Shown here: positions 1 through 64,000 of the stretch, one piece after another
Numbering within the stretch: the first letter of the stretch is position 1
Layout of the letters: every line of letters starts with the position of its first letter
From: Escherichia coli
GTDB lineage: Bacteria; Pseudomonadota; Gammaproteobacteria; Enterobacterales; Enterobacteriaceae
Length of the DNA stretch: 64,000 nucleotides
Direction: 5' to 3' (one strand)
NCBI RefSeq assembly: GCF_024502345.1
Contig: NZ_JALDNN010000001.1
Made by a program: the position numbers and the translations under genes
The notes under the pieces: generated by a model
The model's database searches: none
Told to the model about the DNA's origin: nothing
What the model saw: only the letters and a program-made list of their open reading frames with translations

Positions 1-1
1 T

Positions 2-214
2 ATCAATCAGTTTGATGGAGATGGTATCTATGTATTTGGTTTTGATGATAAAATTTATGTCAAACGACTGCAAATGATACCTGACAAACTACTGGTGATT
101 TCTGATAACCAGATTTACCGTGAATGGGGAATTACCAGCGAAAATGAACACCGGTTTATGGTCTTTGGAAAGGTCTTAATCAGCCAGTCACAAACCCTTA
201 AGCGACACAATTAA
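2..214 (+). CDS. Lambda CI-like repressor, C-terminal S24 peptidase domain (5' part lies outside the window)
   Basis: Frame 2 is open from the window edge to TAA at 212-214. The tail ...IYVKRLQ...FMVFGKVLISQSQ resembles the lambda CI C-terminus (FKKL Lys, VVGKVIASQ). Hairpin follows. Confidence 0.55.
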   Translation: MNQFDGDGIYVFGFDDKIYVKRLQMIPDKLLVISDNQIYREWGITSENEHRFMVFGKVLISQSQTLKRHN

Positions 215-234
215 CCCTTACCTCCTCATCAATT

Positions 235-256
235 AGCCACCCAAAGGTGGCTTTTC
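235..256. terminator. Stem-loop agccacc-caaa-ggtggct followed by a short T run; putative terminator between convergent genes
   Basis: 7-bp perfect stem with 4-nt loop read directly, 20 nt after the repressor stop codon. Confidence 0.4.
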
Positions 257-649
257 ATTACCCTTTAAATTGCATATCTCGCAACAAAAACACTTGCATA
301 ATGCGCAACTTCATTTTATCTTTCTTTCCAGACAAACAAACAAGGTACTAACAAAATTTGGTTGTAACACGGCGTATGGCACATGCGTCGTTAGCGGTCT
401 GGGGACGTTAAAGGGGACAATCCACTCCTTGCTCGGGCAAACAAACCAGGTAGCCGGAATGTGCAAGTCAATGATGATGCTGATAAGACGCCTAACCAGC
501 GTGGCGATTCGGTTTGACGCCTGGGAAGAGACCAGGGTGCAACGATGAGGGCATTTATGGAGCCGCGACAAAGTGTGGTGCCGTAACTGGCTAAGTGCTC
601 TCAGCGTTGTGGTAATCCGCGAAATGGCGCGGCGGTAAGTATGGCGGGG

Positions 650-1255
650 TTACTCTTTCCCCGTTGAGGACACCGGATTGTCAGGTTGACCATACGCCTG
701 AGTGACAACAACCAGACGATTCAGGGCAGTATCATCCGCCTTTTCCGGTAACAGCCCATGCAGGTATACAAGTCCATCCCAGCGGCTGTTTTTTGGAATT
801 GGCAGCATCGGCGCTACATAGGCCTGAAAAGCCTGGCCTGTACGTTTAGCTGCCACATGAAAGAGACGGTCAAAGTTGGTAGTGACCAATCGAAGGGCAC
901 CCTCGCGGCTACGGGCTAAACGTAACAGCGCCGCCTGAGTATCAATAGCGCCCCTACGACGGAACTTTGGCTTAAGGGCTTTTTCCAACGCGCGTCGGAC
1001 GGCTATACGCTGCCCTGGTAAGCGCCGTTCCAGCAAATCTAATGTGCCGTCAAATTGCCCACGCTCGAAAACCTCACGCTCAATTTCTGAAAGTGTTGTT
1101 CCGTTCCTCTGGTAAATTAGTTCTACCAACCCTTTGAAACCAGGTAAACCAGCAGGGTAGGAAATGCCTGCTCCACAGAAGAACACAACGCGCCCTTCCT
1201 CGTGCGCCTGCAAAAGCTCATCAGGAATATCAGGGCCGTTGGTAATGAATTGCAT
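650..1255 (-). CDS. Short SIR2-like (sirtuin-family) protein, possibly truncated
   Basis: 201-aa ORF with FFCGAGIS near the N-terminus, then VTTNFD and YLHG (SIR2-type N/D/H catalytic motifs). About 100 aa shorter than a full SIR2 domain. The same frame stays open for 113 codons beyond the TAA. Confidence 0.5.
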   Translation of the reverse strand: MQFITNGPDIPDELLQAHEEGRVVFFCGAGISYPAGLPGFKGLVELIYQRNGTTLSEIEREVFERGQFDGTLDLLERRLPGQRIAVRRALEKALKPKFRRRGAIDTQAALLRLARSREGALRLVTTNFDRLFHVAAKRTGQAFQAYVAPMLPIPKNSRWDGLVYLHGLLPEKADDTALNRLVVVTQAYGQPDNPVSSTGKE

Positions 1256-1437
1256 TCCTTTTCCTCCTATCCAATGTGCACGTTCATTCGAGTAAATGAA
1301 GGCAAGGGGTTACATCTTATTATACCGACCGTGCAAATCCGGCTTCCTAGCAAGCTACTTTACTTGCCAACTCATAATGTCCGAACTCCGAACAAAGCGG
1401 ACTGCTAGATTTGATTGCGTTCTAGCTACGCAAAATA

Positions 1438-2661
1438 TCATTTCGAGCCTAAACGAGTACAAGTAACAATCGATTCAACTCTCTCCCACCATGCCTGGTA
1501 GGCTTTACGCTGTTCTTCTAGATAATCACTCTTGTCATAAACTTGCCATACACCTGGCAGTTTATGACCGAGCATTATTTCAGCAATATGAGGCGCAGTA
1601 AGATCAGAAAAGTTTGTTCGTGCTGTTCGTCTCAAATCATGAAGAGACCAATGAGGAAATTGATACCCCAAACGCCGCCATGCGTACTGCATTAAATTGT
1701 AAGGCAGCGACTGCAATGATGTCCGACCAACTGGTTCCCTGCTTCCTTCCTTAGTAAAAAGCATATCGGAACCGTTGTTCATAGAGATAACGTATTTTAT
1801 AAGCTCTTCAACCGGTTCAATAATGGGCCGCTTTAGCGGTTCGCCTGTTATATCCCCTGTCTTATGTCGTTCTGGTGGTACAGTCCATATTTTATTAATG
1901 AAATCAAAATCGTCCACCTTGGCAGTAATTAGCTCTGAACTACGGCAACCAAAATGCAGCAATAGTTTAATGAAGGCCCGGTATTTAGGAACCATTCGAG
2001 AACCATCGATCGCAGCATAAAGGATTTTAATTTCATCATGTGTCAGAAACCGTTTCTTCTGACCTTTACGGATATCCATATCTTTACCCGTGATATCCGA
2101 CAGCGGGCGAGTTTCAATGAGCTTTCTCTTATACGCCCAGACATGGGCCTGCTTTGCGTTAATTAGCAATCGGTCTGCTATTGCTGGAGTCTTAGTGCTA
2201 AGAGGCTCCAGGACTTCTAACCAATCATGCAATGTAGCTGCATCGTGAGGGATATTCCCGATTTTAGAGAACAGGTGCAGCTCAAACGAGCGGAGTATCT
2301 GTTCAGAACCTTTTTTATTTTTTACACAATATGCTTCATACCAAGCACGGATCACAGATTCTACCGTCATGGCTTCAGTAGCTTTACGTTTTTCTGCCAG
2401 CTTGACCAATCGTGGATTGCGGTTTGACTCGAGTTCACCACGAAGACGGATAACTTCTTCTCTGGCCTCTTTTAGTCCAGTTGCCGGGTAAGTTCCGATA
2501 TCAAGACGCTCACCTTTCCCCGCCCACTGATAACGATATTGGAACACTACGCGACCTTTCGGTGATACTCTAACAGACAGACCATCACGATCGGATTTAA
2601 CCAAAACCTTATCACGTTCCTTTCCAAGGACTGAACGCAACCACGCATCAGACAGCGCCAT
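1438..2661 (-). CDS. int: P4-family tyrosine integrase (site-specific recombinase)
   Basis: 407-aa ORF with N-terminal arm-binding-like region (GLSVRVSPKGRVVFQYRYQWAGKG) and C-terminal catalytic motifs (HDLRRTARTNF, HIAEIMLGH, VYD). Confidence 0.85.
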   Translation of the reverse strand: MALSDAWLRSVLGKERDKVLVKSDRDGLSVRVSPKGRVVFQYRYQWAGKGERLDIGTYPATGLKEAREEVIRLRGELESNRNPRLVKLAEKRKATEAMTVESVIRAWYEAYCVKNKKGSEQILRSFELHLFSKIGNIPHDAATLHDWLEVLEPLSTKTPAIADRLLINAKQAHVWAYKRKLIETRPLSDITGKDMDIRKGQKKRFLTHDEIKILYAAIDGSRMVPKYRAFIKLLLHFGCRSSELITAKVDDFDFINKIWTVPPERHKTGDITGEPLKRPIIEPVEELIKYVISMNNGSDMLFTKEGSREPVGRTSLQSLPYNLMQYAWRRLGYQFPHWSLHDLRRTARTNFSDLTAPHIAEIMLGHKLPGVWQVYDKSDYLEEQRKAYQAWWERVESIVTCTRLGSK

Positions 2662-2667
2662 TACTCA

Positions 2668-2735
2668 CCTTGTACAAATAACAAAAAACCTCTGCTGTTT
2701 TGTACATTATGTACAAGCACATGTACAGATTTTTG
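2668..2735. promoter_or_regulatory. Cluster of four TGTACA-like repeats just upstream of the integrase start; candidate arm-type or operator sites
   Basis: ttgtacaaat...ttgtacatta-tgtacaagc-acatgtacag read in the AT-rich region between the integrase start and yjjG. Confidence 0.3.
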
Positions 2736-3046
2736 ATGAAAGTAACCTGATCAATTTAAAGTTACATGAAAGAATTTTCAATCAAAGAAATCACATAACA
2801 TCATGTTATTAAATGAGTTATATAATTATCACTCAATTAATCGAAAGGATTTTGAAAGAGTAAAAGAGCTTTTATTTGGGCTTAATTATTGGGGTGAGAA
2901 ATAATGGCAAAAGTGCGGCGCTTCGCCACCTCTTGCAAATAAGGAGACAACGTCATAATTCTTTCTTCTTGAGTAAGCGGCATCGCGCCGCGCTTGTTGA
3001 AAACGAAAAATTGCGGCTATTTTACCCATCAACGGGGGGGAGGCAA

Positions 3047-3724
3047 TCAGTGTTTACACAGGAGCTGCTCCAGTTCGTGCAACGAAGAAACGGTCCAGGT
3101 GGGTGCGATGCCTTCTGGTTGCTCGCGATGGTGCGCATTCAGCCAGCAGGTCGCAAGCCCGGCGTTGATGCCACCGAGAATATCGGACTCGGCAGTGTCG
3201 CCAACCATCAGCACGCGTGAACGGTCAGGATTGCCCGCCTGTTCCAGCGCATAATCGAAAATTTTCTTATTCGGTTTGGCAACGCCAACTTCTTCGGAAA
3301 TCACCAGCAAATCGAAGTAATCACGCAGGCCCGTGCGTTCCAGACGCACTTGCTGCAAGGCGCTAAAGCCGTTGGTGATGATGCCGATTTTGGCGTTGCC
3401 ACAAATGGCGTTAAGCAGAGAAACCGCGCCCGGCAGCGGCGTACAGATTTCCGCCATCGCATTAATAAAGGCTTCGTTGAGTTTACCTGGCTCGACGTTC
3501 AGCCGTTCGGCCCAGCTCTCAAACCGCCCGTGCTGAAGCTGTAATGAAGTGATCGCGCCGTTTTGATAATCCACCCACAGTGGCTTGTTAACGGCCTGAT
3601 AGTCCTGAAAATCTTCAGCGGTAAAGGTGACGCTGTAATCAAGAAACATCCGCTGCAGGCCGGTGAATGAGTCAAAGGTAAACAGCGTTTCATCGGCATC
3701 AAAGAAAATCCAGTCCCACTTCAT
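3047..3724 (-). CDS. yjjG: Pyrimidine 5'-nucleotidase YjjG (HAD superfamily)
   Basis: 225-aa [21 protein letters not shown] motif I; recognised as YjjG. Confidence 0.9.
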
Positions 3725-3738
3725 TATTCCACCTTGTA

Positions 3739-4185
3739 TTACATACTGATTGGCAACGCCATGATGATGGCGTCTTCGCGACCGTCCGTGGTGGGGTAGT
3801 AATTGCGGCGAATCGTCGCCTCGTTAAAGCCTAAACTTTCGTACAGGGCAATGGCGGCAGCATTTGAAGCACGGACTTCCAGCCATAGTGTCGCCACGCC
3901 GCGTTTTTCCAGTTCGTCGATCAGATGTTCCAGCAGCGCCCTTCCCAATCCCTGACGCTGATAGTCAGGATCGACCGCAATATTGAACAATGTAGCTTCA
4001 TCCAGCACCACTTGCGTAATCGCAAACGCCGCCATTTTGCCGTTTTGCGTTAACTGAAAGTTGAGATAACGCTCGCCCTGGTTGCTGGCAAACGTTTTTT
4101 CACTCCACGGAAAGGCGTGGGCGCGTTGTTCAATGTGGTAAGCCGCTGGTAAATCAGTCGTTTCGAGGGAAGAAATCGTGTTCAT
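3739..4185 (-). CDS. rimI: Ribosomal protein S18 alanine N-acetyltransferase
   Basis: 148-aa GNAT-family ORF ([10 protein letters not shown] motif) in the conserved rimI position. Confidence 0.9.
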
Positions 4186-4567
4186 ATGTGCAAATTTGTT
4201 GCCATAACGCGGCGCGTGCCGTTGGGTTTGCCCGTAAATCGGTGAGCGCCGGTGATGCCACCTGAGCGCCTTCCAGTGATAGCGGTTCGTCAGTACCCAA
4301 CCGCCAGCTGTTGCAGCGACTGCCTTGCGGCAGCATCGCGATTTTTTCTGGCGTCAGTTGCAGCACTTGATCGGGGCTGACGGTTAATGCGCGCAGAACA
4401 TCGCTCACTAAAGGATCAGTCAGGGCGGGAAGATCGTTTGCCACCATCACCAGACGGACGTGTGCCGGGATCGCAATGGCAATCTCCCCCTGCAACGCGC
4501 CAGGGCGACGCAGCGACCACTGGGTAATGCCCAGTTGCTGTAACTGCCAGTCTCGTCGGGATGTCAT
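4154..4567 (-). CDS. holD: DNA polymerase III psi subunit
   Basis: 137-aa ORF overlapping the rimI start, matching the holD-rimI arrangement. Confidence 0.85.
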   Translation of the reverse strand: MTSRRDWQLQQLGITQWSLRRPGALQGEIAIAIPAHVRLVMVANDLPALTDPLVSDVLRALTVSPDQVLQLTPEKIAMLPQGSRCNSWRLGTDEPLSLEGAQVASPALTDLRANPTARAALWQQICTYEHDFFPRND

Positions 4568-4669
4568 AGCGAATCGCTCCTGTTGTCAGGGGCGCAAATA
4601 TAGCAAATTCGTCGATACCGCGCCAACATATGGCTATAATCGCCGCCAGTATCAATTGAGGAGCATTCC

Positions 4670-5701
4670 ATGTCTGCATTTACCCCGGCAAGTGAAGTCT
4701 TGCTGCGTCACAGTGATGATTTCGAACAAAGCCGTATTCTGTTTGCCGGAGACTTACAGGATGACCTGCCCGCGCGTTTAGATACCGCGGCCAGCCGTGC
4801 TCATACCCAGCAATTCCACCACTGGCAGGTGTTAAGCCGCCAGATGGGGGATAACGCCCGTTTTAGTCTGGTCGCCACGGCGGATGACGTCGCAGATTGC
4901 GATACGCTGATTTACTACTGGCCGAAGAACAAACCGGAAGCCCAGTTCCAGTTGATGAATTTACTTTCTCTGCTGCCGGTGGGGACGGATATTTTTGTCG
5001 TTGGCGAGAACCGCAGCGGCGTGCGCAGCGCCGAGCAGATGCTGGCAGATTATGCGCCGTTGAATAAAGTCGACAGCGCTCGTCGCTGTGGACTCTATTT
5101 TGGTCGTCTGGAAAAACAGCCAGTATTTGATGCGGATAAATTCTGGGGCGAATACAGCGTCGATGGCCTGACGGTCAAAACGCTGCCTGGCGTGTTTAGC
5201 CGCGACGGTCTGGATGTCGGTAGCCAGTTGCTGCTCTCGACGTTAACTCCGCACACGAAAGGTAAAGTGCTGGATGTCGGCTGTGGCGCGGGTGTGCTTT
5301 CAGTTGCCTTTGCGCGCCATTCGCCGAAAATTCGTCTCACCTTGTGCGATGTCTCTGCCCCGGCGGTAGAAGCCAGCCGCGCAACACTTGCGGCCAACGG
5401 TGTTGAAGGTGAAATCTTTGCCAGCAACGTCTTTTCCGAGGTGAAAGGTCGTTTTGATATGATCATCTCCAACCCGCCGTTCCACGATGGGATGCAAACC
5501 AGCCTGGATGCGGCGCAAACGCTGATTCGCGGCGCGGTGCGTCATCTTAATAGCGGCGGCGAGCTGCGAATTGTAGCGAACGCCTTCCTGCCTTACCCGG
5601 ACGTGCTGGATGAGACATTTGGCTTCCATGAAGTTATCGCGCAAACCGGGCGCTTCAAGGTGTATCGCGCCATTATGACCCGCCAGGCGAAGAAAGGTTA
5701 A
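4670..5701 (+). CDS. rsmC: 16S rRNA (guanine1207-N2)-methyltransferase
   Basis: 343-aa ORF with SAM-binding [11 protein letters not shown] and NPPFH motifs. Confidence 0.9.
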
Positions 5702-5714
5702 TTATCTCGCCGAA

Positions 5715-5850
<136 letters not shown>

Positions 5851-5968
5851 TCCTGATGGACATTTTTCCAGCAATTACACATCAGGCGATAATTAACTAT
5901 TGACGAAAAGCTGAAAACCACTAGAATGCGCCTCCGTGGTAGCAATTCTTTTTAAGAATTGATGGTAT

Positions 5969-6055
5969 GCGAAGGTGGCGGAATTGGTAGACGCGCTAGC
6001 TTCAGGTGTTAGTGTCCTTACGGACGTGGGGGTTCAAGTCCCCCCCCTCGCACCA
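5969..6055 (+). tRNA. leuQ: tRNA-Leu (anticodon CAG)
   Basis: 87-nt sequence gcgaaggtggcggaattggtagacgcg...tcgcacca with CAG anticodon loop and long variable arm; first of three tandem copies. Confidence 0.9.
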
Positions 6056-6083
6056 AAAACCACGTTGATATTGCTCGCACTGG

Positions 6084-6170
6084 GCGAAGGTGGCGGAATT
6101 GGTAGACGCGCTAGCTTCAGGTGTTAGTGTTCTTACGGACGTGGGGGTTCAAGTCCCCCCCCTCGCACCA
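6084..6170 (+). tRNA. leuP: tRNA-Leu (anticodon CAG)
   Basis: Second tandem copy; differs from copies 1 and 3 by one base (tgttctt vs tgtcctt) in the variable region. Confidence 0.9.
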
Positions 6171-6204
6171 AACGAGGCGATATCAAAAAAAGTAAGATGA
6201 CTGT

Positions 6205-6291
6205 GCGAAGGTGGCGGAATTGGTAGACGCGCTAGCTTCAGGTGTTAGTGTCCTTACGGACGTGGGGGTTCAAGTCCCCCCCCTCGCACCA
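6205..6291 (+). tRNA. leuV: tRNA-Leu (anticodon CAG)
   Basis: Third tandem copy, identical to copy 1. Confidence 0.9.
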
Positions 6292-6329
6292 ATTATCTTT
6301 ACTTCCTTTCTTGTTTCTTCCCTGTTTTG

Positions 6330-6566
6330 TCATCCCTGATTCAAATTCATTATCATCAGCATGATGCCAGCAATAAGCGCCAGGCACGATGGTAGCAAAA
6401 TGTAATGCCGCAACTGTTTGTGATACAGCATCACCGGCGTCAATACTAATCCCATCAGAATTACAATCCGCCACTGATCCGGCGATAAATCCGCATACAT
6501 CAGCCCTGCAATCAGCAATCCCGGCAGCAACACTCCCCAGCCACTGCCCAGCGTACGTTGCAACAT
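6330..6566 (-). CDS. yjjZ: Small membrane protein YjjZ
   Basis: 78-aa hydrophobic product from the internal Met (MLQRTLGSGWGVLLPGLLIAG...) of the 115-aa track ORF, in the fhuF-leuV gap. Confidence 0.55.
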   Translation of the reverse strand: MLQRTLGSGWGVLLPGLLIAGLMYADLSPDQWRIVILMGLVLTPVMLYHKQLRHYILLPSCLALIAGIMLMIMNLNQG

Positions 6567-6706
6567 GGTTTCATCTCTTTCATTGATAATGATAACCAAT
6601 ATCATATGATAATTCTTATCATTTGCAAGCCAGAGAAATCCCTTGCTATCGGGTAAACCTATCGCTAGGATTAGCAATCATTATCATTTAGATTACTATC
6701 CCGATT

Positions 6707-7495
6707 ATGGCCTATCGTTCCGCACCGCTCTATGAAGATGTCATCTGGCGAACACATCTCCAGCCGCAGGATGCTGGGCTTGCACAAGCCGTACGGGCGA
6801 TGATCGCCAAACATCGTGAACATTTGCTCGAGTTTATCCGCCTGGATGAACCCGCTCCGCTTAACGCCATGACGCTGGCGCAATGGTCATCACCGAATGC
6901 GCTAAGTTCTCTACTGGCGGTCTATTCCGATCATATCTATCGCAACCAACCAACGATGATCCGCGAGAACAAACCGCTGATCTCACTATGGGCACAATGG
7001 TATATCGGCCTGATGGTGCCACCATTAATGCTGGCGCTACTGACGCAGGAAAAGGCATTAGATGTGTCGCCGGAACATTTCCATGCTGAGTTTCACGAAA
7101 CCGGACGCGTCGCCTGTTTCTGGGTCGATGTGTGTGAAGATAAAAACGCAACACCACATTCGCCGCAGCATCGAATGGAAACGTTAATCAGCCAGGCGCT
7201 GGTTCCGGTTGTGCAAGCACTAGAAGCGACCGGAGAGATCAACGGCAAACTTATCTGGAGTAATACCGGTTATTTGATCAACTGGTATCTCACTGAGATG
7301 AAGCAACTGCTCGGCGAGGCTACTGTTGAATCGCTGCGTCATGCCCTCTTTTTTGAGAAAACGCTCACGAACGGTGAAGATAATCCACTCTGGCGTACCG
7401 TGGTGCTACGCGACGGCCTGCTGGTGCGCCGCACTTGCTGCCAGCGTTATCGCTTACCGGATGTGCAGCAATGTGGCGATTGTACGCTGAAATGA
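6707..7495 (+). CDS. fhuF: Ferric-siderophore reductase FhuF
   Basis: 262-aa ORF ending in the 2Fe-2S Cys cluster CCQRYRLPDVQQCGDC. Confidence 0.9.
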   Translation: MAYRSAPLYEDVIWRTHLQPQDAGLAQAVRAMIAKHREHLLEFIRLDEPAPLNAMTLAQWSSPNALSSLLAVYSDHIYRNQPTMIRENKPLISLWAQWYIGLMVPPLMLALLTQEKALDVSPEHFHAEFHETGRVACFWVDVCEDKNATPHSPQHRMETLISQALVPVVQALEATGEINGKLIWSNTGYLINWYLTEMKQLLGEATVESLRHALFFEKTLTNGEDNPLWRTVVLRDGLLVRRTCCQRYRLPDVQQCGDCTLK

Positions 7496-7532
7496 AAGCA
7501 CTGCCGGGGAAGTAAACCCGGCATCATGCGGA

Positions 7533-8210
7533 TTAATAGGGATGCAACACATTACTTGTTTCGCAATGCCGCATACATAACAGAATATCTGCGGCCTCCA
7601 ACAACCCTGCGTCAGAACTGACGCCCAGTTTCGACATCACATTAAATTTATGTGCACGGATCGTTTTGATATTGCGTTTAAGCTGCTCGGCAATTTGTGT
7701 CATTGAGTAGCCACGCGACATAAAGCGCAATATTTCTCTCTCCGTCGGGCTTAACGTCCGGCTTTGGTTAATGTACCACTGATTGTTCAGTCGGTCGGTC
7801 GCCTGACGTACACCATTTAATGACAAAAAGAGTTCCTGATGAAAAATCTCCAGCGTTGACGCTTTACTTAATACACCGTCCAGCGGTGATGGCGACAATG
7901 AACCAATCAGCCGAGCTTCAATATCATCATCCGCAATAACTAAACGCCGGGTACGCGGAAACTTAATCGCCAGTTCAGTCAGGCAAGATAATCCCTCTCT
8001 GCGCTCACTTCTCATGGCAGAAAAAGAAAAAATGACCGCCGCAAACGAGATCCGCGACATGGCATCCTGAAATGACTCCTGACTGGTATAGGTATGGAGC
8101 TTATAAGGGTTGCCCGCAAACTTTCTGAATAAACTCTCAATACCGATACTACTCATGACGCATTTTTCTATGAGTGCGACATTTCTCTTCTTAATTCGGC
8201 AGTGTTCCAT
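7533..8210 (-). CDS. bglJ: LuxR-family transcriptional activator BglJ
   Basis: 225-aa ORF with C-terminal LuxR-type HTH ([25 protein letters not shown]); overlaps the yjjQ 3' end. Confidence 0.85.
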
Positions 8211-8371
8211 TCTGCGGCATCTCCATAAACAGAAGGCAAGTTAAGTTCTCTTGCACCCTGCGCGCTATTTATCCATGCATACATTTCAGCGTTGCTGTGA
8301 ATTGCCAGTCGACGCATCGCACTGTTTTTTTGGGCGCTGATAGTTTTATTACTTTTCTTAAGCAATGAAGC
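8168..8371 (-). pseudogene. yjjQ: yjjQ 3' fragment (C-terminal 67 codons), separated from the 5' part by IS30
   Basis: Encodes ...[65 protein letters not shown]. Together with 9593-10116 (minus the 2-bp duplication) it restores a 726-nt, 241-aa LuxR-family gene. Confidence 0.85.
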
Positions 8372-9592
8372 TGTAGATTCAATTGGTCAACGCAACAGTT
8401 ATGTGAAAACATGGGGTTGCGGAGGTTTTTTGAATGAGACGAACATTTACAGCAGAGGAAAAAGCCTCTGTTTTTGAACTATGGAAGAACGGAACAGGCT
8501 TCAGTGAAATAGCGAATATCCTGGGTTCAAAACCCGGAACGATCTTCACTATGTTAAGGGATACTGGCGGCATAAAACCCCATGAGCGTAAGCGGGCTGT
8601 AGCTCACCTGACACTGTCTGAGCGCGAGGAGATACGAGCTGGTTTGTCAGCCAAAATGAGCATTCGTGCGATAGCTACTGCGCTGAATCGCAGTCCTTCG
8701 ACGATCTCACGTGAAGTTCAGCGTAATCGGGGCAGACGCTATTACAAAGCTGTTGATGCTAATAACCGAGCCAACAGAATGGCGAAAAGGCCAAAACCGT
8801 GCTTACTGGATCAAAATTTACCATTGCGAAAGCTTGTTCTGGAAAAGCTGGAGATGAAATGGTCTCCAGAGCAAATATCAGGATGGTTAAGGCGAACAAA
8901 ACCACGTCAAAAAACGCTGCGAATATCACCTGAGACAATTTATAAAACGCTGTACTTTCGTAGCCGTGAAGCGCTACACCACCTGAATATACAGCATCTG
9001 CGACGGTCGCATAGCCTTCGCCATGGCAGGCGTCATACCCGCAAAGGCGAAAGAGGTACGATTAACATAGTGAACGGAACACCAATTCACGAACGTTCCC
9101 GAAATATCGATAACAGACGCTCTCTGGGGCATTGGGAGGGCGATTTAGTCTCAGGTACAAAAAACTCTCATATAGCCACACTTGTAGACCGAAAATCACG
9201 TTATACGATCATCCTTAGACTCAGGGGCAAAGATTCTGTCTCAGTAAATCAGGCTCTTACCGACAAATTCCTGAGTTTACCGTCAGAACTCAGAAAATCA
9301 CTGACATGGGACAGAGGAATGGAACTGGCCAGACATCTAGAATTTACTGTCAGCACCGGCGTTAAAGTTTACTTCTGCGATCCTCAGAGTCCTTGGCAGC
9401 GGGGAACAAATGAGAACACAAATGGGCTAATTCGGCAGTACTTTCCTAAAAAGACATGTCTTGCCCAATATACTCAACATGAACTAGATCTGGTTGCTGC
9501 TCAGCTAAACAACAGACCGAGAAAGACACTGAAGTTCAAAACACCGAAAGAGATAATTGAAAGGGGTGTTGCATTGACAGATTGAATCTACA
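8372..9592 (+). mobile_element. IS30: IS30 insertion sequence (1221 bp) with 2-bp GC target-site duplication
   Basis: Left end tgtagattcaattggtcaacgcaacag, right end ...attgaatctaca (inverted repeat); flanking GC at 8370-8371 and 9593-9594; single 383-aa transposase. Confidence 0.9.
8434..9585 (+). CDS. insI: IS30-family transposase
   Basis: 383-aa ORF with N-terminal HTH and DDE region (HWEGDLV...), recognised as the IS30 transposase. Confidence 0.9.
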
Positions 9593-10116
9593 GCTATCTG
9601 GTTGATGCCCCATCCTTTACCTAGTAGCCGCAGTACCTTGCGCTCTGAAAGAGTGAGAATGACGGAGCGATAGCTAAAATCATGAGTTTCAGTCATTGCC
9701 GGGGAGGTCAGCATGGTGCTGATACGCTCTGCGTGCGTATTGCCGGAACGTACGGTCTTGACCAGATTCTCAATGGGTTCAACATCAGACAATAACGTCG
9801 CCGTAGGGCACATGAGTAATTCTACTGCCTGGGAATACCAGGAGCGTGACACCATGAAAACCCAGTGAATTTCCCGATATTGTGAGATTAAAGAATAATA
9901 ATGTTCACAAACAGAACGTGGATCTTCACTTTCACCGGCTAAATCAGCAATGACTAATCCGGAACGACGTAATTGTAATAAGGTAAGGTTCTCCGCAGAG
10001 GCGCTGGATATTATTTCATATTCAGGGAAGTGAGTCCTCATGACCTCTTTTAACCCTGCTTGCATAACAGGTATTTTACTGATAACAATTCCATTTTTGC
10101 AGCATCCTGGCAACAT
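9593..10116 (-). pseudogene. yjjQ: yjjQ 5' fragment (N-terminal part), interrupted by IS30
   Basis: [25 protein letters not shown]...GWGINQIA then reads into the IS30 end. Confidence 0.85.
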
Positions 10117-10736
10117 ATTTCCTCCACATCCACTGTCTAAAAATTATGATGGTTTATTCAGGATATTCATTCCTTAAATGTTTCCAGCAAATTAATAGAT
10201 TAAGCGAATAAATTATCCTTAGCATTCACTTTCATATCAGCATACTCCTGCTGCACAACAACTCCACTGCATGTGTCAGAAGGTTAGCATCAAATGATAA
10301 CCTGGTGAAATAGCCTGGAGACATTTAAAATATCTACATTAAGTTGTTAGGGATACTTAATGAAAAACAGAAATCACATTCATTTAATTTATAATTAAAT
10401 GATATCCCTTCCCGCAGAATGCGGGAATCACACAATCAATATTTATTCAATAAAATCTGATGATTTTAACTTGTTAACACTAAAAAACGCGCCCAGCTAT
10501 CTATTATCCTGACCCGTAAAGGCTAAAACAATAAATTCATTATAGTGATAATATTCATGTGATAGTTTGTTTGCGGCGAGAGATAATTCGCTTTTTATCA
10601 CCGAGCTTGTCCCGATAACCAGGATTAATCAGCGCAATTTTGATCTTAACCTACCGCAAAACAACCGTGCTTCATGATACAAATGGATTCTCATTATCTG
10701 AACAATACGCAGCACGTCTATGACAAAGGGCGAGTT

Positions 10737-11507
10737 ATGCAAACTGAGCAACAGCGAGCCGTAACACGGCTTTGTATCCAGTGTGGATTATTTCTTTTGC
10801 AACATGGTGCGGAAAGCGCGTTGGTTGATGAGCTTTCCTCACGACTGGGTCGGGCGCTGGGAATGGACAGTGTCGAAAGTTCTATCTCTTCGAACGCCAT
10901 AGTGCTGACAACTATTAAAGATGGGCAATGCCTGACATCGACACGTAAAAATCACGATCGCGGCATTAATATGCATGTGGTGACTGAAGTCCAGCACATT
11001 GTGATTCTTGCGGAGCATCATCTGCTGGATTACAAAGGCGTAGAGAAACGATTTAGCCAAATTCAGCCATTACGTTACCCAAGATGGCTGGTAGCCTTAA
11101 TGGTTGGCCTTTCTTGCGCCTGTTTCTGTAAACTCAGTAACGGTGGCTGGGATGGTGCCGTCATCACCTTCTTTGCCAGTACGACCGCGATGTATATCCG
11201 CCAGCTGCTGGCACAACGTCATCTTCATCCACAGATCAACTTTTGCCTTACCGCTTTCGCCGCCACCACCATTTCCGGATTGCTTTTGCAACTCCCCACT
11301 TTCAGCAATACCCCCACCATTGCGATGGCCGCCAGCGTTCTGCTGCTGGTGCCGGGCTTTCCGTTGATTAATGCCGTCGCCGATATGTTTAAAGGCCACA
11401 TCAATACCGGACTGGCACGCTGGGCGATCGCCAGTCTGCTGACACTGGCTACCTGCGTCGGCGTAGTGATGGCACTGACGATTTGGGGTCTACGCGGATG
11501 GGTGTGA
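10737..11507 (+). CDS. yjjP: Inner-membrane protein YjjP (ThrE-family exporter-like, DUF1212)
   Basis: 256 aa from the internal Met [12 protein letters not shown]...; conserved position divergent from yjjQ. Confidence 0.8.
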
Positions 11508-11971
11508 TCGAATTTCTGTTAGCGTTGGCGCAGGATATGATCCTCGCCGCCATTCCTGCGGTCGGCTTTGCGATGGTGTTCAACGTTCCCGTGCGGGCGT
11601 TACGCTGGTGTGCGCTGCTTGGCTCGATAGGTCATGGTTCCCGAATGATCTTGATGACCAGCGGGTTGAATATTGAGTGGTCAACCTTTATGGCTTCGAT
11701 GCTGGTCGGTACCATTGGTATTCAATGGTCGCGCTGGTATCTGGCGCATCCGAAAGTGTTTACCGTGGCGGCCGTTATCCCTATGTTCCCGGGCATATCG
11801 GCTTATACCGCAATGATTTCGGCGGTAAAAATCAGCCAGTTAGGTTACAGCGAACCGTTGATGATTACCCTGTTAACCAACTTTCTTACAGCTTCATCGA
11901 TTGTTGGTGCGTTATCCATCGGTCTTTCCATTCCTGGATTATGGTTGTACCGCAAGCGCCCTCGCGTATAA
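11498..11971 (+). CDS. yjjB: Inner-membrane protein YjjB (DUF3815)
   Basis: 157-aa hydrophobic ORF overlapping the yjjP stop. Confidence 0.8.
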
Positions 11972-12077
11972 AATTGCCTCGCTTAAGCACACGGATGAGA
12001 GACAGCCTCCTCTCCTCCGTGTGTTACTATAAAAGTTATCTCCCTTCTCGTTCATCGTTCCATATTTGAGAAACAGT

Positions 12078-12617
12078 ATGTCTTCCAGAGTTTTGACCCC
12101 GGACGTCGTTGGTATTGACGCCCTGGTACACGATCACCAAACCGTTCTGGCAAAAGCTGAAGGCGGTGTGGTTGCCGTATTTGCTAACAATGCCCCGGCG
12201 TTTTATGCCGTCACGCCTGCACGCCTGGCTGAACTGCTGGCGCTGGAAGAAAAGCTGGCGCGTCCGGGAAGCGATGTCGATCTGGACGATCAACTCTATC
12301 AGGAACCGCAAGCCGCTCCCGTTGCTGTACCCATGGGGAAATTCGCCATGTATCCGGACTGGCAACCCGATGCCGACTTTATCCGCCTGGCGGCGCTATG
12401 GGGCGTGGCGCTAAGAGAGCCGGTGACCACCGAAGAACTGGCCTCATTCATTGCCTACTGGCAGGCGGAAGGTAAAGTCTTTCACCATGTGCAGTGGCAA
12501 CAAAAACTGGCGCGCAGCCTGCAAATCGGTCGTGCCAGCAACGGCGGACTGCCGAAACGAGATGTGAATACGGTCAGCGAACCTGACAGCCAAATTCCAC
12601 CAGGATTCAGAGGGTAA
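12078..12617 (+). CDS. dnaT: Primosomal protein DnaT
   Basis: 179 aa from [17 protein letters not shown]...; directly precedes dnaC. Confidence 0.9.
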
Positions 12618-12619
12618 CG

Positions 12620-13357
12620 ATGAAAAACGTTGGCGACCTGATGCAACGCCTGCAAAAAATGATGCCTGCCCATATCAAACCTGCATTCAAAACGGGTGAA
12701 GAGCTACTGGCCTGGCAGAAAGAACAAGGGGCGATCCGCTCCGCCGCTCTCGAACGTGAAAATCGGGCGATGAAAATGCAGCGCACCTTTAACCGCTCCG
12801 GTATTCGTCCACTGCATCAGAACTGCTCCTTTGAGAACTATCGCGTTGAGTGTGAAGGGCAGATGAATGCGTTAAGCAAAGCGCGCCAGTATGTTGAAGA
12901 ATTTGACGGCAACATCGCCAGCTTCATCTTTTCTGGCAAGCCAGGAACCGGTAAAAACCATCTGGCGGCGGCAATCTGCAACGAGCTGCTGCTACGCGGT
13001 AAATCCGTATTGATCATCACCGTGGCCGATATTATGTCGGCGATGAAAGATACCTTCAGGAATAGCGGAACCAGCGAAGAACAACTGCTTAACGATCTGA
13101 GCAACGTTGATCTGCTGGTGATCGATGAGATCGGCGTGCAGACCGAATCGAAATACGAAAAAGTGATCATCAACCAGATCGTCGATCGCCGCTCTTCTTC
13201 CAAACGCCCAACCGGGATGCTGACCAACAGTAATATGGAAGAGATGACCAAGTTGCTGGGCGAACGCGTGATGGACCGTATGCGCCTGGGTAACAGTTTG
13301 TGGGTGATCTTCAACTGGGATAGCTACCGTAGCCGTGTAACAGGTAAAGAGTATTAA
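12620..13357 (+). CDS. dnaC: Helicase loader DnaC
   Basis: 245-aa ORF with Walker A GKPGTGKNHLAAA and Walker B LLVIDEIG. Confidence 0.9.
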   Translation: MKNVGDLMQRLQKMMPAHIKPAFKTGEELLAWQKEQGAIRSAALERENRAMKMQRTFNRSGIRPLHQNCSFENYRVECEGQMNALSKARQYVEEFDGNIASFIFSGKPGTGKNHLAAAICNELLLRGKSVLIITVADIMSAMKDTFRNSGTSEEQLLNDLSNVDLLVIDEIGVQTESKYEKVIINQIVDRRSSSKRPTGMLTNSNMEEMTKLLGERVMDRMRLGNSLWVIFNWDSYRSRVTGKEY

Positions 13358-13402
13358 TCCCCGTTTCTGGCGGTATACTGCGACACAATTCCACCTTGAG
13401 TA

Positions 13403-13900
13403 ATGATGATGAAAACTGTTAAACATCTTCTGTGCTGTGCCATTGCCGCCAGCGCATTAATTTCCACCGGGGTGCATGCTGCGTCCTGGAAAGATGCGCT
13501 CTCCAGCGCCGCCAGCGAACTTGGCAACCAAAACAGCACGACACAGGAAGGCGGTTGGTCGCTCGCGTCATTAACTAACTTGCTTAGCAGCGGAAACCAG
13601 GCCTTAAGCGCAGATAACATGAACAATGCCGCAGGCATTCTGCAATACTGCGCGAAGCAAAAGCTGGCGTCGGTAACCGATGCCGAAAACATCAAGAACC
13701 AGGTGCTGGAAAAGCTGGGCCTGAACAGTGAAGAGCAAAAAGAAGACACCAACTATCTGGACGGTATTCAGGGTTTGCTGAAAACCAAAGATGGTCAGCA
13801 ACTCAATCTGGATAACATCGGAACGACTCCGCTGGCAGAAAAGGTGAAAACCAAAGCCTGCGATCTGGTGTTAAAGCAGGGGCTGAACTTCATTTCCTGA
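13403..13900 (+). CDS. yjjA: Periplasmic protein YjjA (DUF2501), signal peptide
   Basis: 165-aa ORF with N-terminal signal sequence (LLCCAIAASALISTGVHA). Confidence 0.8.
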   Translation: MMMKTVKHLLCCAIAASALISTGVHAASWKDALSSAASELGNQNSTTQEGGWSLASLTNLLSSGNQALSADNMNNAAGILQYCAKQKLASVTDAENIKNQVLEKLGLNSEEQKEDTNYLDGIQGLLKTKDGQQLNLDNIGTTPLAEKVKTKACDLVLKQGLNFIS

Positions 13901-14153
13901 ACCGCGAAACGCCGCGTTTTAGCTGTTACCCGGCTGACGCGGCTCTCTCCTGCCCTTTTCCCTGCTCCTGGACGGTTTTCCCCCTGTTACACGGGAAGCG
14001 ACCGCGATCAAAAAAGTCTGTTTATAAACTAATTCCTAACAACATCGCATTTTTTTGACACTAGAATTGCAGCAATATGGCGACGCCATTACATTGTGCT
14101 TCTCAAAAAGCTTAAACGTTGGCTAAACGGCCCGGTTTAGTGAGGATCGCCCG

Positions 14154-16445
14154 TTGTCAGAACTACTCTCTTTCGCCCTTTTTCTCGCCTCTGTGCTGAT
14201 TTACGCATGGAAAGCGGGACGTAACACCTGGTGGTTTGCAGCCACGTTAACGGTGCTGGGGCTATTTGTCGTTTTAAATATCACCCTGTTTGCCAGCGAC
14301 TATTTTACTGGCGATGGTATTAACGACGCGGTTCTCTATACCTTAACCAACAGCCTGACCGGTGCTGGCGTCAGCAAATACATTTTGCCGGGTATCGGCA
14401 TTGTGCTGGGGCTGACAGCGGTGTTCGGTGCGCTGGGCTGGATCCTGCGCCGTCGTCGCCATCATCCGCACCATTTTGGTTACAGCCTGCTGGCGCTCTT
14501 ACTGGCGCTGGGTTCGGTGGACGCCAGCCCGGCATTTCGTCAGATAACGGAACTGGTGAAATCCCAGTCACGCGACGGCGACCCGGACTTTGCGGCTTAT
14601 TATAAAGAGCCGTCGAAAACTATCCCTGACCCGAAACTCAACCTGGTTTATATCTACGGCGAAAGTCTCGAGCGGACCTATTTTGATAACGAGGCTTTCC
14701 CGGATCTCACGCCTGAACTGGGCGCGTTGAAAAATGAAGGCCTGGATTTCAGCCACACGCAGCAGCTGCCGGGAACAGATTACACGATTGCGGGCATGGT
14801 GGCTTCTCAGTGCGGCATACCGCTGTTTGCCCCCTTTGAAGGCAACGCCTCCGCCTCTGTCTCCAGCTTCTTCCCGCAGAACATCTGTCTGGGAGATATC
14901 CTGAAAAACTCGGGTTATCAGAACTATTTCGTGCAGGGCGCGAATCTGCGTTTTGCCGGGAAAGATGTGTTCCTGAAGTCGCATGGCTTCGACCACTTAT
15001 ACGGCTCAGAAGAGCTGAAAAGCGTGGTAGCCGACCCGCACTATCGCAACGACTGGGGATTCTACGACGATACCGTTCTCGATGAAGCGTGGAAAAAGTT
15101 TGAAGAGCTTTCCCGCTCAGGTCAGCGATTCTCACTGTTTACCCTGACAGTCGATACCCATCACCCGGATGGTTTTATCTCTCGTACCTGTAACCGCAAA
15201 AAATATGATTTTGACGGTAAACCGAATCAGTCATTCAGCGCGGTAAGTTGCAGCCAGGAGAATATCGCGACGTTTATCAACAAAATCAAAGCGTCACCGT
15301 GGTTTAAAGATACTGTCATCGTCGTCTCTTCTGACCATTTAGCGATGAACAACACGGCGTGGAAATACCTCAATAAGCAGGATCGCAATAACCTGTTTTT
15401 TGTCATTCGTGGCGACAAGCCGCAGCAAGAGACGCTGGCAGTGAAGCGTAACACGATGGATAACGGCGCGACGGTGCTGGACATTCTCGGTGGCGATAAC
15501 TATCTCGGACTTGGTCGTAGCAGTTTATCCGGGCAGTCGATGTCGGAAATCTTCCTCAATATCAAAGAGAAAACATTGGCGTGGAAGCCAGATATCATCC
15601 GCCTGTGGAAATTCCCTAAAGAGATGAAAGAGTTCACCATCGACCAGCAGAAAAACATGATTGCCTTCTCGGGTAGCCATTTCCGTTTGCCGCTGCTGTT
15701 GCGGGTTTCAGACAAACGCGTGGAACCGCTGCCGGAAAGCGAATACTCAGCACCGCTGCGTTTCCAGCTGGCCGATTTCGCTCCACGAGACAATTTCGTC
15801 TGGGTTGACCGTTGCTACAAGATGGCACAACTCTGGGCTCCGGAACTGGCACTTTCCACCGACTGGTGTGTCTCGCAAGGGCAGCTTGGCGGTCAGCAAA
15901 TTGTTCAGCATGTTGACAAAACAACATGGAAGAGCAAGACGGCATTTAAAGATACGGTCATCGACATGGCGCGTTACAAAGGCAATGTCGATACGCTGAA
16001 GATTGTTGATAACGATATTCGCTACAAAGCCGACAGTTTCATCTTTAACGTCGCCGGTGCGCCAGAAGAGGTGAAACAGTTTAGCGGGATTTCCCGTCCG
16101 GAGTCGTGGGGCCGCTGGTCCAACGCGCAGCTGGGCGATGAAGTAAAAATCGAGTACAAGCATCCGCTGCCGAAGAAATTTGACCTGGTGATTACCGCCA
16201 AAGCATACGGCAATAACGCCAGCCGTCCTATTCCGGTACGCGTAGGCAATGAAGAACAAACTCTTGTGCTGGGCAATGAAGTGACCACCACCACACTGCA
16301 TTTCGATAACCCAACCGATGCCGACACACTGGTAATTGTGCCGCCGGAACCTGTCTCAACCAACGAAGGGAATATCCTCGGACACTCGCCGCGTAAGCTC
16401 GGGATCGGCATGGTGGAAATTAAAGTGGTAGAACGTGAAGGGTAA
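14154..16445 (+). CDS. opgB: Phosphoglycerol transferase I (OPG biosynthesis), TTG start
   Basis: 763-aa ORF, N-terminal TM helices plus sulfatase-like domain; the ORF begins with TTG at 14154. Confidence 0.85.
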
Positions 16446-16457
16446 TTCCTGACTGAT

Positions 16458-16486
16458 GTGTAGGTCGCATAGGGTGCGACCTACAC
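16458..16486. repeat. 12-bp perfect inverted repeat (gtgtaggtcgca / tgcgacctacac, 5-nt spacer) between convergent opgB and lgoD
   Basis: Read directly; a strong hairpin but no adjacent T run on either strand. Confidence 0.5.
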
Positions 16487-16582
16487 ACCTTCTCCGGCTT
16501 ACAACACATTATTAAGAAACCAAAAAAACAGCGCCCAACACTTCCCCGGACGCTGCATGGCAACTTTAATAATCTCGCCTTA

Positions 16583-17605
16583 TCAGAAAGTAATTACGCC
16601 TTTAATTAACTCACGATTGTTAATCACATCGCGCTCGTAGGTTTCTGCCAGCGTGGCGAACGGATAGCGATGGGTTAACATCATGTCAGCAGTGATTTTT
16701 CCTTCCGCCATCAGTCGACCGACTTTAGCAAAATCTTCCGGCGTGGCGTTGCGGCTACCCATCATCGTCGTTTCTTTTTTATGGAATTCAGGATCGGAGA
16801 ACTGCAACTCTCCTTTAAACAGGCCGACAAATACCACCGTGCCGCCGTGACGAATCAGATTCACGGTGTTATTCATCGCATGTTGATTACCTGTCGCGTC
16901 GATCACTTTCTGCGCCAGCCAACCACCAAACTGCGCCCGCAGCTGCGCGTCAAAATCTTCGGCTGATGGGTCCAGCACGGGCAACTCCAGACGCGTTGCC
17001 ACATGTTCACGGCGCGCCGGACTGGTATCCGCCACCACCACCTGTGCGCCATCAGCTTTAGCGATTGCCGCCGCGCCCAGACCGATTGGCCCCGCCCCGA
17101 CCACCAGCACCTGCTCGCCGGGAGCAATGGCTGCGCGACGCACCGCATGAGCGCTAATAGCGAAAGGTTCAATCAATGCGGCCGCCTGCGGGTCAATACC
17201 GTCTGCGGGCAAAATGTTCGCCACCGGCACGCTCAAATACTCACTAAAACCGCCATCCTGATGCACGCCGATGACTGAAATTTTTTCACAGCAATTGGTA
17301 CGCCCGCTTTTACACGCCGGGCATTGCTGACAGGCAACATAAGGGATCACAGCAACTTGCTGACCATTTTTAAGATCAGCAATATTTTTACCCAGCCCAA
17401 CAATCTCCCCACATATTTCATGGCCTAAAACCCGTGGATAACTAAAAAATGGTTGATTTCCACCCCAGGCATGAATATCGGTACCGCAAATCCCGACAGA
17501 CTTAATTTTTATTAATGCTTCATTGTCACCCGGAATAGGTATCTCACGTTGTTTCCAGACTAATTCTTTCGGCTGCTGGCAAATTAAAACATTCATCGTA
17601 GACAT
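16583..17605 (-). CDS. lgoD: L-galactonate-5-dehydrogenase (Zn-dependent medium-chain ADH family)
   Basis: 340 aa from MSTMNVLI...; GHEICGEIV zinc-ADH motif and Rossmann GAGPIGLG. Confidence 0.85.
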   Translation of the reverse strand: MSTMNVLICQQPKELVWKQREIPIPGDNEALIKIKSVGICGTDIHAWGGNQPFFSYPRVLGHEICGEIVGLGKNIADLKNGQQVAVIPYVACQQCPACKSGRTNCCEKISVIGVHQDGGFSEYLSVPVANILPADGIDPQAAALIEPFAISAHAVRRAAIAPGEQVLVVGAGPIGLGAAAIAKADGAQVVVADTSPARREHVATRLELPVLDPSAEDFDAQLRAQFGGWLAQKVIDATGNQHAMNNTVNLIRHGGTVVFVGLFKGELQFSDPEFHKKETTMMGSRNATPEDFAKVGRLMAEGKITADMMLTHRYPFATLAETYERDVINNRELIKGVITF

Positions 17606-17743
17606 GATTCGGCTCTCCATTTTTTGTTGCCTTAGATATCAATGAAAATGAAAAATGGCAGCGGAACGGAAAATCTGTTTTGTGAAAACACACGCATAAA
17701 AATGTTTTAAATCGGGTTTTAATGGACTCACAAGGAGGAAAAT

Positions 17744-18658
17744 ATGAGTCGTTCACAAAATTTACGCCACAATGTGATTAACCAGGTCATTGATGATATG
17801 GCGCGGGGTCATATCCCTTCCCCGCTTCCATCGCAAAGTGCGCTGGCGGAAATGTACAACATCAGCCGCACTACAGTGCGTCATATTCTCAGCCACTTAC
17901 GCGAATGCGGCGTCTTAACGCAGGTTGGAAACGACTATGTTATTGCGCGTAAACCTGACCATGATGACGGTTTCGCCTGTACTACCGCTTCAATGAGTGA
18001 ACAAAACAAAGTGTTTGAGCAGGCTTTTTTCACGATGATAAACCAGCGTCAGTTACGCCCTGGGGAAACTTTTTCTGAACTACAACTGGCTCGGGCCGCG
18101 GGTGTCAGCCCGGTGGTTGTAAGAGAATATCTTTTAAAATTCGGCCGTTATAATCTTATTCAAAGCGAAAAGCGCGGCCAGTGGAGCATGAAGCAATTCG
18201 ATCAATCCTACGCCGAGCAGCTGTTTGAGCTACGCGAAATGCTCGAAACACATTCACTTCAGCACTTTCTCAACCTGCCTGATCATGATCCCCGCTGGCT
18301 GCAGGCGAAAACCATGCTCGAACGTCATCGGCTACTGCGTGACAACATAGGCAATAGCTTTCGCATGTTCTCGCAACTTGACAGAGATTTTCACTCCTTA
18401 CTGCTTTCAGCTGCCGACAATATCTTTTTTGATCAATCGCTTGAGATCATCTCAGTCATCTTTCATTTTCACTATCAATGGGACGAAAGCGATCTTAAAC
18501 AGCGCAATATCATTGCCGTCGATGAGCATATGACCATTCTCAGCGCTCTGATTTGCCGCAGTGACCTTGATGCCACCCTTGCGCTCCGTAACCATTTGAA
18601 TTCAGCTAAACAATCAATGATTCGATCCATTAATGAGAACACGCGTTATGCTCATTAA
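17744..18658 (+). CDS. lgoR: GntR-family regulator of L-galactonate utilisation
   Basis: 304-aa ORF with N-terminal GntR-type winged HTH. Confidence 0.8.
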   Translation: MSRSQNLRHNVINQVIDDMARGHIPSPLPSQSALAEMYNISRTTVRHILSHLRECGVLTQVGNDYVIARKPDHDDGFACTTASMSEQNKVFEQAFFTMINQRQLRPGETFSELQLARAAGVSPVVVREYLLKFGRYNLIQSEKRGQWSMKQFDQSYAEQLFELREMLETHSLQHFLNLPDHDPRWLQAKTMLERHRLLRDNIGNSFRMFSQLDRDFHSLLLSAADNIFFDQSLEIISVIFHFHYQWDESDLKQRNIIAVDEHMTILSALICRSDLDATLALRNHLNSAKQSMIRSINENTRYAH

Positions 18659-18872
18659 GTACGGATTAAAAACAGCAAACTATTAGCGGGTGCACGGTTT
18701 TATCAAAAGATAAATACCGGGAAATTCCCGCTTACCTATGCTCACAATCAGTCGACTAAAAATGTTTTTGTGAGCGGTAGTAAAGTCCTAAAACTTTAAC
18801 CTGCCGTTAATGTCAACCTTGCGTAATGCACAATTACGTAAACAATTAAAATTATAAATACAGGAGTCCGGC

Positions 18873-20234
18873 GTGGAAAAAGAAAATATCACCCTCGATC
18901 CGCGTTCTTCATTTACTCCATCTTCGTCGGCAGATATTCCCGTGCCACCAGATGGATTAGTTCAACGCAGTACCCGAATTAAACGCATTCAAACCACCGC
19001 CATGTTGTTATTATTTTTTGCGGCGGTAATCAATTATCTCGACCGCAGTTCGCTGTCGGTAGCAAATTTAACGATTCGTGAAGAATTGGGATTAAGTGCC
19101 ACCGAAATCGGCGCTTTGCTCTCCGTGTTTTCACTCGCTTACGGCATTGCGCAACTTCCTTGCGGCCCACTATTGGATCGTAAAGGCCCACGCCTGATGC
19201 TGGGACTGGGGATGTTCTTCTGGTCACTGTTCCAGGCCATGTCTGGCATGGTGCACAGCTTTACGCAGTTCGTGTTGGTGCGTATCGGTATGGGGATTGG
19301 TGAAGCGCCGATGAACCCATGCGGTGTAAAAGTCATTAACGACTGGTTCAACATCAAAGAGCGCGGACGCCCGATGGGCTTCTTCAACGCAGCTTCTACC
19401 ATTGGCGTTGCCGTAAGCCCACCGATTCTGGCGGCGATGATGCTGGTGATGGGCTGGCGCGGGATGTTTATTACCATTGGTGTACTGGGGATTTTTCTCG
19501 CCATCGGCTGGTATATGCTCTATCGCAACCGCGAGCACGTAGAACTGACTGCCGTTGAACAAGCTTATCTCAATGCAGGTAGCGTCAATGCCCGCCGAGA
19601 TCCGCTCAGTTTTGCCGAATGGCGCAGCCTGTTCCGTAACCGCACAATGTGGGGAATGATGCTCGGATTCAGTGGCATCAACTACACTGCGTGGCTGTAT
19701 CTGGCCTGGCTTCCTGGTTACCTGCAAACAGCCTATAACCTGGATTTAAAAAGCACAGGGTTGATGGCGGCTATCCCTTTCCTGTTTGGGGCTGCCGGGA
19801 TGCTGGTCAACGGTTACGTTACTGACTGGCTGGTCAAAGGGGGAATGGCTCCGATTAAAAGCCGTAAGATCTGCATTATTGCCGGGATGTTCTGTTCTGC
19901 CGCCTTTACGCTGATAGTACCACAAGCGACAACATCCATGATGGCGGTTCTGCTGATTGGCATGGCACTGTTCTGTATTCACTTTGCCGGAACATCCTGC
20001 TGGGGCTTGATCCACGTCGCAGTTGCTTCTCGCATGACTGCGTCGGTGGGCAGTATCCAGAACTTTGCCAGCTTCATCTGCGCCTCTTTCGCGCCGATCA
20101 TTACTGGTTTTATTGTTGATACAACCCACTCATTCCGTCTGGCACTAATCATTTGCGGTTGCGTCACCGCAGCGGGAGCACTGGCGTACATCTTCCTGGT
20201 TCGTCAGCCGATCAACGACCCGCGTAAAGATTAA
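18873..20234 (+). CDS. lgoT: L-galactonate:H+ symporter (MFS), GTG start
   Basis: 453-aa 12-TM MFS ORF; caggag SD upstream of GTG at 18873. Confidence 0.8.
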   Translation: MEKENITLDPRSSFTPSSSADIPVPPDGLVQRSTRIKRIQTTAMLLLFFAAVINYLDRSSLSVANLTIREELGLSATEIGALLSVFSLAYGIAQLPCGPLLDRKGPRLMLGLGMFFWSLFQAMSGMVHSFTQFVLVRIGMGIGEAPMNPCGVKVINDWFNIKERGRPMGFFNAASTIGVAVSPPILAAMMLVMGWRGMFITIGVLGIFLAIGWYMLYRNREHVELTAVEQAYLNAGSVNARRDPLSFAEWRSLFRNRTMWGMMLGFSGINYTAWLYLAWLPGYLQTAYNLDLKSTGLMAAIPFLFGAAGMLVNGYVTDWLVKGGMAPIKSRKICIIAGMFCSAAFTLIVPQATTSMMAVLLIGMALFCIHFAGTSCWGLIHVAVASRMTASVGSIQNFASFICASFAPIITGFIVDTTHSFRLALIICGCVTAAGALAYIFLVRQPINDPRKD

Positions 20235-20282
20235 ACTCCCTATGCCCGATAACATTTTGCTTATCGGGCATTTTTATGGCGA

Positions 20283-21947
20283 TTAAAACGTTTCCCAGTT
20301 CTCCCCGCTATCTGCCACTGCCATTTTACGCGGCGTAGCTGGCGTCACGGTTTTTACCACAGCCGATGTTTCACGCTGCTGTTGCTGCTGTTGCTGAATC
20401 CGGAACACTGCCACAGCTTCGGTCAGGCGACTGGCCTGCTCTTCCAGCGCGGCGGCGGCAGCGGCAGACTCTTCCACCAGCGCGGCGTTCTGTTGAGTTA
20501 CCCGGTCCATCTCAGCAACCGCTAAGCCAACCTGATCGATACCACGGCTCTGCTCATCAGAAGCAGAAGCTATTTCGCCCATAATGTCCGTCACGCGGGT
20601 CACGGCGCTGACAATCTCCGCCATTGTTTCCCCGGCGCTTTCGACCAGCGTAGAGCCAACATCCACTTTCCCCACCGAGTCTTCAATCAGGCTTTTAATT
20701 TCACGAGCCGCCTGGGCGCTACGCTGGGCCAGATTACGCACTTCTCCCGCAACCACCGCAAAACCACGTCCTTGCTCACCCGCACGCGCAGCCTCAACCG
20801 CCGCGTTCAAAGCCAGAATATTGGTCTGGAAGGCAATGCCGTCAATTACGCTGATAATATCGGCGATTTTCTGCGAACTAGTGGAGATATCGCGCATAGT
20901 CTGCACCACGTTATCCACCACTTTGCCGCCGCGTTGCGCCGTTTCAGAAGCACTTAACGCCAGGTGGCTGGCCTGGCGCGCATTCTCGGCGTTCTGTTTC
21001 ACCGTTGCGGTCAGTTGCTCCATGCTGGCTGCCGTCTCTTCCAGCGAAGCGGCCTGTTGCTCGGTGCGCGAAGAGAGATCGTTATTACCGGTAGCGATTT
21101 CGCTGGCACCGCTATAGATGGCATTGGCCCCGTTGCGCACATCACCGACGGTACGCATCAGTTCTCCCTGCATATGGCGCAAACTCTCTGCCAGTTGCCC
21201 CATCTCATTAGAGCCATCCACCTCAATCGGTTTCACCAGATCGCCGCCTGCAATATGACGGATGCTGTCAATCAGGCGATTCATTGGCGCTACCAGCGAG
21301 GCTTTAATACCGAACCAGACGGCGAAGATGACCGCCAGTACGACGATCATCACGCCCACCAGAATCCACATCGCCTGGCTGTAGGAGGCATTGTTATCGC
21401 TGACGGCGATATCATAGAGCCGATCGTTTTGCTCCATGTAAGCCACATACTGCTTCTCGAAACCGTCTTGATATCCCTGGGTCGGCTGATCAAAGAACTC
21501 GTTGATTTTGCCTGCACCTAACAGTTGGATCAGCTCCGCCAGCGCATTGTGATAAATATCGTAATTACGTTTGCTCTCTGCCGCTGCGGCGGTGCTCTGA
21601 CGCGGGTCACGCGGCAACGCTTCGTAATCCACCCAGTTTTTTTCCGCCTGTTTCAACGAAATACTGGCACTCTGCATCAGCTCAGCAACGGTTGAACCGC
21701 TACCAATATTATTCTGATCCATCATGTAGCGGATACCCGCGCGGTTGAGGGTGTTACGCGTCTGCAACAACGCGACCCAGCTGCCATTCAGCGTGGATTG
21801 CTGCTGGCGAATGGTTTGTAAAACAGTGAAATTTTCTTTGTCATTCTTTAAGGCATTAAAGAACAGACCGCCTGATGTCAGTTGTAAAAGGCCAAAAACG
21901 GCCAAAACCAGCAGTAAGCTGGTCACGATCTTGATACGTTTTAACAT
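20283..21947 (-). CDS. tsr: Methyl-accepting chemotaxis protein I (serine chemoreceptor)
   Basis: 554-aa ORF with two TM segments, HAMP, methylation helices and C-terminal NWETF pentapeptide; the linker carries seven consecutive Gln codons. Confidence 0.9.
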
Positions 21948-22065
21948 GGTTTCTCTTTCCTGTGGACCGATGCAAGATTTTCGGCCTGGAAAGCAAAAAC
22001 TTTATGAAAAGGTGTAACCCGCCATCCATGGAAAAACCAGGCGCTGGTTATCAGATACTAAAAAG

Positions 22066-22512
22066 TTATTCATTATCGCCCGGGATGTCTTCTTGTCGGG
22101 AATTGCCCAGAGCAATAAATTCCTCTAACAGATGGGTTAACTGTTGCATTTTCTCGGCAGTAAACTGAGCTTCAATCTGCCGATAGGCTTCTTCAATCTG
22201 TGTCTGAGCGCGGTTATACAGCGCCTGCCCCTCTTTGGTCAGCGAGATATAGAGCTTCCGCTGATCATTGATCGGCTTTAATCGCAACACTAAACCGTCG
22301 CGTTCCATCCGCGTGAGGATCCCGGTCAGGCTTGGGCGCAAAATGCAGGCGCGATACGCCAGATCGTGAAAATCCATTGATGGGCTTTCCGCCAGAATAC
22401 GCACGATGCGCCACTGTTGCTCAGTCAAATTATGCCGTTTAACGATTGGGCGAAAATAACTCATCGCCGCTTCTCGCGCCTGGAGCAACGCAATGGTTAG
22501 TGAGTCGTGCAT
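22066..22512 (-). CDS. hpaR: MarR-family repressor of the hpa operon
   Basis: 148 aa from the internal Met (MHDSLTIALLQAREAAMSYF...), divergent from hpaG. Confidence 0.8.
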   Translation of the reverse strand: MHDSLTIALLQAREAAMSYFRPIVKRHNLTEQQWRIVRILAESPSMDFHDLAYRACILRPSLTGILTRMERDGLVLRLKPINDQRKLYISLTKEGQALYNRAQTQIEEAYRQIEAQFTAEKMQQLTHLLEEFIALGNSRQEDIPGDNE

Positions 22513-22783
22513 TATCTTTCCCCTGAAAAATTCAAAATCATTAATATAGAAACAATTAATCATCACGTTACCGGGACTGCGCTGCCCCTGCAATTCCTGA
22601 TTTTATCAAAATTGATGATATTTTATTAACTTACTGATATTTAATATTTTATTATCTTTATATGTAAATAGTTTGTTAATTAGATCACATTTATATCACT
22701 TACTTTTGCCAAACTACGCAATCGGGAATAAAAGTAATCATTAACATATTAATGATTAAGATGATCGAATCCGAGGAGTGGTA

Positions 22784-24073
22784 ATGAAAGGCACTATCTT
22801 CGCCGTAGCGTTGAACCATCGCAGCCAACTTGATGCCTGGCAGGAAGCGTTCCAGCAATCTCCCTACAAAGCCCCGCCTAAAACTGCGGTCTGGTTTATT
22901 AAACCGCGCAATACGGTGATTGGTTGCGGTGAACCGATTCCCTTTCCACAGGGTGAAAAGGTACTGAGCGGTGCGACAGTTGCGCTGATTGTGGGAAAAA
23001 CGGCGACGAAAGTACGTGAAGAAGATGCGGCAGAGTACATCGCCGGATATGCGCTGGCTAACGACGTCAGCCTGCCGGAAGAGAGCTTTTACCGCCCGGC
23101 AATCAAAGCAAAATGTCGTGATGGATTCTGCCCCATTGGCGAAACCGTGGCTCTCAGCAATGTCGATAATCTGACTATCTATACCGAGATCAACGGGCGT
23201 CCTGCCGATCACTGGAATACCGCCGATTTACAACGTAACGCCGCACAGCTGCTGAGCGCCCTGAGCGAATTCGCCACGCTGAACCCAGGCGACGCCATTT
23301 TGCTTGGCACACCACAAACCCGCGTGGACATTCAACCCGGCGATCGCGTTCGTGTTCTCGCAGAAGGTTTCCCGCCGCTGGAAAATCCGGTAGTGGACGA
23401 ACGTGAAGTGACCACGCGTAAAACCTTCCCAACGCAGCCACACCCGCACGGCACGCTGTTTGCCCTCGGCCTGAACTACGCCGACCACGCCAGTGAACTG
23501 GAATTTAAGCCACCGGAAGAGCCGTTGGTGTTTCTGAAAGCGCCGAATACCCTCACGGGCGATAACCAGACCTCCGTGCGCCCGAACAACATCGAGTACA
23601 TGCACTACGAAGCGGAGCTGGTGGTAGTTATTGGCAAGCAGGCTCGTAACGTCAGCGAAGCCGATGCCATGGATTATGTCGCGGGCTACACCGTGTGTAA
23701 CGACTACGCCATTCGCGACTATCTGGAAAACTACTACCGCCCTAACCTGCGGGTCAAAAGCCGCGACGGACTGACGCCGATGCTTTCAACCATCGTGCCG
23801 AAAGAGGCGATCCCGGACCCGCATAATCTGACCCTTCGCACCTTCGTCAACGGCGAGTTACGCCAGCAAGGCACCACCGCCGATCTGATCTTCAGCGTGC
23901 CCTTCCTGATCGCCTACTTAAGCGAATTTATGACCCTGAATCCGGGCGACATGATCGCCACCGGCACACCAAAAGGCTTATCTGACGTGGTGCCTGGCGA
24001 TGAAGTAGTGGTGGAAGTAGAAGGCGTGGGCCGCCTGGTGAACCGAATTGTGAGTGAGGAAACAGCGAAATGA
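22784..24073 (+). CDS. hpaG: Bifunctional isomerase/decarboxylase of the homoprotocatechuate pathway (FAH family, duplicated domain)
   Basis: 429 aa from ATG at 22784 (GGAG 5 nt upstream); two FAH-like halves. Confidence 0.85.
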   Translation: MKGTIFAVALNHRSQLDAWQEAFQQSPYKAPPKTAVWFIKPRNTVIGCGEPIPFPQGEKVLSGATVALIVGKTATKVREEDAAEYIAGYALANDVSLPEESFYRPAIKAKCRDGFCPIGETVALSNVDNLTIYTEINGRPADHWNTADLQRNAAQLLSALSEFATLNPGDAILLGTPQTRVDIQPGDRVRVLAEGFPPLENPVVDEREVTTRKTFPTQPHPHGTLFALGLNYADHASELEFKPPEEPLVFLKAPNTLTGDNQTSVRPNNIEYMHYEAELVVVIGKQARNVSEADAMDYVAGYTVCNDYAIRDYLENYYRPNLRVKSRDGLTPMLSTIVPKEAIPDPHNLTLRTFVNGELRQQGTTADLIFSVPFLIAYLSEFMTLNPGDMIATGTPKGLSDVVPGDEVVVEVEGVGRLVNRIVSEETAK

Positions 24074-25536
24074 AAAAAGTAAATCATTGGATCAACGGCA
24101 AAAATGTTGCAGGTAACGACTACTTCCAGACCACCAATCCGGCAACCGGTGAAGTGCTGGCGGATGTGGCCTCTGGCGGTGAAGCGGAGATCAATCAGGC
24201 GGTAGCGGCAGCGAAAGAGGCGTTCCCGAAATGGGCCAATCTGCCGATGAAAGAGCGTGCGCGCCTGATGCGCCGTCTGGGCGATCTGATCGACCAGAAC
24301 GTGCCTGAGATCGCCGCGATGGAAACCGCGGACACGGGCCTGCCGATCCATCAGACCAAAAACATGTTGATCCCACGCGCTTCTCACAACTTTGAATTTT
24401 TCGCGGAAGTCTGCCAGCAGATGAACGGCAAGACCTATCCGGTTGACGACAAGATGCTCAACTACACGCTGGTGCAGCCGGTAGGCGTTTGTGCACTGGT
24501 GTCGCCGTGGAACGTGCCGTTTATGACCGCCACATGGAAGGTCGCGCCGTGTCTTGCGCTGGGCAATACCGCGGTGCTGAAGATGTCGGAACTCTCCCCG
24601 CTGACCGCTGACCGCCTGGGTGAGCTGGCGCTGGAAGCCGGTATTCCGGCGGGCGTGCTGAACGTGGTACAGGGCTACGGCGCAACCGCAGGGGATGCGC
24701 TGGTTCGTCATCATGACGTACGTGCCGTGTCGTTCACCGGCGGTACGGCCACCGGGCGCAACATCATGAAAAACGCCGGGCTGAAAAAATACTCCATGGA
24801 ACTGGGCGGTAAATCGCCGGTGCTGATTTTTGAAGATGCCGATATTGAACGCGCGCTGGACGCTGCCCTGTTCACCATCTTCTCAATCAACGGCGAACGC
24901 TGCACCGCCGGTTCGCGCATTTTTATTCAACAGAGCATCTATCCAGAATTCGTTAAACGCTTTGCCGAACGCGCCAACCGTCTGCGCGTGGGCGATCCGA
25001 CCGATCCGAATACCCAGGTTGGGGCGCTTATCAGCCAGCAGCACTGGGAAAAAGTCTCCGGCTATATCCGTCTCGGCATTGAAGAAGGCGCCACCCTGCT
25101 GGCGGGCGGCCCGGATAAACCGTCTGACCTGCCTGCACACCTGAAAGGCGGCAACTTCCTGCGCCCAACGGTGCTGGCGGACGTAGATAACCGTATGCGC
25201 GTTGCCCAGGAAGAGATTTTCGGGCCGGTCGCCTGCCTGCTGCCGTTTAAAGATGAAGCCGAAGGCTTACGCCTGGCAAACGACGTGGAGTACGGCCTCG
25301 CGTCGTACATCTGGACGCAGGATGTCAGCAAAGTGTTACGCCTGGCGCGTGGCATTGAAGCAGGCATGGTGTTCGTCAACACCCAGAACGTGCGTGACCT
25401 GCGCCAGCCATTTGGCGGCGTAAAAGCCTCCGGCACCGGGCGTGAAGGCGGTGAGTACAGCTTCGAAGTGTTCGCGGAAATGAAGAACGTCTGCATTTCC
25501 ATGGGCGACCATCCAATTCCGAAATGGGGAGTCTGA
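24070..25536 (+). CDS. hpaE: 5-carboxymethyl-2-hydroxymuconate semialdehyde dehydrogenase
   Basis: 488-aa aldehyde dehydrogenase ORF (catalytic Cys in FSINGERCTAGSR, ELGGKSP motif); ATGA overlap with hpaG. Confidence 0.85.
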   Translation: MKKVNHWINGKNVAGNDYFQTTNPATGEVLADVASGGEAEINQAVAAAKEAFPKWANLPMKERARLMRRLGDLIDQNVPEIAAMETADTGLPIHQTKNMLIPRASHNFEFFAEVCQQMNGKTYPVDDKMLNYTLVQPVGVCALVSPWNVPFMTATWKVAPCLALGNTAVLKMSELSPLTADRLGELALEAGIPAGVLNVVQGYGATAGDALVRHHDVRAVSFTGGTATGRNIMKNAGLKKYSMELGGKSPVLIFEDADIERALDAALFTIFSINGERCTAGSRIFIQQSIYPEFVKRFAERANRLRVGDPTDPNTQVGALISQQHWEKVSGYIRLGIEEGATLLAGGPDKPSDLPAHLKGGNFLRPTVLADVDNRMRVAQEEIFGPVACLLPFKDEAEGLRLANDVEYGLASYIWTQDVSKVLRLARGIEAGMVFVNTQNVRDLRQPFGGVKASGTGREGGEYSFEVFAEMKNVCISMGDHPIPKWGV

Positions 25537-25537
25537 T

Positions 25538-26389
25538 ATGGGTAAGTTAGCGTTAGCCGCCAAGATCACGCACGTACCGTCGATGTATCTCTCTGAACTG
25601 CCAGGGAAAAACCACGGTTGCCGCCAGGGCGCGATCGACGGGCATAAAGAGATCAGCAAGCGTTGCCGGGAAATGGGCGTCGATACCATTATCGTTTTCG
25701 ACACCCACTGGCTGGTCAACAGTGCTTATCACATCAACTGTGCAGACCATTTTGAAGGCGTCTACACCAGTAACGAACTGCCGCATTTTATTCGTGACAT
25801 GACCTACAACTACGAGGGCAACCCGGAGTTGGGGCAGCTTATTGCCGATGAAGCCTTAAAGCTCGGCGTGCGGGCGAAAGCGCACAACATTCCCAGCCTC
25901 AAACTGGAGTACGGCACGCTGGTACCGATGCGCTACATGAATGAAGACAAGCGCTTCAAAGTGGTCTCCATTTCGGCTTTCTGCACGGTTCACGATTTTG
26001 CCGACAGCCGCAAGCTGGGCGAAGCGATTCTGAAAGCGATCGAACAGTACGACGGCACCGTGGCGGTCCTTGCCAGCGGTTCGTTATCGCACCGCTTTAT
26101 TGACGATCAGCGTGCAGAAGAAGGGATGAACAGCTACACCCGCGAGTTCGACCGTCAGATGGACGAGCGCGTGGTGAAGTTGTGGCGCGAAGGCCAGTTC
26201 AAAGAGTTCTGCAATATGCTGCCGGAGTACGCCGACTACTGCTACGGCGAAGGCAATATGCACGACACGGTGATGCTGCTGGGGATGCTCGGCTGGGATA
26301 AATACGACGGCAAGGTGGAGTTTATCACCGAGCTATTCCCAAGCTCTGGCACCGGTCAGGTTAACGCTGTTTTCCCGCTTCCCGCGTAA
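25538..26389 (+). CDS. hpaD: 3,4-dihydroxyphenylacetate 2,3-dioxygenase
   Basis: 283-aa extradiol-dioxygenase-like ORF in the conserved hpa position. Confidence 0.85.
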   Translation: MGKLALAAKITHVPSMYLSELPGKNHGCRQGAIDGHKEISKRCREMGVDTIIVFDTHWLVNSAYHINCADHFEGVYTSNELPHFIRDMTYNYEGNPELGQLIADEALKLGVRAKAHNIPSLKLEYGTLVPMRYMNEDKRFKVVSISAFCTVHDFADSRKLGEAILKAIEQYDGTVAVLASGSLSHRFIDDQRAEEGMNSYTREFDRQMDERVVKLWREGQFKEFCNMLPEYADYCYGEGNMHDTVMLLGMLGWDKYDGKVEFITELFPSSGTGQVNAVFPLPA

Positions 26390-26398
26390 GGACGTTTT

Positions 26399-26779
26399 AT
26401 GCCGCACTTTATCGTTGAATGCAGTGACAACATCCGCGAAGAAGCCGACCTGCCGGGGTTGTTCGCCAAAGTGAATCCGACGCTGGCAGCCACGGGTATT
26501 TTTCCGCTGGCGGGTATTCGCAGCCGCGTGCATTGGGTCGATACCTGGCAGATGGCCGACGGGCAGCGTGATTATGCCTTCGTGCATATGACGTTGAAAA
26601 TCGGCGCAGGTCGCAGCCTGGAAAGCCGTCAGCAGGCGGGTGAAATGCTGTTTGAACTGATTAAAACGCACTTCGCCGCCCTGATGGAGAGCCGCCTGCT
26701 GGCGTTGTCGTTTGAGATTGAAGAGCTGCATCCGACGCTGAATTTTAAACAAAACAACGTGCACGCATTGTTTAAGTAG
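26399..26779 (+). CDS. hpaF: 5-carboxymethyl-2-hydroxymuconate isomerase
   Basis: 126-aa ORF starting [12 protein letters not shown]. Confidence 0.85.
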
Positions 26780-26790
26780 CGCGCAGATTG

Positions 26791-26880
26791 CCCGGTGGCG
26801 CTGCGCTTACCGGGCCTACAAAACCCCAAACCGTACACCGTAGGCCGGATAAGGCGCAGCCGCATCCGGCAATGCCACAG
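26791..26880. repeat. REP element(s) between hpaF and hpaH
   Basis: gcctacaaaa...gtaggccggataaggcg...gcatccggca REP consensus-like palindromes. Confidence 0.6.
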
Positions 26881-26889
26881 GATATCGCT

Positions 26890-27693
26890 ATGTTCGATAA
26901 ACATACCCACACCCTGATCGCCCAGCGTCTGGATCAGGCAGAAAAACAGCGCGAACAGATCCGCGCGATCTCACTGGATTACCCGGAGATCACCATCGAA
27001 GACGCTTACGCGGTGCAGCGCGAATGGGTTCGCCTGAAAATCGCCGAAGGTCGCACGCTGAAAGGCCACAAAATCGGCCTGACCTCGAAAGCGATGCAGG
27101 CAAGCTCGCAGATCAGCGAACCGGATTACGGCGCGCTGCTGGATGACATGTTCTTCCACGATGGCAGCGATATCCCGACCGATCGCTTTATCGTGCCGCG
27201 CATTGAAGTGGAGCTGGCTTTCGTGCTGGCAAAACCGCTGCGTGGGCCAAACTGCACGCTGTTCGACGTCTACAACGCCACGGACTACGTGATCCCGGCG
27301 CTGGAGCTGATCGACGCTCGCTGCCACAACATCGATCCGGAAACCCAGCGCCCGCGCAAAGTGTTCGACACCATTTCTGATAACGCCGCCAACGCCGGGG
27401 TGATCCTCGGTGGTCGTCAGATCAAACCAGACGAACTGGATCTGCGTTGGATCTCCGCCCTGATGTATCGCAATGGCGTGATTGAAGAAACCGGCGTCGC
27501 CGCTGGCGTGCTGAATCATCCGGCAAACGGCGTGGCCTGGCTGGCGAACAAACTCGCACCGTATGACGTACAACTGGAAGCCGGGCAAATCATTCTCGGT
27601 GGTTCGTTCACCCGCCCGGTTCCGGCGCGTAAGGGCGACACCTTCCACGTCGATTACGGCAACATGGGTTCCATTAGCTGCCGCTTTGTTTAA
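26890..27693 (+). CDS. hpaH: 2-oxo-hept-4-ene-1,7-dioate hydratase
   Basis: 267 aa from the internal Met [12 protein letters not shown]...; the upstream part of the track ORF runs through the REP. Confidence 0.8.
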
Positions 27694-27703
27694 GGAGAGA
27701 ACG

Positions 27704-28492
27704 ATGGAAAACAGCTTTAAAGCGGCGCTGAAAGCAGGCCGTCCGCAGATCGGATTATGGCTGGGGCTGAGTAGCAGCTACAGCGCAGAGTTACTGGCCG
27801 GAGCAGGATTCGACTGGTTGTTGATCGACGGTGAGCACGCGCCGAATAACGTGCAAACCGTGCTCACCCAGCTACAGGCGATTGCGCCCTACCCCAGCCA
27901 GCCGGTAGTACGTCCGTCGTGGAACGATCCGGTGCAAATCAAACAACTGCTGGACGTCGGCACACAAACCTTGCTGGTGCCGATGGTACAAAACGCTGAC
28001 GAAGCCCGTGAAGCGGTACGCGCCACCCGTTATCCCCCCGCCGGTATTCGCGGTGTGGGCAGTGCGCTGGCCCGCGCCTCGCGCTGGAATCGTATTCCTG
28101 ATTACCTGCAAAAAGCCAACGATCAAATGTGCGTGCTGGTGCAGATCGAAACGCGTGAGGCAATGAAGAACTTACCGCAGATTCTGGACGTGGAAGGAGT
28201 CGACGGCGTGTTTATCGGCCCGGCGGATCTGAGCGCCGATATGGGTTATGCCGGTAATCCGCAGCACCCGGAAGTACAGGCCGCCATTGAGCAGGCGATC
28301 GTGCAGATCCGCGAAGCGGGCAAAGCGCCGGGGATCCTGATCGCCAATGAGCAACTGGCAAAACGCTATCTGGAACTGGGCGCGCTGTTTGTCGCCGTCG
28401 GCGTTGACACCACCCTGCTCGCCCGCGCCGCCGAAGCGCTGGCAGCACGGTTTGGCGCGCAGGCTACAGCGATTAAGCCCGGCGTGTATTAA
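27704..28492 (+). CDS. hpaI: 2,4-dihydroxyhept-2-ene-1,7-dioate aldolase
   Basis: 262 aa from [19 protein letters not shown]... (HpcH/HpaI aldolase family). Confidence 0.85.
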
Positions 28493-28499
28493 TGTCGAA

Positions 28500-28625
28500 T
28501 GCGTTGCGCTTATCCGGCCTACACGCGCACCAAATCGTAGGCCTGATAAGGCGTTACGCCGCATCCGGCAAAAAGCCGTACCAAATCGCGGACCGGATAA
28601 GGCGTTTACGCCGCATCCGCCATAA
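28500..28625. repeat. Tandem REP elements between hpaI and hpaX
   Basis: Repeated cttatccggcctac / ggataaggcgtt(t)acgccgcatccg units. Confidence 0.6.
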
Positions 28626-28666
28626 ACCTTGTCGTACCCTACAAAAATCCCATTAGAGGAAGAAAA

Positions 28667-30043
28667 ATGAGCGACACCTCACCTGCCATACCGGAGAGTA
28701 TCGATCCGGCGAATCAGCATAAAGCGCTGACTGCCGGACAACAGGCGGTTATTAAGAAGCTATTTCGCCGCCTGATCGTCTTTCTGTTCGTGCTGTTTAT
28801 CTTCTCGTTCCTTGATCGCATCAACATTGGTTTTGCCGGACTAACTATGGGACGCGACCTCGGTCTGAGCGCCACCATGTTTGGCCTCGCTACCACCCTG
28901 TTCTACGCCGCTTATGTCATCTTCGGCATTCCCAGCAACATTATGCTGAGTATTGTCGGTGCGCGGCGCTGGATCGCCACCATCATGGTGCTTTGGGGCA
29001 TCGCCTCTACTGCCACCATGTTTGCCACTGGCCCCACCAGCTTATACATACTGCGTATACTGGTTGGCATTACCGAAGCCGGCTTTCTGCCTGGCATTCT
29101 GCTCTATTTAACCTTCTGGTTTCCGGCCTATTTCCGCGCCCGTGCCAACGCCTTGTTTATGGTGGCAATGCCGGTAACGACAGCGTTGGGATCGATCGTT
29201 TCCGGCTACATTTTGTCGCTGGATGGCGTAATGGCATTAAAAGGCTGGCAGTGGCTGTTTTTGCTGGAAGGCTTCCCGTCGGTATTACTCGGCGTCATGG
29301 TATGGTTCTGGCTTGATGACTCACCGGACAAAGCTAACTGGCTGACGAAAGAAGACAAAAAATGCCTGCAAGAGATGATGGATAATGATCGTCTGACGCT
29401 GGTTCAGCCAGAGGGAGCCATCAGCCACCACGCTATGCAACAACGCAGCATGTGGCGGGAGATCTTCACTCCGGTGGTGATGATGTATACCCTGGCGTAT
29501 TTCTGCCTGACCAACACACTTAGTGCGATCAGCATCTGGACACCGCAGATCCTGCAAAGCTTCAATCAGGGCAGCAGTAATATCACCATCGGTCTGCTGG
29601 CCGCCGTACCGCAGATTTGTACCATTCTCGGGATGGTCTACTGGAGCCGTCACTCAGATCGCTGCCAGGAACGAAGGCATCACACCGCCCTTCCTTATTT
29701 GTTCGCTGCCGCTGGTTGGTTACTGGCTTCGGCAACTGATCACAACATGATCCAGATGCTGGGGATCATTATGGCTTCGACCGGATCATTCAGCGCAATG
29801 GCGATTTTCTGGACAACACCGGATCAGTCCATCAGCCTGCGGGCACGAGCGATCGGTATTGCGGTGATCAACGCCACTGGCAACATTGGTTCAGCATTAA
29901 GTCCGTTTATGATCGGCTGGTTGAAAGATCTGACCGGCAGCTTTAACAGTGGATTGTGGTTTGTTGCCGCGCTGCTGGTGATTGGTGCAGGGATTATCTG
30001 GGCAATTCCAATGCAGTCCTCCCGTCCGCGAGCGACCCCGTAA
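28667..30043 (+). CDS. hpaX: 4-hydroxyphenylacetate permease (MFS)
   Basis: 458-aa 12-TM ORF in the hpa cluster. Confidence 0.8.
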   Translation: MSDTSPAIPESIDPANQHKALTAGQQAVIKKLFRRLIVFLFVLFIFSFLDRINIGFAGLTMGRDLGLSATMFGLATTLFYAAYVIFGIPSNIMLSIVGARRWIATIMVLWGIASTATMFATGPTSLYILRILVGITEAGFLPGILLYLTFWFPAYFRARANALFMVAMPVTTALGSIVSGYILSLDGVMALKGWQWLFLLEGFPSVLLGVMVWFWLDDSPDKANWLTKEDKKCLQEMMDNDRLTLVQPEGAISHHAMQQRSMWREIFTPVVMMYTLAYFCLTNTLSAISIWTPQILQSFNQGSSNITIGLLAAVPQICTILGMVYWSRHSDRCQERRHHTALPYLFAAAGWLLASATDHNMIQMLGIIMASTGSFSAMAIFWTTPDQSISLRARAIGIAVINATGNIGSALSPFMIGWLKDLTGSFNSGLWFVAALLVIGAGIIWAIPMQSSRPRATP

Positions 30044-30052
30044 GGAACGACG

Positions 30053-30943
30053 ATGTGTGACCGTCAGATTGCCAATATTGATATCAGCAAAGAGTACGAT
30101 GAAAGCCTGGGCACGGACGATGTGCATTATCAGTCGTTCGCCCGCATGGCGGCATTTTTTGGCCGCCATATGCTGCCACATCGCCACGAACAGTACTTTC
30201 AGATGCATTTCCTCAATAGCGGACAGATTGAGCTACAGCTTGACGATCATCGCTACTCGGTGGAAGCGCCCCTGTTTGTCCTGACGCCGCCGTCAGTACC
30301 TCATGCGTTTATTACGGAGTCTGACGCCGACGGTCATGTGTTGACGGTACGGGAAGATCTGATCTGGCCCCTGCTGGAAGTTCTTTATCCAGGCACTCGG
30401 GAAACCTTCGGCCTGCCGGGGATTTGCCTGTCACTGGCAGATAAACCCGACGAACTGGCGGCGCTGGAACACTATTGGCAACTGATAGAGCGGGAATCGG
30501 TGGAACAACTGCCTGGACGGGAACACACCCTGACGTTACTGGCACAGGCAGTGTTCACCCTACTGCTGCGTAACGCAAAACTCGACGATCATGCCACCAG
30601 CGGAATGCGCGGAGAATTAAAACTGTTCCAGCGTTTTAATATGCTGATTGAAAGCCATTTTCATCAGCACTGGACAGTACCGGATTACGCTAACGAACTG
30701 CATATCACCGAATCACGCCTCACGGACATCTGCCGCCGCTTTGCCAACCGTCCGCCAAAACGGTTGATTTTCGACAGGCAGCTGCGAGAAGCCAAACGGC
30801 TGCTGCTGTTTTCTGATAACGCCGTGAACAATATTGCCTGGCAACTCGGTTTTAAGGATCCGGCTTATTTTGCGCGCTTTTTTAATCGCTTAGTCGGTTG
30901 CTCGCCCAGTGCTTATCGTGCCAAAAAAGTACCTGTGACGTGA
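30053..30943 (+). CDS. hpaA: AraC/XylS-family activator of hpaBC
   Basis: 296-aa ORF with C-terminal AraC-type HTH (IAWQLGFKDPAYFARFF). Confidence 0.8.
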   Translation: MCDRQIANIDISKEYDESLGTDDVHYQSFARMAAFFGRHMLPHRHEQYFQMHFLNSGQIELQLDDHRYSVEAPLFVLTPPSVPHAFITESDADGHVLTVREDLIWPLLEVLYPGTRETFGLPGICLSLADKPDELAALEHYWQLIERESVEQLPGREHTLTLLAQAVFTLLLRNAKLDDHATSGMRGELKLFQRFNMLIESHFHQHWTVPDYANELHITESRLTDICRRFANRPPKRLIFDRQLREAKRLLLFSDNAVNNIAWQLGFKDPAYFARFFNRLVGCSPSAYRAKKVPVT

Positions 30944-31193
30944 AAATCCCTTAGCCTTAACGGGAAACCAGGCACCACCTGCTATTCCCCTTTCTCCGCC
31001 TGGAGCAAGGGGATTTAGTAACGTTAAAAATAGCTAAAAGCGACCTCGATCACAAAACCGTACCCGACCTGAAAAGTACCAGCCATTGTCCCAAAAGTCT
31101 CTTCCCGTAATCGCCCCTGCAAGCTTCAATTGAATAACAAAAACAACACACAAAATTAACAATCGTATTCCGATTAATACTGTAGAGGTCGAC

Positions 31194-32756
31194 ATGAAAC
31201 CAGAAGATTTCCGCGCCAGTACCCAACGTCCGTTCACCGGGGAAGAGTATCTGAAAAGCCTGCAGGATGGTCGCGAGATCTATATCTATGGCGAGCGAGT
31301 GAAAGACGTCACCACTCATCCGGCATTTCGTAATGCGGCAGCGTCTGTTGCCCAACTGTACGACGCGCTACACAAACCGGAGATGCAGGACTCTCTGTGC
31401 TGGAACACCGACACCGGTAGCGGCGGCTATACCCATAAATTCTTCCGCGTGGCGAAAAGTGCCGACGACCTGCGCCAGCAACGCGACGCCATCGCTGAGT
31501 GGTCACGCCTGAGCTATGGCTGGATGGGCCGCACCCCAGACTACAAAGCCGCTTTCGGTTGCGCACTGGGCGCGAATCCGGGCTTTTACGGTCAGTTCGA
31601 GCAGAACGCCCGTAACTGGTATACCCGTATTCAGGAAACTGGCCTCTACTTTAACCACGCGATTGTTAACCCACCGATCGATCGTCATTTGCCGACCGAT
31701 AAAGTAAAAGACGTTTACATCAAGCTGGAAAAAGAGACTGACGCCGGGATTATCGTCAGCGGTGCGAAAGTGGTTGCCACCAACTCGGCGCTGACTCACT
31801 ACAACATGATTGGCTTCGGCTCGGCACAAGTAATGGGCGAAAACCCGGACTTCGCACTGATGTTCGTTGCGCCAATGGATGCCGATGGCGTGAAATTAAT
31901 CTCCCGCGCCTCTTATGAGATGGTCGCGGGTGCTACCGGCTCGCCGTACGACTACCCGCTCTCCAGCCGCTTCGATGAGAACGATGCAATCCTGGTGATG
32001 GATAACGTACTGATCCCGTGGGAAAACGTGCTGATCTACCGCGATTTTGATCGCTGCCGTCGCTGGACAATGGAAGGCGGTTTTGCCCGTATGTATCCGC
32101 TGCAAGCCTGTGTGCGCCTGGCAGTGAAACTCGACTTCATTACGGCACTGCTGAAAAAATCACTCGAATGTACCGGCACCCTGGAGTTCCGTGGTGTGCA
32201 GGCCGATCTCGGTGAAGTGGTGGCGTGGCGCAACACCTTCTGGGCATTGAGTGACTCGATGTGTTCAGAAGCAACGCCGTGGGTCAACGGGGCTTATTTA
32301 CCGGATCATGCCGCACTGCAAACCTATCGCGTACTGGCACCAATGGCCTACGCGAAGATCAAAAACATTATCGAACGCAACGTTACCAGTGGCCTGATCT
32401 ATCTCCCTTCCAGTGCCCGTGACCTGAACAATCCGCAGATCGACCAGTATCTGGCGAAGTATGTGCGCGGTTCGAACGGTATGGATCACGTCCAGCGCAT
32501 CAAGATCCTCAAACTGATGTGGGATGCCATTGGCAGCGAATTTGGTGGTCGTCACGAACTGTATGAAATCAACTACTCCGGTAGCCAGGATGAGATTCGC
32601 CTGCAATGTCTGCGCCAGGCACAAAGCTCCGGCAATATGGACAAGATGATGGCGATGGTTGATCGCTGCCTGTCGGAATACGACCAGAACGGCTGGACTG
32701 TGCCGCACCTGCACAACAACGACGATATCAACATGCTGGATAAGCTGCTGAAATAA
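31194..32756 (+). CDS. hpaB: 4-hydroxyphenylacetate 3-monooxygenase, oxygenase component
   Basis: 520-aa ORF in the conserved hpaBC position. Confidence 0.85.
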   Translation: MKPEDFRASTQRPFTGEEYLKSLQDGREIYIYGERVKDVTTHPAFRNAAASVAQLYDALHKPEMQDSLCWNTDTGSGGYTHKFFRVAKSADDLRQQRDAIAEWSRLSYGWMGRTPDYKAAFGCALGANPGFYGQFEQNARNWYTRIQETGLYFNHAIVNPPIDRHLPTDKVKDVYIKLEKETDAGIIVSGAKVVATNSALTHYNMIGFGSAQVMGENPDFALMFVAPMDADGVKLISRASYEMVAGATGSPYDYPLSSRFDENDAILVMDNVLIPWENVLIYRDFDRCRRWTMEGGFARMYPLQACVRLAVKLDFITALLKKSLECTGTLEFRGVQADLGEVVAWRNTFWALSDSMCSEATPWVNGAYLPDHAALQTYRVLAPMAYAKIKNIIERNVTSGLIYLPSSARDLNNPQIDQYLAKYVRGSNGMDHVQRIKILKLMWDAIGSEFGGRHELYEINYSGSQDEIRLQCLRQAQSSGNMDKMMAMVDRCLSEYDQNGWTVPHLHNNDDINMLDKLLK

Positions 32757-32773
32757 CGCAGCAGGAGGTTAAG

Positions 32774-33286
32774 ATGCAATTAGATGAACAACGCCTGCGC
32801 TTTCGTGACGCGATGGCCAGCCTGTCGGCAGCGGTAAATATTATCACCACCGAGGGCGACGCCGGACAATGCGGGATTACGGCAACGGCCGTCTGCTCGG
32901 TCACGGATACACCACCGTCGCTGATGGTGTGCATTAACGCCAACAGTGCGATGAACCCGGTTTTTCAGGGCAACGGCAAGTTGTGCGTCAACGTCCTCAA
33001 CCATGAGCAGGAGCTGATGGCACGCCACTTCGCGGGCATGACAGGCATGGCGATGGAAGAGCGTTTTAGCCTCTCATGCTGGCAAAAAGGTCCGCTGGCG
33101 CAGCCGGCGCTGAAAGGTTCGCTTGCCAGTCTTGAAGGTGAGATCCGCGATGTGCAGGCAATTGGCACACATCTGGTGTATCTGGTGGAGATTAAAAACA
33201 TCATCCTCAGTGCAGAAGGTCACGGACTTATTTACTTTAAACGCCGTTTCCATCCGGTGATGCTGGAAATGGAAGCTGCGATTTAA
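32774..33286 (+). CDS. hpaC: 4-hydroxyphenylacetate 3-monooxygenase, flavin reductase component
   Basis: 170-aa flavin-reductase-like ORF immediately after hpaB. Confidence 0.85.
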   Translation: MQLDEQRLRFRDAMASLSAAVNIITTEGDAGQCGITATAVCSVTDTPPSLMVCINANSAMNPVFQGNGKLCVNVLNHEQELMARHFAGMTGMAMEERFSLSCWQKGPLAQPALKGSLASLEGEIRDVQAIGTHLVYLVEIKNIILSAEGHGLIYFKRRFHPVMLEMEAAI

Positions 33287-33292
33287 GCTCCA

Positions 33293-33328
33293 GCCCCTTC
33301 ACGTATTCGTCGAAGGGGCATTTTTATT
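33293..33328 (+). terminator. Putative rho-independent terminator of hpaBC
   Basis: gccccttc / gaaggggc stem followed by atttttatt. Confidence 0.55.
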
Positions 33329-43111: not shown

Positions 43112-44385
43112 TGGCAGGGTTAAATAAATATCAGGCGTATCCGGAGTATAGGGATTCTGGGGTGGAGTGGTTGGGGGAGATTCCTGCTCATTGGGAAACG
43201 TTACAGCATAAATACGTCGCATATTATACTAAGGGCAAAAATCCTTCTTTTTTGCTCGATACCCCAACAAAGAACACCCTACCTTATCTTTCTATGGATT
43301 GTTTAAGAAATAACTCCATAGATAAATATGCTATAGTATCTAATGATATTCGTATTGCATTAGAGGGACAACCACTTATTATTTGGGATGGTTCTAATGC
43401 TGGGGAATTTGTCAAAGGCCGAAAAGGTATTTTATCCTCAACGATGGCCTCTGCAACGCTTAATTATCCTTTGCACATGCAATATTACTGGTATTTATGC
43501 ACTGCAATTGAATCTGAAATGCGTAAACATGCAAATGGTATGGGTATCCCTCATGTAAATGGAGAAGAATTAAAGAACATTCATCTAAGTATCCCTTCAA
43601 TAACCGAACAAAAAAGCATCGCTGGTTTTCTTGAATTTGAAACAACGAAAATTTCGAACCTTATAGAAAAACAACAACAACTAATTGAATTACTAAAAGA
43701 AAAACGTCAGGTCGTGATTAGCCATGCGGTCACAAAAGGGCTAAATCCTGACGTGCCGATGAAAGATTCTGGGGTTAAGTGGTTGGGGGAAGTTCCAAAA
43801 CACTGGCACATATGCAAGTTAAAATGGTTTGCTAATTTGAAAAGTGGTGATTTTATAACCAGCAATTCAATAGAACCAGAAGGAAACTATCCTGTATATG
43901 GTGGAAATGGATTAAGAGGATATTATTCTTATTTTACACACAATGGTGAATATGTTCTTATTGGTAGACAAGGTGCTCTTTGCGGAAATATAAATTACGC
44001 AATTGGAAAGTTTTGGGCTTCAGAACATGCTGTTGTTGTCACCCCAAACGAAAGAGCTGTTACAATATGGTTAGGAGAATTATTAAGAATAATGAACTTA
44101 AACCAATATTCAGTTTCTGCTGCACAACCGGGGCTTGCGGTTGAAAGAATTACTGATTTATATATTCCAATCCCACCATATCAAGAGCAAATAAATATCG
44201 GAACTTATATATCTAAATATATTTCTCTAGATAAAAAATTGATTGAGCATAGTACAGATAATATTGAACTCCTCAAAGAACGCCGCACCGCCCTTATCTC
44301 CGCCGCCGTCACCGGCAAAATTGATCTACGCAACTGGACCGCGCCCATCCCCGAAGCGGAAACACCCACGGAGGCCAGCGCATGA
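43111..44385 (+). CDS. hsdS: Type I restriction-modification specificity subunit
   Basis: 424-aa ORF with internal duplication (RDSGVEWLGEIPAHWE / KDSGVKWLGEVPKHWH; LIELLKEKRQVVIS / NIELLKERRTALIS) and two AT-rich target-recognition domains; start overlaps the hsdM stop. Confidence 0.85.
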   Translation: MAGLNKYQAYPEYRDSGVEWLGEIPAHWETLQHKYVAYYTKGKNPSFLLDTPTKNTLPYLSMDCLRNNSIDKYAIVSNDIRIALEGQPLIIWDGSNAGEFVKGRKGILSSTMASATLNYPLHMQYYWYLCTAIESEMRKHANGMGIPHVNGEELKNIHLSIPSITEQKSIAGFLEFETTKISNLIEKQQQLIELLKEKRQVVISHAVTKGLNPDVPMKDSGVKWLGEVPKHWHICKLKWFANLKSGDFITSNSIEPEGNYPVYGGNGLRGYYSYFTHNGEYVLIGRQGALCGNINYAIGKFWASEHAVVVTPNERAVTIWLGELLRIMNLNQYSVSAAQPGLAVERITDLYIPIPPYQEQINIGTYISKYISLDKKLIEHSTDNIELLKERRTALISAAVTGKIDLRNWTAPIPEAETPTEASA

Positions 44386-47300
44386 GCCACGACATTACAA
44401 AAGAGGTTAACCTGCAAAACGACATCATCGCGCAGATGGTGGAAAAAGGCTGGATTGTCGGCAAAGGTGACGGCTACGACCGGGAACGTGCGCTATACGC
44501 ACAGGATACCTTAAACTTCGTGCAGACCACTCAAACGCAGGAGTGGGAGAAATTCGCCCGCGTTTACCCTAACGACCCAGAGCGCCATTTCCTCGACGCG
44601 CTGGTCGCGCAGCTTAAAAAAGCCGACAGCAACGCCACCGATATCCAGTCGCGCACCTGGGGTACGCTCGGCGTACTTCGCCACGGTCTGAAAATCCGCA
44701 ATGCCCGTTTTTCGCTGTGCCAGTTTAAACCGGAACACAACCTCAACCCGGAAACGCTGGCGCGCTATCAGCAAAATATCTGCCGTATCGTGCCGGAACT
44801 GGTCTACAGCCCTTATGCCTCAAATAGCGTCTTTGCAGAAACGGGCGTGAAAGCCAAAAAATGGCGCATCGACCTTGTGCTGTTTATCAACGGCCTGCCA
44901 ATTGCCACGCTGGAGCTGAAATCCGAATTTAAACAGGCGGTGCAGAACGCCATTGCGCAGTACAAAAAGACCCGCCTGCCGAAAGATCCCGCTACCAATA
45001 AACCTGAACCGCTGCTGGCCTTTAAGCGCGGGGCGCTGGTGCATTTTGCCGTCAGCCAGTATGACGTCTTTATGACCACCAAACTCGCAGGTGACAGCAC
45101 CTTCTTCCTGCCGTTTAACAAAGGCACCAAAGAAGGCGGTGCAGGCAATGAGATCCCCGAAGATACTCGCCGCTACGCCACCGATTATCTGTGGAATGAA
45201 GTGCTGCTGCCGGACAACTTATTAAAAATCCTCGCCAGTTTTGTCCATTTGCAGATTGAAGAAAAAGAGGAGTGGAACGGGCTGAAAGCGAAGAAAGAGA
45301 GCCTGATTTTCCCGCGCTATCACCAGTGGGATGTGGTCAACAAACTGCTGGAGGCTGCGACGGTCGAAGACACCGGCCATAAATACCTGATTCAGCACAG
45401 CGCAGGTTCCGGAAAGTCGAACTCCATTGCCTGGACCGCCCACCAGCTCTCTCGTCTGTACGACGCAAACGGGGAAAAACAGTTCCACTCCGTTATCGTG
45501 GTGACAGACCGCACGGTGCTGGACGACCAGCTTCAGGACACCATCTGGCAGTTCGAACATGCCGACGGCGTGGTCGGGCGCATCAATAACAGAGAGGGCG
45601 ACGGCTCTAAATCGGAAAAGCTCGCCAACGCGCTGGAAAACTCGCAACCGATTATTATTGTCACCATCCAGACGTTCCCGTTCGTATTGAAAGCTATCGA
45701 AAACAGTGTCAGCCTGAAGCAGCGTAAATACGCGGTAATCGCCGATGAAGCGCACTCCTCGCAGAGCGGTTCTACCGCCCGTCAGCTCAAAGAAGTGCTG
45801 ATGAGCGAAGAGATGGATGATGACGTGGTACTGTCGTCAGAAGATATTCTGGATGCGACCATCGCCGCACGGAAAGGTAGCAGTAACCTGAACTACTATG
45901 CCTTTACCGCCACGCCCAAATCCAAAACCCTGGAACTTTTTGGTCGCCGTCCACGTCCCGATGAACCGGCGTCAAAAACCAATAAACCTGAGGCCTTCCA
46001 CGTCTACTCCATGCGCCAGGCAATCGAAGAAGGCTTTATCCTCGACGTGCTGAAAAACTACACCAACTACAAAGTGGCGTATCAGTTGCTGCAAAAGCTG
46101 GAAGATGAAGACCGCGAAGTCGATAGCAAACGGGCGAAGGTAAAACTCAATCAGTGGGTGACACTGCACGACCACAATATCTCGCAGAAGGTGAAGGTGA
46201 TTGTGGAGCACTTCCGCAAACATGTGATGCATCTGCTTGGCGGCCAGGCTAAAGCGATGGTGGTCACCAGTTCACGCAAAGCCGCCGTGCGCTATAAGCT
46301 GGCATTTGATAAATACATTAGCGAGAACAATTACCAGAAAATCAGCGCGATGGTGGCGTTTTCCGGGGAAGTTGAATTCCGGGAAGGCGACCCTAACAGC
46401 CTGGCATTGTTAAACCAGAAATTTACTGAAATAAACATGAACCCCGGCCTGAAAGGACGGGATATGCGCAAAGCCTTCGACAGCGACGATTACCAAGTCA
46501 TGCTGGTCGCCAATAAATTCCAGACCGGTTTTGACCAGCCGAAGCTGTGCGCGATGTACGTGGATAAAGCCCTCGGCGGCGTCGAGTGTGTGCAGACGCT
46601 CTCCCGCCTGAACCGCACCTATCCGGGCAAAGCGGAATCTGGCACTTTTGTCCTCGATTTTTATAATGATCCGGACGAGATCCTCGGCGCATTCCAGCCC
46701 TATTTCCAGACGGCGGAACTGACCGATGTCAGCGATCCGCAGCAGGTATTCGATCTGTTTGAAAAACTGCGCGCCACGCAGATTTTTCAGTGGCATGAAG
46801 TCGAGCAGTTCTGCGAGGCATACTTCATCAAAAATAAATCGAATGCGGCGATCAGTAATATTTGCAAACCGGCGGTCGAACGCTGGAAAAAGCGTTATCT
46901 GATGGCGATAGACGCCTATTTGACCGCCAAAGAGATGTTCGAGCGCACCAAAAAAACGGGCGATACAGTATTAATCACCAATGCGGAAAACAGTTTTAAA
47001 GCCTGTAAGCAGGAGAAAGATCGTCTGGAAATATTCAAAAAAGATCTCGGCAGCTTTGTTCGTTTTTATGAATTTATGTCGCAGATCGTTGAATACGATG
47101 ACAAGGATCTGGAAAAGCTAAGCCTGTTTGCTCGTCATCTGCGTCCGCTGCTGCATGAGCAACGTCTGGAAGATGATGAAATTGATCTCAGTAATGTGGA
47201 GATGAGTCACTATCGTTTATCGAAAATCCATGAGCAAGATTTACGCTTACAGGAAGAAACGCCTGACTATACGCTGGATGCAAGTAATAATATTGGTACG

Positions 47301-47645
47301 GCAAAAGCGAAAGATAAAAAAGAGGAGTTTTTATCTCAGGTGCTTTCTCGGATGAATGAATTATTCATTAGTGACCATTTGACCGACAAAGATATGATCA
47401 GCAATGCTTTTTCGGTGTATAACAAAATAACTGAAAATGAAAATGTTATGACACAAATTAAAAACAATCCCCCAGAACAAGCGATTCTTGGTGATTTCCT
47501 CCAGGCAGTTGATAATGCTGTAATGGACAGTAATGACGCTCGGCAAGAATTCATGTTGCAATATTTATCCGATCCAGCTCGGGCAAAGGGCTTTGCTTAT
47601 CTGATGTTTGATATGCTAACGGGGAAAATTGCTTTGCCAACATAA
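44382..47645 (+). CDS. hsdR: Type I restriction endonuclease subunit (SF2 helicase/nuclease)
   Basis: 1087-aa ORF with helicase motif I SAGSGKSNS and motif II IADEAHSSQ; ATGA overlap with hsdS. Confidence 0.85.
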   Translation: MSHDITKEVNLQNDIIAQMVEKGWIVGKGDGYDRERALYAQDTLNFVQTTQTQEWEKFARVYPNDPERHFLDALVAQLKKADSNATDIQSRTWGTLGVLRHGLKIRNARFSLCQFKPEHNLNPETLARYQQNICRIVPELVYSPYASNSVFAETGVKAKKWRIDLVLFINGLPIATLELKSEFKQAVQNAIAQYKKTRLPKDPATNKPEPLLAFKRGALVHFAVSQYDVFMTTKLAGDSTFFLPFNKGTKEGGAGNEIPEDTRRYATDYLWNEVLLPDNLLKILASFVHLQIEEKEEWNGLKAKKESLIFPRYHQWDVVNKLLEAATVEDTGHKYLIQHSAGSGKSNSIAWTAHQLSRLYDANGEKQFHSVIVVTDRTVLDDQLQDTIWQFEHADGVVGRINNREGDGSKSEKLANALENSQPIIIVTIQTFPFVLKAIENSVSLKQRKYAVIADEAHSSQSGSTARQLKEVLMSEEMDDDVVLSSEDILDATIAARKGSSNLNYYAFTATPKSKTLELFGRRPRPDEPASKTNKPEAFHVYSMRQAIEEGFILDVLKNYTNYKVAYQLLQKLEDEDREVDSKRAKVKLNQWVTLHDHNISQKVKVIVEHFRKHVMHLLGGQAKAMVVTSSRKAAVRYKLAFDKYISENNYQKISAMVAFSGEVEFREGDPNSLALLNQKFTEINMNPGLKGRDMRKAFDSDDYQVMLVANKFQTGFDQPKLCAMYVDKALGGVECVQTLSRLNRTYPGKAESGTFVLDFYNDPDEILGAFQPYFQTAELTDVSDPQQVFDLFEKLRATQIFQWHEVEQFCEAYFIKNKSNAAISNICKPAVERWKKRYLMAIDAYLTAKEMFERTKKTGDTVLITNAENSFKACKQEKDRLEIFKKDLGSFVRFYEFMSQIVEYDDKDLEKLSLFARHLRPLLHEQRLEDDEIDLSNVEMSHYRLSKIHEQDLRLQEETPDYTLDASNNIGTAKAKDKKEEFLSQVLSRMNELFISDHLTDKDMISNAFSVYNKITENENVMTQIKNNPPEQAILGDFLQAVDNAVMDSNDARQEFMLQYLSDPARAKGFAYLMFDMLTGKIALPT

Positions 47646-47658
47646 AAATACGTTAATA

Positions 47659-47684
47659 GCCGGGGTCGCACTTTCTACCCCGGC
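47659..47684 (+). terminator. Hairpin (gccggggt / accccggc) just after hsdR
   Basis: 8-bp GC-rich stem 14 nt after the hsdR stop; weak T run. Confidence 0.3.
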
Positions 47685-47710
47685 CATATTATTTACAATA
47701 AGGAATAGCT

Positions 47711-48424
47711 ATGCTGAAGATGATTAAAGATTTTAAATTCAAAAAATACATTAAAAAATTACGTGAAGAAGGTTTGTTATTTTATGTTTCTTTCGGGTTT
47801 ATATTTACATTGTTAATGGAAGTTGATGATCGATTACCGTACTATCTTCAACAAGACTTCTTTTTTTATACACTTATAGGATTTATGCCAATCAATATAT
47901 TCTTTGTTTTGATTTGCACATATATATTTTTCAATGCCGTCCATGCGCTTATTTCACCATATAAATTTCAAAGAATTGGTGAGAAATTCCTCTCTGAACT
48001 TGATAAAAGAACACAACAAATTGGCTTTATTATTTCATTCATATGTTTTGGCATGACTTTGTTTTGTGCACTGGTGTGGTTGCTGTTTTTTGAAATGAAT
48101 ACTGAAAGTTACTACGCAAAATATACATTAAATTTTTTAGCTGCTTTTATCATTATGATTATAATTTCTTCAGTAGTTAATCCAGTAATGAACAGAACAT
48201 TCCAAAAAATGAAGGAATCGGACTCACATGGAAATTCAAAAATAATTCTTATAATTATAATCATTATATTGTTGCTATTATTACCAATTGCGTGCATTAT
48301 CAATAAAAATAAAACAATTGAAATCAATATTAAGAAAGAAACCTATCAGCAAATAAAAGAAAAAACAAAGATAAAACCAGAAGATTATATCAAAAAATTG
48401 ATTACTGATATTAAATTCAACTAA
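47711..48424 (+). CDS. Hypothetical AT-rich integral membrane protein (about five TM helices), no recognisable family
   Basis: 237-aa ORF with about 28 % GC beside roughly 50 % GC neighbours; hydrophobic helices such as FFFYTLIGFMPINIFFVLICTYIFF and IILIIIIIILLLLLPIACII; Lys-rich termini; aagga SD 7 nt upstream. Confidence 0.5.
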   Translation: MLKMIKDFKFKKYIKKLREEGLLFYVSFGFIFTLLMEVDDRLPYYLQQDFFFYTLIGFMPINIFFVLICTYIFFNAVHALISPYKFQRIGEKFLSELDKRTQQIGFIISFICFGMTLFCALVWLLFFEMNTESYYAKYTLNFLAAFIIMIIISSVVNPVMNRTFQKMKESDSHGNSKIILIIIIIILLLLLPIACIINKNKTIEINIKKETYQQIKEKTKIKPEDYIKKLITDIKFN

Positions 48425-48428
48425 TATC

Positions 48429-48462
48429 TATATGTACCCTGGTTTCTTCCAGGGTACATATA
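48429..48462. terminator. 14-bp perfect inverted repeat (tatatgtaccctgg-tttctt-ccagggtacatata) immediately after the membrane ORF
   Basis: Read directly, 4 nt after the stop codon; strong stem, no clear T run. Confidence 0.45.
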
Positions 48463-48499
48463 AAAAGTTAATATCCTGATTTATTCTCAACATCCTCTA

Positions 48500-48664
48500 T
48501 TACTCCACATCCTCCCTGCTTAACCCAATATCCCTCAACCGTTCATCACTCATCTGCTGTAACACTCGTCGGGTCTGCATTTGCCGCCGCCAACGCCTCA
48601 CCGCATGCCAGAGTTGCACAAGTCTGATAAACGGCGTTTTGGCTTTGTTTTCGTGAAATTCCAT
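48500..48664 (-). CDS. yjiS: Small protein YjiS (DUF1127)
   Basis: 54-aa ORF below the 60-aa track cutoff, found by translation: MEFHENKAKTPFIRLVQLWHAVRRWRRQMQTRRVLQQMSDERLRDIGLSREDVE; aggagg SD upstream. Confidence 0.75.
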   Translation of the reverse strand: MEFHENKAKTPFIRLVQLWHAVRRWRRQMQTRRVLQQMSDERLRDIGLSREDVE

Positions 48665-48840
48665 CTGCTGCCTCCTCATCTTTCAGAGGCTTCATCATCC
48701 GTCTTCTGGCAGTTCACAATACAGATGCAAATATTAGTTTTATTTAACATACAGACAGGTTAAAACAGCATCTGCATCCGGTTTTTTAGCCTCATCTGTA
48801 CCGGTTTTTCTCTCTGTATGGTCCAAATAAGGAATACAGC

Positions 48841-50253
48841 ATGACGCGTTATCAACATCTGGCAACTCTGCTTGCCGAGCGGATTGAGCAAGGGCTGTAT
48901 CGTCACGGGGAGAAATTGCCGTTGGTGCGCAGCTTAAGTCAGGAGCACGGCGTCAGCATCAGCACCGTGCAGCAGGCGTACCAGACGCTGGAGACGATGA
49001 AGCTCATCACTCCGCAGCCGCGTTCGGGTTATTTTGTCGCACAACGTAAAGCCCAGCCGCCTGTACCGCCGATGACGCGTCCGGTGCAGCGCCCGGTGGA
49101 AATTACCCAGTGGGATCAGGTGCTGGATATGCTGGAGGCGCATAGCGACAATTCCATTGTTCCGTTAAGCAAAAGCACGCCGGATGTCGAAACGCCCAGC
49201 CTGAAACCGCTGTGGCGTGAGCTAAGCCGGGTGGTGCAGCATAATCTGCAAACCGTTCTCGGTTATGACTTGTTAGCCGGTCAGCGAGTGTTGCGGGAGC
49301 AGATTGCCCGCCTGATGCTCGACAGCGGCTCGGTGGTCACCGCCGATGACATCATCATCACCAGCGGCTGCCATAACTCGATGTCGCTGGCGTTAATGGC
49401 GGTGTGTAAACCGGGCGATATTGTCGCGGTCGAATCTCCCTGTTATTACGGTTCGATGCAGATGCTGCGAGGCATGGGCGTGAAAGTGATTGAAATCCCA
49501 ACCGATCCAGAAACTGGCATCAGCGTTGAAGCACTGGAACTGGCGCTGGAACAGTGGCCGATTAAAGGCATCATTCTGGTGCCAAACTGTAATAATCCGC
49601 TGGGATTTATTATGCCGGACGCACGCAAACGGGCCGTTCTCTCTCTCGCTCAGCGTCATGATATTGTGATTTTTGAAGATGATGTCTACGGCGAACTGGC
49701 AACGGAGTATCCGCGCCCGCGGACCATCCATTCATGGGATATCGACGGGCGAGTGCTGTTGTGCAGCTCGTTCAGTAAAAGTATTGCTCCAGGCCTGCGC
49801 GTGGGTTGGGTCGCACCGGGGCGTTATCACGATAAACTGATGCATATGAAATACGCCATCAGCAGCTTTAATGTGCCGTCCACGCAAATGGCGGCGGCAA
49901 CGTTTGTGTTGGAAGGCCACTATCATCGCCATATCCGGCGGATGCGGCAGACTTATCAGCGCAATCTGGCGCTTTATACCTGCTGGATACGGGAATATTT
50001 TCCCTGCGAAATCTGTATTACGCGCCCGAAAGGCGGATTTTTACTGTGGATCGAATTGCCTGAACAGGTCGATATGGTCTGCGTCGCGCGGCAGCTGTAC
50101 CGCATGAAAATCCAGGTGGCGGCAGGCTCGATTTTCTCGGCTTCCGGCAAATACCGTAATTGTCTGCGCATCAACTGCGCTTTGCCGCTCAGCGAAACCT
50201 ATCGCGAAGCACTAAAGCAAATTGGCGATGCCGTGTATCGGGCAATGGAATAA
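48841..50253 (+). CDS. yjiR: MocR-like regulator (GntR HTH fused to a PLP aminotransferase-like domain)
   Basis: 470-aa ORF; N-terminal GntR HTH, C-terminal class-I aminotransferase fold with SFSKSIAPGLR (PLP-Lys). Confidence 0.85.
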   Translation: MTRYQHLATLLAERIEQGLYRHGEKLPLVRSLSQEHGVSISTVQQAYQTLETMKLITPQPRSGYFVAQRKAQPPVPPMTRPVQRPVEITQWDQVLDMLEAHSDNSIVPLSKSTPDVETPSLKPLWRELSRVVQHNLQTVLGYDLLAGQRVLREQIARLMLDSGSVVTADDIIITSGCHNSMSLALMAVCKPGDIVAVESPCYYGSMQMLRGMGVKVIEIPTDPETGISVEALELALEQWPIKGIILVPNCNNPLGFIMPDARKRAVLSLAQRHDIVIFEDDVYGELATEYPRPRTIHSWDIDGRVLLCSSFSKSIAPGLRVGWVAPGRYHDKLMHMKYAISSFNVPSTQMAAATFVLEGHYHRHIRRMRQTYQRNLALYTCWIREYFPCEICITRPKGGFLLWIELPEQVDMVCVARQLYRMKIQVAAGSIFSASGKYRNCLRINCALPLSETYREALKQIGDAVYRAME

Positions 50254-50379
50254 ATTCGAATTAGTGCCGAGGCCCCTGATTTACTCTCACGAATAACCTG
50301 TGACTCGTTTTATCTTTATAGCGACATCGCCACGTTCCGGCATGGCTTAGGCAAAGTGTGCTTCGTTCATGCCAGATGC

Positions 50380-50475
50380 CATGTGAACGCCTTACCAGGT
50401 CTACAAAATATTAAAAGTTCAATATATTTAATGGATTATGTAGACCTGATAAGCGTAGCGCATCAGGCTGCTTTG
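50380..50475. repeat. REP-like palindromic element between yjiR and rpnD
   Basis: ccaggtctacaaaa...gtagacctgataagcgtagcgcatcaggc. Confidence 0.45.
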
Positions 50476-50495
50476 CGTTTGTCATCAGCCTCTGA

Positions 50496-51452
50496 TTAGT
50501 ACTCGATCCATGGTTCGCGCTTGCTTTCAGGCAAGGGCTGATCTAATGCCTGCATTTGCTCTGCCGAAAGTCCGGTATATCGTTGTATCCATTCAGGATC
50601 GGCCCCATTCTGCAACAACAATCGGAGGAGGCTCCGTTCCCCTTCTACTTTCCCTTCTTTCCTCCCCCTCTCCCTTCCCAACAGCCATCCATCATTATGA
50701 ATTCGCTCTGCAATTGTCATTATTCGCTCCCTGTGGTGTGGCATTCGCCTGGTAAGTTCGCTGATAAACGCCTTAAAACGCGCTTCATCGCCAGTCAGTA
50801 AAATGTAATTTAACAGCGCAGTTATCTGGCTGTCATTAGCACACTCTGTAACCAGTAATACTACCAGTTGGTCAATAAGCCCCATCAGATCGCGCTGGCG
50901 AATATGCTTTTGGATCAACTCCAACAGGGCGACTCTGCGATGCTGCACAATCTCGTCGTCTGGCACGACAGTGACATCCACCAGCGGGAACGCTGCGGTA
51001 TAAAGTTTCCGTGCGGTAGTCGGGGCGGCAAATTCGTCCAGCCAGCACAGGGACCAGGGGTAAGGACTACGGCTACCGTGATAAAACAGCATCGGGATAA
51101 CCAGCGGTAGCGGCCGGCGTTTATCATGCTCGATATGGCGCTGCATCACCGCCATGGAATATCGCATCAGGCGAAACGCCATATGAATATCCTCACGGCT
51201 CTGATGTTCAATCACCACATAGATATAGCCATCACCTTCACGGGTCTTTACCGACCACAGAATATCGGAGTGTAGCGCCCGCAATTTTTCATCGACAAAG
51301 CTGGCTGACTCCAGTTTTAAGCTGTCGAGATCGCACAGTTCACGTAAATCTTTGGGTAAGTGGATCTCCATAAAATCCCGCGCGGTGTCAGGGTGCGTGA
51401 GAAAGGACTTAAATAATGCGTCATGCGGCGTGCTGGTCGTGAAGTTTGTCAT
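50496..51452 (-). CDS. rpnD: Rpn-family recombination-promoting nuclease (YhgA-like, PD-(D/E)XK)
   Basis: 318-aa uninterrupted ORF with the Rpn/YhgA-like N-terminal region ([10 protein letters not shown]). Confidence 0.75.
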
Positions 51453-51918
51453 GGCGATCCGTCACCTGTAGATAAGATGGCCCGACTTTAGCGACTAACA
51501 AAATCATTCTCACCCGGCAATTTCCCGTTCCCCGAGGCGCTTTCCAGGCTATTTTTGTTCATCTGCAAACGATACATTTTTCCGGAAACAGGCTCGCGTT
51601 TTACATTTCCTGTACCCGGCAGATATTCCCCTTTCCACCGCGCTCTTTTGATTAACCGCAAATTTTAATTACACTTAAGGTGTATATTTTCTATGCAACC
51701 CATCAATTCAAGAGGTGTAATGTGCTGATGACTATTTGTAATCGTTATACATTCTGACCCGAAGTCAGAAGGTATTTCTCTGTCTGTGTGTTCACAGGCA
51801 GTGTGGTTGATTACATGAAATTCAGTACATTTGTCCTTCTCGCCTGCCTTTCGTCATTACCGACGGTATTGAATTTCGTTTTCCCCGTTGGGGTTCTCCG
51901 GACAAGGAGTTGTTTGTT

Positions 51919-53151
51919 ATGCCACGTTTTTTTGCCCGCCATGCCGCTACGCTGTTTTTCCCGATGGCGTTGATTTTGTATGATTTTGCCGCGTACCTGT
52001 CGACGGACCTGATTCAGCCGGGGATCATTAATGTGGTCCGTGATTTTAATGCCGATGTCAGTCTGGCCCCTGCTGCCGTCAGTCTCTATCTCGCTGGCGG
52101 TATGGCGTTACAGTGGCTGCTGGGGCCGCTTTCCGACAGGATTGGCCGCAGGCCAGTGCTGATTACCGGGGCGCTCATTTTTACCCTTGCCTGCGCTGCG
52201 ACAATGTTCACAACGTCTATGACACAGTTTCTTATCGCGCGTGCAATTCAGGGCACCAGTATCTGTTTTATTGCTACCGTTGGTTATGTCACGGTGCAGG
52301 AGGCGTTCGGACAGACAAAAGGGATCAAGTTGATGGCGATTATCACCTCCATCGTACTGATTGCGCCGATTATTGGCCCGCTTTCCGGCGCAGCTCTGAT
52401 GCACTTTGTGCACTGGAAAGTCCTTTTTGCCATCATTGCGGTTATGGGTTTTATCTCATTTGTTGGCTTACTGCTGGCGATGCCAGAGACGGTGAAGCGC
52501 GGCGCGGTTCCATTTAGCGCCAAAAGCGTCTTGCGCGATTTTCGTAATGTCTTTTGCAATCGGCTGTTCCTCTTTGGTGCAGCAACCATCTCTTTAAGCT
52601 ATATCCCCATGATGAGTTGGGTGGCTGTCTCGCCGGTGATCCTGATTGACGCAGGCGGCTTAACGACCTCGCAGTTCGCCTGGACACAGGTTCCGGTGTT
52701 CGGCGCGGTGATTGTCGCGAATGCCATCGTGGCGCGTTTCGTTAAAGATCCGACCGAACCGCGCTTTATCTGGCGTGCTGTACCCATTCAACTGGTCGGC
52801 CTCGCGCTGTTGATTATCGGCAATCTGCTGTCACCGCACGTCTGGCTGTGGTCGGTGCTGGGCACCAGTCTGTATGCTTTCGGGATTGGTTTGATCTTCC
52901 CGACCTTATTCCGCTTTACGCTTTTTTCCAATAACTTACCGAAAGGGACCGTCTCCGCATCGCTGAATATGGTGATCCTGATGGTGATGTCTGTCTCGGT
53001 CGAAATTGGCCGCTGGCTGTGGTTTAACGGCGGTCGCTTGCCGTTTCATCTGTTAGCCGTTGTGGCAGGCGTTATCGTCGTTTTCACCCTGGCCGGATTG
53101 CTTAATCGCGTGCGCCAACATCAGGCTGCCGAGCTGGCGGAGGAGCGGTGA
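51919..53151 (+). CDS. mdtM: MFS multidrug efflux transporter MdtM
   Basis: 410 aa from [18 protein letters not shown]...; 12-TM MFS. Confidence 0.9.
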
Positions 53152-53191
53152 TTTTTGCGCGATCCTGCCGTCAGGCTCTATTCTTAACGTT

Positions 53192-54472
53192 ATGAATAAA
53201 CTCATTGAACTCAGACGCGCCAAAATGTTGGCGCTCTCTTTACTGCTTATCGCCGCTGCGACCTTTGTCGTTACGCTGTTTTTGCCGCCCAATTTTTGGG
53301 TGAGCGGCGTGAAGGCGATTGCCGAAGCGGCGATGGTCGGCGCGCTGGCGGACTGGTTTGCGGTGGTGGCGCTGTTTCGCCGCGTGCCGATCCCGATCAT
53401 TTCTCGCCATACGGCGATTATCCCGCGTAATAAAGACCGGATTGGCGAAAATCTCGGCCAGTTCGTGCAGGAAAAATTTCTTGATACTCAATCTCTGGTG
53501 GCATTGATTCGACGCCACGAACCGGCGTTGTTGATTGGCAACTGGTTTAGTCAGCCAGAAAACGCCCGCCGCGTTGGTCAGCATCTGTTGCAGATCATGA
53601 GCGGTTTTCTCGAATTAACTGATGATGCGCGTATTCAGCGCCTGCTTAAGCGCGCAGTCCATCGGGCGATTGATAAGGTCGATCTTTCCGGCACCAGTGC
53701 GTTGATGCTGGAGAGTATGACCAAAAACGATCGTCATCAGGTGCTGCTGGATACGCTGATCGCACAGTTGATCGCCCTTCTCCAGCGCGATAAATCGCGC
53801 AAGTTTATTGCCCAGCAAATTGTTCGCTGGCTGGAGAGCGAGCATCCGCTGAAAGCCAAAATTCTCCCCACCGAATGGTTGGGCGAACATAGCGCGGAGT
53901 TGGTTTCTGACGCGGTGAATTCTTTGCTTGATGATATCAGCCGCGATCGTGCGCATCAGATCCGCCATGCGTTTGATCGCGCCACTTTTGCCCTGATCGA
54001 CAAGCTGAAAAACGATCCGGAAATGGCAGCGCGAGCCGATGCCGTAAAAAGTTATCTGAAAGAAGATGAAGCTTTTAACCGCTATCTCAGTGAATTGTGG
54101 GGGGATTTACGGGAATGGCTGAAAGCGGATATCGACAGTGAAGATTCTCGTGTGAAAGAACGTATCGCGCGGGCGGGTCAATGGTTTGGCGAAACGTTAA
54201 TTGCCGATGATGCCTTGCGGGCGTCGTTAAATGGTCACCTGGAACAAGCCGCGCACCGCGTCGCGCCTGAGTTTTCTGCATTCCTGACGCGCCATATCAG
54301 CGATACGGTAAAAAGCTGGGATGCGCAGGATATGTCGCGGCAAATCGAGTTAAATATCGGCAAAGATCTGCAGTTTATCCGTGTCAACGGTACGCTGGTT
54401 GGCGGTTGTATTGGGCTAATTTTGTATTTGCTGTCGCAGCTCCCGGCCTTGTTCCCCCTCGGCAATTTTTAG
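53192..54472 (+). CDS. yjiN: DUF445-family inner-membrane protein YjiN
   Basis: 426 aa from [13 protein letters not shown]... Confidence 0.85.
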
Positions 54473-54587
54473 AAATCCATGAAAAACTAAGTGGCTAACC
54501 GCGAGAGAGATCAAATAAACCATACTAAAAGAATGGTAATAATGTGGCCTCTTTTCATTATCTCCCGTGGTACGGGGAAGGAAAATC

Positions 54588-57695
<3,108 letters not shown>

Positions 57696-57762
57696 CAGAC
57701 TGGCATATTTCACCTTTTTGTTATTAACTTGTTAACAACAAAAATGACATACAAGGTTAAAC

Positions 57763-58941
57763 ATGCCTTCGTCCTCGCATCCCGTAGAACGCTTTTCTTT
57801 CAGCACCGCGCTTTTCGGGATGCTGGTTCTGACCTTAGGTATGGGATTAGGTCGCTTCCTTTATACGCCTATGTTGCCCGTCATGATGGCGGAAGGGGCG
57901 TTTTCATTTAGCCAGCTCTCGTGGATTGCCAGCGGCAACTATGCGGGGTATCTGGCTGGCAGTCTGCTATTTTCGTTTGGCGCATTTCACCAGCCGTCGC
58001 GCCTGCGCCCATTTCTGTTGGTTTCTGCCCTGGCGAGCGGGTTGTTGATCCTCGCAATGGCATGGTTGCCGCCATTTATTCTGGTGTTATTGATTCGCTT
58101 CCTGGCGGGTGTCGCCAGCGCCGGTATGCTGATTTTTGGTTCGACGCTGATTATGCAGCACACGCGCCATCCTTTTGTGCTGGCAGCTTTGTTTTCTGGC
58201 GTTGGCATTGGCATTGCACTGGGCAACGAATATGTTCTGGCAGGCCTGCATTTTGCCTTCTCCTCGCAAACGTTATGGCAAGGCGCCGGGGCGCTTTCTG
58301 GCATGATGCTGATTGCACTTACGCTTTTAATGCCCTCGAAAAAACACGCCATCGCACCAATGCCATTGGCAAAAACGGAGCAACAGATAATGAACTGGTG
58401 GTTACTGGCTATTCTGTACGGCCTGGCGGGATTTGGTTATATCATCGTCGCGACTTTCCTGCCGCTCATGGCGAAAGATGCAGGCTCACCATTGTTAACC
58501 GCCCATCTCTGGACGTTAGTCGGCTTATCAATTGTGCCAGGCTGCTTTGGCTGGCTATGGGCAGCAAAACGTTGGGGGGCTTTGCCTTGCCTGACGGCGA
58601 ATTTGCTGGTGCAGGCTATCAGTGTGCTGCTTACTCTCGCCAGCGACTCTCCTCTCTTGCTTATCATTAGTAGTATCGGTTTTGGCGGTACCTTTATGGG
58701 CACGACATCTCTGGTGATGACTATCGCCCGCCAACTGAGCGTTCCGGGAAATCTCAATCTTTTAGGCTTTGTGACGCTCATTTACGGCATTGGACAAATC
58801 CTCGGCCCGGCGCTGACCAGTATGCTCGGCAATGGAACATCGGCGCTTGCCGGCGCCACTCTCTGCGGCGCGGCGGCGTTGTTTATTGCTGCGCTTATCA
58901 GCACAGTACAATTATTTAAGCTGCAAGTGGTCACTTCATGA
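57763..58941 (+). CDS. yjiJ: MFS-like transporter YjiJ (DUF1228)
   Basis: 392-aa multi-TM ORF. Confidence 0.85.
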
Positions 58942-58953
58942 GGAGTGTTTCCC

Positions 58954-59508
58954 TTACCACTCAAGAAATTCGACCGCAACCGTTGATGTCAGCCAGACTC
59001 CGTTTTCCGCTTGCCAGAAAGGGATGCCTCGTTTCGCCATTTCCTGTGCTTTGACGGTTAAGATAACCGGCGATCCGTGTCTTGCTCCTACTTTGCGTGC
59101 CGTTGCTTCATCAGCAGAGAGATGCACGTAATGACGCTCCCCTGCAATCAGCCCCTGTTTTTTTATCTCGTCAAGGAAACGGCTTGCCGTACCGTGGTAG
59201 AGAAACTGTGGCGGTGTTTTTTCGGCAAAGGAAATGGCGACCTGCGAAGTCGAATGCCCCTGAACCGCGCGGATGCACCTACCATCACTGGAATAACTAA
59301 AACGTTTTTTATCACTGGTAGCGACCACGGTATCCAGCAATGCACGGGTTAACCGCTTGCCCGCTTTTTGGGCACAGAGTATAAGCTTATCGATATCCGC
59401 CCATCCTTCACGGTCAAGTACGATACCAATCGCCTCCGGTTTGTGTCGGAGGACAAAACTTAAAAACTTGCTCGTATCCGCCAGCTCTTTTTCGTTGTAC
59501 TTTGCCAT
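58954..59508 (-). CDS. kptA: RNA 2'-phosphotransferase (Tpt1 family)
   Basis: 184 aa from [25 protein letters not shown]... (Tpt1/KptA signature). Confidence 0.85.
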
Positions 59509-59757
59509 CTCGTTTTCGTCCCTGGATTTTCTGTTTTTATTTACTGATGTCATTGTCACTGGGTTTATGAATTTTCTGCAACTCAATCCTGCGCAGAGCC
59601 TTTTCCACACAGCATAATTTTTCCGCTATGCAAAAAACGCATAGCCAGAAACATACTTGCATTTTCCCCATACCCACATGGCTGATAAGGTTTTTCCGCT
59701 CCAGGAATTTTCCTGGCTCAAGCAACACACAAACACAAAAAAACAATGGGGATTGTT

Positions 59758-60441
59758 ATGACACAACAAGGGGATGCTGTAGCCGGGGAGCTGGCGACAG
59801 AAAAAGTGGGCATTAAAGGGTATCTGGCTTTTTTTCTCACCATAATCTTTTTTTCCGGTGTTTTTTCCGGAACAGACAGCTGGTGGCGCGTTTTTGATTT
59901 TTCCGTTCTGAACGGATCGTTTGGGCAACTGCCTGGTGCGAACGGAGCCACCACCTCATTTCGCGGGGCGGGTGGCGCGGGGGCTAAAGATGGCTTTCTC
60001 TTTGCGCTGGAGCTGGCACCGTCAGTCATTCTCTCTCTGGGGATTATTTCAATTACCGATGGTCTTGGTGGATTACGCGCCGCGCAGCAGTTAATGACGC
60101 CTGTGCTAAAACCGTTGTTGGGCATTCCAGGGATCTGCTCGCTGGCGCTGATCGCTAACCTGCAAAACACTGATGCCGCCGCCGGTATGACCAAAGAGCT
60201 GGCGCAGGAAGGGGAAATTACCGAACGCGATAAAGTGATTTTCGCCGCATATCAAACCAGCGGTAGCGCCATCATCACCAACTACTTCTCTTCCGGCGTC
60301 GCGGTGTTTGCCTTTCTGGGCACGTCCGTAATCGTACCTTTAGCCGTCATCCTGGTGTTTAAATTTGTCGGAGCCAACATTTTGCGCGTCTGGCTTAACT
60401 TCGAAGAACGTCGCAACCCAACGCAAGGAGCGCAAGCATGA
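59758..60441 (+). CDS. yjiH: Inner-membrane protein YjiH (nucleoside-recognition domain)
   Basis: 227 aa from the second ATG (MTQQGD...). Confidence 0.8.
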   Translation: MTQQGDAVAGELATEKVGIKGYLAFFLTIIFFSGVFSGTDSWWRVFDFSVLNGSFGQLPGANGATTSFRGAGGAGAKDGFLFALELAPSVILSLGIISITDGLGGLRAAQQLMTPVLKPLLGIPGICSLALIANLQNTDAAAGMTKELAQEGEITERDKVIFAAYQTSGSAIITNYFSSGVAVFAFLGTSVIVPLAVILVFKFVGANILRVWLNFEERRNPTQGAQA

Positions 60442-60899
60442 CAACTCAGGTCCGCAAAAATGTCATGGATATGTTTATCGATGGTGCGCGCCGTGGCTTT
60501 ACTATCGCCACGACCAACCTGCTGCCAAACGTGGTGATGGCGTTTGTCATCATTCAGGCGCTGAAAATTACCGGCCTGCTCGACTGGGTGGGGCATATCT
60601 GTGAACCCGTAATGGCGCTGTGGGGATTACCCGGTGAAGCGGCAACCGTCCTTTTAGCCGCATTAATGAGTATGGGCGGCGCAGTCGGTGTTGCCGCCAG
60701 TCTGGCGACCGCCGGCGCATTAACCGGTCACGATGTCACCGTTTTACTGCCCGCGATGTATTTAATGGGCAACCCGGTGCAAAATGTCGGTCGCTGCCTG
60801 GGGACAGCCGAAGTGAATGCCAAATATTACCCGCATATCATTACGGTCTGCGTGATTAACGCATTGCTGTCGATCTGGGTTATGCAGCTTATTGTTTAA
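60438..60899 (+). CDS. yjiG: Inner-membrane protein YjiG (SpmB-like)
   Basis: 153-aa ORF, ATGA overlap with yjiH. Confidence 0.85.
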   Translation: MTTQVRKNVMDMFIDGARRGFTIATTNLLPNVVMAFVIIQALKITGLLDWVGHICEPVMALWGLPGEAATVLLAALMSMGGAVGVAASLATAGALTGHDVTVLLPAMYLMGNPVQNVGRCLGTAEVNAKYYPHIITVCVINALLSIWVMQLIV

Positions 60900-60911
60900 C
60901 AAGGAGTTACC

Positions 60912-62084
60912 ATGATTGATTATACCGCAGCCGGTTTTACCCTGCTGCAGGGAGCGCATTTGTATGCGCCGGAAGATCGGGGAATTTGCGATGTCCTCGT
61001 CGCTAACGGCAAAATTATCGCCGTTGCCAGCAATATCCCTTCTGACATTGTACCGGACTGCACGGTTGTCGATCTCAGCGGGCAGATCCTCTGTCCTGGT
61101 TTTATTGATCAACACGTCCATTTGATTGGTGGTGGCGGCGAAGCAGGTCCCACGACGCGCACGCCAGAAGTGGCGCTAAGTCGCCTGACGGAAGCGGGCG
61201 TCACGTCAGTGGTTGGTCTGCTGGGCACCGACTCTATCTCTCGCCACCCGGAATCCCTGCTCGCCAAGACCCGTGCGCTCAATGAAGAAGGCATCAGCGC
61301 CTGGATGCTGACCGGCGCTTATCATGTCCCTTCCCGCACCATTACAGGTTCCGTGGAAAAAGACGTGGCGATTATCGATCGTGTGATTGGCGTGAAATGC
61401 GCCATCTCTGATCACCGTTCTGCCGCACCGGACGTTTATCACCTGGCTAATATGGCGGCGGAATCCCGCGTTGGCGGTTTGCTCGGCGGTAAACCTGGCG
61501 TCACCGTGTTCCACATGGGCGACAGCAAAAAGGCGTTACAGCCTGTCTATGACCTGCTGGAAAACTGCGATGTGCCGATCAGCAAGTTGCTGCCGACCCA
61601 CGTTAACCGCAACGTTCCGTTGTTTGAGCAGGCGCTGGAGTTCGCGCGCAAAGGCGGCACTATCGATATCACCAGCAGCATTGACGAACCGGTCGCCCCT
61701 GCCGAAGGTATTGCCCGCGCCGTTCAGGCGGGTATTCCGCTGGCACGCGTCACCCTCAGCTCCGACGGCAACGGTAGCCAGCCGTTCTTCGATGACGAAG
61801 GGAATTTAACCCATATCGGTGTTGCCGGTTTTGAAACGTTGCTGGAAACCGTGCAGGTGCTGGTCAAAGACTATGATTTCAGTATCAGCGATGCCCTGCG
61901 CCCGCTCACCAGTAGCGTAGCCGGTTTCCTTAACCTGACCGGGAAAGGCGAAATTCTGCCAGGCAATGATGCTGACTTGCTGGTCATGACGCCAGAACTG
62001 CGCATTGAGCAGGTATACGCTCGCGGCAAACTGATGGTCAAAGACGGCAAAGCCTGCGTGAAAGGAACGTTTGAAACGGCTTAA
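60912..62084 (+). CDS. iadA: Isoaspartyl dipeptidase (amidohydrolase superfamily)
   Basis: 390-aa ORF with metal-binding HVHLIGGGG motif. Confidence 0.9.
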   Translation: MIDYTAAGFTLLQGAHLYAPEDRGICDVLVANGKIIAVASNIPSDIVPDCTVVDLSGQILCPGFIDQHVHLIGGGGEAGPTTRTPEVALSRLTEAGVTSVVGLLGTDSISRHPESLLAKTRALNEEGISAWMLTGAYHVPSRTITGSVEKDVAIIDRVIGVKCAISDHRSAAPDVYHLANMAAESRVGGLLGGKPGVTVFHMGDSKKALQPVYDLLENCDVPISKLLPTHVNRNVPLFEQALEFARKGGTIDITSSIDEPVAPAEGIARAVQAGIPLARVTLSSDGNGSQPFFDDEGNLTHIGVAGFETLLETVQVLVKDYDFSISDALRPLTSSVAGFLNLTGKGEILPGNDADLLVMTPELRIEQVYARGKLMVKDGKACVKGTFETA

Positions 62085-62148
62085 ACGGTTGTCAGCCGCC
62101 CGAATGGACGTAGAATGCCCGCAAGGGCGGCTGACAGAGTAAAACGTA

Positions 62149-63060
62149 ATGGATGACTGTGGTGCGATTTTGCATAATATTGAAACCAAATGGCTTTATG
62201 ATTTTCTGACCCTGGAAAAATGCCGCAATTTTTCCCAGGCGGCAGTCAGTCGCAACGTCTCGCAACCGGCATTCAGCCGCCGCATCCGTGCGCTGGAACA
62301 GGCGATTGGTGTTGAATTGTTTAACCGCCAGGTAACGCCGCTGCAACTCTCAGAACAAGGGAAAATCTTCCATTCGCAGATCCGCCATCTGTTGCAACAG
62401 TTAGAGAGCAATCTGGCAGAGCTGCGTGGCGGCAGCGATTACGCGCAACGAAAAATCAAGATAGCCGCTGCACACTCTCTTTCCCTCGGGCTGTTACCGT
62501 CCATTATCAGCCAGATGCCGCCGCTCTTTACCTGGGCAATTGAAGCTATTGATGTCGATGAAGCGGTCGATAAACTGCGTGAAGGGCAAAGTGACTGTAT
62601 TTTTTCCTTTCACGACGAAGATTTGCTGGAAGCGCCGTTTGACCACATTCGCTTATTTGAATCTCAATTGTTCCCTGTCTGCGCCAGTGACGAACACGGA
62701 GAAGCACTTTTTAACCTCGCGCAGCCACACTTTCCGTTACTGAATTACAGCCGCAACTCCTACATGGGGCGATTGATTAATCGCACCCTGACGCGCCACA
62801 GTGAGTTAAGTTTCAGCACCTTTTTTGTCTCTTCGATGAGCGAGCTTTTAAAGCAGGTTGCCCTCGACGGCTGTGGGATTGCCTGGCTGCCGGAGTACGC
62901 CATCCAACAAGAAATTCGCAGCGGGAAGCTCGTTGTACTGAATCGGGACGAACTGGTGATCCCGATTCAGGCCTATGCATACCGAATGAATACCCGCATG
63001 AATCCAGTTGCCGAACGCTTCTGGCGTGAACTGCGCGAGCTGGAGATTGTGCTTAGCTGA
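62149..63060 (+). CDS. hypT: LysR-type hypochlorite-responsive regulator HypT (YjiE)
   Basis: 303-aa ORF with N-terminal LysR HTH ([32 protein letters not shown]). Confidence 0.85.
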
Positions 63061-63445
63061 CATTCTCCAGCATCGCACTACACCAACCGCCATTATCCCA
63101 GACCAGATCAAACGTTAGCGGTTCACCGTCGTGGTACAGCATTATCTCAAGGCTGATCGCCAGAGTGTGGCAGTACGCTTCTTTAAAATTAACCTGCAAC
63201 GCCGCAATCCGTGGCTCATGAAATAACAGTGCAGAACGCAGCTGACGGCAATACCAGCTCTGGAGATGTTTGTCGCTCTGGTTATGCACTTGCCACTCTG
63301 GCATGCCTGAAACAAGTAATGACGGTAATGCCGAATGAGGAGAATTAAAAAGAGTGAGGATATCGCTGCATACCGATTTACGCAGCAATGACGTTTTATT
63401 GCCTGAAATTTCAGGTAAAACAGCCTGAAGTGATTGGCGCATCAT
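63053..63445 (-). CDS. iraD: Anti-adapter protein IraD (stabilises RpoS)
   Basis: 130 aa from [17 protein letters not shown]...; convergent overlap with hypT. Confidence 0.85.
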
Positions 63446-64000
63446 TTTGCGCACTCCTGACGTTTAGCAACATATGCGGCTTGCCCTGAACACCGGGCAC
63501 CACAGTATTGATGCTCATTTTCCATAGCCATTCCCTTTTGTTCATTACATCCATGTCAGTCTGAGACAGGCCTGAATCCTGTCAGCAAAGTATAAAACCT
63601 TACTTGCCTATGAATATCTACTGACTTTTCAGGAAAAAAGTCATGATTTGATAAAAATCATCAAACTCAAAAAAAAACCGCTAGTATATTCTGAATATTC
63701 CGAATAGTTACGTAGATGAAAATACTTGTCACCGCCGCTACTTAATTCCGGTGGAAAATTATTTATTTCCGCATAATCAGCCATGTATTATTTGAAACAA
63801 TTAGTTTGTAAATAATATAAATTGATAACATATCAAATACATCAAAAATACCATTCACAGGCATTATTAACATAGACCTCAATATAGCAACATCAAATTC
63901 CAATTAGTAATAAGATATGCTTTTTAATTGCATGCAAATAATTTTAAATGAGCGTTTTTTGATACTTTAGAGTGTTTCCCACCCTTTAATATCACCATGT

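Follow-up and report, generated by a model that had tools for sequence, protein, structure and literature searches.

The attL end of a probable lambdoid prophage remnant in the 5′ end of prfC beside yjjG in Escherichia coli

The window analysed here is a stretch of 64,000 nucleotides of Escherichia coli (NCBI RefSeq assembly GCF_024502345.1, contig NZ_JALDNN010000001.1), and the features at its left end are collected in Table 1. To the right of yjjG, which is intact host flank outside the element, lie rimI, holD, rsmC and three tRNA-Leu genes, i.e. the K-12 order reversed. An Rfam scan of window 1-10000 returned these three tRNA-Leu genes and nothing else; they are the tRNAs closest to the junction (5969-6291), and the junction itself is without a tRNA, in agreement with the non-tRNA attachment site proposed in an earlier, sequence-only reading of this DNA. 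On the other side lie the start of an integrase gene, which faces the junction so that the gene is transcribed away from it, a SIR2-like ORF and, convergent with this ORF, the end of a repressor gene of XRE/CI type. The sequence-only reading had recognised the integrase and its direction, the TGTACA repeats before it and the convergent CI-like repressor, and had placed between yjjG and prfC a mobile element of which only the integrase-proximal end is in the window; all of this holds, and the 5′ end of prfC is found stranded beside yjjG. The promoter-like and terminator-like sites in Table 1 come from consensus matching, in which matches were no commoner than in shuffled sequence, and they serve as hints only.

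Table 1. Features at the left end of the window (strand: +, as given; -, complementary;., without strand)
Feature	Position	Strand	Description
3′ end of CI-like repressor gene	1-214	+	Last 70 codons, Peptidase_S24 autocleavage domain; start lies left of the window
Terminator-like hairpin	235-252	+	Just 3′ of the repressor gene; pattern match in consensus scan only
Two operator-like half-palindromes, TTGCATATCTCGCAA and TTGCATAATGCGCAA	270-308	.	15 bp each, 24 bp apart
Truncated dsr1	650-1255	-	SIR2_2 match; 201-aa pseudogene product
Deletion junction	707-709	.	3-bp microhomology AAC; 6772 bp missing relative to intact prophage
Tyrosine integrase gene (int)	1438-2661	-	407 aa, intact; Arm-DNA-bind_3, Phage_int_M and Phage_integrase domains
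Phage-derived P′ arm of attL	2662-2891	-	AT-rich spacer and int upstream region
Four TGTACA repeats	2671-2727	.	Copies at 2671, 2701, 2710 and 2722; 10-66 bp upstream of int start
Promoter-like site in P′ arm	2781-2753	-	Consensus match only
att core ATTATTTCTCACCC	2892-2905	-	14-bp identity block common to attB, attP, attL and attR
Orphaned host prfC 5′ end	2892-2956	-	65 nt (22-residue translation), matching K-12 prfC exactly as far as the core
Native yjjG-prfC spacer	2957-3046	-	90 bp, identical to K-12 in alignment
Promoter-like site in yjjG-prfC spacer	3046-3019	-	Consensus match only
yjjG	3047-3724	-	Intact host flank, outside the element

The attachment core was located by aligning attL of the window with K-12 attB, the attP sites of phages cdtI and Ayreon, and the attR site of strain Z1322HEC0001. 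In this five-way comparison the core lies inside the 5′ end of prfC, at codons 17-22, and the window attL is composed of the left half of the host attB, the shared core and the right half of the phage attP, with one consistent crossover at ATTATTTCTCACCC. Sequence to the right of the core aligns with the cdtI and Ayreon attP, and window 1414-2933, which includes the P′ arm, is 95-96% identical to the attP-int region of these two phages. The attachment site had earlier been sought in the 3′ end of yjjG or in the yjjG-prfC spacer, but alignment of the junction with that of island-free K-12 leaves both unaltered and puts the crossover within prfC. The orphaned prfC reading frame continues into phage DNA until a stop at 2882, and RefSeq labels the corresponding stretch in relatives as an incomplete CDS. 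The promoter-like site of the spacer would now read towards attL and int, and transcription might read through into int.

The prfC 5′ site is already published for phage cdtI, for Stx1a/Stx2c phages and for SXT/R391 elements. The integrases of cdt1 phage and SXT share one cluster, which inserts next to prfC (PMC8138268), the Stx1a/Stx2c prophages of STEC CC119 sit at prfC (PMC10132054), and prfC is listed among genes split by prophages (PMC3603311). Moreover, the 14-bp core matches positions 1-14 of the 17-bp site ATcATcTCtCACCCtGA that SXT/R391 elements use in prfC (PMC9058013). When genome contigs were scanned for the published 17-mer ATCATCTCTCACCCTGA, at least 120 loci were found, with no homologous integrase nearby among the matches listed.

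In relatives, the element is a lambdoid prophage of ∼49 kb; the earlier term ‘integrative element’ was correct as to mobility and undersold what the element is. The integrase gene and its arm occur at high identity in 700 of 5426 complete E. coli genomes, and relatives with this int and attL carry phage genes and no conjugation genes, relaxase or type IV secretion genes. In the intact prophage of Z1322HEC0001, int and dsr1 precede the early genes; cI/cro, Q and genes for lysis, terminase, head and tail come next, and DinI and a hybrid prfC close the series. Against the intact relative (coordinates denoted L001), window 1-709 equals L001 4520-5228 (100%) and window 707-3100 equals L001 12001-14394 (99.96%), and the deletion between them fuses codon 183 of dsr1 to a point that lies 495 bp downstream from the gene of the cI-like repressor. 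Lost in it are 86% of dsr1, the excisionase gene (its homologue lies at L001 8325-8516) and the early-left genes DUF551, yfdS, yfdR, yfdQ and yfdP; a tblastn search for xis over the first 10 kb of the window found none.

The SIR2-like ORF named in the sequence-only reading is present and matches SIR2_2, but its identity as a truncated gene was overlooked, as were the deletion junction and the first 65 nt of prfC. Its product consists of codons 1-183 of the 1275 of dsr1 (707-1255) and 18 unrelated codons. The N-terminal 183 residues fit Dsr1 models almost perfectly and keep, as read off the sequence, the GAGIS, TTNFD and YLHG motifs, but as 14% of the protein they score far below cut-off: NCBIfam NF041818 (Dsr1) is matched over model positions 1-189 of 1263 with 333 bits versus a cut-off of 1400, and the PADLOC Dsr1 match covers 1-189 of 1275. 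In comparison, Dsr1 of the intact relative, encoded by a full-length gene at L001 8722-12549, reaches 2058 bits on NF041818. Based on these similarities, the ORF is identified as a dsr1 pseudogene fragment. Dsr1 is defence-associated sirtuin 1 according to PMC10952713, which cites Gao et al. 2020 and Garb et al. 2022. No functional Dsr1 would be left in this lineage, and its defence would be lost.

The exact deletion junction is absent from 5426 complete E. coli genomes and from a set of one genome per GTDB species. The exact 201-aa fusion ORF, however, is recorded in 157 blocks of independent assemblies (draft and metagenome), and thus the junction is not an assembly error. One fusion-carrying assembly is 99.99% identical to window 1-8372, and in such assemblies cI, cro, Q, lysis genes and terminase continue to the left of the equivalent of the window. 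The source genome could be read only to position 1; the attR end and the completeness of the element are deduced from relatives. A lookup of the hybrid PrfC, intended to tie attR to the deletion lineage, showed that the allele is common and did not return the fusion-carrying assemblies. Taken together, window 1-2905 very probably represents the attL end, on the integrase side, of a lambdoid prophage that belongs in type with cdtI, Ayreon and the CC119 Stx phages and has decayed by deletion.

A fully functional, inducible prophage, in which the apparent deletion is just a shorter natural variant, would explain the intact int, the intact attL and a repressor gene that is undamaged at least in its C-terminal part, and cargo in this slot does vary between prophages; its uncharacterised occupants include a 331-aa protein in UTI89 and one of 345 aa in strain 377323_2f. 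We consider a functional prophage very improbable: dsr1 breaks off within a domain and continues into unrelated sequence, xis is gone, and near-identical relatives have a second deletion of 5.27 kb that removes replication genes. Since the deletion took the excisionase gene, the decayed prophage is probably locked in, although for some tyrosine integrases excision does occur, at a low rate, in the absence of Xis.

The integrase is 406/407 identical to that of an intact prophage, and 97-99% identical over 99-100% of its length to the integrases of cdtI, Ayreon, 2H10 and Stx1a/Stx2c phages (98.5% for cdt1 phage, 97% for the Stx1a/Stx2c prophages). Among homologues down to 50% identity, R240, K267, R344, H366 and Y375 are invariant and H341 is nearly so; the N-terminal DUF4102 / Arm-DNA-bind_3 domain and the catalytic domain with its R-K-H-R-H-Y residues are both present, which bears out the earlier view that the integrase is not degraded. 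Its description as ‘P4-family’ was right as far as the DUF4102-type arm-binding domain is concerned and wrong in class, as the score on NCBIfam PRK09692, the P4-like integrase model, is 65.8 bits versus a cut-off of 434. The integrase of cdt1 phage sits in the SXT cluster and outside the tRNA-targeting P4 cluster (PMC8138268), and on this published placing we assign the integrase of the window to the prfC-targeting (SXT-cluster) type.

These data bear on the view of the sequence-only reading that an island with an integrase of the P4 family, here taken as non-phage, had inserted at the yjjG 3′ end or in the yjjG-prfC spacer, which is consistent with the missing tRNA, the P4-type arm-binding domain and the mere 3 kb of element visible in the window. 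It is highly improbable, since the attB/attP/attL/attR alignment refutes insertion at either place, with yjjG and the spacer identical to K-12 and the crossover inside prfC, and since identical and near-identical copies reside in ∼49-kb lambdoid prophages and sequenced phage genomes. An island of the tRNA-type P4 class is rejected on the junction without tRNA and the low PRK09692 score.

SXT, too, has a CI-like repressor, SetR. An integrative conjugative element of the SXT/R391 type, surviving as a remnant, would accordingly account for the repressor, for the shared 5′-prfC target with overlapping core and for the clustering of the near-identical cdt1 phage integrase with IntSXT (PMC8138268), but is scarcely credible and was rejected, as the integrase is that of phages at 97-99% identity and the adjoining DNA of relatives holds cI/cro, Q, lysis, terminase, head and tail genes and neither relaxase nor type IV secretion genes.

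The TGTACA repeats would be the sites recognised by the integrase. Four copies within 57 bp have a Poisson probability of ∼1e-5 after correction for all positions, while the whole 64 kb holds 7 copies versus 10.4 expected from shuffles. In cdtI and Ayreon, four copies are found on each arm of attP. Moreover, in differing surrounding sequence, 3-4 copies stand in the same place upstream of integrases of 85, 64, 61 and 51% identity from Salmonella, Xenorhabdus, Serratia and Shewanella, and in each of these four other genera the homologue occupies the prfC 5′ site. Because they are kept on both attP arms and upstream of homologues down to 51% identity, the repeats are probably arm-type Int binding sites, which makes the conserved motif a testable candidate. 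On the arm in the window they lie between the start codon of int and its possible promoter, and Int may therefore also repress its own gene. A search of the literature gave no relevant hit for TGTACA in connection with integrase and attP. It is conceivable, though rather unlikely in our judgement, that TGTACA serves as the arm site throughout the clade of prfC-targeting integrases, with SXT/R391 perhaps among them, that it may be undescribed, and that Int bound there could both control its own gene and alter RF3 expression in lysogens. One TGTACA cluster lies over the int upstream region, and the other would lie over the phage-supplied promoter and the 5′ end of the hybrid prfC.

To the left of the deletion, window 1-214 is 100% identical to prophage genes annotated as ‘XRE family transcriptional regulator’ in many E. 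coli genomes, and the counterpart of the repressor gene in the intact relative is L001 4041-4733. The pattern TTGC-N7-GCAA has exactly two matches in 64 kb, namely TTGCATATCTCGCAA and TTGCATAATGCGCAA, and it recurs between cI and cro in the intact relative (L001 4006). The segment carrying the two matches is probably the OL/pL region of the prophage, a function predicted from this pattern. The small ORFs at 270-548 (+) and 311-571 (-) matched no PHROG family and are probably not genes.

These results suggest the following history of the decayed prophage. A tyrosine integrase of the SXT cluster would have recombined the phage attP with the 14-bp core in the 5′ end of prfC, most likely with its N-terminal domain bound to the TGTACA repeats as arm-type sites, and integration would have stranded the first 65 nt of prfC beside yjjG. 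Beyond the window, at the other end of the prophage, prfC would receive from the phage a substitute start and its first 16 codons, and hence RF3 should still be made. The slot between int and xis would have held the anti-phage sirtuin gene dsr1 as cargo, until this lineage lost 6772 bp through an illegitimate deletion with microhomology of AAC. The outcome would be a grounded remnant in which the integrase and attL are intact, without Xis for excision and without functional Dsr1.

The element belongs to a common, already described type of prophage and is not novel in kind. Phage cdtI (NC_009514), Ayreon, 2H10 and the CC119 Stx1a/Stx2c prophages resemble the window in integrase, attP arm, core and prfC site, and the cdtI-type phages share with this element the layout of attP, int, a cargo gene, and convergent xis and DUF551/yfdS/yfdR/yfdQ early genes. 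They differ in cargo, which is dsr1 here and a BovA (Borvo, CHAT-domain) gene in cdtI and Ayreon, and in the deletion, which here removed dsr1, xis and early-left genes. SXT/R391 elements are conjugative, whereas the present element is a phage by the genes of its relatives, but both use the same prfC 5′ target, overlapping sites and integrases of one published cluster, that of cdt1 phage. As Hochhut and Waldor are said to have found in 1999, SXT supplies a new 5′ end of prfC. As in lambda, attP has a short core and two AT-rich arms, each with several copies of a short repeat, and the integrase, like lambda Int, has a separate N-terminal arm-binding domain. What differs from lambda is the repeat, here the palindromic TGTACA, the position of the core within a protein-coding gene, and the direction of int, which is read from the att arm inwards and convergent with xis, whereas lambda int is read from pL through xis.

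The main value of these results is correct annotation: the yjjG-prfC gap is a known prophage hotspot and not the site of a new kind of island, and the ‘SIR2’ ORF should read dsr1 pseudogene. As a useful by-product, the att core of this phage group is defined to the base, and it coincides with the site of SXT/R391. Moreover, the int-xis slot of these prophages, in which Dsr1, Borvo and uncharacterised genes have been found, is a place of changing defence cargo.

The minus strand from window position 2956 reads ATGACGTTGTCTCCTTATTTGCAAGAGGTGGCGAAGCGCCGCACTTTTGCCATTATTTCTCACCC, which is identical to the first 65 nt of K-12 prfC, the start of which lies 90 bp past yjjG in that strain. Five sequences were aligned around this site, namely K-12 attB, the window, the other prophage end of strain Z1322HEC0001 and the intact attP of phages cdtI and Ayreon. 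In this alignment, attL is composed of the left half of attB, the core and the right half of attP, attR of the left half of attP, the core and the right half of attB, and a 14-bp core is common to all five sequences. The sequence-only reading had proposed the yjjG 3′ end or the yjjG-prfC spacer as the attachment site, to be checked against an uninterrupted yjjG-prfC junction; the comparison with K-12 did define attL, attR and the core, and it moved the site. Because the core lies inside prfC, and yjjG and the spacer (2957-3046) were left unaltered by the insertion, the crossover is at prfC codons 17-22 and both proposed sites are untouched. The phage attP supplies a start codon and a diverged version of the first prfC codons, and prfC is still open after integration, one codon shorter (1587 bp versus 1590 bp); the assembly collection records the exact 528-aa hybrid RF3 in 18,652 blocks. 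When the 17-bp site published for SXT/R391, ATcATcTCtCACCCtGA (PMC9058013), is compared with the prophage core, the 14 bp overlap position for position.

Features at the start of the window
Feature	Position	Strand	Remark
CI/LexA-type repressor	1-214	+	C-terminal S24-peptidase part
SIR2-like ORF	650-1255	-	SIR2_2 match
Integrase ORF, 407 aa	1438-2661	-	Arm-DNA-bind_3, Phage_int_M and Phage_integrase domains
TGTACA, four copies	2671, 2701, 2710, 2722		before the integrase
att core, ATTATTTCTCACCC, 14 bp	2892-2905	-	common to all five aligned sequences
yjjG	3047-3724	-	host flank
Three tRNA-Leu(CAG) genes	5969-6291

The gene content first described at this junction was recovered in full, i.e. an integrase pointing away from yjjG and preceded by TGTACA-like repeats, a SIR2-like ORF, a lambda-CI-like repressor gene and no tRNA at the junction itself. 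The window runs in reverse of the K-12 chromosome, and yjjG is followed by rimI, holD, rsmC, the three tRNA-Leu(CAG) genes, yjjZ, fhuF and bglJ. Just downstream of bglJ, a complete IS30 (1221 bp, 8372-9592; inverted repeats TGTAGATTCAATTGG..., 2-bp target duplication GC) splits yjjQ.

The integrase shares 97-99% identity with its counterparts in Enterobacteria phage cdtI and Escherichia phages Ayreon, 2H10 and PhiR63_1, and likewise with those in many Stx1a and Stx2c phages, the prophages of which have been described at prfC (PMC10132054). prfC is also listed among the genes split by prophages (PMC3603311), and the cdt1 phage integrase and IntSXT form one prfC-inserting cluster (PMC8138268). 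In Z1322HEC0001, int and attL are 99.96% identical to the window and begin a ∼49-kb lambdoid prophage with the order int, dsr1, DUF551, yfdS, yfdR, yfdQ, yfdP, cI, cro, replication genes, Q, lysis, terminase, lambda-like head/tail, DinI and hybrid prfC. An SXT/R391-type conjugative element would share the prfC site, yet the relatives carry phage genes, and this candidate was rejected in favour of a phage. The sequence-only reading correctly recognized a mobile element at a non-tRNA site; the site that it named and the kind of element were wrong. At megablast level, int with its arm was found in 700 of the 5426 complete E. coli genomes, nearly all at >90% identity. Prophage junctions of this type are already known and occur commonly in E. 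coli, and the one in the window has decayed; of its details, just two are mildly new, the TGTACA motif conserved on the arm and a core that coincides exactly with the SXT/R391 site.

Against the Dsr1 models (NCBIfam, PADLOC), the match of the SIR2-like ORF is limited to positions 1-189 of ∼1270, with a score of 333 bits versus a cut-off of 1400 and 2058 bits for the 1275-aa protein of the intact relative; Dsr1 is a known anti-phage, NAD+-depleting protein (PMC10952713). By BLAST, window 1-709 corresponds to 4520-5228 of the Z1322HEC0001 locus (L001) and window 707-3100 to L001 12001-14394. Since these segments map apart on L001, the window lacks 6772 bp, and AAC is all that the deletion ends share. 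The deletion took the last 1092 codons of dsr1, DUF551, yfdS, yfdR, yfdQ, yfdP and the excisionase gene xis, which is unannotated at L001 8325-8516 and 97% identical to cdtI gp34; no xis homologue was found by tblastn across the window's first 10 kb. The junction occurs in 0 of 5426 complete E. coli genomes and 0 GTDB species representatives. Draft and metagenome assemblies do contain the exact 201-aa fusion protein, in 157 recorded blocks, which makes the junction a real one, carried by a lineage.

One draft genome with the same fusion is 99.99% identical to window 1-8372, lacks the IS30, and carries, left of the window, the rest of cI, cro, a truncated CII-like gene, Q, lysis genes and terminase. 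Relatives sharing the window deletion have a second one of 5.27 kb (locus L014 12392-12394 versus Z1322HEC0001 3784024-3789294, again with a 3-bp overlap), known from these relatives because its site falls left of the window start. It starts within the CII-like ymfL, stops shortly ahead of the Q antiterminator gene and takes replication, methylase, RusA and KilA-N genes. On these sequences, the element is best read as a defective prophage that has been grounded, with int and attL intact and with xis, the defence gene and, in relatives, the replication genes lost. In strain 2013C-4974 (L004 6111-9549), a frameshifted IS3-family element lies between a truncated yfdQ and a 540-aa shortened dsr1, a separate decay event, and hence the int-proximal prophage region has been damaged at least twice.

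The TGTACA cluster is not due to chance, as the whole 64-kb window holds just seven copies, versus 10.4 expected from shuffles. Intact attP of cdtI and Ayreon has four copies per arm, at -183, -114, -86 and -74 and at +178, +190, +199 and +229 from the core, and the window repeats correspond to the latter group, situated between 10 and 66 bp ahead of the int start codon. Integrase homologues from Salmonella (85% identity), Xenorhabdus (64%), Serratia (61%) and Shewanella (51%) were compared, and each of the four adjoins a stranded 5′ end of prfC that includes a core-like sequence (ATTATTTCTCACCC, ATAATTTCCCACCC, ATTATCTCGCACCC and ATCATATCGCACCC), followed by an unrelated AT-rich spacer and 3-4 TGTACA copies within ∼80 nt of the int ATG. 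Motif number and place are thus kept while the surroundings diverge and, together with the arm-binding domain of the integrase, suggest that the repeats are putative arm-type Int sites. A weak promoter-like match at 2781-2753 (minus strand), of a kind no commoner than in shuffles, would place the repeats between promoter and start codon, and this position would allow int autoregulation.

Downstream of the repressor gene, at 270-308, the window has its only two matches to TTGC-N7-GCAA, a pair of 15-bp half-palindromes spaced 24 bp apart, and the intact relative has a third copy between cI and cro (L001 4006). They are probably CI operators, OL and OR; with the deletion in place, transcription from pL would run antisense into what is left of dsr1 and into int.

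The int-xis slot of prfC prophages carries cargo that differs by strain (comparison loci L005 6352-8484, L020 4684-5679 and L021 4849-5886), with Dsr1 in 75 of 5426 genomes; in cdtI and Ayreon, by comparison, it holds a BovA (Borvo, CHAT-domain) gene. The slot proteins of UTI89 (331 aa) and 377323_2f (345 aa) have no Pfam match and no convincing PADLOC match (one 2TM effector model, E = 0.0055), and their genes are candidate unknown defence genes. Cargo is variable at the prophage end beside hybrid prfC too (L022-L031), mostly adjoining the conserved DinI gene, and includes reverse transcriptase with TIR, reverse transcriptase with SLATT, an NleG effector, a YadA-like adhesin and an alpha/beta hydrolase.

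Follow-up and report, generated by a model that had tools for sequence, protein, structure and literature searches.

A 201-codon SIR2-like frame beside a prophage integrase in Escherichia coli is very probably a deletion remnant of the anti-phage gene dsr1

The window that we analyzed, a stretch of 64,000 nucleotides of Escherichia coli DNA (RefSeq assembly GCF_024502345.1, contig NZ_JALDNN010000001.1), holds only the attL end of a prophage. Beyond the prophage, the chromosome resumes with yjjG (3047..3724, minus strand), which appears in the list of open reading frames (ORFs) and is annotated as yjjG at the intact locus of E. coli PAR (L001). Next to it lies a displaced 5' fragment of prfC of 23 codons (2888..2956, minus strand), an incomplete coding sequence in L001, L002, and L011 to L013, which marks attL. 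Based on the N terminus of E. coli K-12 prfC and the gene order, we take the product of this fragment to be the N terminus of PrfC, which places the prophage in the 5' end of that gene. The tyrosine integrase (1438..2661, minus strand; 407 amino acids; Arm-DNA-bind_3, Phage_int_M, and Phage_integrase domains; PHROG 1, E = 5e-75) is read inward from attL, and the first gene downstream, in the same direction, is the ORF studied here (650..1255, minus strand), to which the ORF list and its translation assign 201 codons and an ATG start. A first-pass annotation had placed this ORF directly after the integrase of a mobile element, and that placement holds, with only a 182-bp spacer (1256..1437, minus strand) between the two genes. 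The spacer is native dsr1 upstream DNA, unchanged (100% identity) from that of genomes in which dsr1 is intact, so that transcription of the remnant may persist; a simple scan of window positions 200 to 1500 gave no match to the sigma-70 consensus.

On its other side, the ORF runs into what remains of the spacer between the repressor gene and yfdP (215..706), yfdP itself being deleted. This DNA is common to lambdoid phages and 100% identical to L001 positions 11793 to 12287; it also has 95 to 100% identity to phages mEp460 and cdtI and to Stx2c-converting phages, and parts of window positions 1 to 720 match about 4,500 of the 5,426 complete E. coli genomes. A terminator-like hairpin is present on the repressor side (235 to 252), and two ORFs of about 90 amino acids each (270 to 548, plus strand, and 311 to 571, minus strand) overlap on opposite strands; a PHROG search assigned neither of them to a family, and we regard both as ORFs that arose by chance in non-coding phage DNA. 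The window opens in the 3' end of a cI-like repressor gene (1..214, plus strand; XRE and S24 peptidase; PHROG 6201, "CI-like repressor," E = 5.6e-23) that is cut by the window edge. Matching genomes annotate it as an XRE family regulator, and the Pfam domain Peptidase_S24 was found in loci L003 to L010.

The ORF carries the SIR2 motifs FFCGAGIS (amino acids 25 to 32), VTTNFD (124 to 129), and YLHG (164 to 167), and its residues G28, G30, N127, D129, and H166 are invariant across 80 Dsr1 family sequences. Pfam SIR2_2 (PF13289), the profile suggested earlier as a check, gave the partial match expected of a SIR2-like product (E = 3.7e-6, model positions 3 to 63 of 141). The PADLOC Dsr1 profile (PDLC02183) matched with an E value of 5e-119, residues 1 to 189 corresponding to positions 1 to 189 of 1275; the NCBIfam equivalog NF041818 ("anti-phage defense-associated sirtuin Dsr1," 1263 positions) matched over positions 1 to 189 with 333.4 bits (E = 2.9e-99); and PHROG 15208 again covered positions 1 to 189 of 1275. 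The agreement of the three libraries identifies the ORF as the first seventh of a far longer protein. Its NF041818 score lies well under the curated cutoff of 1400 bits, which excludes it from full-length membership, while the intact orthologue, Dsr1 of PAR, scores 2056 bits over positions 1 to 1263. The ORF thus has the N-terminal SIR2 domain of Dsr1, and its GAG loop and catalytic Asn/Asp/His trio are those that the first-pass annotation had noted from the motifs. With the invariant residues, Pfam, and the three libraries in agreement, the kinship of the ORF to SIR2 is, by sequence comparison, far above chance.

When window positions 1 to 1440 were compared by megablast with the 5,426 complete E. 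coli genomes, two separate blocks emerged. The block at 707 to 1440 is 100% identical to genomes where this DNA is annotated as dsr1 ("anti-phage defense-associated sirtuin") next to an integrase, the block at 1 to 709 is 100% identical to DNA beside an "XRE family transcriptional regulator," and the two blocks are joined in none of the 5,426 complete RefSeq E. coli genomes. In E. coli PAR, whose intact locus was our reference for the junction and whose Dsr1 has 1275 amino acids (WP_094058333.1), the blocks are separated by 6.8 kb. The genes of the PAR locus run in the order yjjG, the prfC 5' fragment, int, dsr1, two DUF551 genes (one annotated yfdS), yfdR, yfdQ, and yfdP, and beyond yfdP follow a 702-bp spacer, the XRE/S24 repressor gene, a cro-like gene, and ymfL, with genes for a Q-type antiterminator, a holin, and a lysozyme further on. 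Window positions 707..5707 align with L001 5020..20 and positions 1..709 with L001 12501..11793, with an overlap of 3 bp, and 6775 bp are absent from the window relative to PAR.

The junction (707..709) reads ...GAGTGAC-AAC-AACCAGACG..., and AAC is found at both breakpoints of the intact prophage, a 3-bp microhomology from which we infer that the deletion arose by microhomology-mediated illegitimate recombination. The break follows dsr1 codon 183. Positions 707..1255 (minus strand) are dsr1 codons 1 to 183, which encode the N-terminal 60% or so of the SIR2 NADase domain with GAGIS, TTNFD, and the catalytic His166; positions 650..706 (minus strand) are 18 unrelated codons and a stop in prophage intergenic DNA colinear with the yfdP-repressor spacer of L001. 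Residues 1 to 183 differ from PAR Dsr1 at a single position (F98 versus L98), and residues 184 to 201 differ at 17 of 18 positions, G189 alone matching by chance. Besides the rest of dsr1, the deletion took five early-left prophage genes (two DUF551 genes, yfdR, yfdQ, and yfdP) and ended about 210 bp upstream of yfdP. Neither Dsr1 residues 190 to 1275 nor the deleted 6.8 kb had a match elsewhere in the window when we checked for rearrangement. The shared locus and the colinearity with intact dsr1 make the ORF orthologous to that gene by descent. Comparison with the orthologous island had been named as a test of the ORF's nature, and it identifies a dsr1 fragment left by a deletion of 6775 bp relative to PAR; of the two options in the first-pass annotation, a truncated remnant or a minimal effector, the mapped junction bears out the former.

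The so-called 315-aa read-through frame has a stop at codon 202 and its next stop at codon 315. Past codon 183, it is translated prophage intergenic DNA without similarity to Dsr1 or SIR2, and a read-through product is meaningless. A scan of window positions 1 to 3000 against Rfam (E ≤ 0.01) gave no match, so the open frame is not accounted for by a known RNA element.

The truncated allele is recurrent. The exact 201-amino-acid protein occurs on 78 contigs, including one of 4.74 Mb, and it already has entries in NCBI, for example KUH05635.1, under the label "SIR2 family protein." The identical 61-nt junction was found in all eight loci inspected (L003 to L010), which come from separate NCBI isolate assemblies and gut metagenomes (ENA). 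In all eight, the prophage has also lost a further internal segment of about 5.3 kb (L001 13641 to 18911), again with a 3-nt overlap, and with it the 3' end of ymfL, replication and nin-region genes, a methyltransferase gene, rusA, kilA-N, and DUF968. This deletion sits at about 6392 to 6394 in these loci, to the left of window coordinate 1 and hence outside the window, and its presence in every carrier indicates that the prophage is defective. Compared with the window, the eight loci have 0 or 1 mismatches in the prophage part and up to 31 in 5.3 kb of chromosomal flank (yjjG to rsmC), and variation within the remnant is zero. Diverged flanks around a near-invariant prophage part indicate that the allele has lasted or has passed from one background to another.

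Since there is no solved structure of Dsr1, residues 1 to 350 of the PAR protein were modeled with AlphaFold2 from an alignment of 80 family members obtained in a search of 1.84 billion representatives (mean pLDDT, 95.6; pTM, 0.93). In the PDB, the model best matches the SIR2 NADase domains of ThsA, KomC, and DSR2 (Foldseek probability, 1.00; about 290 to 300 aligned columns); a PDB sequence search with full-length Dsr1 found only a weak match to KomC (E = 2e-4). The sheet is formed by strands at residues 23 to 27, 121 to 125, 145 to 147, 161 to 164, 210 to 214, 243 to 249, and 267 to 272, of which the remnant retains the first four; the last three and the intervening helices are gone. Structure prediction had been suggested for the 201- and 315-residue products and was run instead on the parental domain, where a break at residue 183 costs three of the seven strands. 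The modeled SIR2 fold extends to about residue 300, which means that about 120 residues of the domain are missing from the ORF. The earlier estimate of about 100 was therefore roughly right for the domain, but about 950 further residues of the parent, including the tetratricopeptide repeat (TPR) sensor, are wholly absent as well. Residues 1 to 350 contain 29 invariant columns, 16 of them past residue 183; among the latter are F213, G215, Y216, and D220, which align to the "IGYS..D" segment in the known structure of the KomC NADase. The ORF thus has neither the complete seven-stranded Rossmann fold of SIR2, with its GYS..D motif at about residues 215 to 220, nor a C-terminal TPR sensor fused in the same polypeptide, as none of Dsr1 190 to 1275 is in the window. 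Among the best 150 representatives of the family, most are about 1200 to 1300 amino acids long and the shorter ones range from 225 to about 1070, with no recurrent class of about 200 amino acids.

DSR1 has been described as a single-gene system that depletes NAD+ on infection and blocks phage replication (10.1101/2021.12.14.472415), and dsr1 of E. coli ECOR17, with 300 bp of native upstream DNA, shields MG1655 from T4 lacking nrdC.5 (PMC9391042). The sensor of EcDsr1 is a bilobed TPR domain also present in Avs7, its trigger is a phage major capsid protein, and disruption of the N-terminal effector abolishes both trigger-induced toxicity and defense (PMC12803255, a 2026 preprint).

In our view, the ORF is very probably a pseudogene, the remnant of dsr1 after a deletion in a decaying lambdoid prophage. 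The ancestral state would have been a lambdoid prophage in the 5' end of prfC with dsr1 as cargo directly downstream of the integrase, an arrangement still found in about 70 complete genomes besides that of E. coli PAR. The parental Dsr1 of 1275 amino acids, with a SIR2 NADase effector at about residues 1 to 300 and a large C-terminal TPR sensor, hydrolyzes NAD+ when it senses a phage protein and blocks phage replication. In the lineage of the window, illegitimate recombination at the 3-bp microhomology would then have removed 6775 bp, from dsr1 codon 183 to upstream of yfdP, after which translation would continue for 18 codons into non-coding DNA before a stop. The product retains the glycine loop for NAD binding and the Asn/Asp/His trio of the catalytic site; lacking three Rossmann strands, the GYS..D motif, and the sensor, it would be expected neither to fold into an active NADase nor to sense phage. 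What this analysis shows directly is the homology, the junction, which structural elements are gone, and that the allele recurs; from the incomplete effector fold and the absent sensor, we infer that NADase activity is lost and the remnant inactive. Judged from the sequence and the model, the 201-amino-acid product most likely has no defense function.

A somewhat different outcome would be a truncated protein that is expressed and has taken a secondary role, either as a dominant-negative partner or decoy against full-length SIR2 proteins or as an NAD-binding regulator. The start and the upstream region are intact, the latter with the same sequence as in complete dsr1, so the cell may still make a shortened polypeptide, probably an unstable one. 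The allele also recurs without change where the chromosomal flanks have diverged, as well as in several metagenomes, and SIR2 defense domains oligomerize, the PDB matches including DSR2 tetramers and the helical assemblies of ThsA and KomC. However, a protein with only half a Rossmann fold would probably be insoluble, a prophage allele of recent origin would account for the invariance equally well, and the neighboring prophage is decaying through other deletions. We regard such a role as very unlikely, and the fuller claim that a half-SIR2 product is expressed and retained for its function, for example in poisoning full-length SIR2 oligomers or sequestering NAD, as extremely so. If true, it would represent a naturally arisen anti-defense or regulatory fragment.

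The other option raised in the first-pass annotation, a minimal stand-alone SIR2 effector with its sensor partner outside the window, has in its favor the retained GAGIS loop and N/D/H residues and the fact that several SIR2 systems consist of two genes, such as SIR2-HerA and SIR2/pAgo (10.1101/2021.12.14.472415). The intact orthologue, however, is a single gene for 1275 amino acids, and the identity to it stops exactly at the deletion junction, the last 18 residues being read from intergenic DNA. The ORF lacks three Rossmann strands and 16 invariant residues, the genes past the junction encode a repressor, a cro-like protein, and an antiterminator and not a sensor, and the best 150 representatives hold no recurrent class of this length; an effector of this kind is scarcely credible. 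That the truncation is an assembly or sequencing artifact in a genome with intact dsr1 has a negligible probability, since the junction, although seen in 0 of the 5,426 complete RefSeq E. coli genomes, recurs over 61 nt in eight of eight independently assembled loci and the exact protein lies on 78 contigs, one of 4.74 Mb.

The practical consequence of a dsr1 remnant is one of annotation: the ORF should be labeled a dsr1 pseudogene fragment and not a SIR2 defense gene, and the strain should be scored as Dsr1 negative. This dsr1 was found in 75 of the 5,426 complete E. coli genomes, 72 of them with at least 80% of the gene, and other disrupted alleles exist. In 2013C-4974, dsr1 is truncated to 540 amino acids in an IS3-linked event, in CUVET18-789 it is interrupted by IS1203, and in OkiPb01713 a deletion fuses dsr1 nucleotide 2206 to a gene of the DUF2303 family (yfdQ-like); all three are independent of the disruption in the window. 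The remnant is thus a clean, base-resolved case of the loss of a prophage-borne defense gene, through a microhomology deletion here and through IS insertion in other strains, and this is consistent with the known rapid turnover of defense cargo. Beyond correct annotation, its significance is small.

The slot that dsr1 occupied is a more useful lead than the ORF itself, though an indirect one. The integrase at the prfC site is present in 700 of the 5,426 complete E. coli genomes and dsr1 in only 75, and conserved integrase and early-left genes enclose a strain-variable segment, as in a lambdoid cargo or moron slot. The earlier idea of an integrase-proximal cargo hotspot is therefore supported as to variability, with three other cargos seen, but not as to its setting in a P4-like element. 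At the position of window coordinates 650 to 1437 or thereabouts, L011 has a gene for a hypothetical protein of 413 amino acids (5564 to 6805, minus strand) and L012 a pair encoding 436 and 81 amino acids (5263 to 6811, plus strand), and the slot of L013 (5066 to 6930, plus strand) holds a restriction endonuclease gene and one for a 249-amino-acid protein with a weak HEPN-like match. PADLOC gave no solid match to the slot cargo of these three sampled genomes, which may consist of uncharacterized defense genes. Downstream of prfC-type integrases, hundreds of E. coli genomes carry varied and mostly uncharacterized genes that could be mined for defense candidates.

Elsewhere in the window, a 638-amino-acid protein (38565 to 40481, minus strand) matches the PADLOC models Orf5 (PDLC02693, E = 7e-217), HEC-06, and type IV methyl-directed restriction endonuclease, which suggests a putative restriction enzyme of the GmrSD/DUF262 type beside a type I restriction-modification locus. 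The operon at 40757 to 47645 (plus strand) encodes M (784 amino acids; PDLC03029, E = 8.5e-280), S (424 amino acids), and R (1087 amino acids) subunits, with a moderate match of R to known HsdR models (TIGR00348, 181 bits against a cutoff of 284.55 bits). Three tandem tRNA-Leu(CAG) genes (5969 to 6291, plus strand) adjoin rsmC; we take them to be the leuQPV cluster of E. coli K-12, an ordinary chromosomal context that confirms the E. coli backbone.

Three known systems can be compared with the locus. In P4-like satellites, which the first-pass annotation had invoked for the position of the ORF, the hotspot is by definition the interval from psu to int (Rousset et al. 2022, PMC9122126). The likeness is that of variable cargo, SIR2 proteins included, beside a tyrosine integrase that carries an arm-binding domain at its N terminus. 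The element itself is not P4-like: psu, sid, delta, and alpha are not annotated in the intact relative L001, whose genes include those for cI/cro-like proteins, a Q antiterminator, a holin, and a lysozyme. It is a lambdoid prophage at prfC, and its cargo is flanked by early-left genes (DUF551, yfdS to yfdP). The modeled parental N-terminal domain shares its fold with DSR2, ThsA, and KomC (PDB 8wyc, 8btp/7uxt, and 8zsf; E values of about 1e-10) and the catalytic Asn and His are conserved, but identity is 14 to 20%, the sensor or regulatory modules are different, and the remnant corresponds to the first four of the seven strands. The closest relative is Dsr1 of PAR. Although the remnant amounts to only 14% of that protein, the C-terminal half of the SIR2 domain and the remaining 950 or so amino acids with the TPR sensor being gone, it shares with it residues 1 to 183 with one substitution, the integrase, the upstream spacer, and the prfC site.

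Follow-up and report, generated by a model that had tools for sequence, protein, structure and literature searches.

By its sequence and gene order, the triplet of tandem tRNA-Leu(CAG) genes in the window, the whole 64-kb (64,000-nt) stretch of Escherichia coli DNA analysed here, is the leuQ-leuP-leuV operon, and its middle copy, which differs from both neighbours by one base, is the normal leuP allele. Very probably, this difference reflects a near-neutral change from a C-G to a U·G pair in a stem that the synthetase ignores, inherited from an early ancestor of the Enterobacteriaceae and since shuffled by recombination.

Screening the whole window with ARAGORN returned three tRNA genes, all of them tRNA-Leu(CAG) and all on the plus strand. 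The genes, the spacers between them and the variant base are arranged as follows:

5969-6055, plus strand: leuQ, tRNA-Leu(CAG), with C at nt 48 (window position 6016); identical to K-12 leuQ
6056-6083, plus strand: spacer 1, between leuQ and leuP, 28 nt; identical to K-12, kept across genera and distinct from spacer 2
6084-6170, plus strand: leuP, tRNA-Leu(CAG), with T at nt 48; identical to K-12 leuP (b4369)
6131, plus strand: the variant base, T in leuP and C in leuQ and leuV; its pairing partner is the G at 6138
6171-6204, plus strand: spacer 2, between leuP and leuV, 34 nt; identical to K-12 and kept across genera
6205-6291, plus strand: leuV, tRNA-Leu(CAG), with C at nt 48 (window position 6252); identical to K-12 leuV

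Each gene is 87 nt long, and in a three-way alignment 86 of the 87 columns were invariant, the sole difference being column 48 (C at 6016 and 6252, T at 6131). The first-pass annotation, which had described three tandem copies with the middle one off by a single C-to-T difference and had quoted the two versions as gtgttagtgtccttacgg and gtgttagtgttcttacgg, had read the letters correctly. All three genes scored 48.5 bits against the Rfam tRNA model RF00005 (cmscan; gathering score 29), a score that was the same with or without the leuP variant, and in each of the three copies ARAGORN placed the anticodon cag at position 35 within a 7-nt loop.

Two other features are common to the three genes. 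An A·C mismatch, flagged by cmscan, occupies acceptor pair 5 (nt 5/79; window positions 5973/6047, 6088/6162 and 6209/6283); this pair is G·U in Morganellaceae homologues and C·C in the Lelliottia/Huaxiibacter group, and is non-standard in 9 of 22 distinct tRNA-Leu(CAG) sequences. Each gene also contains a run of eight C (6040-6047, 6155-6162 and 6276-6283) that spans the 3' strand of the T stem and extends into the beginning of the 3' acceptor strand. The run is one C shorter or longer in some public assemblies (e.g., seven C in locus L128), and these length differences could reflect either genuine indels or errors in sequencing a homopolymer.

The locus was recognizable from its neighbours, which, together with a promoter-like site, are:

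4670-5701, plus strand: rsmC, 16S rRNA m2G1207 methyltransferase, a 343-aa ORF, likewise annotated at the corresponding position in K-12 and in further E. coli
5900-5927, plus strand: promoter-like site, TTGACG, a 16-nt spacer and TAGAAT followed by a G+C-rich stretch; the best consensus match in the region (10/12)
6330-6566, minus strand: yjjZ, a DUF1435 protein (78-aa translation) and convergent downstream neighbour, annotated within the matched region of E. coli genomes
6707-7495, plus strand: fhuF, siderophore-iron reductase, a 262-aa ORF, annotated in K-12 and others, with homologues in the loci of other genera

The same order holds in K-12 MG1655, where rsmC precedes the array on its own strand and a convergent yjjZ, then fhuF, follow it, and there the counterparts leuQ (b4370), leuP (b4369) and leuV (b4368) lie between rsmC and yjjZ/fhuF. 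A 551-nt query laid over the triplet matched 5425 of 5426 complete E. coli genomes, and the features annotated under the match were three tRNA-Leu genes and yjjZ. Within these 551 bases, K-12 differs from the window by seven substitutions, all outside the tRNA genes and both spacers; K-12 thus shows the same C, T, C pattern with identical 28-nt and 34-nt spacers, and the 87-nt K-12 leuP is identical to the second copy in the window, including the T at nt 48. Between rsmC and leuQ lie 267 nt in the window and in K-12; other Escherichia have 193 nt there, and E. albertii has 303 nt. REP-like palindromes (e.g., cggatgcggcgtgaacgccttatccg and gccagataagacgcgccagcgtcgcatctggc) lie between rsmC and the promoter-like site, at 5702-5860.

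The promoter-like site is sigma-70-like and lies 41 nt upstream of leuQ. Its position, along with the published promoter of the tRNA-Leu1 operon (which PMC2190699 cites as its reference 36), makes it the putative leuQPV promoter. No intrinsic terminator was found 3' of leuV on the plus strand. Both results agree with published work, according to which leuQPV transcription is terminated by Rho and the three tRNAs are separated by RNase P (PMC2190699).

As for the origin of the odd base, a single C-to-T transition within a repeated sequence is a typical site for errors and new mutations, and these very genes hold a published mutational hotspot, the 8-C run being an indel hotspot in mismatch-repair-defective E. 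coli (PMC8510543). A recent mutation specific to this strain, or a sequencing or assembly error, nonetheless has next to no chance of being the explanation, given that the same T is present in leuP of K-12 MG1655 and at the same gene position in many genera. In addition, a 61-nt probe centred on the T was matched exactly in 4755 of the 5429 matched E. coli records, showing that the T is not a sequencing error; with K-12 leuP, these records rule out both an error and a private mutation. By the first-pass annotation's own reckoning, the variant would be ordinary if reference leuP genes carried this base, and since alignment to the reference leuQPV showed K-12 leuP to carry it, the variant is just that. 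It is also an already known allele: two papers give leuP as one base different, among them a preprint that sets (leuP) apart from (leuQ leuT leuV) (bioRxiv 10.1101/2020.02.21.958157). An older paper drew all four Leu genes as identical, which shows how minor the difference is considered to be.

The variant lies within the variable region (nt 45-59, 15 nt), which consists of a 4-bp stem and a UUAC loop:

6129-6140, plus strand: variable-arm hairpin of leuP, with stem pairs G46-C57, U47-A56, U48·G55 and C49-G54 and the loop UUAC (cmscan, ARAGORN)

In linear numbering the change is C48U, and it converts the third pair of the variable stem from C-G to a U·G wobble, nt 48 facing nt 55 in the cloverleaf. 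The earlier assignment to the variable-arm region was therefore right and can be refined to the stem rather than the loop; as for the folding check proposed at the time, the cloverleaf places the base in a paired position. For either form, the minimum-energy fold of the whole tRNA was not the cloverleaf, and energies were therefore evaluated on the cmscan/ARAGORN cloverleaf and on the isolated arm. The isolated arm adopted the same minimum-energy hairpin in the C-G, U·G and U-A forms, with energies of -5.2, -2.3 and -2.8 kcal/mol, respectively; for the whole cloverleaf the corresponding values were -30.0, -27.1 and -27.6 kcal/mol. Thus, the U·G arm of leuP is predicted still to fold, albeit about 3 (2.9) kcal/mol more weakly than the C-G arm.

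Among 22 distinct Enterobacterales tRNA-Leu(CAG) sequences, pair 48:55 was C-G in 13, U·G in 7, U-A in 2 and unpaired in none, and the entire variable stem was 100% paired. Both U-A cases are compensated versions of the U form; one is the Tenebrionibacter middle gene, the other the gene that comes first in Xenorhabdus indica. In Lelliottia, Huaxiibacter and their relatives (loci L083, L088, L106, L112 and L029), the genes without U48 carry U49 (pair U49·G54), so that these arrays have one variable-stem wobble pair per gene.

The predicted gap of about 2.9 kcal/mol in stem stability is one of the points in favour of the main rival explanation, namely that the U48·G55 isodecoder is functionally distinct (e.g., in stability, processing, modification or fragment production) and is kept by selection; we consider this distinctly unlikely. 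One point against it comes from what is known of leucine identity in E. coli. The identity elements are A73, the A15-U48 Levitt pair, G18 and G19, with tertiary elements of the D and T loops, and the variable arm is reportedly disregarded by E. coli LeuRS; according to the same review, the sequence and folding of this arm show no correlation with leucylation, and its structural variation is tolerated (PMC9976931). The corresponding bases, A84 (the discriminator, preceding the encoded CCA), A15, G18, G19 and U59 (canonical position 48), occur unchanged in each of the three copies. With the identity elements and the anticodon unchanged and the variable arm ignored, the U form should be charged by LeuRS and decode CUG like the C form; it is from the sequence that we infer its expression, charging and stability. 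Like isodecoder tRNA genes in general, leuP shares its anticodon with its sister genes and differs in the body, here by one base at a tolerant paired site.

Within E. coli, array types were counted by BLAST with five 95-nt junction-specific queries, which, being shorter than 100 nt, fall below 99% identity with a single mismatch; the resulting counts of array types are bounds rather than a census, and they count genomes rather than independent events. Spacer 1 followed by a Leu gene was found in 4976 E. coli genomes, from which it follows that about 450 genomes have fewer than three genes. Spacer 1 followed by the C version matched at 99% identity or more in 564 records, 453 of which were partial matches from genomes without spacer 1, leaving about 111 exact cases of a middle gene with C (564 - 453). 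Combined with the 61-nt probe, which left 674 of the 5429 matched records without T, the counts indicate that at least about 220 E. coli genomes have kept spacer 1 and yet have no T. Conversely, T was present in the first gene in 60 E. coli records and in the gene after spacer 2 in 61. At least seven array types occur at leuQPV among E. coli strains (loci L002-L005 and L127-L131), given here as the base at nt 48 in each successive gene:

C/T/C: the window and K-12
C/C/C: strains 63-2 and B7A
T/T/C: strain S30
C/T/T: Nissle 1917 and ATCC 25922
T/C, two genes: strain 2015C-4136CT1
C/C, two genes: strain 1324KP
a single C gene: O157:H7 ATCC 43888 and strain UTME-4

Four further O157:H7 records have three Leu(CAG) matches per genome in total, as does ATCC 43888. 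The two-gene T/C array (L128) rules out the notion that genomes without spacer 1 never carry T.

Such an assortment is what gene conversion and unequal crossing-over would yield between tandem genes that are nearly identical; these processes probably produced the array types, and through them site 48 would occasionally have been erased, spread or deleted in E. coli. Since losses and gains of T are of roughly the same order of magnitude, the counts argue against strong selection within the species. The idea that selection keeps a distinct isodecoder is weakened in particular by the 674 records without T, by O157:H7 ATCC 43888, which has a single C gene at the locus, and by the spread of T to neighbouring genes about as readily as its loss. 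The first-pass annotation had left two readings of the difference side by side, a tolerated polymorphism and a long-standing isodecoder difference. The former is borne out by these records and by the T in the first or third gene in some 60 records each; the latter also holds, as described below.

The fourth gene, leuT, encodes the same tRNA-Leu(CAG) as leuP, and in E. coli it is identical to leuQ and leuV; it sits in a different operon and, unlike leuQPV, is reported to be processed by RNase E and not RNase P (PMC2190699). A query for the hisR-leuT junction with C matched exactly in 5385 of 5429 matched E. coli records; with over 99% of genomes thus having C in leuT, it is the leuQPV array, and not leuT, that is marked by the T in this species.

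To trace the variant beyond E. coli, we scanned one genome per species, requiring the T form with a partner G or A, and obtained at least 120 loci; being selected for T, the scan maps the presence of the variant and says nothing of species that lack it. The T-bearing loci listed fall in two contexts, rsmC-linked Leu arrays and argX-hisR-leuT-proM operons. In the former, rsmC is followed immediately, on its own strand, by one, two or three Leu(CAG) genes, and RsmC identity to the protein encoded in the window ranges from 99% down to 54%; nearly all listed arrays lie just downstream of rsmC in this way, the few exceptions being on short or incomplete loci, and in the Enterobacteriaceae yjjZ is convergent downstream. 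Among the matches listed, the arrangements in other species were:

C/T/C: 33 of 46 three-gene arrays, in 12 named genera of Enterobacteriaceae, among them Escherichia (3 species), Salmonella arizonae, Citrobacter, Klebsiella, Raoultella, Enterobacter, Kosakonia, Phytobacter, Pseudocitrobacter, Pseudenterobacter and Intestinirhabdus
C/TA/C: at least 1 array, Tenebrionibacter
T in the third gene: at least 8 arrays, in Lelliottia, Huaxiibacter, Trabulsiella, Pluralibacter, an Enterobacter MAG and strain RIT714
T/C, two genes: at least 17 arrays, mostly Xenorhabdus and Photorhabdus
C/T, two genes: at least 8 arrays, mostly Morganella and Proteus
leuT with T: at least 39 operons, in many genera including Escherichia whittamii (loci L007, L009, L011 and 36 others)

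All listed argX-hisR-leuT-proM loci from other Enterobacterales carry T in leuT, T being a requirement of their retrieval. Among these T-selected loci from other species, U48, which is the minority form in E. coli, equals the C form in frequency.

Spacers 1 and 2 are each recognizably kept across genera and are unlike each other, so that the three genes are positional orthologues and the T between the two spacers is most simply explained as inherited. The C/T/C order in 12 genera with conserved spacers, like K-12, where leuP has T and leuQ, leuV and leuT have C, thus marks leuP as a long-standing isodecoder. Conserved synteny, conserved spacers specific to each gene and the recurrence of this order in many genera would together place the C/U/C arrangement in an ancestor of the Enterobacteriaceae.

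A different history, in which the T arose many times independently by recurrent C-to-T change at a tolerant site instead of descending from a common ancestor, is unlikely, although several observations point that way. The T occurs on differing backbones and at differing positions (in the first gene in Xenorhabdus and Photorhabdus, the second in Morganella and Proteus and the third in the Lelliottia group); it is present in leuT of many genera, not of E. coli; and the adjacent C49 shows a like C-to-T wobble change in other lineages. Both nt-48 forms of the Morganellaceae share the acceptor-stem changes A5G and C79U, which counts against the favoured explanation in that it calls for concerted evolution passing over site 48 or else for repeated C-to-T change. 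Against recurrence, the gene with T is flanked by orthologous spacers 1 and 2 in 12 named Enterobacteriaceae genera, for which a single origin is simpler, and movement of the T between genes is explained by gene conversion, as seen in the T/T/C and C/T/T arrays of E. coli.

The same distribution also bears on selection. The persistence of C/T/C at orthologous positions across genera, although conversion is demonstrably active in E. coli, could point to a selected isodecoder, as could the finding that nearly every listed multi-gene array with T keeps at least one C gene. The Morganellaceae forms that differ at nt 48 while sharing A5G and C79U can be read likewise, as can Tenebrionibacter and Xenorhabdus indica, which went from U·G to U-A with no reversion. 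However, the cross-species sample was itself selected for the presence of T, and Lelliottia, Huaxiibacter, Trabulsiella and Pluralibacter have the T in the third gene, some with a wobble at the neighbouring pair instead. Nothing here requires selective maintenance, and we favour inheritance of a near-neutral change, with C48U having, in all likelihood, little or no fitness effect.

One further lead concerns the spacers. A segment of spacer 1 (6065-6077, UUGAUAUUGCUCG) is complementary to a segment of spacer 2 (6173-6186, CGAGGCGAUAUCAA), and folding 6056-6204 to minimum energy pairs them into a predicted 13-bp leader-trailer helix, interrupted by one bulge, with leuP inside it. In a set of 26 distinct arrays, drawn from about 20 genera, 89% of the cells of this helix were paired, compared with 27-54% in slid controls, and two of its pairs occur as C-G, U·G and U-A. 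Its covariation was not above that of shuffled alignments, 229 of 500 shuffles reaching the observed number of pairs changed on both sides, and the putative helix is therefore only a lead; it is absent from the paper on RNase P processing of these tRNAs (PMC2190699).

A bolder and very unlikely proposal would have the C48-G55/U48·G55 difference be an ancient dimorphism that is actively maintained across the Enterobacterales and has survived concerted evolution because the U form, owing to its weaker arm, differs in some property (e.g., its stability, its processing kinetics or the production of fragments); relatedly, the complementarity of the spacers would be a functional leader-trailer helix controlling the processing of the middle tRNA. 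Were the dimorphism indeed selectively maintained, it would be a rare bacterial case of functionally distinct isodecoders.

As a discovery, the variant has little value, for it is the textbook leuP allele found in published descriptions of the E. coli tRNA genes. Its uses lie elsewhere. The T is a natural marker that separates leuP transcripts from those of leuQ, leuV and leuT in tRNA sequencing, and reads have already been mapped to leuP as a reference sequence of its own in the preprint cited above (bioRxiv 10.1101/2020.02.21.958157). Furthermore, with at least seven array types in one species, leuQPV, as a tandem tRNA array, offers a small and clean system in which gene conversion and unequal crossing-over can be followed.

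Follow-up and report, generated by a model that had tools for sequence, protein, structure and literature searches.

The yjjQ gene in the window (the whole 64-kb stretch of Escherichia coli DNA that was analysed) is split within codon 175 by a complete copy of IS30, and an insertion at the same dinucleotide and in the same orientation is found in two other E. coli genomes. We regard it as likely, with modest reservations, that an ordinary IS30 insertion, accompanied by loss of YjjQ, silencing of bglJ and recurrence at a hot spot, is the whole explanation. Specifically, an intact, canonical IS30 would have inserted by copy-out-paste-in transposition into the yjjQ coding sequence with its usual 2-bp duplication, halving the LuxR-type helix-turn-helix and thereby abolishing YjjQ. 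The neighboring bglJ gene would be left intact but promoterless, dependent on transcription from the yjjQ promoter; such transcripts would have to cross 1.2 kb of untranslated antisense IS30 after a stop codon at position 9505, leading to strong polarity, and IS30 itself would supply no useful promoter in the direction of bglJ. The predicted net outcome is loss of YjjQ together with loss or strong reduction of LeuO-inducible BglJ, and the recurrence in two other strains would reflect sequence-directed choice of hot spots by IS30. An IS knockout with a polar effect on the next gene is a textbook event, and the same allele already exists in two RefSeq genomes, where the yjjQ halves are called pseudogene fragments.

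Anatomy of the insertion

With respect to the element and its junctions, the following features were located in the window:

8372..9592, plus strand: complete IS30, 1221 bp (length and ends read from the sequence)
8372..8397, plus strand: left inverted repeat of IS30 (IRL), facing bglJ; 23/26 match to the reverse complement of 9567..9592
9567..9592, minus strand: right inverted repeat of IS30 (IRR), facing the yjjQ 5′ fragment and yjjP; outward TTGACA at 9574..9579
8370..8371, no strand: left copy of the GC target duplication (2 bp); the same GC is present in both other carrier genomes
9593..9594, no strand: right copy of the GC target duplication (2 bp)
8434..9585, plus strand: intact IS30 transposase gene, 383 aa (ORF list; Pfam HTH_38 and rve)

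The preliminary description had proposed a complete 1221-bp IS30 at 8372-9592 with a 2-bp GC duplication, and both proposals held: the length is exact, the transposase is intact, and GC directly flanks the element at 8370-71 and 9593-94. The element begins with TGTAGATTCAATTGGTCAACGCAACA, and its far end is an inverted copy in which 23 of 26 positions match, defining 26-bp imperfect repeats. The transposase gene is the sole long ORF within IS30, and its product contains HTH_38 (1.6e-23) and rve, or integrase core (4.1e-14), domains. Length (~1.2 kb), imperfect inverted repeats of ~26 bp, target duplication of 2 bp and a single-ORF transposase of the HTH and DDE type all correspond to the characteristics of the IS30 family. 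Moreover, several RefSeq E. coli genomes contain copies with 100% identity to the sequence, which is also 99.9% identical over 1221 bp to the copy in K-12 MG1655 and free of any difference from a copy in NZ_CM194533 that is annotated as ‘IS30-like element IS30 family transposase’ (WP_001254932.1).

In comparison with the IS30 of E. coli K-12, the window element shares length, repeats, duplication size and a 383-aa HTH_38 plus rve transposase, and it shows no differences of kind; what is unusual is its location alone, which is occupied in 2/5426 complete genomes. The IS30 sequence as such occurs at 9755 places in 3824 of these 5426 genomes, and the element itself is therefore commonplace. IS30 is a copy-out-paste-in DDE transposon, and with its ORF and both ends intact the window copy is presumed to be transposition-competent. 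In a search of the 64-kb window, the end sequence was present at only two places, which indicates a single element with neither another IS30 copy nor a dimer or composite transposon.

Among the IS30 copies examined, the one in the window included, 15 of 22 displayed 2-bp duplications. Copies lacking a matching 2-bp duplication included those designated L015 (NZ_AP017620), L016, L019 (NZ_CP087294), L020 and L022. The flanks of the IS30 copies in L015 and L019 are the halves of a perfect palindrome (CATCAAGAGCGCG GT on one side and AC CGCGCTCTTGATG on the other) located inside ISEc31/IS3-family remnants, and flanks of this kind are the mark left by inversions that IS30 mediates, or by IS30 copies recombining at hot spots within other IS elements.

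The interrupted gene is present as two fragments:

9593..10116, minus strand: yjjQ 5′ fragment, codons 1-174 plus 2 bases of codon 175 (ORF list and reassembly)
8168..8369, minus strand: yjjQ 3′ fragment, from the remainder of codon 175 to the stop, with the second half of the GerE helix-turn-helix (reassembly)

When 8372..9594, comprising the IS and one GC, is deleted in silico, the minus strand regains an ORF of 241 aa, whereas deletion of IS30 alone gives a frameshifted ORF of 208 aa. The exact rejoining of the fragments into a 241-aa LuxR-family gene upon removal of the duplication, as well as the antiparallel orientation of IS30 (transposase on the plus strand, yjjQ-bglJ on the minus strand), had both been put forward beforehand and are upheld here. 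The reassembled product differs from the annotated YjjQ of strain ML35 by 2 substitutions (N43D, T134A), and its GerE/LuxR-type helix-turn-helix spans residues 153-206 (Pfam). The earlier placement of the break ‘after codon 175’ can be given more precisely: it lies between bases 2 and 3 of codon 175 (Ala, GCT, separated as GC and T), in the middle of the DNA-binding domain. Its sequence, its domains and its gene neighborhood all identify the interrupted gene as yjjQ.

On either side of these fragments lie the following features:

7533..8210, minus strand: bglJ, intact, 225 aa (ORF list; GerE domain 1.2e-12)
10117..10736, no strand: divergent yjjQ-yjjP intergenic region, containing the native yjjQ-bglJ promoter region (gene order of annotated relatives)
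10737..11507, plus strand: yjjP, divergent neighbor, intact (ORF list; annotation transferred from the two other carrier genomes)

The gene order of the region is standard for E. coli and comprises rsmC, three tRNA-Leu genes, yjjZ, fhuF, bglJ-yjjQ on the opposite strand, yjjP, yjjB, dnaT and dnaC; the order fhuF, bglJ-yjjQ, yjjP is the same as in annotated genomes, as is a 43-bp overlap of the start of bglJ with the 3′ end of yjjQ. The three tandem tRNA-Leu(CAG) genes, leuV, leuP and leuQ, occupy window positions 5969..6291, with identity over 89 bp between the first copy and the third.

Elsewhere in the window, a variable defence island is present at 37605..48424, the position of the E. coli immigration-control region. 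It contains a GmrSD-family type IV restriction enzyme (38565..40481, minus strand; Pfam GmrSD_N/C; PADLOC Orf5, 6.6e-217) and a type I restriction-modification system consisting of an unusually long HsdM of 784 aa (40757..43111), HsdS (43111..44385) and an HsdR of 1087 aa (44382..47645). The scores of HsdM and HsdR are lower than the curated cut-offs of NCBIfam, and HsdS matches none of its entries. A 244-aa ORF at 37605..38339 on the minus strand yielded no Pfam, NCBIfam or PADLOC match. The hpa operon is also present in the window.

Predicted consequences for YjjQ and BglJ

The reading frame of the yjjQ 5′ fragment extends into IS30 and terminates at 9505, which yields a 203-aa chimera of 175 native and 28 IS-encoded residues. 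Because the GerE helix-turn-helix is halved and at most this truncated chimera is left, YjjQ is almost certainly null as a DNA-binding regulator. The equivalent 5′ fragment is annotated by PGAP as a pseudogene ‘missing C-terminus’ in both other carriers. In the same two genomes, PGAP also places a short partial ‘hypothetical protein’ at 4183..4266 (approximately 8354..8437 of the window), spanning the left end of IS30 from the yjjQ side to the start of the transposase gene; this call is probably an annotation artefact.

In terms of bglJ, the coding sequence is undamaged. Its start lies 161 bp from the left end of IS30, and a GGAG ribosome-binding site can be read from the sequence ~10 nt 5′ of its ATG. 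The product differs from the annotated ML35 BglJ at 2 amino acids. One of these is at codon 4 (window position 8201), where the window encodes Cys4 and ML35 Ser4, and the two other carriers share the ML35 base; the second is T218A. That yjjQ and bglJ form one operon, as the preliminary description had it, agrees with the literature: in the passages of PMC5025477 and PMC3950696 that cite Stratmann 2008, they are treated as a single operon that is repressed by H-NS and activated by LeuO, and control by H-NS and LeuO is extended to the divergent yjjP where PMC5025477 and PMC2646131 refer to the same study. Constitutive expression of bglJ has been described only where a transposon supplies the transcription from upstream, as in the mini-Tn10 allele yjjQ/bglJ-Y6::mTn10 (PMC6698644, PMC3950696). 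The dependence of constitutive expression on mini-Tn10 suggests that bglJ lacks an effective promoter of its own.

With the insertion in place, the distance from the native promoter region, which holds the sole promoter known for bglJ, to this gene is increased by 1223 bp. The stop at 9505 would be followed by ~1.3 kb of untranslated antisense IS30, from which strong polarity on bglJ is expected. Rho-dependent polarity of IS insertions classically arises where a premature stop leaves a long stretch of RNA untranslated. The minus strand of IS30 showed no hairpin resembling an intrinsic terminator.

The question of whether IS30 could itself drive bglJ turns on the orientation of its ends. In IS30-type elements the outward −35 sits in the right inverted repeat, and the internal antisense promoter (bases ~730-760) has no measurable influence on adjacent genes, according to a review (PMC9330008). 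In the window, the IRR accordingly carries a perfect TTGACA (9574-79) that is directed into the yjjQ 5′ fragment and yjjP, where its best −10 partner is TCTGGT. Since this outward −35 lies in the right end and points away from bglJ, it would provide bglJ with no useful promoter. At the end facing bglJ, only a TTGACC-17-CATTGC hybrid of IRL and junction could be read from the sequence, and its −10 is poor (2/6). No sigma-70-like site directed toward bglJ was detected at the standard threshold on the minus strand from 9592 to 8210, and a laxer hexamer scan returned just two weak 8/12 pairs, although such scans are crude and missed even the published antisense promoter of IS30. An outward promoter element with a usable partner hexamer beside bglJ, which we took as the mark of IS-mediated activation, was thus not found. 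The preliminary description had offered two outcomes for bglJ, silencing or control by outward IS30 transcription; taken together, the evidence favors silencing, and bglJ is probably silent and no longer inducible by LeuO.

These features set the window allele apart from its closest known relatives. As in yjjQ/bglJ-Y6::mTn10, a transposon within yjjQ/bglJ uncouples bglJ from its H-NS-repressed native promoter (PMC3950696, PMC6698644). However, mini-Tn10 drives constitutive bglJ expression, whereas the IS30 of the window presents its left end, for which no outward promoter is documented (PMC9330008). As an outward promoter at this end is neither documented nor detectable, silencing would be expected, the opposite of the mini-Tn10 effect. 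Insertion sequences are likewise known to alter expression in the H-NS-silenced bgl network (PMC2646131, PMC9678765), but those elements insert upstream of a promoter and relieve silencing by H-NS, while the IS30 described here interrupts a coding sequence and separates the gene downstream from its promoter.

Two other readings of the effect on bglJ have to be weighed against silencing. One holds that the insertion activates bglJ as a natural counterpart of bglJC, with transcription starting in the antisense promoter of IS30 or at the IRL hybrid, escape from H-NS, switching on of the BglJ-RcsB regulon (bgl, leuO and others) and recurrence as a product of selection. Several observations are in keeping with this reading: a transposon in yjjQ/bglJ does render bglJ constitutive (PMC3950696, PMC6698644), the antisense promoter reads toward the IRL and hence in the direction of bglJ (PMC9330008), the IRL carries an outward TTGACC, all three natural insertions share one orientation, and bglJ has kept its GGAG ribosome-binding site. 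Nonetheless, we consider it quite unlikely, given that the antisense promoter leaves neighboring genes measurably unaffected (PMC9330008), that the −10 available to the TTGACC of the IRL is CATTGC, and that the bglJ strand is devoid of promoter-like sites at the standard threshold. In addition, 3 known carriers against 5399 uninterrupted genomes are unlike the distribution of a selected allele, and an orientation shared by three insertions has a chance probability of 0.25. The other reading is that polarity is leaky, such that read-through from the native promoter across IS30 keeps bglJ under reduced H-NS/LeuO control and only YjjQ is lost. The lack of an intrinsic-terminator-like hairpin on the IS30 minus strand and the ribosome-binding site of bglJ are compatible with this possibility, but the long untranslated stretch after the stop at 9505 provides the classical Rho-dependent condition. 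Moreover, in K-12 the BglJ made by even the intact operon under LeuO induction is insufficient for activation of its targets (PMC5025477), so that reduced read-through would be functionally negligible; on balance, leaky polarity seems unlikely.

Assuming that bglJ is silenced as proposed, the visible effects are expected to be small. Under laboratory conditions H-NS already keeps the locus silent, and little visible phenotype is therefore expected there; because LeuO induction of the intact operon gives too little BglJ, the phenotypic cost in the laboratory is likely nil.

Recurrence and choice of target

Recurrence of the insertion in other strains is an addition to what the preliminary description contained. 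When the empty site was searched as a 600-bp query in 5426 complete RefSeq E. coli genomes, it was uninterrupted in 5399. The occupied site was found in just two of these genomes, NZ_CM194533 (L001; food container, Hungary) and NZ_AP028094 (L002; strain JNE132847, human, Japan). Both carry IS30 at the identical GC and in the orientation seen in the window, and in both PGAP calls the yjjQ halves pseudogene fragments. An exact scan for the junction 30-mer showed it to be absent from GTDB representative genomes and JGI metagenomes, and no mention of IS30 in yjjQ was found in the literature searched.

Other interruptions of the operon were seen in the same survey. The empty-site query was split or partial in ~22-29 of 5424 genomes, which suggests that the operon is occasionally struck by other elements too; in NZ_CP083497.1 (strain elppa6), IS1A lies inside the yjjQ-bglJ locus. 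None of the 5426 complete RefSeq E. coli genomes represents the lineage of the window; over 20 kb, the highest identity was 98.8% (PapM-32-1, baboon), and most strains matched at ~98.4-98.5%.

With respect to ancestry, the three pairwise comparisons of the window, NZ_CM194533 and NZ_AP028094 gave 128, 206 and 134 differing positions over 9.6 kb of flanking sequence. The flanks of the two genomes are 1.3-2% different from those of the window, and the IS copies differ at 0-1 base. Close to the element, two positions distinguish the window from both carriers, one 5 bp from the IRL (position 8366, T versus C) and one 30 bp from the IRR (position 9624). ML35, whose yjjQ is uninterrupted, has T at 8366 as well, which marks this allele as a standing polymorphism rather than a mutation acquired after insertion. 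The haplotype of NZ_AP028094 has uninterrupted twins, 100% identical over 1 kb, in many other strains, and the closest uninterrupted relatives of NZ_CM194533 and the window are 99.6% and 99.5% identical, respectively. On this evidence, neither carrier is closely related to the window, nor are the two closely related to each other. The presence of the same insertion on different yjjQ haplotypes points to at least two independent insertions, and the most parsimonious account is that at least two, and probably three, such events took place at one dinucleotide.

It is against this background that a single ancestral insertion, spread by descent or recombination among the three carriers and requiring no hot spot, has to be considered. 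Position, orientation and duplication are identical in all three, the IS copies are identical or 1 base apart, and NZ_CM194533 and NZ_AP028094 show no differences from each other within 100-136 bp of the element, all of which would follow from common ancestry. However, for co-transfer to have occurred by homologous recombination, crossovers no more than 5 bp and 30 bp away from the element would have been required, and the differences at 8366 and 9624 leave too little homology for this. The T at 8366 is a standing polymorphism shared with uninterrupted ML35, the NZ_AP028094 haplotype exists elsewhere in uninterrupted form, and ~16 differences within the IS would be expected at the 1.3-2% rate of the flanks, where 0-1 is observed. 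We therefore hold a single ancestry to be improbable. NZ_CM194533 and NZ_AP028094 may owe their insertions to one event shared by these two only, which would still leave at least two insertions overall. An assembly error that misplaced an IS30 copy can practically be discounted: IS30 is a multicopy element (9755 places in 3824/5426 genomes), and such repeats are the usual site of assembly errors, but the 2-bp duplication is perfect, the gene is restored exactly and in frame, and both junctions are identical in two independently sequenced complete genomes.

Three carriers on three haplotypes share one dinucleotide, which fits the repeated independent insertion expected of a hot spot. The targets known for IS30 are of two types, sites adjoining the ends of the element itself and hot-spot sequences that are close to palindromic, and insertion occurs with a 2-bp stagger (PMC9333248). 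The left flank of the yjjQ site, TTAAGCAA(T/C)GAA followed by GC (also read as TCTTAAGCAA(T/C)GAA followed by GC), resembles natural IS30 flanks such as TTAAACAACGCT and TTAAACAACGCA, which are followed by GG and GT, respectively. Further natural left flanks similar to that of yjjQ are TTTTAAACAACGCT, preceding GG, and TCTTAAACAACGCA, preceding GT, and the right flank of yjjQ is similar to other IS30 flanks ending in TTGAT.

In a non-circular matrix, the yjjQ site came 2573rd among the 62,748 positions of the window (top 4%) and 87th among the 1361 that fall in yjjQ-bglJ; this matrix is our own model rather than the Olasz 1998 consensus and was built from 21 half-sites (flanks from IS30-only searches plus the non-extended side of earlier hits), a small sample in which several sites lie in related IS3-family sequences. 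A 24-bp target consensus for IS30 was reportedly published by Olasz in 1998 in Mol Microbiol. A matrix made from the ten best BLAST hits, which had ranked the yjjQ site 4th of 62,748, was rejected as circular because its flanks had been ranked by their BLAST resemblance to those of yjjQ. The site is thus weakly compatible with the preference of IS30, yet it is not singled out by our own model.

The orientation is common to all three carriers, for which the chance probability is 0.25 (n=3); a symmetric target would not predict one shared orientation. Set beside known natural hot spots of IS30, such as the LHS of phage lambda (33244-33498), the yjjQ site has the 2-bp stagger and a left flank resembling those of other natural insertions, but its match is modest (top 4% by the non-circular matrix), and the comparison with LHS is not quantitative, the exact insertion dinucleotide being absent from the paper used. 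Overall, recurrence and flank resemblance suggest that the codon-175 site is likely a modest natural hot spot for IS30. A much bolder proposal would combine an undescribed IS30 hot spot at codon 175 with an oriented insertion serving as a selected, recurrent switch of the YjjQ/BglJ-RcsB module, in which the flhDC repressor YjjQ is removed and bglJ is re-wired or, at its boldest, activated by read-out from IS30. We regard this proposal as very improbable, slightly more so than activation of bglJ as set out above, and retain the ordinary insertion described at the outset.

Implications

For the strain itself, the sequence predicts the lack of a functional YjjQ. As YjjQ is described as a repressor of flhDC and other loci in the part of PMC5493358 that cites Wiebe 2015, a repressor of flhDC would be lost. 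The strain is also predicted to be without LeuO-inducible BglJ and would thus have no BglJ-RcsB route by which to wake the silent bgl operon or leuO. The insertion would be of interest in this respect only if bglJ proved to be switched on, and it would otherwise matter little beyond the annotation of the strain. For IS30, the recurrence at one dinucleotide offers a small natural example of target choice, and the site may serve as a test substrate for target recognition by the element.

Follow-up and report, generated by a model that had tools for sequence, protein, structure and literature searches.

What is the long AT-rich stretch that separates the divergent genes yjjQ and yjjP in Escherichia coli, and what can it still control in a strain where an insertion sequence has split one of those genes? 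We addressed both questions in a window of 64,000 nucleotides, meaning the whole stretch of DNA analysed here, in which the neighbourhood reads fhuF-bglJ-yjjQ / yjjP-yjjB-dnaT, as in E. coli. Megablast of positions 7400–11600 found matches in 5425 of 5426 complete E. coli genomes, and the RefSeq annotation of near-identical genomes puts the minus-strand start of yjjQ at 10116 and the ATG of yjjP at 10737. The 620 bp from 10117 to 10736 thus make up the entire intergenic interval, exactly the coordinates proposed in an earlier, sequence-only reading of this DNA, which had also named the two genes and their divergent layout correctly, as megablast and RefSeq annotation show. NCBIfam and Pfam confirmed the identities of BglJ, the IS30 transposase, YjjB and the ThrE-family protein YjjP. 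The features discussed below are collected in Table 1.

Table 1. Features of the yjjQ/yjjP spacer and its flanks, in window positions.
Feature	Position	Strand	Basis
AT-rich divergent yjjQ/yjjP spacer	10117..10736	.	RefSeq boundaries; 34.8% GC; single copy, 5423/5426 genomes
yjjP, ThrE-family	10737..11507	+	Pfam ThrE 4.8e-69; 'putative succinate exporter YjjP' in K-12 record
yjjB, downstream of yjjP	11498-11971	+	NF007391 match
bglJ, second gene of the spacer-driven operon	7533..8210	-	NF008548 BglJ 2.5e-115; annotation
IS30, antisense to yjjQ-bglJ	8372..9592	+	1221 bp, imperfect terminal inverted repeats, 'GC' duplication, NF033563 3e-82
5' yjjQ fragment, first 524 nt	9593..10116	-	Frame continues into IS30, stop at 9505
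3' yjjQ fragment, overlaps bglJ start	8168..8371	-	Alignment to uninterrupted reference
Predicted sigma-70 promoter toward yjjQ, CTGATA-17-GATAAT	10212..10240	-	Consensus scan; same as Shimada 2014 prediction in RpoD SELEX peak
Predicted sigma-70 promoter toward yjjP, ATGAAA-17-TTTAAT	10360..10388	+	Shimada 2014 prediction; ~350 bp upstream of yjjP ATG
MarA marbox GCATCAAATGATAAC	10287..10301	+	Exact match to H10407 predicted marbox under ChIP-seq peak
Cross-genus partly conserved block, palindrome CATTAAGT-N10-ACTTAATG (10337-10362)	10323..10362	.	Conservation profile, alignment, inverted repeat
Hypervariable AT-rich centre, unalignable outside Escherichia	10400..10550	.	K-12 alignment, allele frequencies, cross-genus profile
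Allele-specific perfect hairpin TTCCCGCA-GAA-TGCGGGAA, 8 bp/3 nt	10409..10427	.	Inverted repeat; DNA folding
Strongest conserved block near yjjP: TTGATCT; TGnTAnAA, extended -10-like	10636..10684	.	Profile over 47 non-Escherichia species
Conserved island, yjjQ ribosome-binding region	10117-10135		Cross-genus profile
Conserved island	~10545-10555		Cross-genus profile
Conserved island, yjjP ribosome-binding region			Cross-genus profile

The composition of the spacer stands out from its surroundings. The GC content of 34.8% compares with 50.5% for the window, and only 1.9% of 620-bp segments are as low; A/T runs of at least 8 number 14.5 per kb, 4.5-fold more than the 3.2 per kb of the window, and the minimum over 100 bp, at 10306, is 23% GC. 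As a reference set we took the 27 spacers that PS10-3, a near-identical strain, has in 50 kb; their GC content is 45.8%. No spacer in this set is longer (the median is 140 bp against its 620), and only two short divergent ones, hpaR/hpaG (28.8%) and yjjZ/fhuF (32.1%), are lower in GC. The spacer is unusual in combining length with a high AT content. The sequence-only reading had called it 'extremely AT-rich'; with lower-GC spacers nearby, 'extremely' is too strong, but a long and clearly AT-rich stretch of the kind found at H-NS-silenced promoter regions is present. The two A/T strings quoted in that reading fared differently: ttaatttataattaaatgat lies at 10384, whereas 'aaatattt' is absent from the whole window, the nearest string being 'caatatttatt' at 10437. 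Three other 620-bp stretches of the window are similarly poor in GC, near 43600 (34.5%), 47800 (26.3%) and 63375 (34.4%); their positions in a collinear reference put them within the hsd/mcr island of restriction genes or slightly past it, and the stretch near 47800 exceeds the yjjQ/yjjP spacer in AT content.

Such a composition could reflect nothing more than two divergent promoters with the low GC usual for promoters and no special silencing. The neighbouring divergent spacers are of similar or lower GC (lgoD/lgoR at 35.5%, in addition to the two named above), and signals within the spacer are not significantly enriched over what its composition predicts. Matches to the high-affinity H-NS nucleation 10-mer (TCGATAAATT-like, at most 2 mismatches) numbered 4, where dinucleotide shuffles give 1.85 ± 1.3 and reach 4 in 11% of cases, and the 8 promoter-like sites in the spacer are not significantly enriched over an expected 4.8 ± 2.4. 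Ordinary promoter AT-richness nevertheless fits poorly with a length of 620 bp where the local median is 140, with the retention of long AT-rich spacers in 52 species, and with the H-NS binding and repression that three published studies report for the orthologous K-12 region (PMC5025477, PMC3950696, PMC3946193). We consider it very unlikely as a full account, and turn to the evidence for silencing.

The spacer is orthologous to the region studied experimentally in K-12. It belongs to the core, single-copy DNA of E. coli (5423 of 5426 complete genomes, at 95–100% identity) and is 96.9% identical to its 618-bp counterpart in K-12 MG1655, which has the same flanking genes. The differences are unevenly placed: 17 of 19 fall in 10400–10550, giving 11% divergence there and 0.4% elsewhere (2 differences in the 469 bp outside the central 151 bp). 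Because the gene-proximal parts are essentially unchanged, results obtained in K-12 should carry over. The K-12 literature states that H-NS represses and LeuO activates yjjQ-bglJ (Stratmann et al., 2008, cited in PMC5025477) and that this operon, repressed by H-NS, would be expressed in an hns stpA mutant background (PMC3950696), in agreement with what the sequence-only reading had said about H-NS and LeuO (PMC5025477, PMC3950696); published K-12 work shows yjjP, too, to be repressed by H-NS. Genomic SELEX with K-12 W3110 placed sites for both the RpoD holoenzyme and H-NS in the yjjP/yjjQ spacer, and the same study predicted a promoter for each gene, CTGATA-17-GATAAT for yjjQ and ATGAAA-17-TTTAAT for yjjP (Shimada 2014, PMC3946193).

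One regulator absent from the sequence-only reading is MarA, whose marbox from ETEC H10407 is copied exactly at 10287–10301, where it overlaps an imperfect inverted repeat at 10276–10308. In H10407, MarA ChIP-seq gave a peak in yjjP<>yjjQ with the predicted marbox gcatcaaatgataac (PMC5684230 Table 1).

The cross-species record supplies the main independent support for the H-NS interpretation. Taking one genome per species with YjjQ yielded 80 loci. By tblastn, YjjP is present in 77, and 79 have a BglJ relative downstream of yjjQ. Spacing was measured in the 74 loci where the YjjP match extends to the N-terminus. Here yjjP and yjjQ-bglJ are adjacent and divergent in 52 Enterobacteriaceae species out of 74, with spacers of 387–709 bp and 32–44% GC (mean 36.8%), compared with 51.5% for the loci and 55% for yjjP. 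Sequence is kept far less well: in the Escherichia cryptic clades and E. whittamii the spacer is 74–75% identical to ours although the YjjP protein is ~96% identical, and outside Escherichia alignment is limited to short islands. Length and composition are thus retained where sequence is not, a pattern to be expected where DNA is read largely through shape and composition, the way H-NS reads it. In the remaining 22 of 74 species, yjjP and yjjQ are separated by 1.8–2.6 kb of extra DNA with 47–55% GC, which presumably holds genes, and the divergent pairing is therefore not universal; these species include Klebsiella, Kluyvera, Raoultella, Citrobacter amalonaticus/sedlakii, Pseudocitrobacter and others (loci L010–L013, L027, L028, L030, L032–L034, L036, L043, L044, L060, L066, L067, L072, L074, L077, L078, L082 and L083).

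Among the islands listed in Table 1, the block at 10636–10684 may be the yjjP core promoter or a regulator site. An in-frame ATG at 10674, upstream of the annotated start, would lengthen YjjP from the 256 aa of the current annotation to 277 aa. Across genera, conservation drops over 10687–10725 and is regained just before 10737, in support of the 256-aa form now annotated. The start at 10674 is presumably an older one, since it fits the '555-bp' spacer length reportedly given in the Stratmann 2008 study. In that study H-NS reportedly binds away from both promoters, at the centre of the '555-bp' region; LeuO sites are likewise said to lie in the centre, one LeuO site overlapping the yjjP promoter. 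The centre, which at 10400–10550 differs from K-12 by 11%, is thus reportedly the place of the H-NS sites and some of the LeuO sites, and details could differ in this strain.

The centre has changed quickly without losing its composition, at 33.8% GC against 32.9% in K-12. Cross-genus conservation is zero over most of 10400–10550. Within E. coli, the allele of the window is in the minority: 570 genomes reach 99% identity or more to it over the central 86 bp, compared with 2888 at 90–95%. One explanation is that the centre (~10365–10530) is a decayed foreign or mobile insertion specific to Escherichia that later became a platform for H-NS nucleation, an idea compatible with the silencing described above. 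It would account for a segment that has no alignable counterpart outside Escherichia and is the most variable part of the spacer within E. coli, and for Escherichia spacers of 618–627 bp where the median over 52 species is 447 bp. However, the centre is single copy in E. coli and shows neither terminal repeats nor a target duplication; some Citrobacter and Salmonella spacers are as long (610–709 bp); and fast drift of AT-rich DNA may explain the failure to align, given that even the cryptic clades are only 74–75% identical. We regard a decayed insertion as improbable.

Part of this variation is a perfect hairpin at 10409–10427. Folded as DNA it reaches -8.7 kcal/mol (z = -4.95), compared with -1.1 kcal/mol for the K-12 allele. 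It is missing from K-12, from the IS30-bearing strain JNE132847 and from outgroup Escherichia, all of which carry ...GC-AAAA or a similar sequence there. Because it is absent from K-12 and the outgroups, the hairpin allele is derived. The surrounding 86 bp find a match in 4910 genomes, and at least 59% of these carry the segment in a more divergent, K-12-like version. A 1-bp insertion and two adjacent substitutions jointly perfect the palindrome, a cluster that looks like the signature of quasipalindrome template-switch mutation. We rejected the hairpin as a terminator or other RNA element: it is allele-specific and derived, lacks a T-run, and is absent from K-12 and the outgroups.

A stable structure in a long spacer raises the question of whether the spacer conceals an unannotated small RNA or small protein gene, for instance around this hairpin. 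The hairpin is indeed far more stable than shuffled controls (z = -4.95), and a 37-aa open reading frame at 10399–10512 spans it. Yet K-12, most E. coli and the outgroups do without the hairpin, no T-run follows it on either strand, and a 1-bp indel shifts the 37-aa frame in K-12. Nothing in the spacer matches Rfam at E ≤ 1, and the K-12 MG1655 RefSeq record has no feature annotated within the 618-bp spacer. The wider Rfam scan of 9400–11400 at E ≤ 1 gave no credible RNA family, its one chance hit (E = 0.97) being to a eukaryotic lncRNA family and lying inside yjjP. Small open reading frames of at least 20 codons in the spacer were also considered and discarded, as none is conserved and indels shift the frame between alleles. 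A hidden gene is in our view scarcely credible.

We conclude that the 620 bp are very probably a bidirectional regulatory region for yjjP and yjjQ-bglJ, silenced by H-NS and relieved by LeuO. In the proposed mechanism, one or more promoters on the left side would drive yjjQ-bglJ leftward and one or more on the right side would drive yjjPB rightward. H-NS would polymerise on the long AT-rich DNA, chiefly in the centre (~23–34% GC), reading it by composition and shape, and would keep both promoters low. LeuO, once made, would bind in the region and relieve the silencing of yjjQ-bglJ, and MarA may also bind at 10287–10301. This picture assumes that the findings from K-12 and H10407 apply unchanged to the present allele, as the alignment leads us to expect, and the exact promoter positions within the spacer are likewise predicted. 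The feature that the sequence-only reading picked out is real, and the evidence supports its interpretation, one already known from K-12.

In this strain the leftward arm runs into IS30. The sequence-only reading had placed an IS30 inside yjjQ, and the window indeed contains a complete element of ~1.2 kb at 8372–9592 (1221 bp) with imperfect inverted repeats that match at 23 of their first 26 positions, a 383-aa transposase of the family, and a 2-bp target duplication, 'GC'. Intact YjjQ has 241 aa, with a LuxR/GerE helix-turn-helix at residues 153–206. The interrupted frame encodes a 203-aa product with no Pfam match, the helix-turn-helix match being lost. YjjQ is inactivated, because IS30 splits the DNA-binding domain and leaves a product without its helix-turn-helix. 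The truncated frame ends 88 nt within IS30, after which a transcript from the spacer would carry ~1.3 kb of untranslated antisense IS30 RNA before reaching bglJ, a gene that normally overlaps yjjQ by 43 nt. That early stop and the long untranslated stretch make polarity on bglJ plausible; if it occurs, it is probably Rho-dependent, and no intrinsic terminators were predicted on the yjjQ-transcript strand through IS30. The sequence-only reading held that transcription initiated in the spacer would end or change inside the element, which seems a reasonable expectation. In this strain the rightward yjjPB output would be intact, the leftward output would be a YjjQ fragment without its DNA-binding helix-turn-helix, and bglJ would probably be little expressed owing to polarity across 1.2 kb of antisense IS30.

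The opposite outcome can also be imagined, in which IS30 activates bglJ and uncouples it from H-NS/LeuO control by the spacer, as mini-Tn10 does in the laboratory allele bglJC. There is a precedent: a transposon (mini-Tn10) in yjjQ upstream of bglJ causes constitutive bglJ expression (PMC3950696, PMC6698644), and IS30 has an internal antisense promoter that is oriented toward bglJ here (PMC9330008). According to the same review, however, neighbouring genes are not measurably affected by that internal promoter (PMC9330008), and we found no sigma-70-like site on the minus strand of IS30 or at the left junction. The outward -35 of IS30 lies in its right end and faces the spacer, not bglJ, and the -10 in the flank is poor (TCTGGT). 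For the same reason, seen in the junction sequence, we set aside a hybrid promoter built from this outward -35 (TTGACA), as a flank -10 of only TCTGGT would be weak. Activation of bglJ by IS30 is therefore doubtful in our estimation, and we keep polarity as the working interpretation.

Three genomes carry IS30 at the identical dinucleotide of yjjQ and in one orientation: that of the window and, from a survey of 5426 complete E. coli genomes, two others (NZ_AP028094.1, L001, and NZ_CM194533.1, L086). The three backgrounds are distinct haplotypes, with 52, 55 and 29 differences per ~2976 flanking positions (1.0–1.8%; 1.0% for the database pair). The IS30 copies themselves differ at 0–1 of 1221 positions, and the flank differences begin 6 bp and 32 bp from the ends of the element. 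Most parsimoniously, these would be independent insertions into an IS30 hot spot.

Recurrence might instead mean that the yjjP/yjjQ-bglJ module is a recurrent natural target of rewiring by insertion sequences and that the yjjQ insertion was selected, not a neutral hit in a hot spot. During evolution of K-12 in the mouse gut, adaptive IS1, IS2 and IS5 insertions arose at -111, -185 and -256 from yjjP (PMC5094792, PMC4674774), and in one evolved clone with a spacer insertion yjjP expression was approximately doubled aerobically (PMC5094792). A swine isolate (NZ_CM135183.1, L004) has a natural IS1 in the spacer, at 1962–2730 of that locus and equivalent to window positions 10569–10578; it lies ~160 bp upstream of yjjP and is flanked by a 9–10 bp duplication. 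This IS1 falls within the -111 to -256 zone that was hit adaptively in the mouse gut (PMC5094792, PMC4674774). If the yjjQ insertion was selected, loss of the YjjQ repressor, or disturbance of the H-NS complex over the spacer and the AT-poorer yjjQ, might raise expression of yjjPB, the succinate exporter. We hold selection of this kind to be unlikely, and retain independent hits in a hot spot as the simpler reading.

Taken together, the spacer looks like a textbook-style case of H-NS silencing and LeuO anti-silencing that feeds the BglJ-RcsB/LeuO loop, and it matters little beyond annotation. To this the analysis makes modest additions: the retention of composition and length across species, the variation in the central 150 bp, and a leftward arm that IS30 would disable in this strain, leaving yjjPB as the sole meaningful output. 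Mildly new are the packing of within-species variation into the centre, the presence of IS30 at the same site in three haplotypes, and a natural IS1 in the adaptive zone.

Three sets of known systems place the spacer in context. It resembles csgD-csgB, nanC-fimB and lrhA-alaA, long type-A spacers of stress genes, in being >500 bp, divergent and marked by SELEX sites for RNA polymerase and H-NS (PMC3946193), although far fewer regulators are documented at yjjP/yjjQ, namely H-NS, LeuO and MarA. The regulatory regions of the bgl operon and of leuO in E. coli, which belong to the same regulatory circuit, are likewise AT-rich and silenced by H-NS, with LeuO as antagonist (PMC5025477). There silencing is relieved by LeuO and by BglJ-RcsB, at separate loci with no sequence relationship to the spacer, and for bgl, IS insertions are a recurrent route to altered expression (PMC9678765). 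With the K-12 yjjP/yjjQ-bglJ region (Stratmann, Madhusudan & Schnetz 2008, J Bacteriol 190:926) the spacer shares its locus, both flanking genes and the divergent layout. Our strain differs from that region by 17 changes in the central 151 bp, a derived perfect 8-bp hairpin and an IS30-split yjjQ, whereas the gene-proximal thirds are virtually identical, and so are the marbox and the two promoters of the Shimada 2014 prediction that lie in them.

Follow-up and report, generated by a model that had tools for sequence, protein, structure and literature searches.

The serine chemoreceptor Tsr of Escherichia coli carries a run of glutamines close to its C-terminus, which is seven residues long in the genome described here and four residues long in strain K-12. 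This locus raises the question of what kind of sequence change underlies such a difference, which of the two lengths is the usual one in the species, and whether three residues in this part of the receptor are likely to matter for chemotactic adaptation. The window referred to below is the whole stretch of DNA that was analysed, 64,000 nucleotides of E. coli contig NZ_JALDNN010000001.1 (assembly GCF_024502345.1).

The Receptor Gene and Its Surroundings

The reading frame of tsr, encoding the serine chemoreceptor or methyl-accepting chemotaxis protein I, occupies positions 20283..21947 on the minus strand of the window and specifies 554 amino acids followed by a stop codon. Pfam domains were found in the order of a TarH four-helix ligand-binding domain (residues 1-176, E 1.3e-53), a HAMP domain (217-263), and an MCP signalling domain (MCPsignal, 327-484, E 2.4e-62), and the translation ends in GENWETF. 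Over the full length 545 of the 554 residues (98%) are identical to K-12 Tsr (b4355, NP_418775.1), and the gene order lgoR-lgoT-tsr is common to the window, K-12, and E. coli C, so that both near-identity and conserved chromosomal position identify the gene as the ortholog of K-12 tsr. The original prediction had set 554 amino acids against 551 amino acids and four glutamines in K-12, and this was borne out by the MG1655 sequence (NC_000913.3, b4355), which reads IQQQQRETS at this position; the reference thus lacks the seven glutamines by which the prediction would have been contradicted. The substitutions relative to K-12 are E92Q, A106V, I125S, and H178Y in the periplasmic domain, and alanine to threonine at 538 and glutamate to glycine at 548 (window numbering) in the tether. 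The gene is annotated as tsr in 5,385 genomes, and the exact protein of the window is present in RefSeq as WP_256632843.1 from E. coli, seen on two contigs. At the DNA level complete E. coli genomes match the window to at most 99.6% in tsr and 98.7% across 20 kb, which leaves the genome of the window without a close representative in that collection.

The gap of 48 bp between the convergent genes lgoT and tsr contains a hairpin with a T run (20242..20271, plus strand; 11 pairs, tail TTTTATGG), which, judged by consensus match only, is probably a terminator shared by the two genes. The strains LF82, Z1323HEC0355, SC455, BEN2908, and 3-72 have a gene for a TRAP transporter large permease convergent with tsr and not lgoT, so the chromosome just downstream of tsr differs between lineages. 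Between tsr and btsT the window holds the 4-hydroxyphenylacetate (hpa) catabolic cluster (22066-33286), as does E. coli C, and in K-12 MG1655 tsr adjoins btsT with no hpa genes between them. Within the cluster an imperfect 51-bp tandem array separates hpaI and hpaX (28512-28628, 2.3 copies, 78% match), which looks like REP-type intergenic repeats. Farther away three tandem genes for tRNA-Leu(CAG) (5969-6291, plus strand) were detected by Tandem Repeats Finder as an array with a period of 121 bp. The same genes are located at 7193-7515 in the E. coli C locus, an offset of about 1.2 kb which points to an insertion or deletion between the window and E. coli C somewhere between 6.3 and 12 kb.

Anatomy of the Glutamine Tract

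The seven glutamines had been predicted to lie within 20365-20405 and were found there as Q518-Q524, encoded at 20376..20396 on the minus strand. Read along the coding strand, the codons are CAG CAA CAG CAG CAA CAG CAG, which is equivalent to (CAGCAACAG)x2 + CAG, with the first unit at 20388-20396, the second at 20379-20387, and the terminal CAG at 20376-20378, all on the minus strand. Tandem Repeats Finder reported the array at 20375-20396 with a period of 9, 2.4 copies, and a 100% match, that is, with at least two perfect head-to-tail copies. When the tract was aligned at the DNA level with that of K-12, the sole difference was one gap of 9 bp, corresponding to three glutamines, and the difference in length is thus in frame, as had been proposed. 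The proposal that the polymorphism proceeds in trinucleotide steps did not hold. The unit is 9 bp long, or three codons of mixed CAG and CAA, and lengths of 4, 7, 10, and 13 glutamines are the only ones among about 240 listed BLAST rows and 120 proteins, a periodicity by which a trinucleotide (CAG) expansion is ruled out.

Within the window the tract stands out in two respects. No longer run of a single amino acid occurs in the 75 long reading frames (23,519 residues), and no other perfect tandem array has a unit of at least 8 bases. Four tandem arrays were observed in the window compared to a mean of 0.37 in windows with shuffled triplets. The decisive evidence that the glutamine repeat is not a product of chance is that its copy number differs between genomes in whole units.

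A second array, a hexanucleotide of the GCGGCA type (20448-20465, minus strand; period 6, 3.2 copies in Tandem Repeats Finder), encodes the six alanines A495-A500 of Tsr. It is located 52 bases from the glutamine tract, about 17 codons upstream, and we take it to lie between the methylation sites E493 and E502 (K-12 numbering). One database Tsr (P0123, 556 amino acids) has eight alanines at this array, and two residues inserted at this point of the methylation helix would probably upset its heptad register.

Length Alleles in Escherichia coli

The alleles which were encountered all follow the formula (CAGCAACAG)n + CAG with n from 1 to 4, giving 3n+1, that is, 4, 7, 10, or 13 glutamines. One unit (4 glutamines) is found in K-12, REL606, and BEN2908. 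Two units (7 glutamines) are found in the window and YZMc3-1, and also in O157 Sakai, strain 042, E. coli C, ATCC 8739, the ST131 strains EC958 and JJ1886, Nissle 1917, ATCC 25922, and one ST648 strain, a set from O157 Sakai onwards which spans the phylogroups A, B2, D, E, and F. Three units (10 glutamines) occur in LF82, SC455, ET350, and 3-72. Four units (13 glutamines) were read from the sequence of Z1323HEC0355, and RM14723 and A13 were assigned to this class because they match the 13-glutamine query at 100% over its full length. In each of the four alleles read from sequence the reading frame is kept and the protein ends in NWETF, so that strains differ by whole units with the frame preserved. 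Alleles deviating by one or two glutamines (5, 6, 8, or 9) were absent among the approximately 240 BLAST matches listed. A phase-variable contingency locus is ruled out as well, as the repeat unit lies within the coding sequence and has a length divisible by three, and every allele yields a full-length receptor.

For an estimate of frequencies four allele-specific BLAST queries, with 50 bases of flank on each side, were run against 5,426 complete E. coli genomes. The 7-glutamine query matched 4,056 of 5,382 records with at least 95% identity and without a gap; another 1,251 records, in which one unit is different, fell between 90 and 95%, and 75 between 80 and 90%. With the 4-glutamine query 1,270 records were obtained at 95% or above, a band which includes some 10-glutamine matches split in two pieces, and 3,836 at 90-95%. 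The 10-glutamine query yielded 49 records with at least 99% identity. Three full ungapped matches were seen with the 13-glutamine query, and the 72 records which it matched at 90-95% bound the 10-glutamine class. This gives shares of about 75% for 7 glutamines, about 22-23% for 4 glutamines, and about 1% for 10 glutamines, with 13 glutamines in three genomes; being based on bands of BLAST identity and on rows that were sampled, these shares are approximate to a few per cent and those of the minor classes are ranges, as differences of two or more units often split a match into two BLAST pieces and blur the bands. Seven glutamines are hence the commonest tsr allele of E. coli, and the four of K-12 are a minority.

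In a search at the protein level the 120 best matches were all near-identical E. coli proteins, usually 554 amino acids long, with no outgroup among them, and the tract comprised seven residues in all 120, in 12 of these with a point change from glutamine to histidine.

Polarity and Recurrence

The tract of the window had been called expanded, and the survey of glutamine lengths reverses this polarity, since seven is the modal number and it is K-12 which has the contracted form. For the direction of the change outgroups were sought by scanning one genome per species with a degenerate DNA pattern, which required ...CAR CGN GAR AC and thereby misses variants such as the REAS of BEN2908. Relevant loci were obtained from E. 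whittamii and Citrobacter sedlakii only; four other matches were due to chance and belonged to unrelated metagenome bins. The tract of E. whittamii (CAG CAG ACG CAA CAG CAG CAA CAG CAG, encoding QQTQQQQQQ) contains two CAACAGCAG units. Citrobacter sedlakii has QQEQQ at the position of the tract, which indicates that a glutamine-rich start of the tail predates E. coli. Within E. coli the 7-glutamine allele is spread over many haplotypes, and 1,040 of the approximately 1,270 matches of the 4-glutamine query at 95% or above are at least 99% identical to the K-12 flank. Taken together, the haplotype spread of the 7-glutamine allele, the K-12-like flanks of most 4-glutamine matches, and the two units of E. 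whittamii suggest that two units are the more ancient condition in E. coli and that K-12 has lost one, a polarity which rests on one close outgroup and the haplotype spread. The share of 75% reached by 7 glutamines could also reflect selection rather than ancestry.

The change has not been confined to a single event. Flanks were compared over 433 nt from which the tract itself had been removed. Z1323HEC0355 with 13 glutamines and 3-72 with 10 show no difference in these 433 nt. The flank of ET350 (10 glutamines) differs at 5 positions from that of the window and at 13-15 from those of the 10-glutamine strains of the LF82 type. BEN2908 (4 glutamines) has 6 differences from LF82 and 11 from K-12, and downstream of its tsr gene a TRAP-transporter gene is present where K-12 has lgoT. 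The 4-glutamine proteins in the database are distributed over four different tail haplotypes. The length of the tract has thus changed recurrently and independently of the surrounding haplotype, and it follows from the flank distances and the tail haplotypes that units were gained and lost several times, or were moved by recombination.

The Tether and the Expected Size of the Effect

Zhang et al. counted the tether of Tsr from I517 and arrived at 30 residues, compared to 34 in Tar (PMC10561060). With the same starting point the tether of the window extends from I517 to E549 (20301..20399, minus strand) and has 33 residues where K-12 has 30, and the alleles with 4, 7, 10, and 13 glutamines correspond to tethers of 30, 33, 36, and 39 residues. 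It is followed by the C-terminal pentapeptide NWETF (20286..20300, minus strand), a motif of the xZxxZ type which is NWETF in both Tar and Tsr (PMC7390727). The 33 residues of the window fall within the length of about 30-35 residues described for the pentapeptide linker (PMC7390727, PMC10561060). The original prediction had placed the tract between the methylation region and NWETF, in which it was correct, as the tract begins at residue 518 and the deposited Tsr chain of PDB 8c5v ends at residue 516. The construct of 1qu7 spans residues 294-520.

How far three residues might shift the adaptation enzymes can be estimated from Tar. Step responses of receptors with Tar tethers of 22, 29, 34, and 46 residues all fitted a model of tethered motion, and the peak position of CheR shifted by 0.128 +/- 0.048 nm per residue with an intercept of 6.0 nm (PMC10561060). 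Transferred to Tsr, one repeat unit would displace the CheR maximum by some 0.38 nm, which is about 4%. Scaling as a random coil, with a factor of sqrt(33/30), would increase the root-mean-square reach by 5%. The earlier suggestion that the length of the tether could tune the reach of the adaptation enzymes is plausible in kind. It has also been argued that the shorter linker of Tsr as compared to Tar (30 versus 34 residues) matches the geometry of the methylation sites (PMC10561060). As this argument rests on the K-12 allele, it would not hold for most E. coli.

Explanation of the Length Alleles

With good confidence the tract can be regarded as a short in-frame tandem repeat within tsr, present here as its two-unit allele, and the alleles of this repeat are most likely near-neutral. 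Units would be added or removed when replication slips on the 9-bp direct repeats or when these exchange unequally; changes that recur on unrelated haplotypes agree with what slippage on short direct repeats should produce. Since such a change is always in frame, the receptor stays intact and only the length of the tether is altered. The tether bears the NWETF site, which would keep CheR and CheB close to the methylation sites, and, by extrapolation from Tar, three extra residues should shift the place where tethered CheR is most likely to be found by only some 0.4 nm. It is due to the smallness of this shift that the alleles are probably near-neutral, any influence on the kinetics of adaptation being subtle at most.

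The alternative which survives best, unlikely as it appears, is that the length of the tether is under selection, with steps of three glutamines setting the reach of tethered CheR and CheB. It is equally improbable that such selection has given lineages their own adaptation kinetics for serine or other signals sensed by Tsr. In its favour, the length of the Tar tether measurably shifts the distribution of CheR (PMC10561060), the repeat supplies a ready series of 30, 33, 36, and 39 residues, the copy number has changed repeatedly, and the glutamine-rich start of the tail has been retained in E. whittamii and Citrobacter sedlakii. Weighing against it are the small change predicted per unit as calculated above, the sampled BLAST rows, in which no obvious association of alleles with host or source was seen, and the occurrence of 10 and 13 glutamines on identical flanks, which fits mutational drift. 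Slightly less probable again is the more far-reaching idea that the 9-bp repeat acts as a natural 'length dial' (30, 33, 36, or 39 residues) by which the speed or precision of Tsr adaptation is retuned from lineage to lineage. Were it true, K-12, on which all quantitative models of chemotaxis are based, would have an atypically short setting.

A different consequence would follow if the glutamine run continued the C-terminal methylation helix instead of forming part of a random-coil tether. With every three residues the anchor of the tether would then be displaced by about 0.45 nm in the direction of the HAMP domain and the membrane. Glutamine runs following a helix can propagate helicity. A single-sequence AlphaFold2 prediction shows a helix from residue 434 to 532, which runs through Q518-Q524, with pLDDT values below 50 only from residue 528 onwards, and by this prediction the tract may not behave as a random coil. 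The model is a poor one (mean pLDDT 52.9, pTM 0.31) and carries little weight. The Tsr chain of 8c5v stops ahead of the tract, the tether has been modelled as starting at I517 (PMC10561060), and the EPR work on Tar, to the extent that it is cited in PMC10561060, shows an unstructured linker, all of which makes an extended helix improbable, more so than selection on tether length. An error of sequencing or assembly in a low-complexity stretch can be dismissed with near certainty, as the 21-base tract is found ungapped in about 4,056 independent complete genomes and the exact protein stands in RefSeq from two contigs.

The finding is an ordinary one, a common allele of a well-studied gene with little weight for biology at large. 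The allele and the exact protein are contained in public annotation. A description of variable repeat number or of a glutamine polymorphism in tsr was not found in the literature searched; two Salmonella publications, in which 'TSR' denotes a reagent and PCR targets, were irrelevant. What deserves attention is that nearly all work on chemotaxis uses K-12 Tsr with its minority tether of 30 residues, while about three quarters of E. coli have 33.

Comparison with Known Systems

The closest known counterpart is K-12 Tsr itself, which shares with the window the gene, the neighbours on the lgoT side, the order of domains, and the NWETF end. It differs by having one CAGCAACAG unit less (4 instead of 7 glutamines), a tether of 30 instead of 33 residues, and six substitutions.

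Among repeats with variable copy number, the tract resembles the in-frame coding VNTR loci of bacteria, which likewise consist of short head-to-tail units with a length that is a multiple of three and change their copy number recurrently from strain to strain. Compared to the VNTR loci used for typing it is much less variable, with 1.3 to 4.3 copies and one dominant allele. Eukaryotic CAG or polyglutamine expansions have in common with it a glutamine run made of CAG and CAA codons. In tsr, in contrast, the length changes by 9 bp at a time instead of 3 bp, no more than 13 glutamines were seen, and the alleles give no sign of an open-ended expansion.

The engineered Tar tethers (PMC10561060) are the nearest functional parallel, as there too a chain, presumably unstructured, that links the end of the receptor helix to NWETF was changed in length, and they provide the only quantitative handle on the effect of three residues. 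These were laboratory constructs in which 5 to 12 residues were altered beside the pentapeptide, whereas the tsr alleles are natural, proceed in steps of three residues, and act at the helix-proximal end of the tether in Tsr. The natural series of 4, 7, 10, and 13 glutamines offers a ready and minimally invasive set of tethers on which models of tethered enzymes can be examined in Tsr.

Follow-up and report, generated by a model that had tools for sequence, protein, structure and literature searches.

The hpa regulon between tsr and btsT in a non-K-12 Escherichia coli: a canonical cluster at what is most likely its ancestral site

In the stretch of E. coli DNA analyzed here (64,000 nucleotides, hereafter the window), an 11-gene hpa cluster lies between the core genes tsr and btsT, which adjoin one another in K-12 MG1655 with an intergenic region of 377 bp. 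The locus raises the question of whether the hpa genes were inserted into a hotspot, as an earlier note on this DNA had proposed, or whether they occupy an old position that K-12 has lost. Taken as a whole, the data are best explained (probability of about 0.85) by a canonical, intact hpa regulon at its ancestral site, which forms part of a four-allele polymorphism, has been lost in K-12, and carries REP elements of an ordinary kind.

Gene content and predicted function

The cluster comprises hpaR / hpaGEDFHI / hpaX / hpaA / hpaBC at 22066-33286, with hpaR on the minus strand and the other genes on the plus strand of the ORF map; all 11 ORFs are intact and of full length, with no internal stop. 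Each of the 11 proteins matched its own NCBIfam equivalog model from end to end, with a score exceeding the curated cut-off (given below after the bit score). The MarR-family repressor of the meta-cleavage operon is encoded by hpaR (22066-22512; TIGR02337, 200.3 versus 121.2), which also bears this name in the PGAP annotation of aligned records. The meta-cleavage genes are hpaG for the bifunctional isomerase/decarboxylase (22784-24073; NF011750, 977 versus 811), hpaE for 5-carboxymethyl-2-hydroxymuconate semialdehyde dehydrogenase (24070-25536; TIGR02299, 740 versus 638), hpaD for 3,4-dihydroxyphenylacetate 2,3-dioxygenase (25538-26389; TIGR02298, 547 versus 316), hpaF for 5-carboxymethyl-2-hydroxymuconate isomerase (26399-26779; NF011605, 259 versus 215), hpaH for 2-oxo-hept-4-ene-1,7-dioate hydratase (26890-27693; TIGR02312, 464 versus 351.5), and hpaI for 4-hydroxy-2-oxoheptanedioate aldolase (27704-28492; TIGR02311, 433 versus 368.8). 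They are followed by hpaX, encoding a 4-hydroxyphenylacetate permease of the MFS type (28667-30043; TIGR02332, 890 versus 615), hpaA, encoding the AraC/XylS-family activator of hpaBC (30053-30943; TIGR02297, 392 versus 275), and the two genes of 4-HPA 3-monooxygenase, hpaB for the oxygenase component (31194-32756; TIGR02310, 1109.6 versus 885) and hpaC for the flavin reductase component (32774-33286; NF012030, 383 versus 315). The window cluster is colinear with the PGAP-annotated hpa clusters of MSI001 and AS19, and gene by gene all 11 assignments held both in this alignment and against the NCBIfam models; the complete set that had been claimed is thus upheld by equivalog scores, gene order, and intact reading frames.

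An hpa cluster has reportedly been described in E. coli W and C. Our comparison with these two strains, which rests in part on PMC7201708, and that with E. coli B indicate that the 11 genes, their order, and their orientation are all the same, as is the tsr-btsT site. The earlier statement that the cluster is known from B, C, and W agrees with its presence in the B derivative AS19, to which the hpa DNA of the window is 97.4% identical, and with the literature on growth, in which E. coli B, C, and W, unlike K-12, grow on 3- and 4-hydroxyphenylacetate (PMC7201708). At 22066-33286 the window carries the canonical hpa (homoprotocatechuate) regulon of the E. coli chromosome, which is already known biology, and beyond marking the window as hpa-positive, non-K-12 E. 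coli its presence has little significance.

The pathway itself is established knowledge, and what speaks for it in the window is family membership and gene order. HpaX would import 3- or 4-hydroxyphenylacetate, HpaBC would hydroxylate it to 3,4-dihydroxyphenylacetate, and HpaD, E, F, G, H, and I would convert this product by meta-cleavage to pyruvate and succinate semialdehyde, with hpaBC activated by HpaA and hpaGEDFHI repressed by HpaR. Residue 379 of HpaB, as read from the translation, is arginine, in common with BL21(DE3), which together with REL606 represents the B strains with an hpa cluster in PMC7201708; the Arg379 form accepts both 3-HPA and 4-HPA (PMC7201708). Since the reading frames are intact and this residue is present, the source strain would probably be able to use the gut aromatic acids 3- and 4-hydroxyphenylacetate for growth, the cluster being probably functional. 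That it has instead decayed or lost its function is very improbable: the absence of any complete E. coli genome matching the hpa DNA of the window at 99% or more could be read in this way, as could the clustering of lineage-specific substitutions in hpaG at 23250-23650, a patch by which the window differs from the W/C/B cluster, but all 11 stop-free frames cover their models end to end above the cut-off, Arg379 is kept, and the palindromes of the promoter region as well as the terminator are intact.

The tsr-btsT junction within and beyond E. coli

The adjacency of tsr and btsT in K-12, as previously claimed, is true of MG1655. Blastn searches and alignments, with K-12, O157:H7, and the D-amino-acid allele as references, show that the segment at 22009-33327 (about 11.3 kb) is replaced in K-12 by an unrelated spacer of 133 bp; homology to K-12 ends at 22008 and returns at about 33329-33373, which agrees with the extent first assigned to the cluster (22066-33328) and bears out the description of the window as non-K-12. 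No similarity was found between the K-12 spacer and the hpa sequence, and the spacer is therefore not a clean deletion scar.

Annotated hpa clusters are present in 2,076 of 5,426 complete E. coli genomes, with the window DNA 97-98.4% identical to them; 2,075 genomes match the hpa DNA of the window at 95-99%, the best match reaching 98.4%, and in 2,063 of the 2,076 carriers both tsr and btsT are contiguous with the cluster. Four alleles of the junction account for 5,391 of the 5,426 genomes, namely (i) the K-12 spacer (2,757 genomes), (ii) hpa (2,076), (iii) an O157-type segment of 0.8 kb (363), and (iv) a D-amino-acid island (195). The tsr-btsT junction is a stable four-allele polymorphism and not an open insertion hotspot; the term hotspot, used in the earlier note, does not suit a site without many different insertions. 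Homologous recombination in the conserved genes on either side has most likely carried the alleles from strain to strain.

Outside E. coli, the order tsr-hpaR...hpaC-btsT-yjiX-yjiA is found at four Enterobacter loci and one Lelliottia locus, and also at one locus of Citrobacter sp. and two of Pseudocitrobacter, while the right-hand part of this order, hpaC-btsT-yjiX-yjiA, is found at nine loci of Klebsiella, Raoultella, and Citrobacter. Within E. coli the hpa genes are 97-98% identical, similar to the flanking genes; identity to a cryptic Escherichia lineage (L006) is 93-96%, with lower values for the only flanks that can be compared there, tsr and lgoT, and identity to other genera is 76-88%. 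The G+C content is 54.6% in the segment and 54.2% in the flanking genes. Because the gene order is kept across genera, the divergence is like that of the flanks, and the G+C content is equal, the position between tsr and btsT is most likely the ancestral enterobacterial one, and K-12 carries an allele of loss or replacement with its 133-bp spacer. The word insertion does not fit a segment whose order is retained in several genera of Enterobacteriaceae and whose divergence and composition follow the flanks.

It could be argued conversely that the junction was K-12-like in the ancestor, that hpa was gained horizontally by B, C, W, and the source lineage, and that the site is a hotspot which repeatedly captures foreign DNA. 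We consider this unlikely. Three different inserts (hpa, the D-amino-acid island, and the O157-type segment) do share one site, hpa is missing from most representatives of other Escherichia species, and partial high similarity to Pseudocitrobacter shows that exchange between genera does occur; moreover, the K-12-type spacer is the commonest allele and must be old, since it has diversified among genomes down to 90-95% identity. Against these points stand (i) the same order with both flanks in at least four other genera, (ii) an hpa divergence roughly like that of the flanks in E. coli and the cryptic lineage, (iii) a G+C content that is the same as that of the flanks, (iv) the restriction to just four alleles in 5,426 genomes, (v) the absence of both mobility genes and border repeats, and (vi) the preference of the literature for a loss in K-12, proposed in PMC7201708 with reference to Diaz 2001. 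Of the genomes that represent other Escherichia species in GTDB, L006 alone has a close HpaH, and the presence of hpa in the genus is therefore patchy; the cluster may have been re-acquired in the E. coli lineage by homologous replacement.

On the preferred reading of an ancestral site, the direction of change has to be corrected: some strains of the species, K-12 among them, have lost an ancestral gene order or had it replaced, and no foreign DNA has been placed into a hotspot, for which reason annotators should avoid the label genomic island for the hpa locus. A comparable situation is seen a few kb further right in the same window, where the hsd/mcr "immigration control region" likewise presents unrelated alternatives with shared breakpoints in well-conserved flanks and without mobility genes, and at both loci homologous recombination in the flanks presumably serves to exchange the alternatives. 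The tsr-btsT junction differs from loci of the hsd/mcr type in that it has only four alleles and in that the hpa allele represents the ancestral enterobacterial order, not imported DNA.

REP elements and the question of mobility

The earlier note described the cluster as stitched together with REP elements, between hpaF and hpaH and between hpaI and hpaX. These positions are correct and the elements are real, but all of them are intra-operonic and none lies at the tsr or the btsT border. Allowing up to 2 mismatches, the window contains 12 copies of the REP core CTTATCMGGCCTAC, where 0.42 would be expected. Convergent pairs are located at 26806-26853 and 28509-28550, with a third, degenerate copy at 28585-28623, and the alternation of plus and minus copies (26806/26840 and 28509/28537) is the arrangement of a BIME. 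The hpaF/hpaH element (26790-26872) contains two convergent REPs and the hpaI/hpaX element (28493-28623) contains three, with hairpins folding at -45 (-45.4 for the former) and -53 kcal/mol; copy number varies from strain to strain, and E. coli B has one REP fewer in each, i.e., one and two, respectively, the latter difference being an indel of 52 bp. Like other REP/BIME elements of E. coli, the copies in the window are imperfect palindromes of 35-40 nt with a GCCGGATG...CTTATCCGGCCTAC core; they lie outside genes but within operons, form convergent pairs, vary in number between strains, and show nothing unusual. These ordinary intra-operonic repeats probably act as mRNA stabilizers or attenuators, and they are not the route by which hpa entered the tsr-btsT site.

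A search for signatures of mobility was negative throughout. Neither an integrase nor a transposase was found in 22009-33327, where all ORFs on the hpa strand are hpa genes; the repeat search revealed no direct or inverted repeats that pair the two segment borders; the nearest tRNA genes lie at 5969-6291, with none within 15 kb of the cluster; and the base-composition profile of segment and flanks (54.6% versus 54.2% G+C) has no shift of the kind expected of a mobile island. A mobile integrative island, which lacks here its integrase or transposase, border repeats, tRNA attachment site, and G+C deviation, was accordingly rejected. The wider proposition that hpa is mobile through transposition, either site-specific or REP-associated (RAYT-type), and that the REP clusters form its ends or joints, is the least probable of all and already effectively refuted. 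It can draw on the presence of REP elements and on a REP cluster that coincides with one haplotype breakpoint, where the hpaF patch ends on the right (about 26790), yet the REPs are internal rather than terminal, a RAYT ORF is missing from 22009-33327 along with integrase and transposase, flanking repeats and an adjacent tRNA are absent, and the cluster occupies one site nearly always (2,063 of 2,076 E. coli carriers contiguous with both flanks).

Segment borders, control regions, and internal mosaicism

On the left, the segment borders on tsr, the gene of the serine chemoreceptor (20283-21947, minus strand; NF011615, 1220 bits versus a cut-off of 947; 97.7% identity to K-12 tsr). A predicted promoter of the sigma-28 (FliA) type is located at 21978-22004 on the minus strand (TAAAGTTT, 11 nt, GCCGAAAA); its putative function is assigned because it resembles the sigma-28 consensus, TAAAGTTT-N11-GCCGATAA. 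All four junction alleles can be aligned up to 22006-22008, just upstream of the -35 element of this promoter. Further inside, the AT-rich divergent control region of hpaR and hpaG (22513-22783), in which G+C dips to 39%, contains two related palindromic boxes found by an inverted-repeat search (22536-22558 and 22735-22757; AATCATTAA...TTAATGATT), which are candidate HpaR operators, a role that we presume from published work on HpaR.

On the right, hpaC is followed by an intrinsic terminator (33293-33327, plus strand), in which GCCCCTTC...GAAGGGGC precedes a T-run (fold of -19.1 kcal/mol, z = -4.0); the stem and T-run also stand at the end of the D-amino-acid allele. The adjoining btsT control region (33328-33399, plus strand) is retained in alignments of all alleles and contains a direct repeat of BtsR/YehT type, ACCGCTCA-N12-ACCGCTTA, at 33372-33399, a motif reportedly described for BtsR by Kraxenberger 2012. 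It also contains a CRP-type site, TGTGATCTCAATCACA, at 33328-33343, and yjiY/btsT is reported to be under CRP control (PMC5431176). The gene itself, btsT (yjiY; 33679-35829, plus strand), encodes a pyruvate/H+ symporter and is identified by 98.3% identity to K-12 btsT and by the PGAP name in aligned records, its only NCBIfam match being the paralogous CstA model, below the cut-off. All four alleles share two edges of predicted function, the sigma-28 promoter of tsr on the left and the CRP/BtsR control region of btsT on the right.

Within the cluster, E. coli has two gene-sized haplotypes of hpaF, which differ by 20% and are roughly equally frequent (986 versus 1,085 genomes). The copy in the window represents one of them and shares 80% DNA identity with the type of E. 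coli B. In grouping, one haplotype falls with Pseudocitrobacter, the other with the cryptic Escherichia lineage; the patch has its right breakpoint at the hpaF/hpaH REP cluster (about 26790). Separately, Escherichia and Pseudocitrobacter share 91-99% identity over the hpaG-hpaI segment (23200-28300), compared with about 80% in its flanks, so that some part of the cluster, at least, must have been exchanged between genera. That the cluster as such is a mosaic formed by homologous exchange across genus boundaries is a tentative reading, to which we give somewhat less than even odds. If the hpaF dimorphism is under selection, or if REPs serve as recombination joints, a small new point on REPs and operon-internal mosaicism would be gained.

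ERIC (IRU) elements are imperfect palindromes of about 127 bp with a conserved core. A repeat in the btsT leader (33534-33663, plus strand), ending 15 nt before the start codon and absent from K-12 and O157:H7, is such an element by both palindrome and core. A 44-nt composite ERIC core had no match within 3 mismatches, whereas the ERIC2 primer sequence matches 33600-33621 with 3 mismatches, with none expected by chance, and the fold of the 130-nt hairpin has an energy of -60.6 kcal/mol (z = -8.95).

Gene content and position of the hpa cluster

In the ORF map of 19-37 kb, eleven ORFs, the first on the minus strand and the other ten on the plus strand, are bounded by ORFs of 554 aa (minus strand) and 716 aa (plus strand). 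All 11 proteins (HpaR, HpaG, HpaE, HpaD, HpaF, HpaH, HpaI, HpaX, HpaA, HpaB and HpaC) match their own NCBIfam equivalog models over the full length, with scores that exceed the curated cut-off, which bears out the hpa assignment of the earlier note; the cluster as such is established biology. To the left lies Tsr (1220 bits versus an NCBIfam cut-off of 947), and to the right a CstA-family transporter, named BtsT by PGAP, which is followed by yjiX and yjiA. Once start codons were corrected, 11 of 11 hpa genes were intact and of canonical length. Residue 379 of HpaB is Arg, which has been reported to permit the use of 3-hydroxyphenylacetate (3-HPA) besides 4-HPA (PMC7201708).

A 14-kb query including both flanks found a single colinear place, over at least 80% of its length, in 2,063 of 5,426 complete E. 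coli genomes, and the features annotated at these places are hpaR through hpaC, lying between tsr and btsT. The island interior alone was matched in 2,076 of the same genomes, always at 95-99% identity, so that in E. coli the cluster is nearly always found at the tsr-btsT site. In AS19, a derivative of E. coli B, all eleven genes are likewise present, at 97.4% identity. None of the 5,426 complete genomes was at least 99% identical to the island (best, 98.4%), and the source strain is therefore absent from this collection. Part of the reason is a dense substitution patch in hpaG (23250-23650), which reaches 10 differences in 50 bp at 23300-23350. This tract, a lineage-specific variant or import, sets the window apart from E. 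coli B, MSI001 (an E. coli genome with PGAP-annotated hpa), the cryptic Escherichia lineage L006 and Pseudocitrobacter alike.

The window was correctly described as non-K-12, since in MG1655 tsr adjoins btsT and a 133-bp spacer occupies the place of the island. K-12 homology to the window ends at 22008, restarts weakly at 33329 and clearly at 33373, and the 133 bp that K-12 carries between these limits are unrelated to anything in the island. We rejected the spacer as a deletion scar, as it has no similarity to hpa, the O157 segment or the D-amino-acid island (word size 7, E <= 1e-3). A literature search found no paper naming hpa, tsr and yjiY (btsT) together.

Alleles and borders of the tsr-btsT junction

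Four alleles account for 5,391 of the 5,426 genomes: (i) the K-12-type spacer (2,757 genomes); (ii) the hpa cluster (2,076 genomes); (iii) an O157:H7-type allele (363 genomes; 2507-3282 in the O157:H7 locus L004), an AT-rich segment of 0.8 kb whose 180-aa hypothetical ORF had no match in a Pfam scan; and (iv) a D-amino-acid allele (195 genomes), a 5.8-kb island (2509-8342 in L003, from E. coli RMDEC465) that encodes a MurR/RpiR regulator, a sodium:solute symporter, RidA, an N-acyl-D-amino-acid deacylase and an amino-acid deaminase. The junction had been proposed to be an insertion hotspot, which these counts do not bear out; the site is polymorphic for four alleles and not an open-ended hotspot.

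The borders of the variable segment were compared in an alignment of five alleles. On the left, the alleles are identical through AAAACTTTAT (to 22006) and diverge beyond it. On the basis of the consensus from established knowledge, we take AAAACTTTAT to be the -35 element of the sigma-28 promoter for tsr, and the putative promoter, TAAAGTTT-N11-GCCGAAAA, lies on the minus strand at 21978-22004. On the right, upstream of btsT, both a CRP-type site (33328-43) and the repeat ACCGCTCA-N12-ACCGCTTA (33372-99) are common to all aligned alleles, and CRP control of btsT has been documented (PMC5431176). Since the edges shared by the alleles fall at the tsr promoter and the btsT control region, the variable segment is exactly the DNA between two functional promoter regions.

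The hpaC terminator (33293-33327; fold of -19.1 kcal/mol, z = -4) was missed by the terminator scan because its loop is longer than 8 nt, and it was folded directly instead; its stem and T-run are also found in the D-amino-acid allele, at the end of that island. Consensus promoter and terminator scans gave matches at or below shuffle expectation, and an Rfam scan of 20000-37500 gave no match. Beside the D-amino-acid island of RMDEC465, the 5' end of tsr shows unusual divergence, with 95.5% identity that drops to about 80% close to the border. The reading of the hpa segment (22009-33327) as a mobile genomic island was rejected: no repeats pair the two island borders, there are no tRNA genes near the borders and no mobility genes, and the G+C content is not anomalous (island, 54.6%; flanks, 54.2%).

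Ancestry and mosaicism of the cluster

For a cross-genus survey, one genome per GTDB species was scanned with HpaH, and all window proteins were mapped onto the 80 loci returned. The order tsr-hpaR...hpaC-btsT-yjiX-yjiA is present in Enterobacter, Lelliottia, one Citrobacter species and Pseudocitrobacter, the last with an extra 3.4 kb after tsr, and hpaC-btsT-yjiX-yjiA is present in the Klebsiella oxytoca group, Raoultella and Citrobacter. Salmonella enterica subsp. arizonae has a rearranged cluster: hpaBC is inverted and lies upstream of hpaR, and neither tsr nor btsT flanks it. The nucleotide identity of hpa drops with taxonomic distance, from 97-98% in E. coli to 93-96% for L006 and 76-88% for other genera. 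Taken together, the cross-genus synteny, the identity falling with distance and the normal G+C content make hpa at the tsr-btsT site the probable ancestral state and the K-12 state the derived one, with the caveats that (i) among the other Escherichia species, represented by one genome per GTDB species, a single one has the cluster and (ii) the K-12 spacer is old and diversified. The same direction of change was suggested earlier (PMC7201708, citing Diaz 2001).

The cluster is not uniform along its length. A sliding-window comparison with Pseudocitrobacter vendiensis gave 91-99% DNA identity over 23200-28300, from the 3' part of hpaG to the end of hpaI, and about 75-87% elsewhere in the locus and in its flanks. 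For hpaE and hpaD, the P. vendiensis genes resemble those of E. coli (96%) more than those of P. faecalis (91-93%), which indicates probable homologous exchange between Escherichia and Pseudocitrobacter within hpaG-hpaI, in either direction. Within this stretch, E. coli hpaF (26350-26790) comes in two gene-sized haplotypes, which share 80% identity at the DNA level and 85% at the protein level; the window type groups with Pseudocitrobacter (93%) and the E. coli B type with L006 (97%). The two types are carried by 986 and 1,085 E. coli genomes, respectively, and none falls between them (none at 90-95% identity). The right breakpoint of the haplotype coincides with the hpaF stop codon and the REP cluster. 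HpaX falls into two classes across genera (L015, L019, L020, L023, the Enterobacter locus L032 and others), with about 87-91% and about 68-72% protein identity to E. coli HpaX, while the genes next to hpaX stay uniform, which suggests that the permease gene was replaced in Raoultella, Enterobacter and Lelliottia.

Repeat elements and wider surroundings

The window holds 12 matches to the REP core motif where 0.42 are expected, a 28-fold excess. The search used a 14-nt core, as the 36-nt full consensus at up to 3 mismatches proved too strict, yielding a single copy in the whole window, outside the island. Convergent REP pairs (BIMEs) lie between hpaF and hpaH (26790-26872) and between hpaI and hpaX (28493-28571), the positions originally noted; a third, degenerate copy follows the latter (28585-28623), and a further pair lies after btsT (35835-35912). 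Copy number is polymorphic at both island sites: hpaF/hpaH carries two in the window, MSI001 and L006 and one in E. coli B, and hpaI/hpaX carries three in the window and MSI001 and two in E. coli B, the difference being a 52-bp indel. The description of a hotspot stitched with REPs does not hold, since the REPs are internal to operons and neither of the two island borders carries one.

The btsT 5' leader contains an inserted ERIC/IRU repeat of 130 nt (33534-33663; hairpin of -60.6 kcal/mol, z = -8.95), with 15 nt separating it from the start codon. A 22-nt ERIC2 sequence found a match, and a 44-nt composite ERIC core found none within 3 mismatches. The examined hpa-bearing and D-amino-acid alleles contain the element, K-12 and O157:H7 do not, and about 2,062 E. 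coli genomes carry it at this site. As btsT is under CsrA translational control (PMC5431176), the insertion could alter its expression.

The left 20 kb of the window is closest to O157:H7-like strains (99.2%) and the right 25 kb to strain Z142-6 (99.2%). Only 93% of the left query is covered by the O157:H7-like genomes, which have an additional stretch of about 5 kb there; a dsr1 defence gene and an integrase are annotated in that region. The window has a tandem array of three tRNA-Leu(CAG) genes at 5969-6291. Part of 1-20000 is repetitive, found at a median of 13 places per E. coli genome and at 1,658 places on plasmids, pointing to an IS or some other multicopy element. To the right of yjiA, about 37000-48000 is a variable "immigration control" region, with a type I restriction-modification system and GmrSD/DUF262-DUF1524 genes, and with a BrnA antitoxin in the closest genome; 37000-61999 is covered to at least 80% in only 114 of the 5,426 genomes.

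Follow-up and report, generated by a model that had tools for sequence, protein, structure and literature searches.

The 237-codon open reading frame (ORF) that follows hsdR in this Escherichia coli sequence is a genuine gene under purifying selection. It is predicted to encode an inner-membrane protein of five helices with a conserved C-terminal tail, and it has a fixed place at that end of the enterobacterial immigration control region (ICR) which lies next to yjiS. Databases already contain the sequence itself, under the labels 'hypothetical' or 'inner membrane protein'; the five-helix plus tail architecture and the position of the family behind three hsd families are undescribed so far. 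Only its associations make a role in defence plausible, and the overall interpretation of the original prediction, which saw a candidate defence or addiction gene of foreign composition, is partly supported. No study has yet been devoted to the last gene of the ICR as found in Salmonella LT2 (STM4522) and in about 2% of E. coli. The features of the locus are listed in Table 1; the window is the whole 64-kb stretch of DNA that was analysed.

Table 1. Features of the ORF and its flanks, with positions in the window
Feature	Position	Strand	Remarks
hsdR, 1087 aa, upstream neighbour	44382..47645	+	PGAP: 'type I restriction endonuclease subunit R'
GC-rich stem-loop CCGGGGT...ACCCCGG in hsdR-ORF spacer	47659..47684	+	Folded; spacer z = -2.6
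Shine-Dalgarno sequence AAGGAA	47700..47705	+	Read directly; 5 nt upstream of ATG; invariant in 12/12 alleles
237-aa ORF, predicted five-helix inner-membrane protein gene	47711..48424	+	ATG start, TAA stop; sole long frame there
Ribbon-helix-helix (RHH)-like conserved strand-helix-helix tail, codons 198-237, NKNKTIEINIKKETYQQIKEKTKIKPEDYIKKLITDIKFN	48302..48421	+	2/40 sites vary, 13 alleles
14-bp perfect hairpin, 6-nt loop, between the convergent ORF and yjiS	48429..48462		Terminator-like
yjiS (DUF1127), framework gene bounding the ICR	48500..48664	-	From annotation; present in 3735/5426 genomes

The gene and its locus in E. coli

The GC content of the ORF is 26.1% (29, 22 and 27% at the three codon positions), against 50.5% in the window. 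At the base composition of the ORF, a run of 237 stop-free codons has a chance of about 5e-10. This value, a dN/dS of 0.32 and copies that are intact in nearly all of 114 genomes together mark a real, selected gene, as the original prediction had it; the stop-codon statistics and the dN/dS rule out a spurious ORF in AT-rich DNA. The length of 237 aa, the five helices, the lysine-rich termini (8 K/R residues in the N-terminal 20 aa and 11 in the C-terminal 40 aa) and the ORF's own Shine-Dalgarno sequence had all been described correctly. The earlier figure of about 28% GC was right in being low and is replaced by the computed value. The start codon lies 65 nt from the hsdR stop (47645).

The ICR is a textbook defence hotspot of enteric bacteria. 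The gene order at the locus is btsT, yjiX, yjiA, a BrnA-family gene, Fic, GmrSD, hsdM, hsdS, hsdR, the ORF, yjiS (minus strand) and yjiR, in which the variable stretch from yjiA to yjiS is the ICR described in PMC2481252. Strong PADLOC matches to MTase_I, Specificity_I, REase_I and Orf5/mREase_IV confirm that the neighbouring genes encode the M, S and R subunits of a type I system and a type IV enzyme resembling GmrSD, and the other variable genes identified in the ICR here are of restriction, Fic or antitoxin type. In hsdR, the REase_I match covers residues 6-798 only, and the coding sequence of the last ~290 aa, from about 46780 on, is AT-rich in the GC profile. The AT-rich tract, which the original prediction had described for the ORF, already begins within hsdR, at about 46800. 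On the other side of the ORF, core homology with 3600-odd other genomes restarts at about 48502, at the yjiS stop. The genome NZ_CP104123 has 100% identity to the window over 901 bases around the ORF and differs from it at 26 positions across the 13-kb island region.

Among 5426 complete E. coli genomes, 114 carry the ORF, in a single copy each, always on the chromosome, at 90-100% DNA identity and always behind the same hsdR. This hsdR is found in 116 genomes; the two that remain after the 114 have an hsdR of 80% identity. The one of these two 80%-identical hsd copies that was examined sits in a different island beside ParB and IS1 genes, and McrBC-like genes follow it in place of the ORF. 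The idea that the ORF travels with a type I restriction cassette in a classic defence island therefore holds in 114 of the 116 genomes. Presence in homologous hsd loci, which the original prediction proposed as a check, was seen to the same extent and not at the 80%-identical copy examined; owing to that copy, the ORF lacks the co-occurrence with hsd, wherever the hsd family occurs, that would mark a member of the hsd operon.

All of the 10 E. coli loci fetched by a match to the ORF have the order GmrSD-hsdM-hsdS-hsdR-ORF-yjiS, with Fic beyond GmrSD at every locus whose flank extended that far, and the gene order of locus L001 is identical. Eleven of the 12 Escherichia copies that were read are intact and one, in strain A20, is frameshifted; GmrSD and hsdS are frameshifted in this strain as well. 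About 98% of E. coli, mostly with other hsd alleles, have no copy of the ORF, which is therefore dispensable for restriction. It is not a restriction-enzyme subunit and is not needed by type I enzymes.

The pooled dN/dS (Nei-Gojobori, nine alleles) was 0.32 for the ORF, 0.08 for hsdR, 0.09 for hsdM and 0.19 for yjiS. Among 13 distinct alleles, 52 sites vary, and these are unevenly distributed along the protein: 1 of 20 sites in the N-terminus, 2 of 24 in TM3, 2 of 40 in the C-terminal tail and 13 of 20 in TM5. Purifying selection is strongest at the soluble ends of the protein. The tail is its most conserved part, a feature that was missed in the original prediction.

Architecture and relatives of the protein

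Hydrophobic segments (Kyte-Doolittle) lie at about residues 21-37, 52-78, 104-127, 138-157 and 178-197. The AlphaFold2 model, made with a 15-sequence alignment, contains five long helices at 10-38, 49-80, 87-125, 133-169 and 174-196 (mean pLDDT 73, pTM 0.60). The family aligns co-linearly: the N-terminus is basic, helix 1 is followed by the conserved motif LPYYLQQ, and behind the five helices comes a tail of ~40 residues. Every one of the 15 members has abundant K/R residues in the N-terminus and in loops 2 and 4, but not in loops 1 and 3. Five helices and this family-wide charge pattern place the tail outside the cytoplasm, so that a cytoplasmic N-terminus and a periplasmic tail are predicted. 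The net charge of +5 of the E. coli tail argues against the periplasmic placement, and real doubt remains; in most relatives the tail has no net positive charge.

The tail follows the pattern strand (TIEINI), helix (KETYQQIKEKT), turn (KP) and helix (EDYIKKLI), which resembles that of RHH proteins such as Arc, CopG and NikA and the tandem TraY and AvtR. When the tails were scanned alone, those of distant members gave sub-threshold matches to NikA-like (7.1e-5), RHH_7 (2e-3) and RHH_1 (2.8e-3), with further Pfam matches to FitA-like (0.024) and CopG_antitoxin (0.08), and the tails of the family match RHH-clan Pfam models more than any other family type. The E. coli tail gave no match to RHH Pfam models, and a PDB sequence search with the tail profile returned nothing significant and no RHH protein. 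In the monomer AlphaFold2 model, the tail appears as a coil (197-208) and two helices. Because RHH domains fold only as dimers, two tails were fused by a flexible linker. The AF2 model of this artificial tandem tail is beta-alpha-alpha twice (E3-11/H/H and E58-66/H/H), with a block pLDDT mostly of 81-88 in the folded parts and a pTM of 0.64. Its best PDB matches were TraY and AvtR, which have the RHH fold and which we take to be natural tandem-RHH proteins, at non-significant E values of 0.27-1.9. Identification of the tail as an RHH-like dimerisation module is moderately supported by these profile matches and models. Known RHH proteins are soluble, and to our knowledge all other examples of the fold bind DNA in the cytoplasm, whereas the tail described here is fused to five TM helices and predicted to be periplasmic.

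The protein had been said to belong to no recognisable family, and this is borne out: no Pfam, PADLOC, PHROGs, NCBIfam or PDB family was matched. In PADLOC-DB 2.0, 0 families were found at E <= 1; NCBIfam and PHROGs gave no meaningful match, and no phage protein family matched. Pfam and NCBIfam contained no ATPase, nuclease, sensor or enzymatic domain for the protein. Pfam matches of about 1e-4 to DUF898, MscS_TM and Cation_ATPase_C, obtained with the ORF protein and nine members, were rejected as composition artefacts of hydrophobic low-complexity sequence. A clear match to a housekeeping transporter family, which would have spoken against the original prediction, was not found, nor did the structure specifically match the fold of any characterised membrane transporter or channel. 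The identical protein WP_000916454.1 is labelled MFS transporter in two RefSeq genomes, and its labels conflict ('hypothetical protein' in L019, 'MFS transporter' in L025). An MFS transporter, of which ~12 helices and at least 400 aa are expected, was rejected for a protein of 237 aa and five helices; the MFS_1 Pfam match has E = 0.014 and occurs in only 1 of 9 members.

Judged from these sequence searches, the family is very small and mostly enterobacterial. Exhaustive phmmer comparison with 1.84 billion cluster representatives returned 14 proteins only, and two profile searches of a 5.8-billion-protein set added solely the Enterobacter/Pantoea subfamily. Foldseek against AFDB50 at E <= 1e-3 retrieved nothing beyond this uncharacterised family (members in E. 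coli, Salmonella and Citrobacter farmeri), with weaker matches to family members in Pseudomonas prosekii and Serratia rubidaea. Close relatives of the ORF are limited to Escherichia. No match to plasmids was obtained by tblastn, and the sole match among phages was a misfiled Salmonella chromosome contig; blastn of the Salmonella STM4522 DNA against E. coli gave no match. A scan of genome contigs, which rested on two usable peptide patterns and is no census, returned two loci. Full-length relatives have identities to the ORF of 38-40% (P0009, a metagenomic relative), 42% (P0010) and 30-32% (P0012), and the remoter P0013, P0014, P0016 and P0018 of 23-29%.

At the position equivalent to the ORF, Salmonella has STM4522 (~37% identity), in the order mrr, hsdR, hsdM, hsdS, symE, STM4522, yjiS (minus strand). 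STM4522 (SL4453) and the Citrobacter and Escherichia relatives are homologous to the ORF over the full length, at 30-40% identity, and share its five-helix plus tail architecture. Like the ORF, STM4522 is the last gene of the ICR, convergent with yjiS and AT-rich (28.6% GC); unlike the ORF, it stands behind hsdRMS-symE of the EcoKI-like family and not behind hsdMSR, is preceded by a terminator of its own and followed by an unrelated hairpin, and is annotated as 'inner membrane protein'. P0012 follows hsdRMS-symE as in Salmonella, without yjiS, and P0010 follows hsdS-symE. P0009 starts 32 nt after a gene whose final 44 residues form the C-terminus of an R subunit from another type I family (PADLOC REase_I 8.5e-13; Pfam T1RH-like_C 2.7e-6), and the aldehyde dehydrogenase gene after it is one also found in Salmonella. 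Thus, a family member beside ICR framework genes closes the cassettes of three different hsd families, which come in two gene orders. The presence of diverged relatives behind two other hsd families indicates that the linkage is older and broader than the original prediction could see.

The remaining relatives are found in other settings. The ICR of S. diarizonae has no hsd genes and contains an AraC-type regulator, a LysE-type exporter and an intact symE; the homologue there is a multiply disrupted pseudogene. The Vibrio relative lies in an island with ubiquitin-like genes (Multi_ubiq/ThiF/BubE), Peptidase_M78 plus HTH genes and VspR genes. The Enterobacter/Pantoea sister subfamily, of ~22% identity, has a stable metabolic setting beside mmuP/mmuM, and in the Enterobacter loci its gene overlaps a GFA-domain gene. 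The GC content of family members is 26-34% where the enterobacterial host has 52-55%, and the Vibrio relative has 36% in a host of 39%. Since all of them are AT-rich (26-36% GC), STM4522 included, low GC is a trait of the family and not a sign of recent import; of the 'foreign' composition ascribed to the ORF, the AT-richness stands and the foreignness does not.

No paper was found on STM4522 / SL1344_4453, and papers on the ICR and on GmrSD leave the ORF gene unmentioned. SL4453, probably the Salmonella orthologue STM4522, is named once, as a flanking gene whose expression was changed by polar effects in a yjiS complementation strain (PMC11707872).

Possible roles of the gene product

The reading tentatively put forward is that the protein may be a stand-alone, membrane-level accessory of the defence island. 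Its basic N-terminus would be cytoplasmic, the five TM helices would anchor it in the inner membrane, and the tail, predicted to be periplasmic, would probably pair two subunits as a dimer. The gene is inherited as the final gene of type I cassettes of at least three hsd families. Its product would act at the membrane and not on DNA within the cell; it might keep incoming phage or DNA out, or else arrest growth as an effector. Synteny behind three hsd families, the Vibrio island and the decay of the homologue where hsd is missing speak for such a role and make the gene a reasonable candidate for a defence accessory. Against it are the lack of homology to defence proteins, the absence of the ORF behind the 80%-identical hsd copy and from about 98% of E. 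coli, and the non-defence setting of the Enterobacter/Pantoea subfamily. If all ICR contexts trace to one ancestral placement, moreover, they would represent only one or two independent events.

The functional class is a guess, and it would be one of a familiar kind, an accessory gene in a defence island. By analogy, membrane proteins of phage exclusion or abortive infection would be the most likely class. Lambda RexB, P22 SieA/SieB and T4 Imm are small multi-pass inner-membrane proteins that act against incoming phage, RexB requiring RexA. Like these, the ORF protein is small and multi-pass and has no enzymatic domain; unlike it, they are prophage-encoded and have no RHH-like tail, and there is no sequence or fold relation. 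A SieB Pfam match (E = 1e-3, in 1 of 9 members) is typical of hydrophobic low-complexity matching.

The original prediction also drew an analogy with PrrC. Genes of the PrrC / RloC type are extra genes carried with hsd genes inside restriction loci as back-up defence. PrrC itself is an anticodon nuclease of the cytoplasm that bears an ABC-ATPase domain and is restrained by the EcoprrI enzyme. The positional part of this analogy stands, as the ORF is likewise an extra gene travelling with hsd. The rest does not: the ORF encodes a membrane protein that has no homology to PrrC and is not tied to one hsd family, and Pfam and NCBIfam revealed none of the ATPase or nuclease features of a PrrC-like anticodon nuclease.

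The ICR is thought to act only on DNA within the cell. If the defence role is true, a membrane-level layer would be added to it, and the gene would be a new single-gene system with an undescribed architecture, five TM helices plus an RHH-like tail.

A rather doubtful alternative is that the gene is a passenger, encoding a small inner-membrane protein with a non-defence role in the envelope or in solute handling, which is swapped with hsd cassettes at the ICR boundary. On this reading, the gene happens to lie just inside the recombination boundary of the ICR and would therefore be swapped with the hsd cassettes and diverge with them, but would not work with them. It is tied to a place beside yjiS or the succinic-semialdehyde dehydrogenase gene and not to one hsd family, and it is missing from the other island in which that hsd family was seen; the metabolic neighbourhood in Enterobacter/Pantoea, the relaxed constraint (dN/dS 0.32) and the lack of a defence-family match point the same way. 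A passenger fits less well with sporadic presence in 2% of E. coli, with identities of only 30-40% between genera at one position, with the relative in a separate Vibrio island or with the homologue that decayed where hsd is missing, and the company of restriction, Fic or antitoxin-type genes in the ICR also speaks against it. If the gene does not serve defence, it would be a clean example of alleles diverging by hitch-hiking with balanced restriction cassettes, and would also warn against taking low GC as a sign of recent import.

The RHH-like tail suggests another possibility, an unlikely one, in which the tail is a cytoplasmic DNA-binding dimer and the membrane domain either detects a signal in the envelope or keeps the repressor sequestered, so that the protein controls its own gene or those of the cassette. 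The five helices, with the basic N-terminus and loops 2 and 4 in 15 of 15 members, put the tail outside, although the net charge of +5 in E. coli would fit both DNA binding and the cytoplasm; most relatives' tails are without net positive charge. Such a tethered regulator would account for the RHH-clan matches, the beta-alpha-alpha model and the tail being the most conserved part, but the E. coli protein itself stays below threshold in the RHH searches, and no operator-like repeat was noted on reading the 65-nt spacer across alleles.

A membrane toxin or addiction gene, which would depolarise the membrane on over-production or on loss of a partner and so stabilise the cassette or kill infected cells, is very unlikely. 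Neither a cognate antitoxin gene nor an antisense RNA came to light (Rfam was negative), no conserved small ORF was noticed, 11 of 12 Escherichia copies are intact with no adjacent partner gene identified, and 237 aa with five helices are unlike known small membrane toxins. In its favour are the presence of SymE (in relatives), Fic and BrnA-type genes in the region and the very hydrophobic, AT-rich character of the ORF, which, going by enterobacterial gene silencing in general, is probably silenced by H-NS. Abortive infection, membrane disruption and addiction, as originally suggested, are unsupported, with 0 PADLOC matches and a sister subfamily in a non-defence context.

Equally improbable is a new single-gene immigration control factor in which a dimeric five-helix anchor would carry a periplasmic RHH fold that intercepts phage or conjugative DNA, or the conducting proteins, before restriction; if true, it would explain why diverged alleles are kept at the end of three type I cassettes.

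The hairpin and the spacer

The inverted repeat downstream of the ORF consists of the arms TATATGTACCCTGG (48429-48442) and CCAGGGTACATATA (48449-48462) and begins 4 nt past the ORF stop. It is the longest perfect hairpin-type repeat of the window. Its folding energy of -23.4 kcal/mol (z = -6.1) was reached by 0 of 200 shuffles. The hairpin is best read as an ordinary terminator between convergent genes, shared with yjiS, whose side its flank suits better. On the minus strand, downstream of yjiS, the terminator scan accepts it with the tail UAUUAGUUGA; on the plus strand, where AAAAAGUU comes after the stem, there is no U-tract, and the consensus terminator scan does not accept the hairpin.

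In other alleles, the upper stem has 1-3 mismatches and the lower 9 bp are invariant. The 14-bp perfect repeat of the original prediction is therefore real in this sequence; a special element it is not, since the alleles vary. Across the alleles, no clean compensatory changes were found in the stem, and covariation support was rejected because the changes are mostly single-sided mismatches. Unrelated hairpins stand right behind the stops in Salmonella, P0012 and P0009. As core homology restarts at about 48502, the hairpin is part of the variable cassette. It occurs once per genome, only with the cassette and with no second copy, and a mobile-element end or REP element was rejected on these grounds.

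In the 65-nt spacer between hsdR and the ORF, no consensus promoter was found, so that expression of the ORF by read-through or from an unrecognised promoter are both possible. Rfam, at E <= 1 over positions 36000-50500, gave only a spurious snoRNA match. The GC-rich stem-loop of the spacer, followed by a partly T-rich stretch, is probably a leaky terminator of hsdR. Its arms are kept in 11 of 12 alleles, and that of strain A20 has one change in the 3' arm.

Divergence of the hsd family

By its profile scores, the hsd family of the window is a divergent one. The product of hsdM, a gene of unusual length, scored 92 bits against the NCBIfam hsdM cut-off of 243 bits, far under the threshold, and HsdR also fell under its own NCBIfam cut-off; the full length of HsdM was covered by the PADLOC MTase_I model. 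In HsdR, the PADLOC REase_I match extended over residues 6-798, with the last ~290 residues lying outside, and GC content dropped from 0.49 to 0.36 over the codons of those residues. A PDC-S15 match was found at residues 1005-1082 (5.5e-7). A relative from the same hsdMSR family, with an 80% identical hsdR, occupies another chromosomal place in E. coli GDSC2227PM, and its hsdR diverges from that of the window over about the last 390 nt. The C-terminal end of HsdR looks like a swapped module. In GDSC2227PM the hsdMSR relative is adjoined by ParB-family and IS1 genes and followed by a pair of AAA ATPase and McrC genes, at the position where the cassette of the window has its membrane-protein gene.

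Features of the window and of the comparison loci (L numbers)
Feature	Sequence	Position	Strand	Remark
Perfect short hairpin	window	16457-16487		13-bp arms
Perfect short hairpin, REP-like	window	35853-35888		12-bp arms TATCCGGCCTAC / GTAGGCCGGATA, directly after btsT
BrnA-family antitoxin gene	window	37164-37466	-	adjoins Fic-family gene; yjiA side of island
Fic-family gene	window	37605-38339	-	adjoins BrnA-family gene; yjiA side of island
GmrSD-like gene	window	38565-40481	-	1-bp deletion at about 38578 relative to the near-identical strain (L001)
hsdM	window	40766-43111	+	781-784 aa
hsdR codons ~800-1087	window	about 46780-47645	+	AT-rich 3' part
hsdMSR relative	L029, E. coli GDSC2227PM	3304-13541		
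WP_000916454.1 gene	L019	10001-10714		name differs between loci
WP_000916454.1 gene	L025	7501-8214		name differs between loci
yjiR pseudogene / Rpn-family nuclease gene	L017, L019, L024, L025	around 8630-9850 or 11130-12350		
symE-STM4522 spacer	L016, Salmonella	11891-11965		canonical terminator GCTGGCAA...TTGCCAGC, then TTTAATT
ICR without hsd genes	L028, S. enterica subsp. diarizonae	5698-8700		
P0016 island	L007-L010, Vibrio-like	about 4800-10700		

Neighbouring genes of the island

The 1-bp deletion in the GmrSD-like gene leaves a frame of 638 aa, compared with 699 aa in the near-identical strain, and the C-terminal end of the protein is therefore changed. This deletion could be either a sequencing error or the mark of an inactivated type IV enzyme; split or frameshifted copies of the gene were also observed in the strains of L020, L022, and L024. 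Neither the BrnA-family nor the Fic-family gene of the window was matched by PADLOC, and no BrnT toxin is annotated beside the BrnA-family gene. The two genes may form a non-canonical Fic/antitoxin pair.

Outside the ICR, in the strains of L017, L019, L024, and L025, all that is left of yjiR is a pseudogene of roughly 300 bp, abutting a gene for an Rpn-family nuclease. These strains also lack mdtM, and the two losses suggest an Rpn-associated deletion directly outside the ICR.

Relatives of the membrane-protein gene

The ICR of Salmonella enterica subsp. diarizonae encodes a regulator of the AraC family and an exporter of the LysE/RhtB type, and its symE is intact. After symE, the membrane-protein gene persists only as a remnant with multiple frameshifts. 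In the Salmonella locus of STM4522, an exact TATAAT is located ~25 nt upstream of the STM4522 start codon; given this motif and the terminator in the symE-STM4522 spacer, STM4522 is probably transcribed from a promoter of its own at this locus, in contrast to its E. coli counterpart. The island of the distant relative P0016 holds a Multi_ubiq / ThiF-E1 / BubE operon, together with a Peptidase_M78 gene paired with an HTH gene. A VspR-like gene is also present there, as are several ORFs without a family.

RefSeq annotates one identical protein, WP_000916454.1, in two ways: a single genome has it as "hypothetical protein", whereas two more call it "MFS transporter", a name unsupported by size, helix count, or Pfam.
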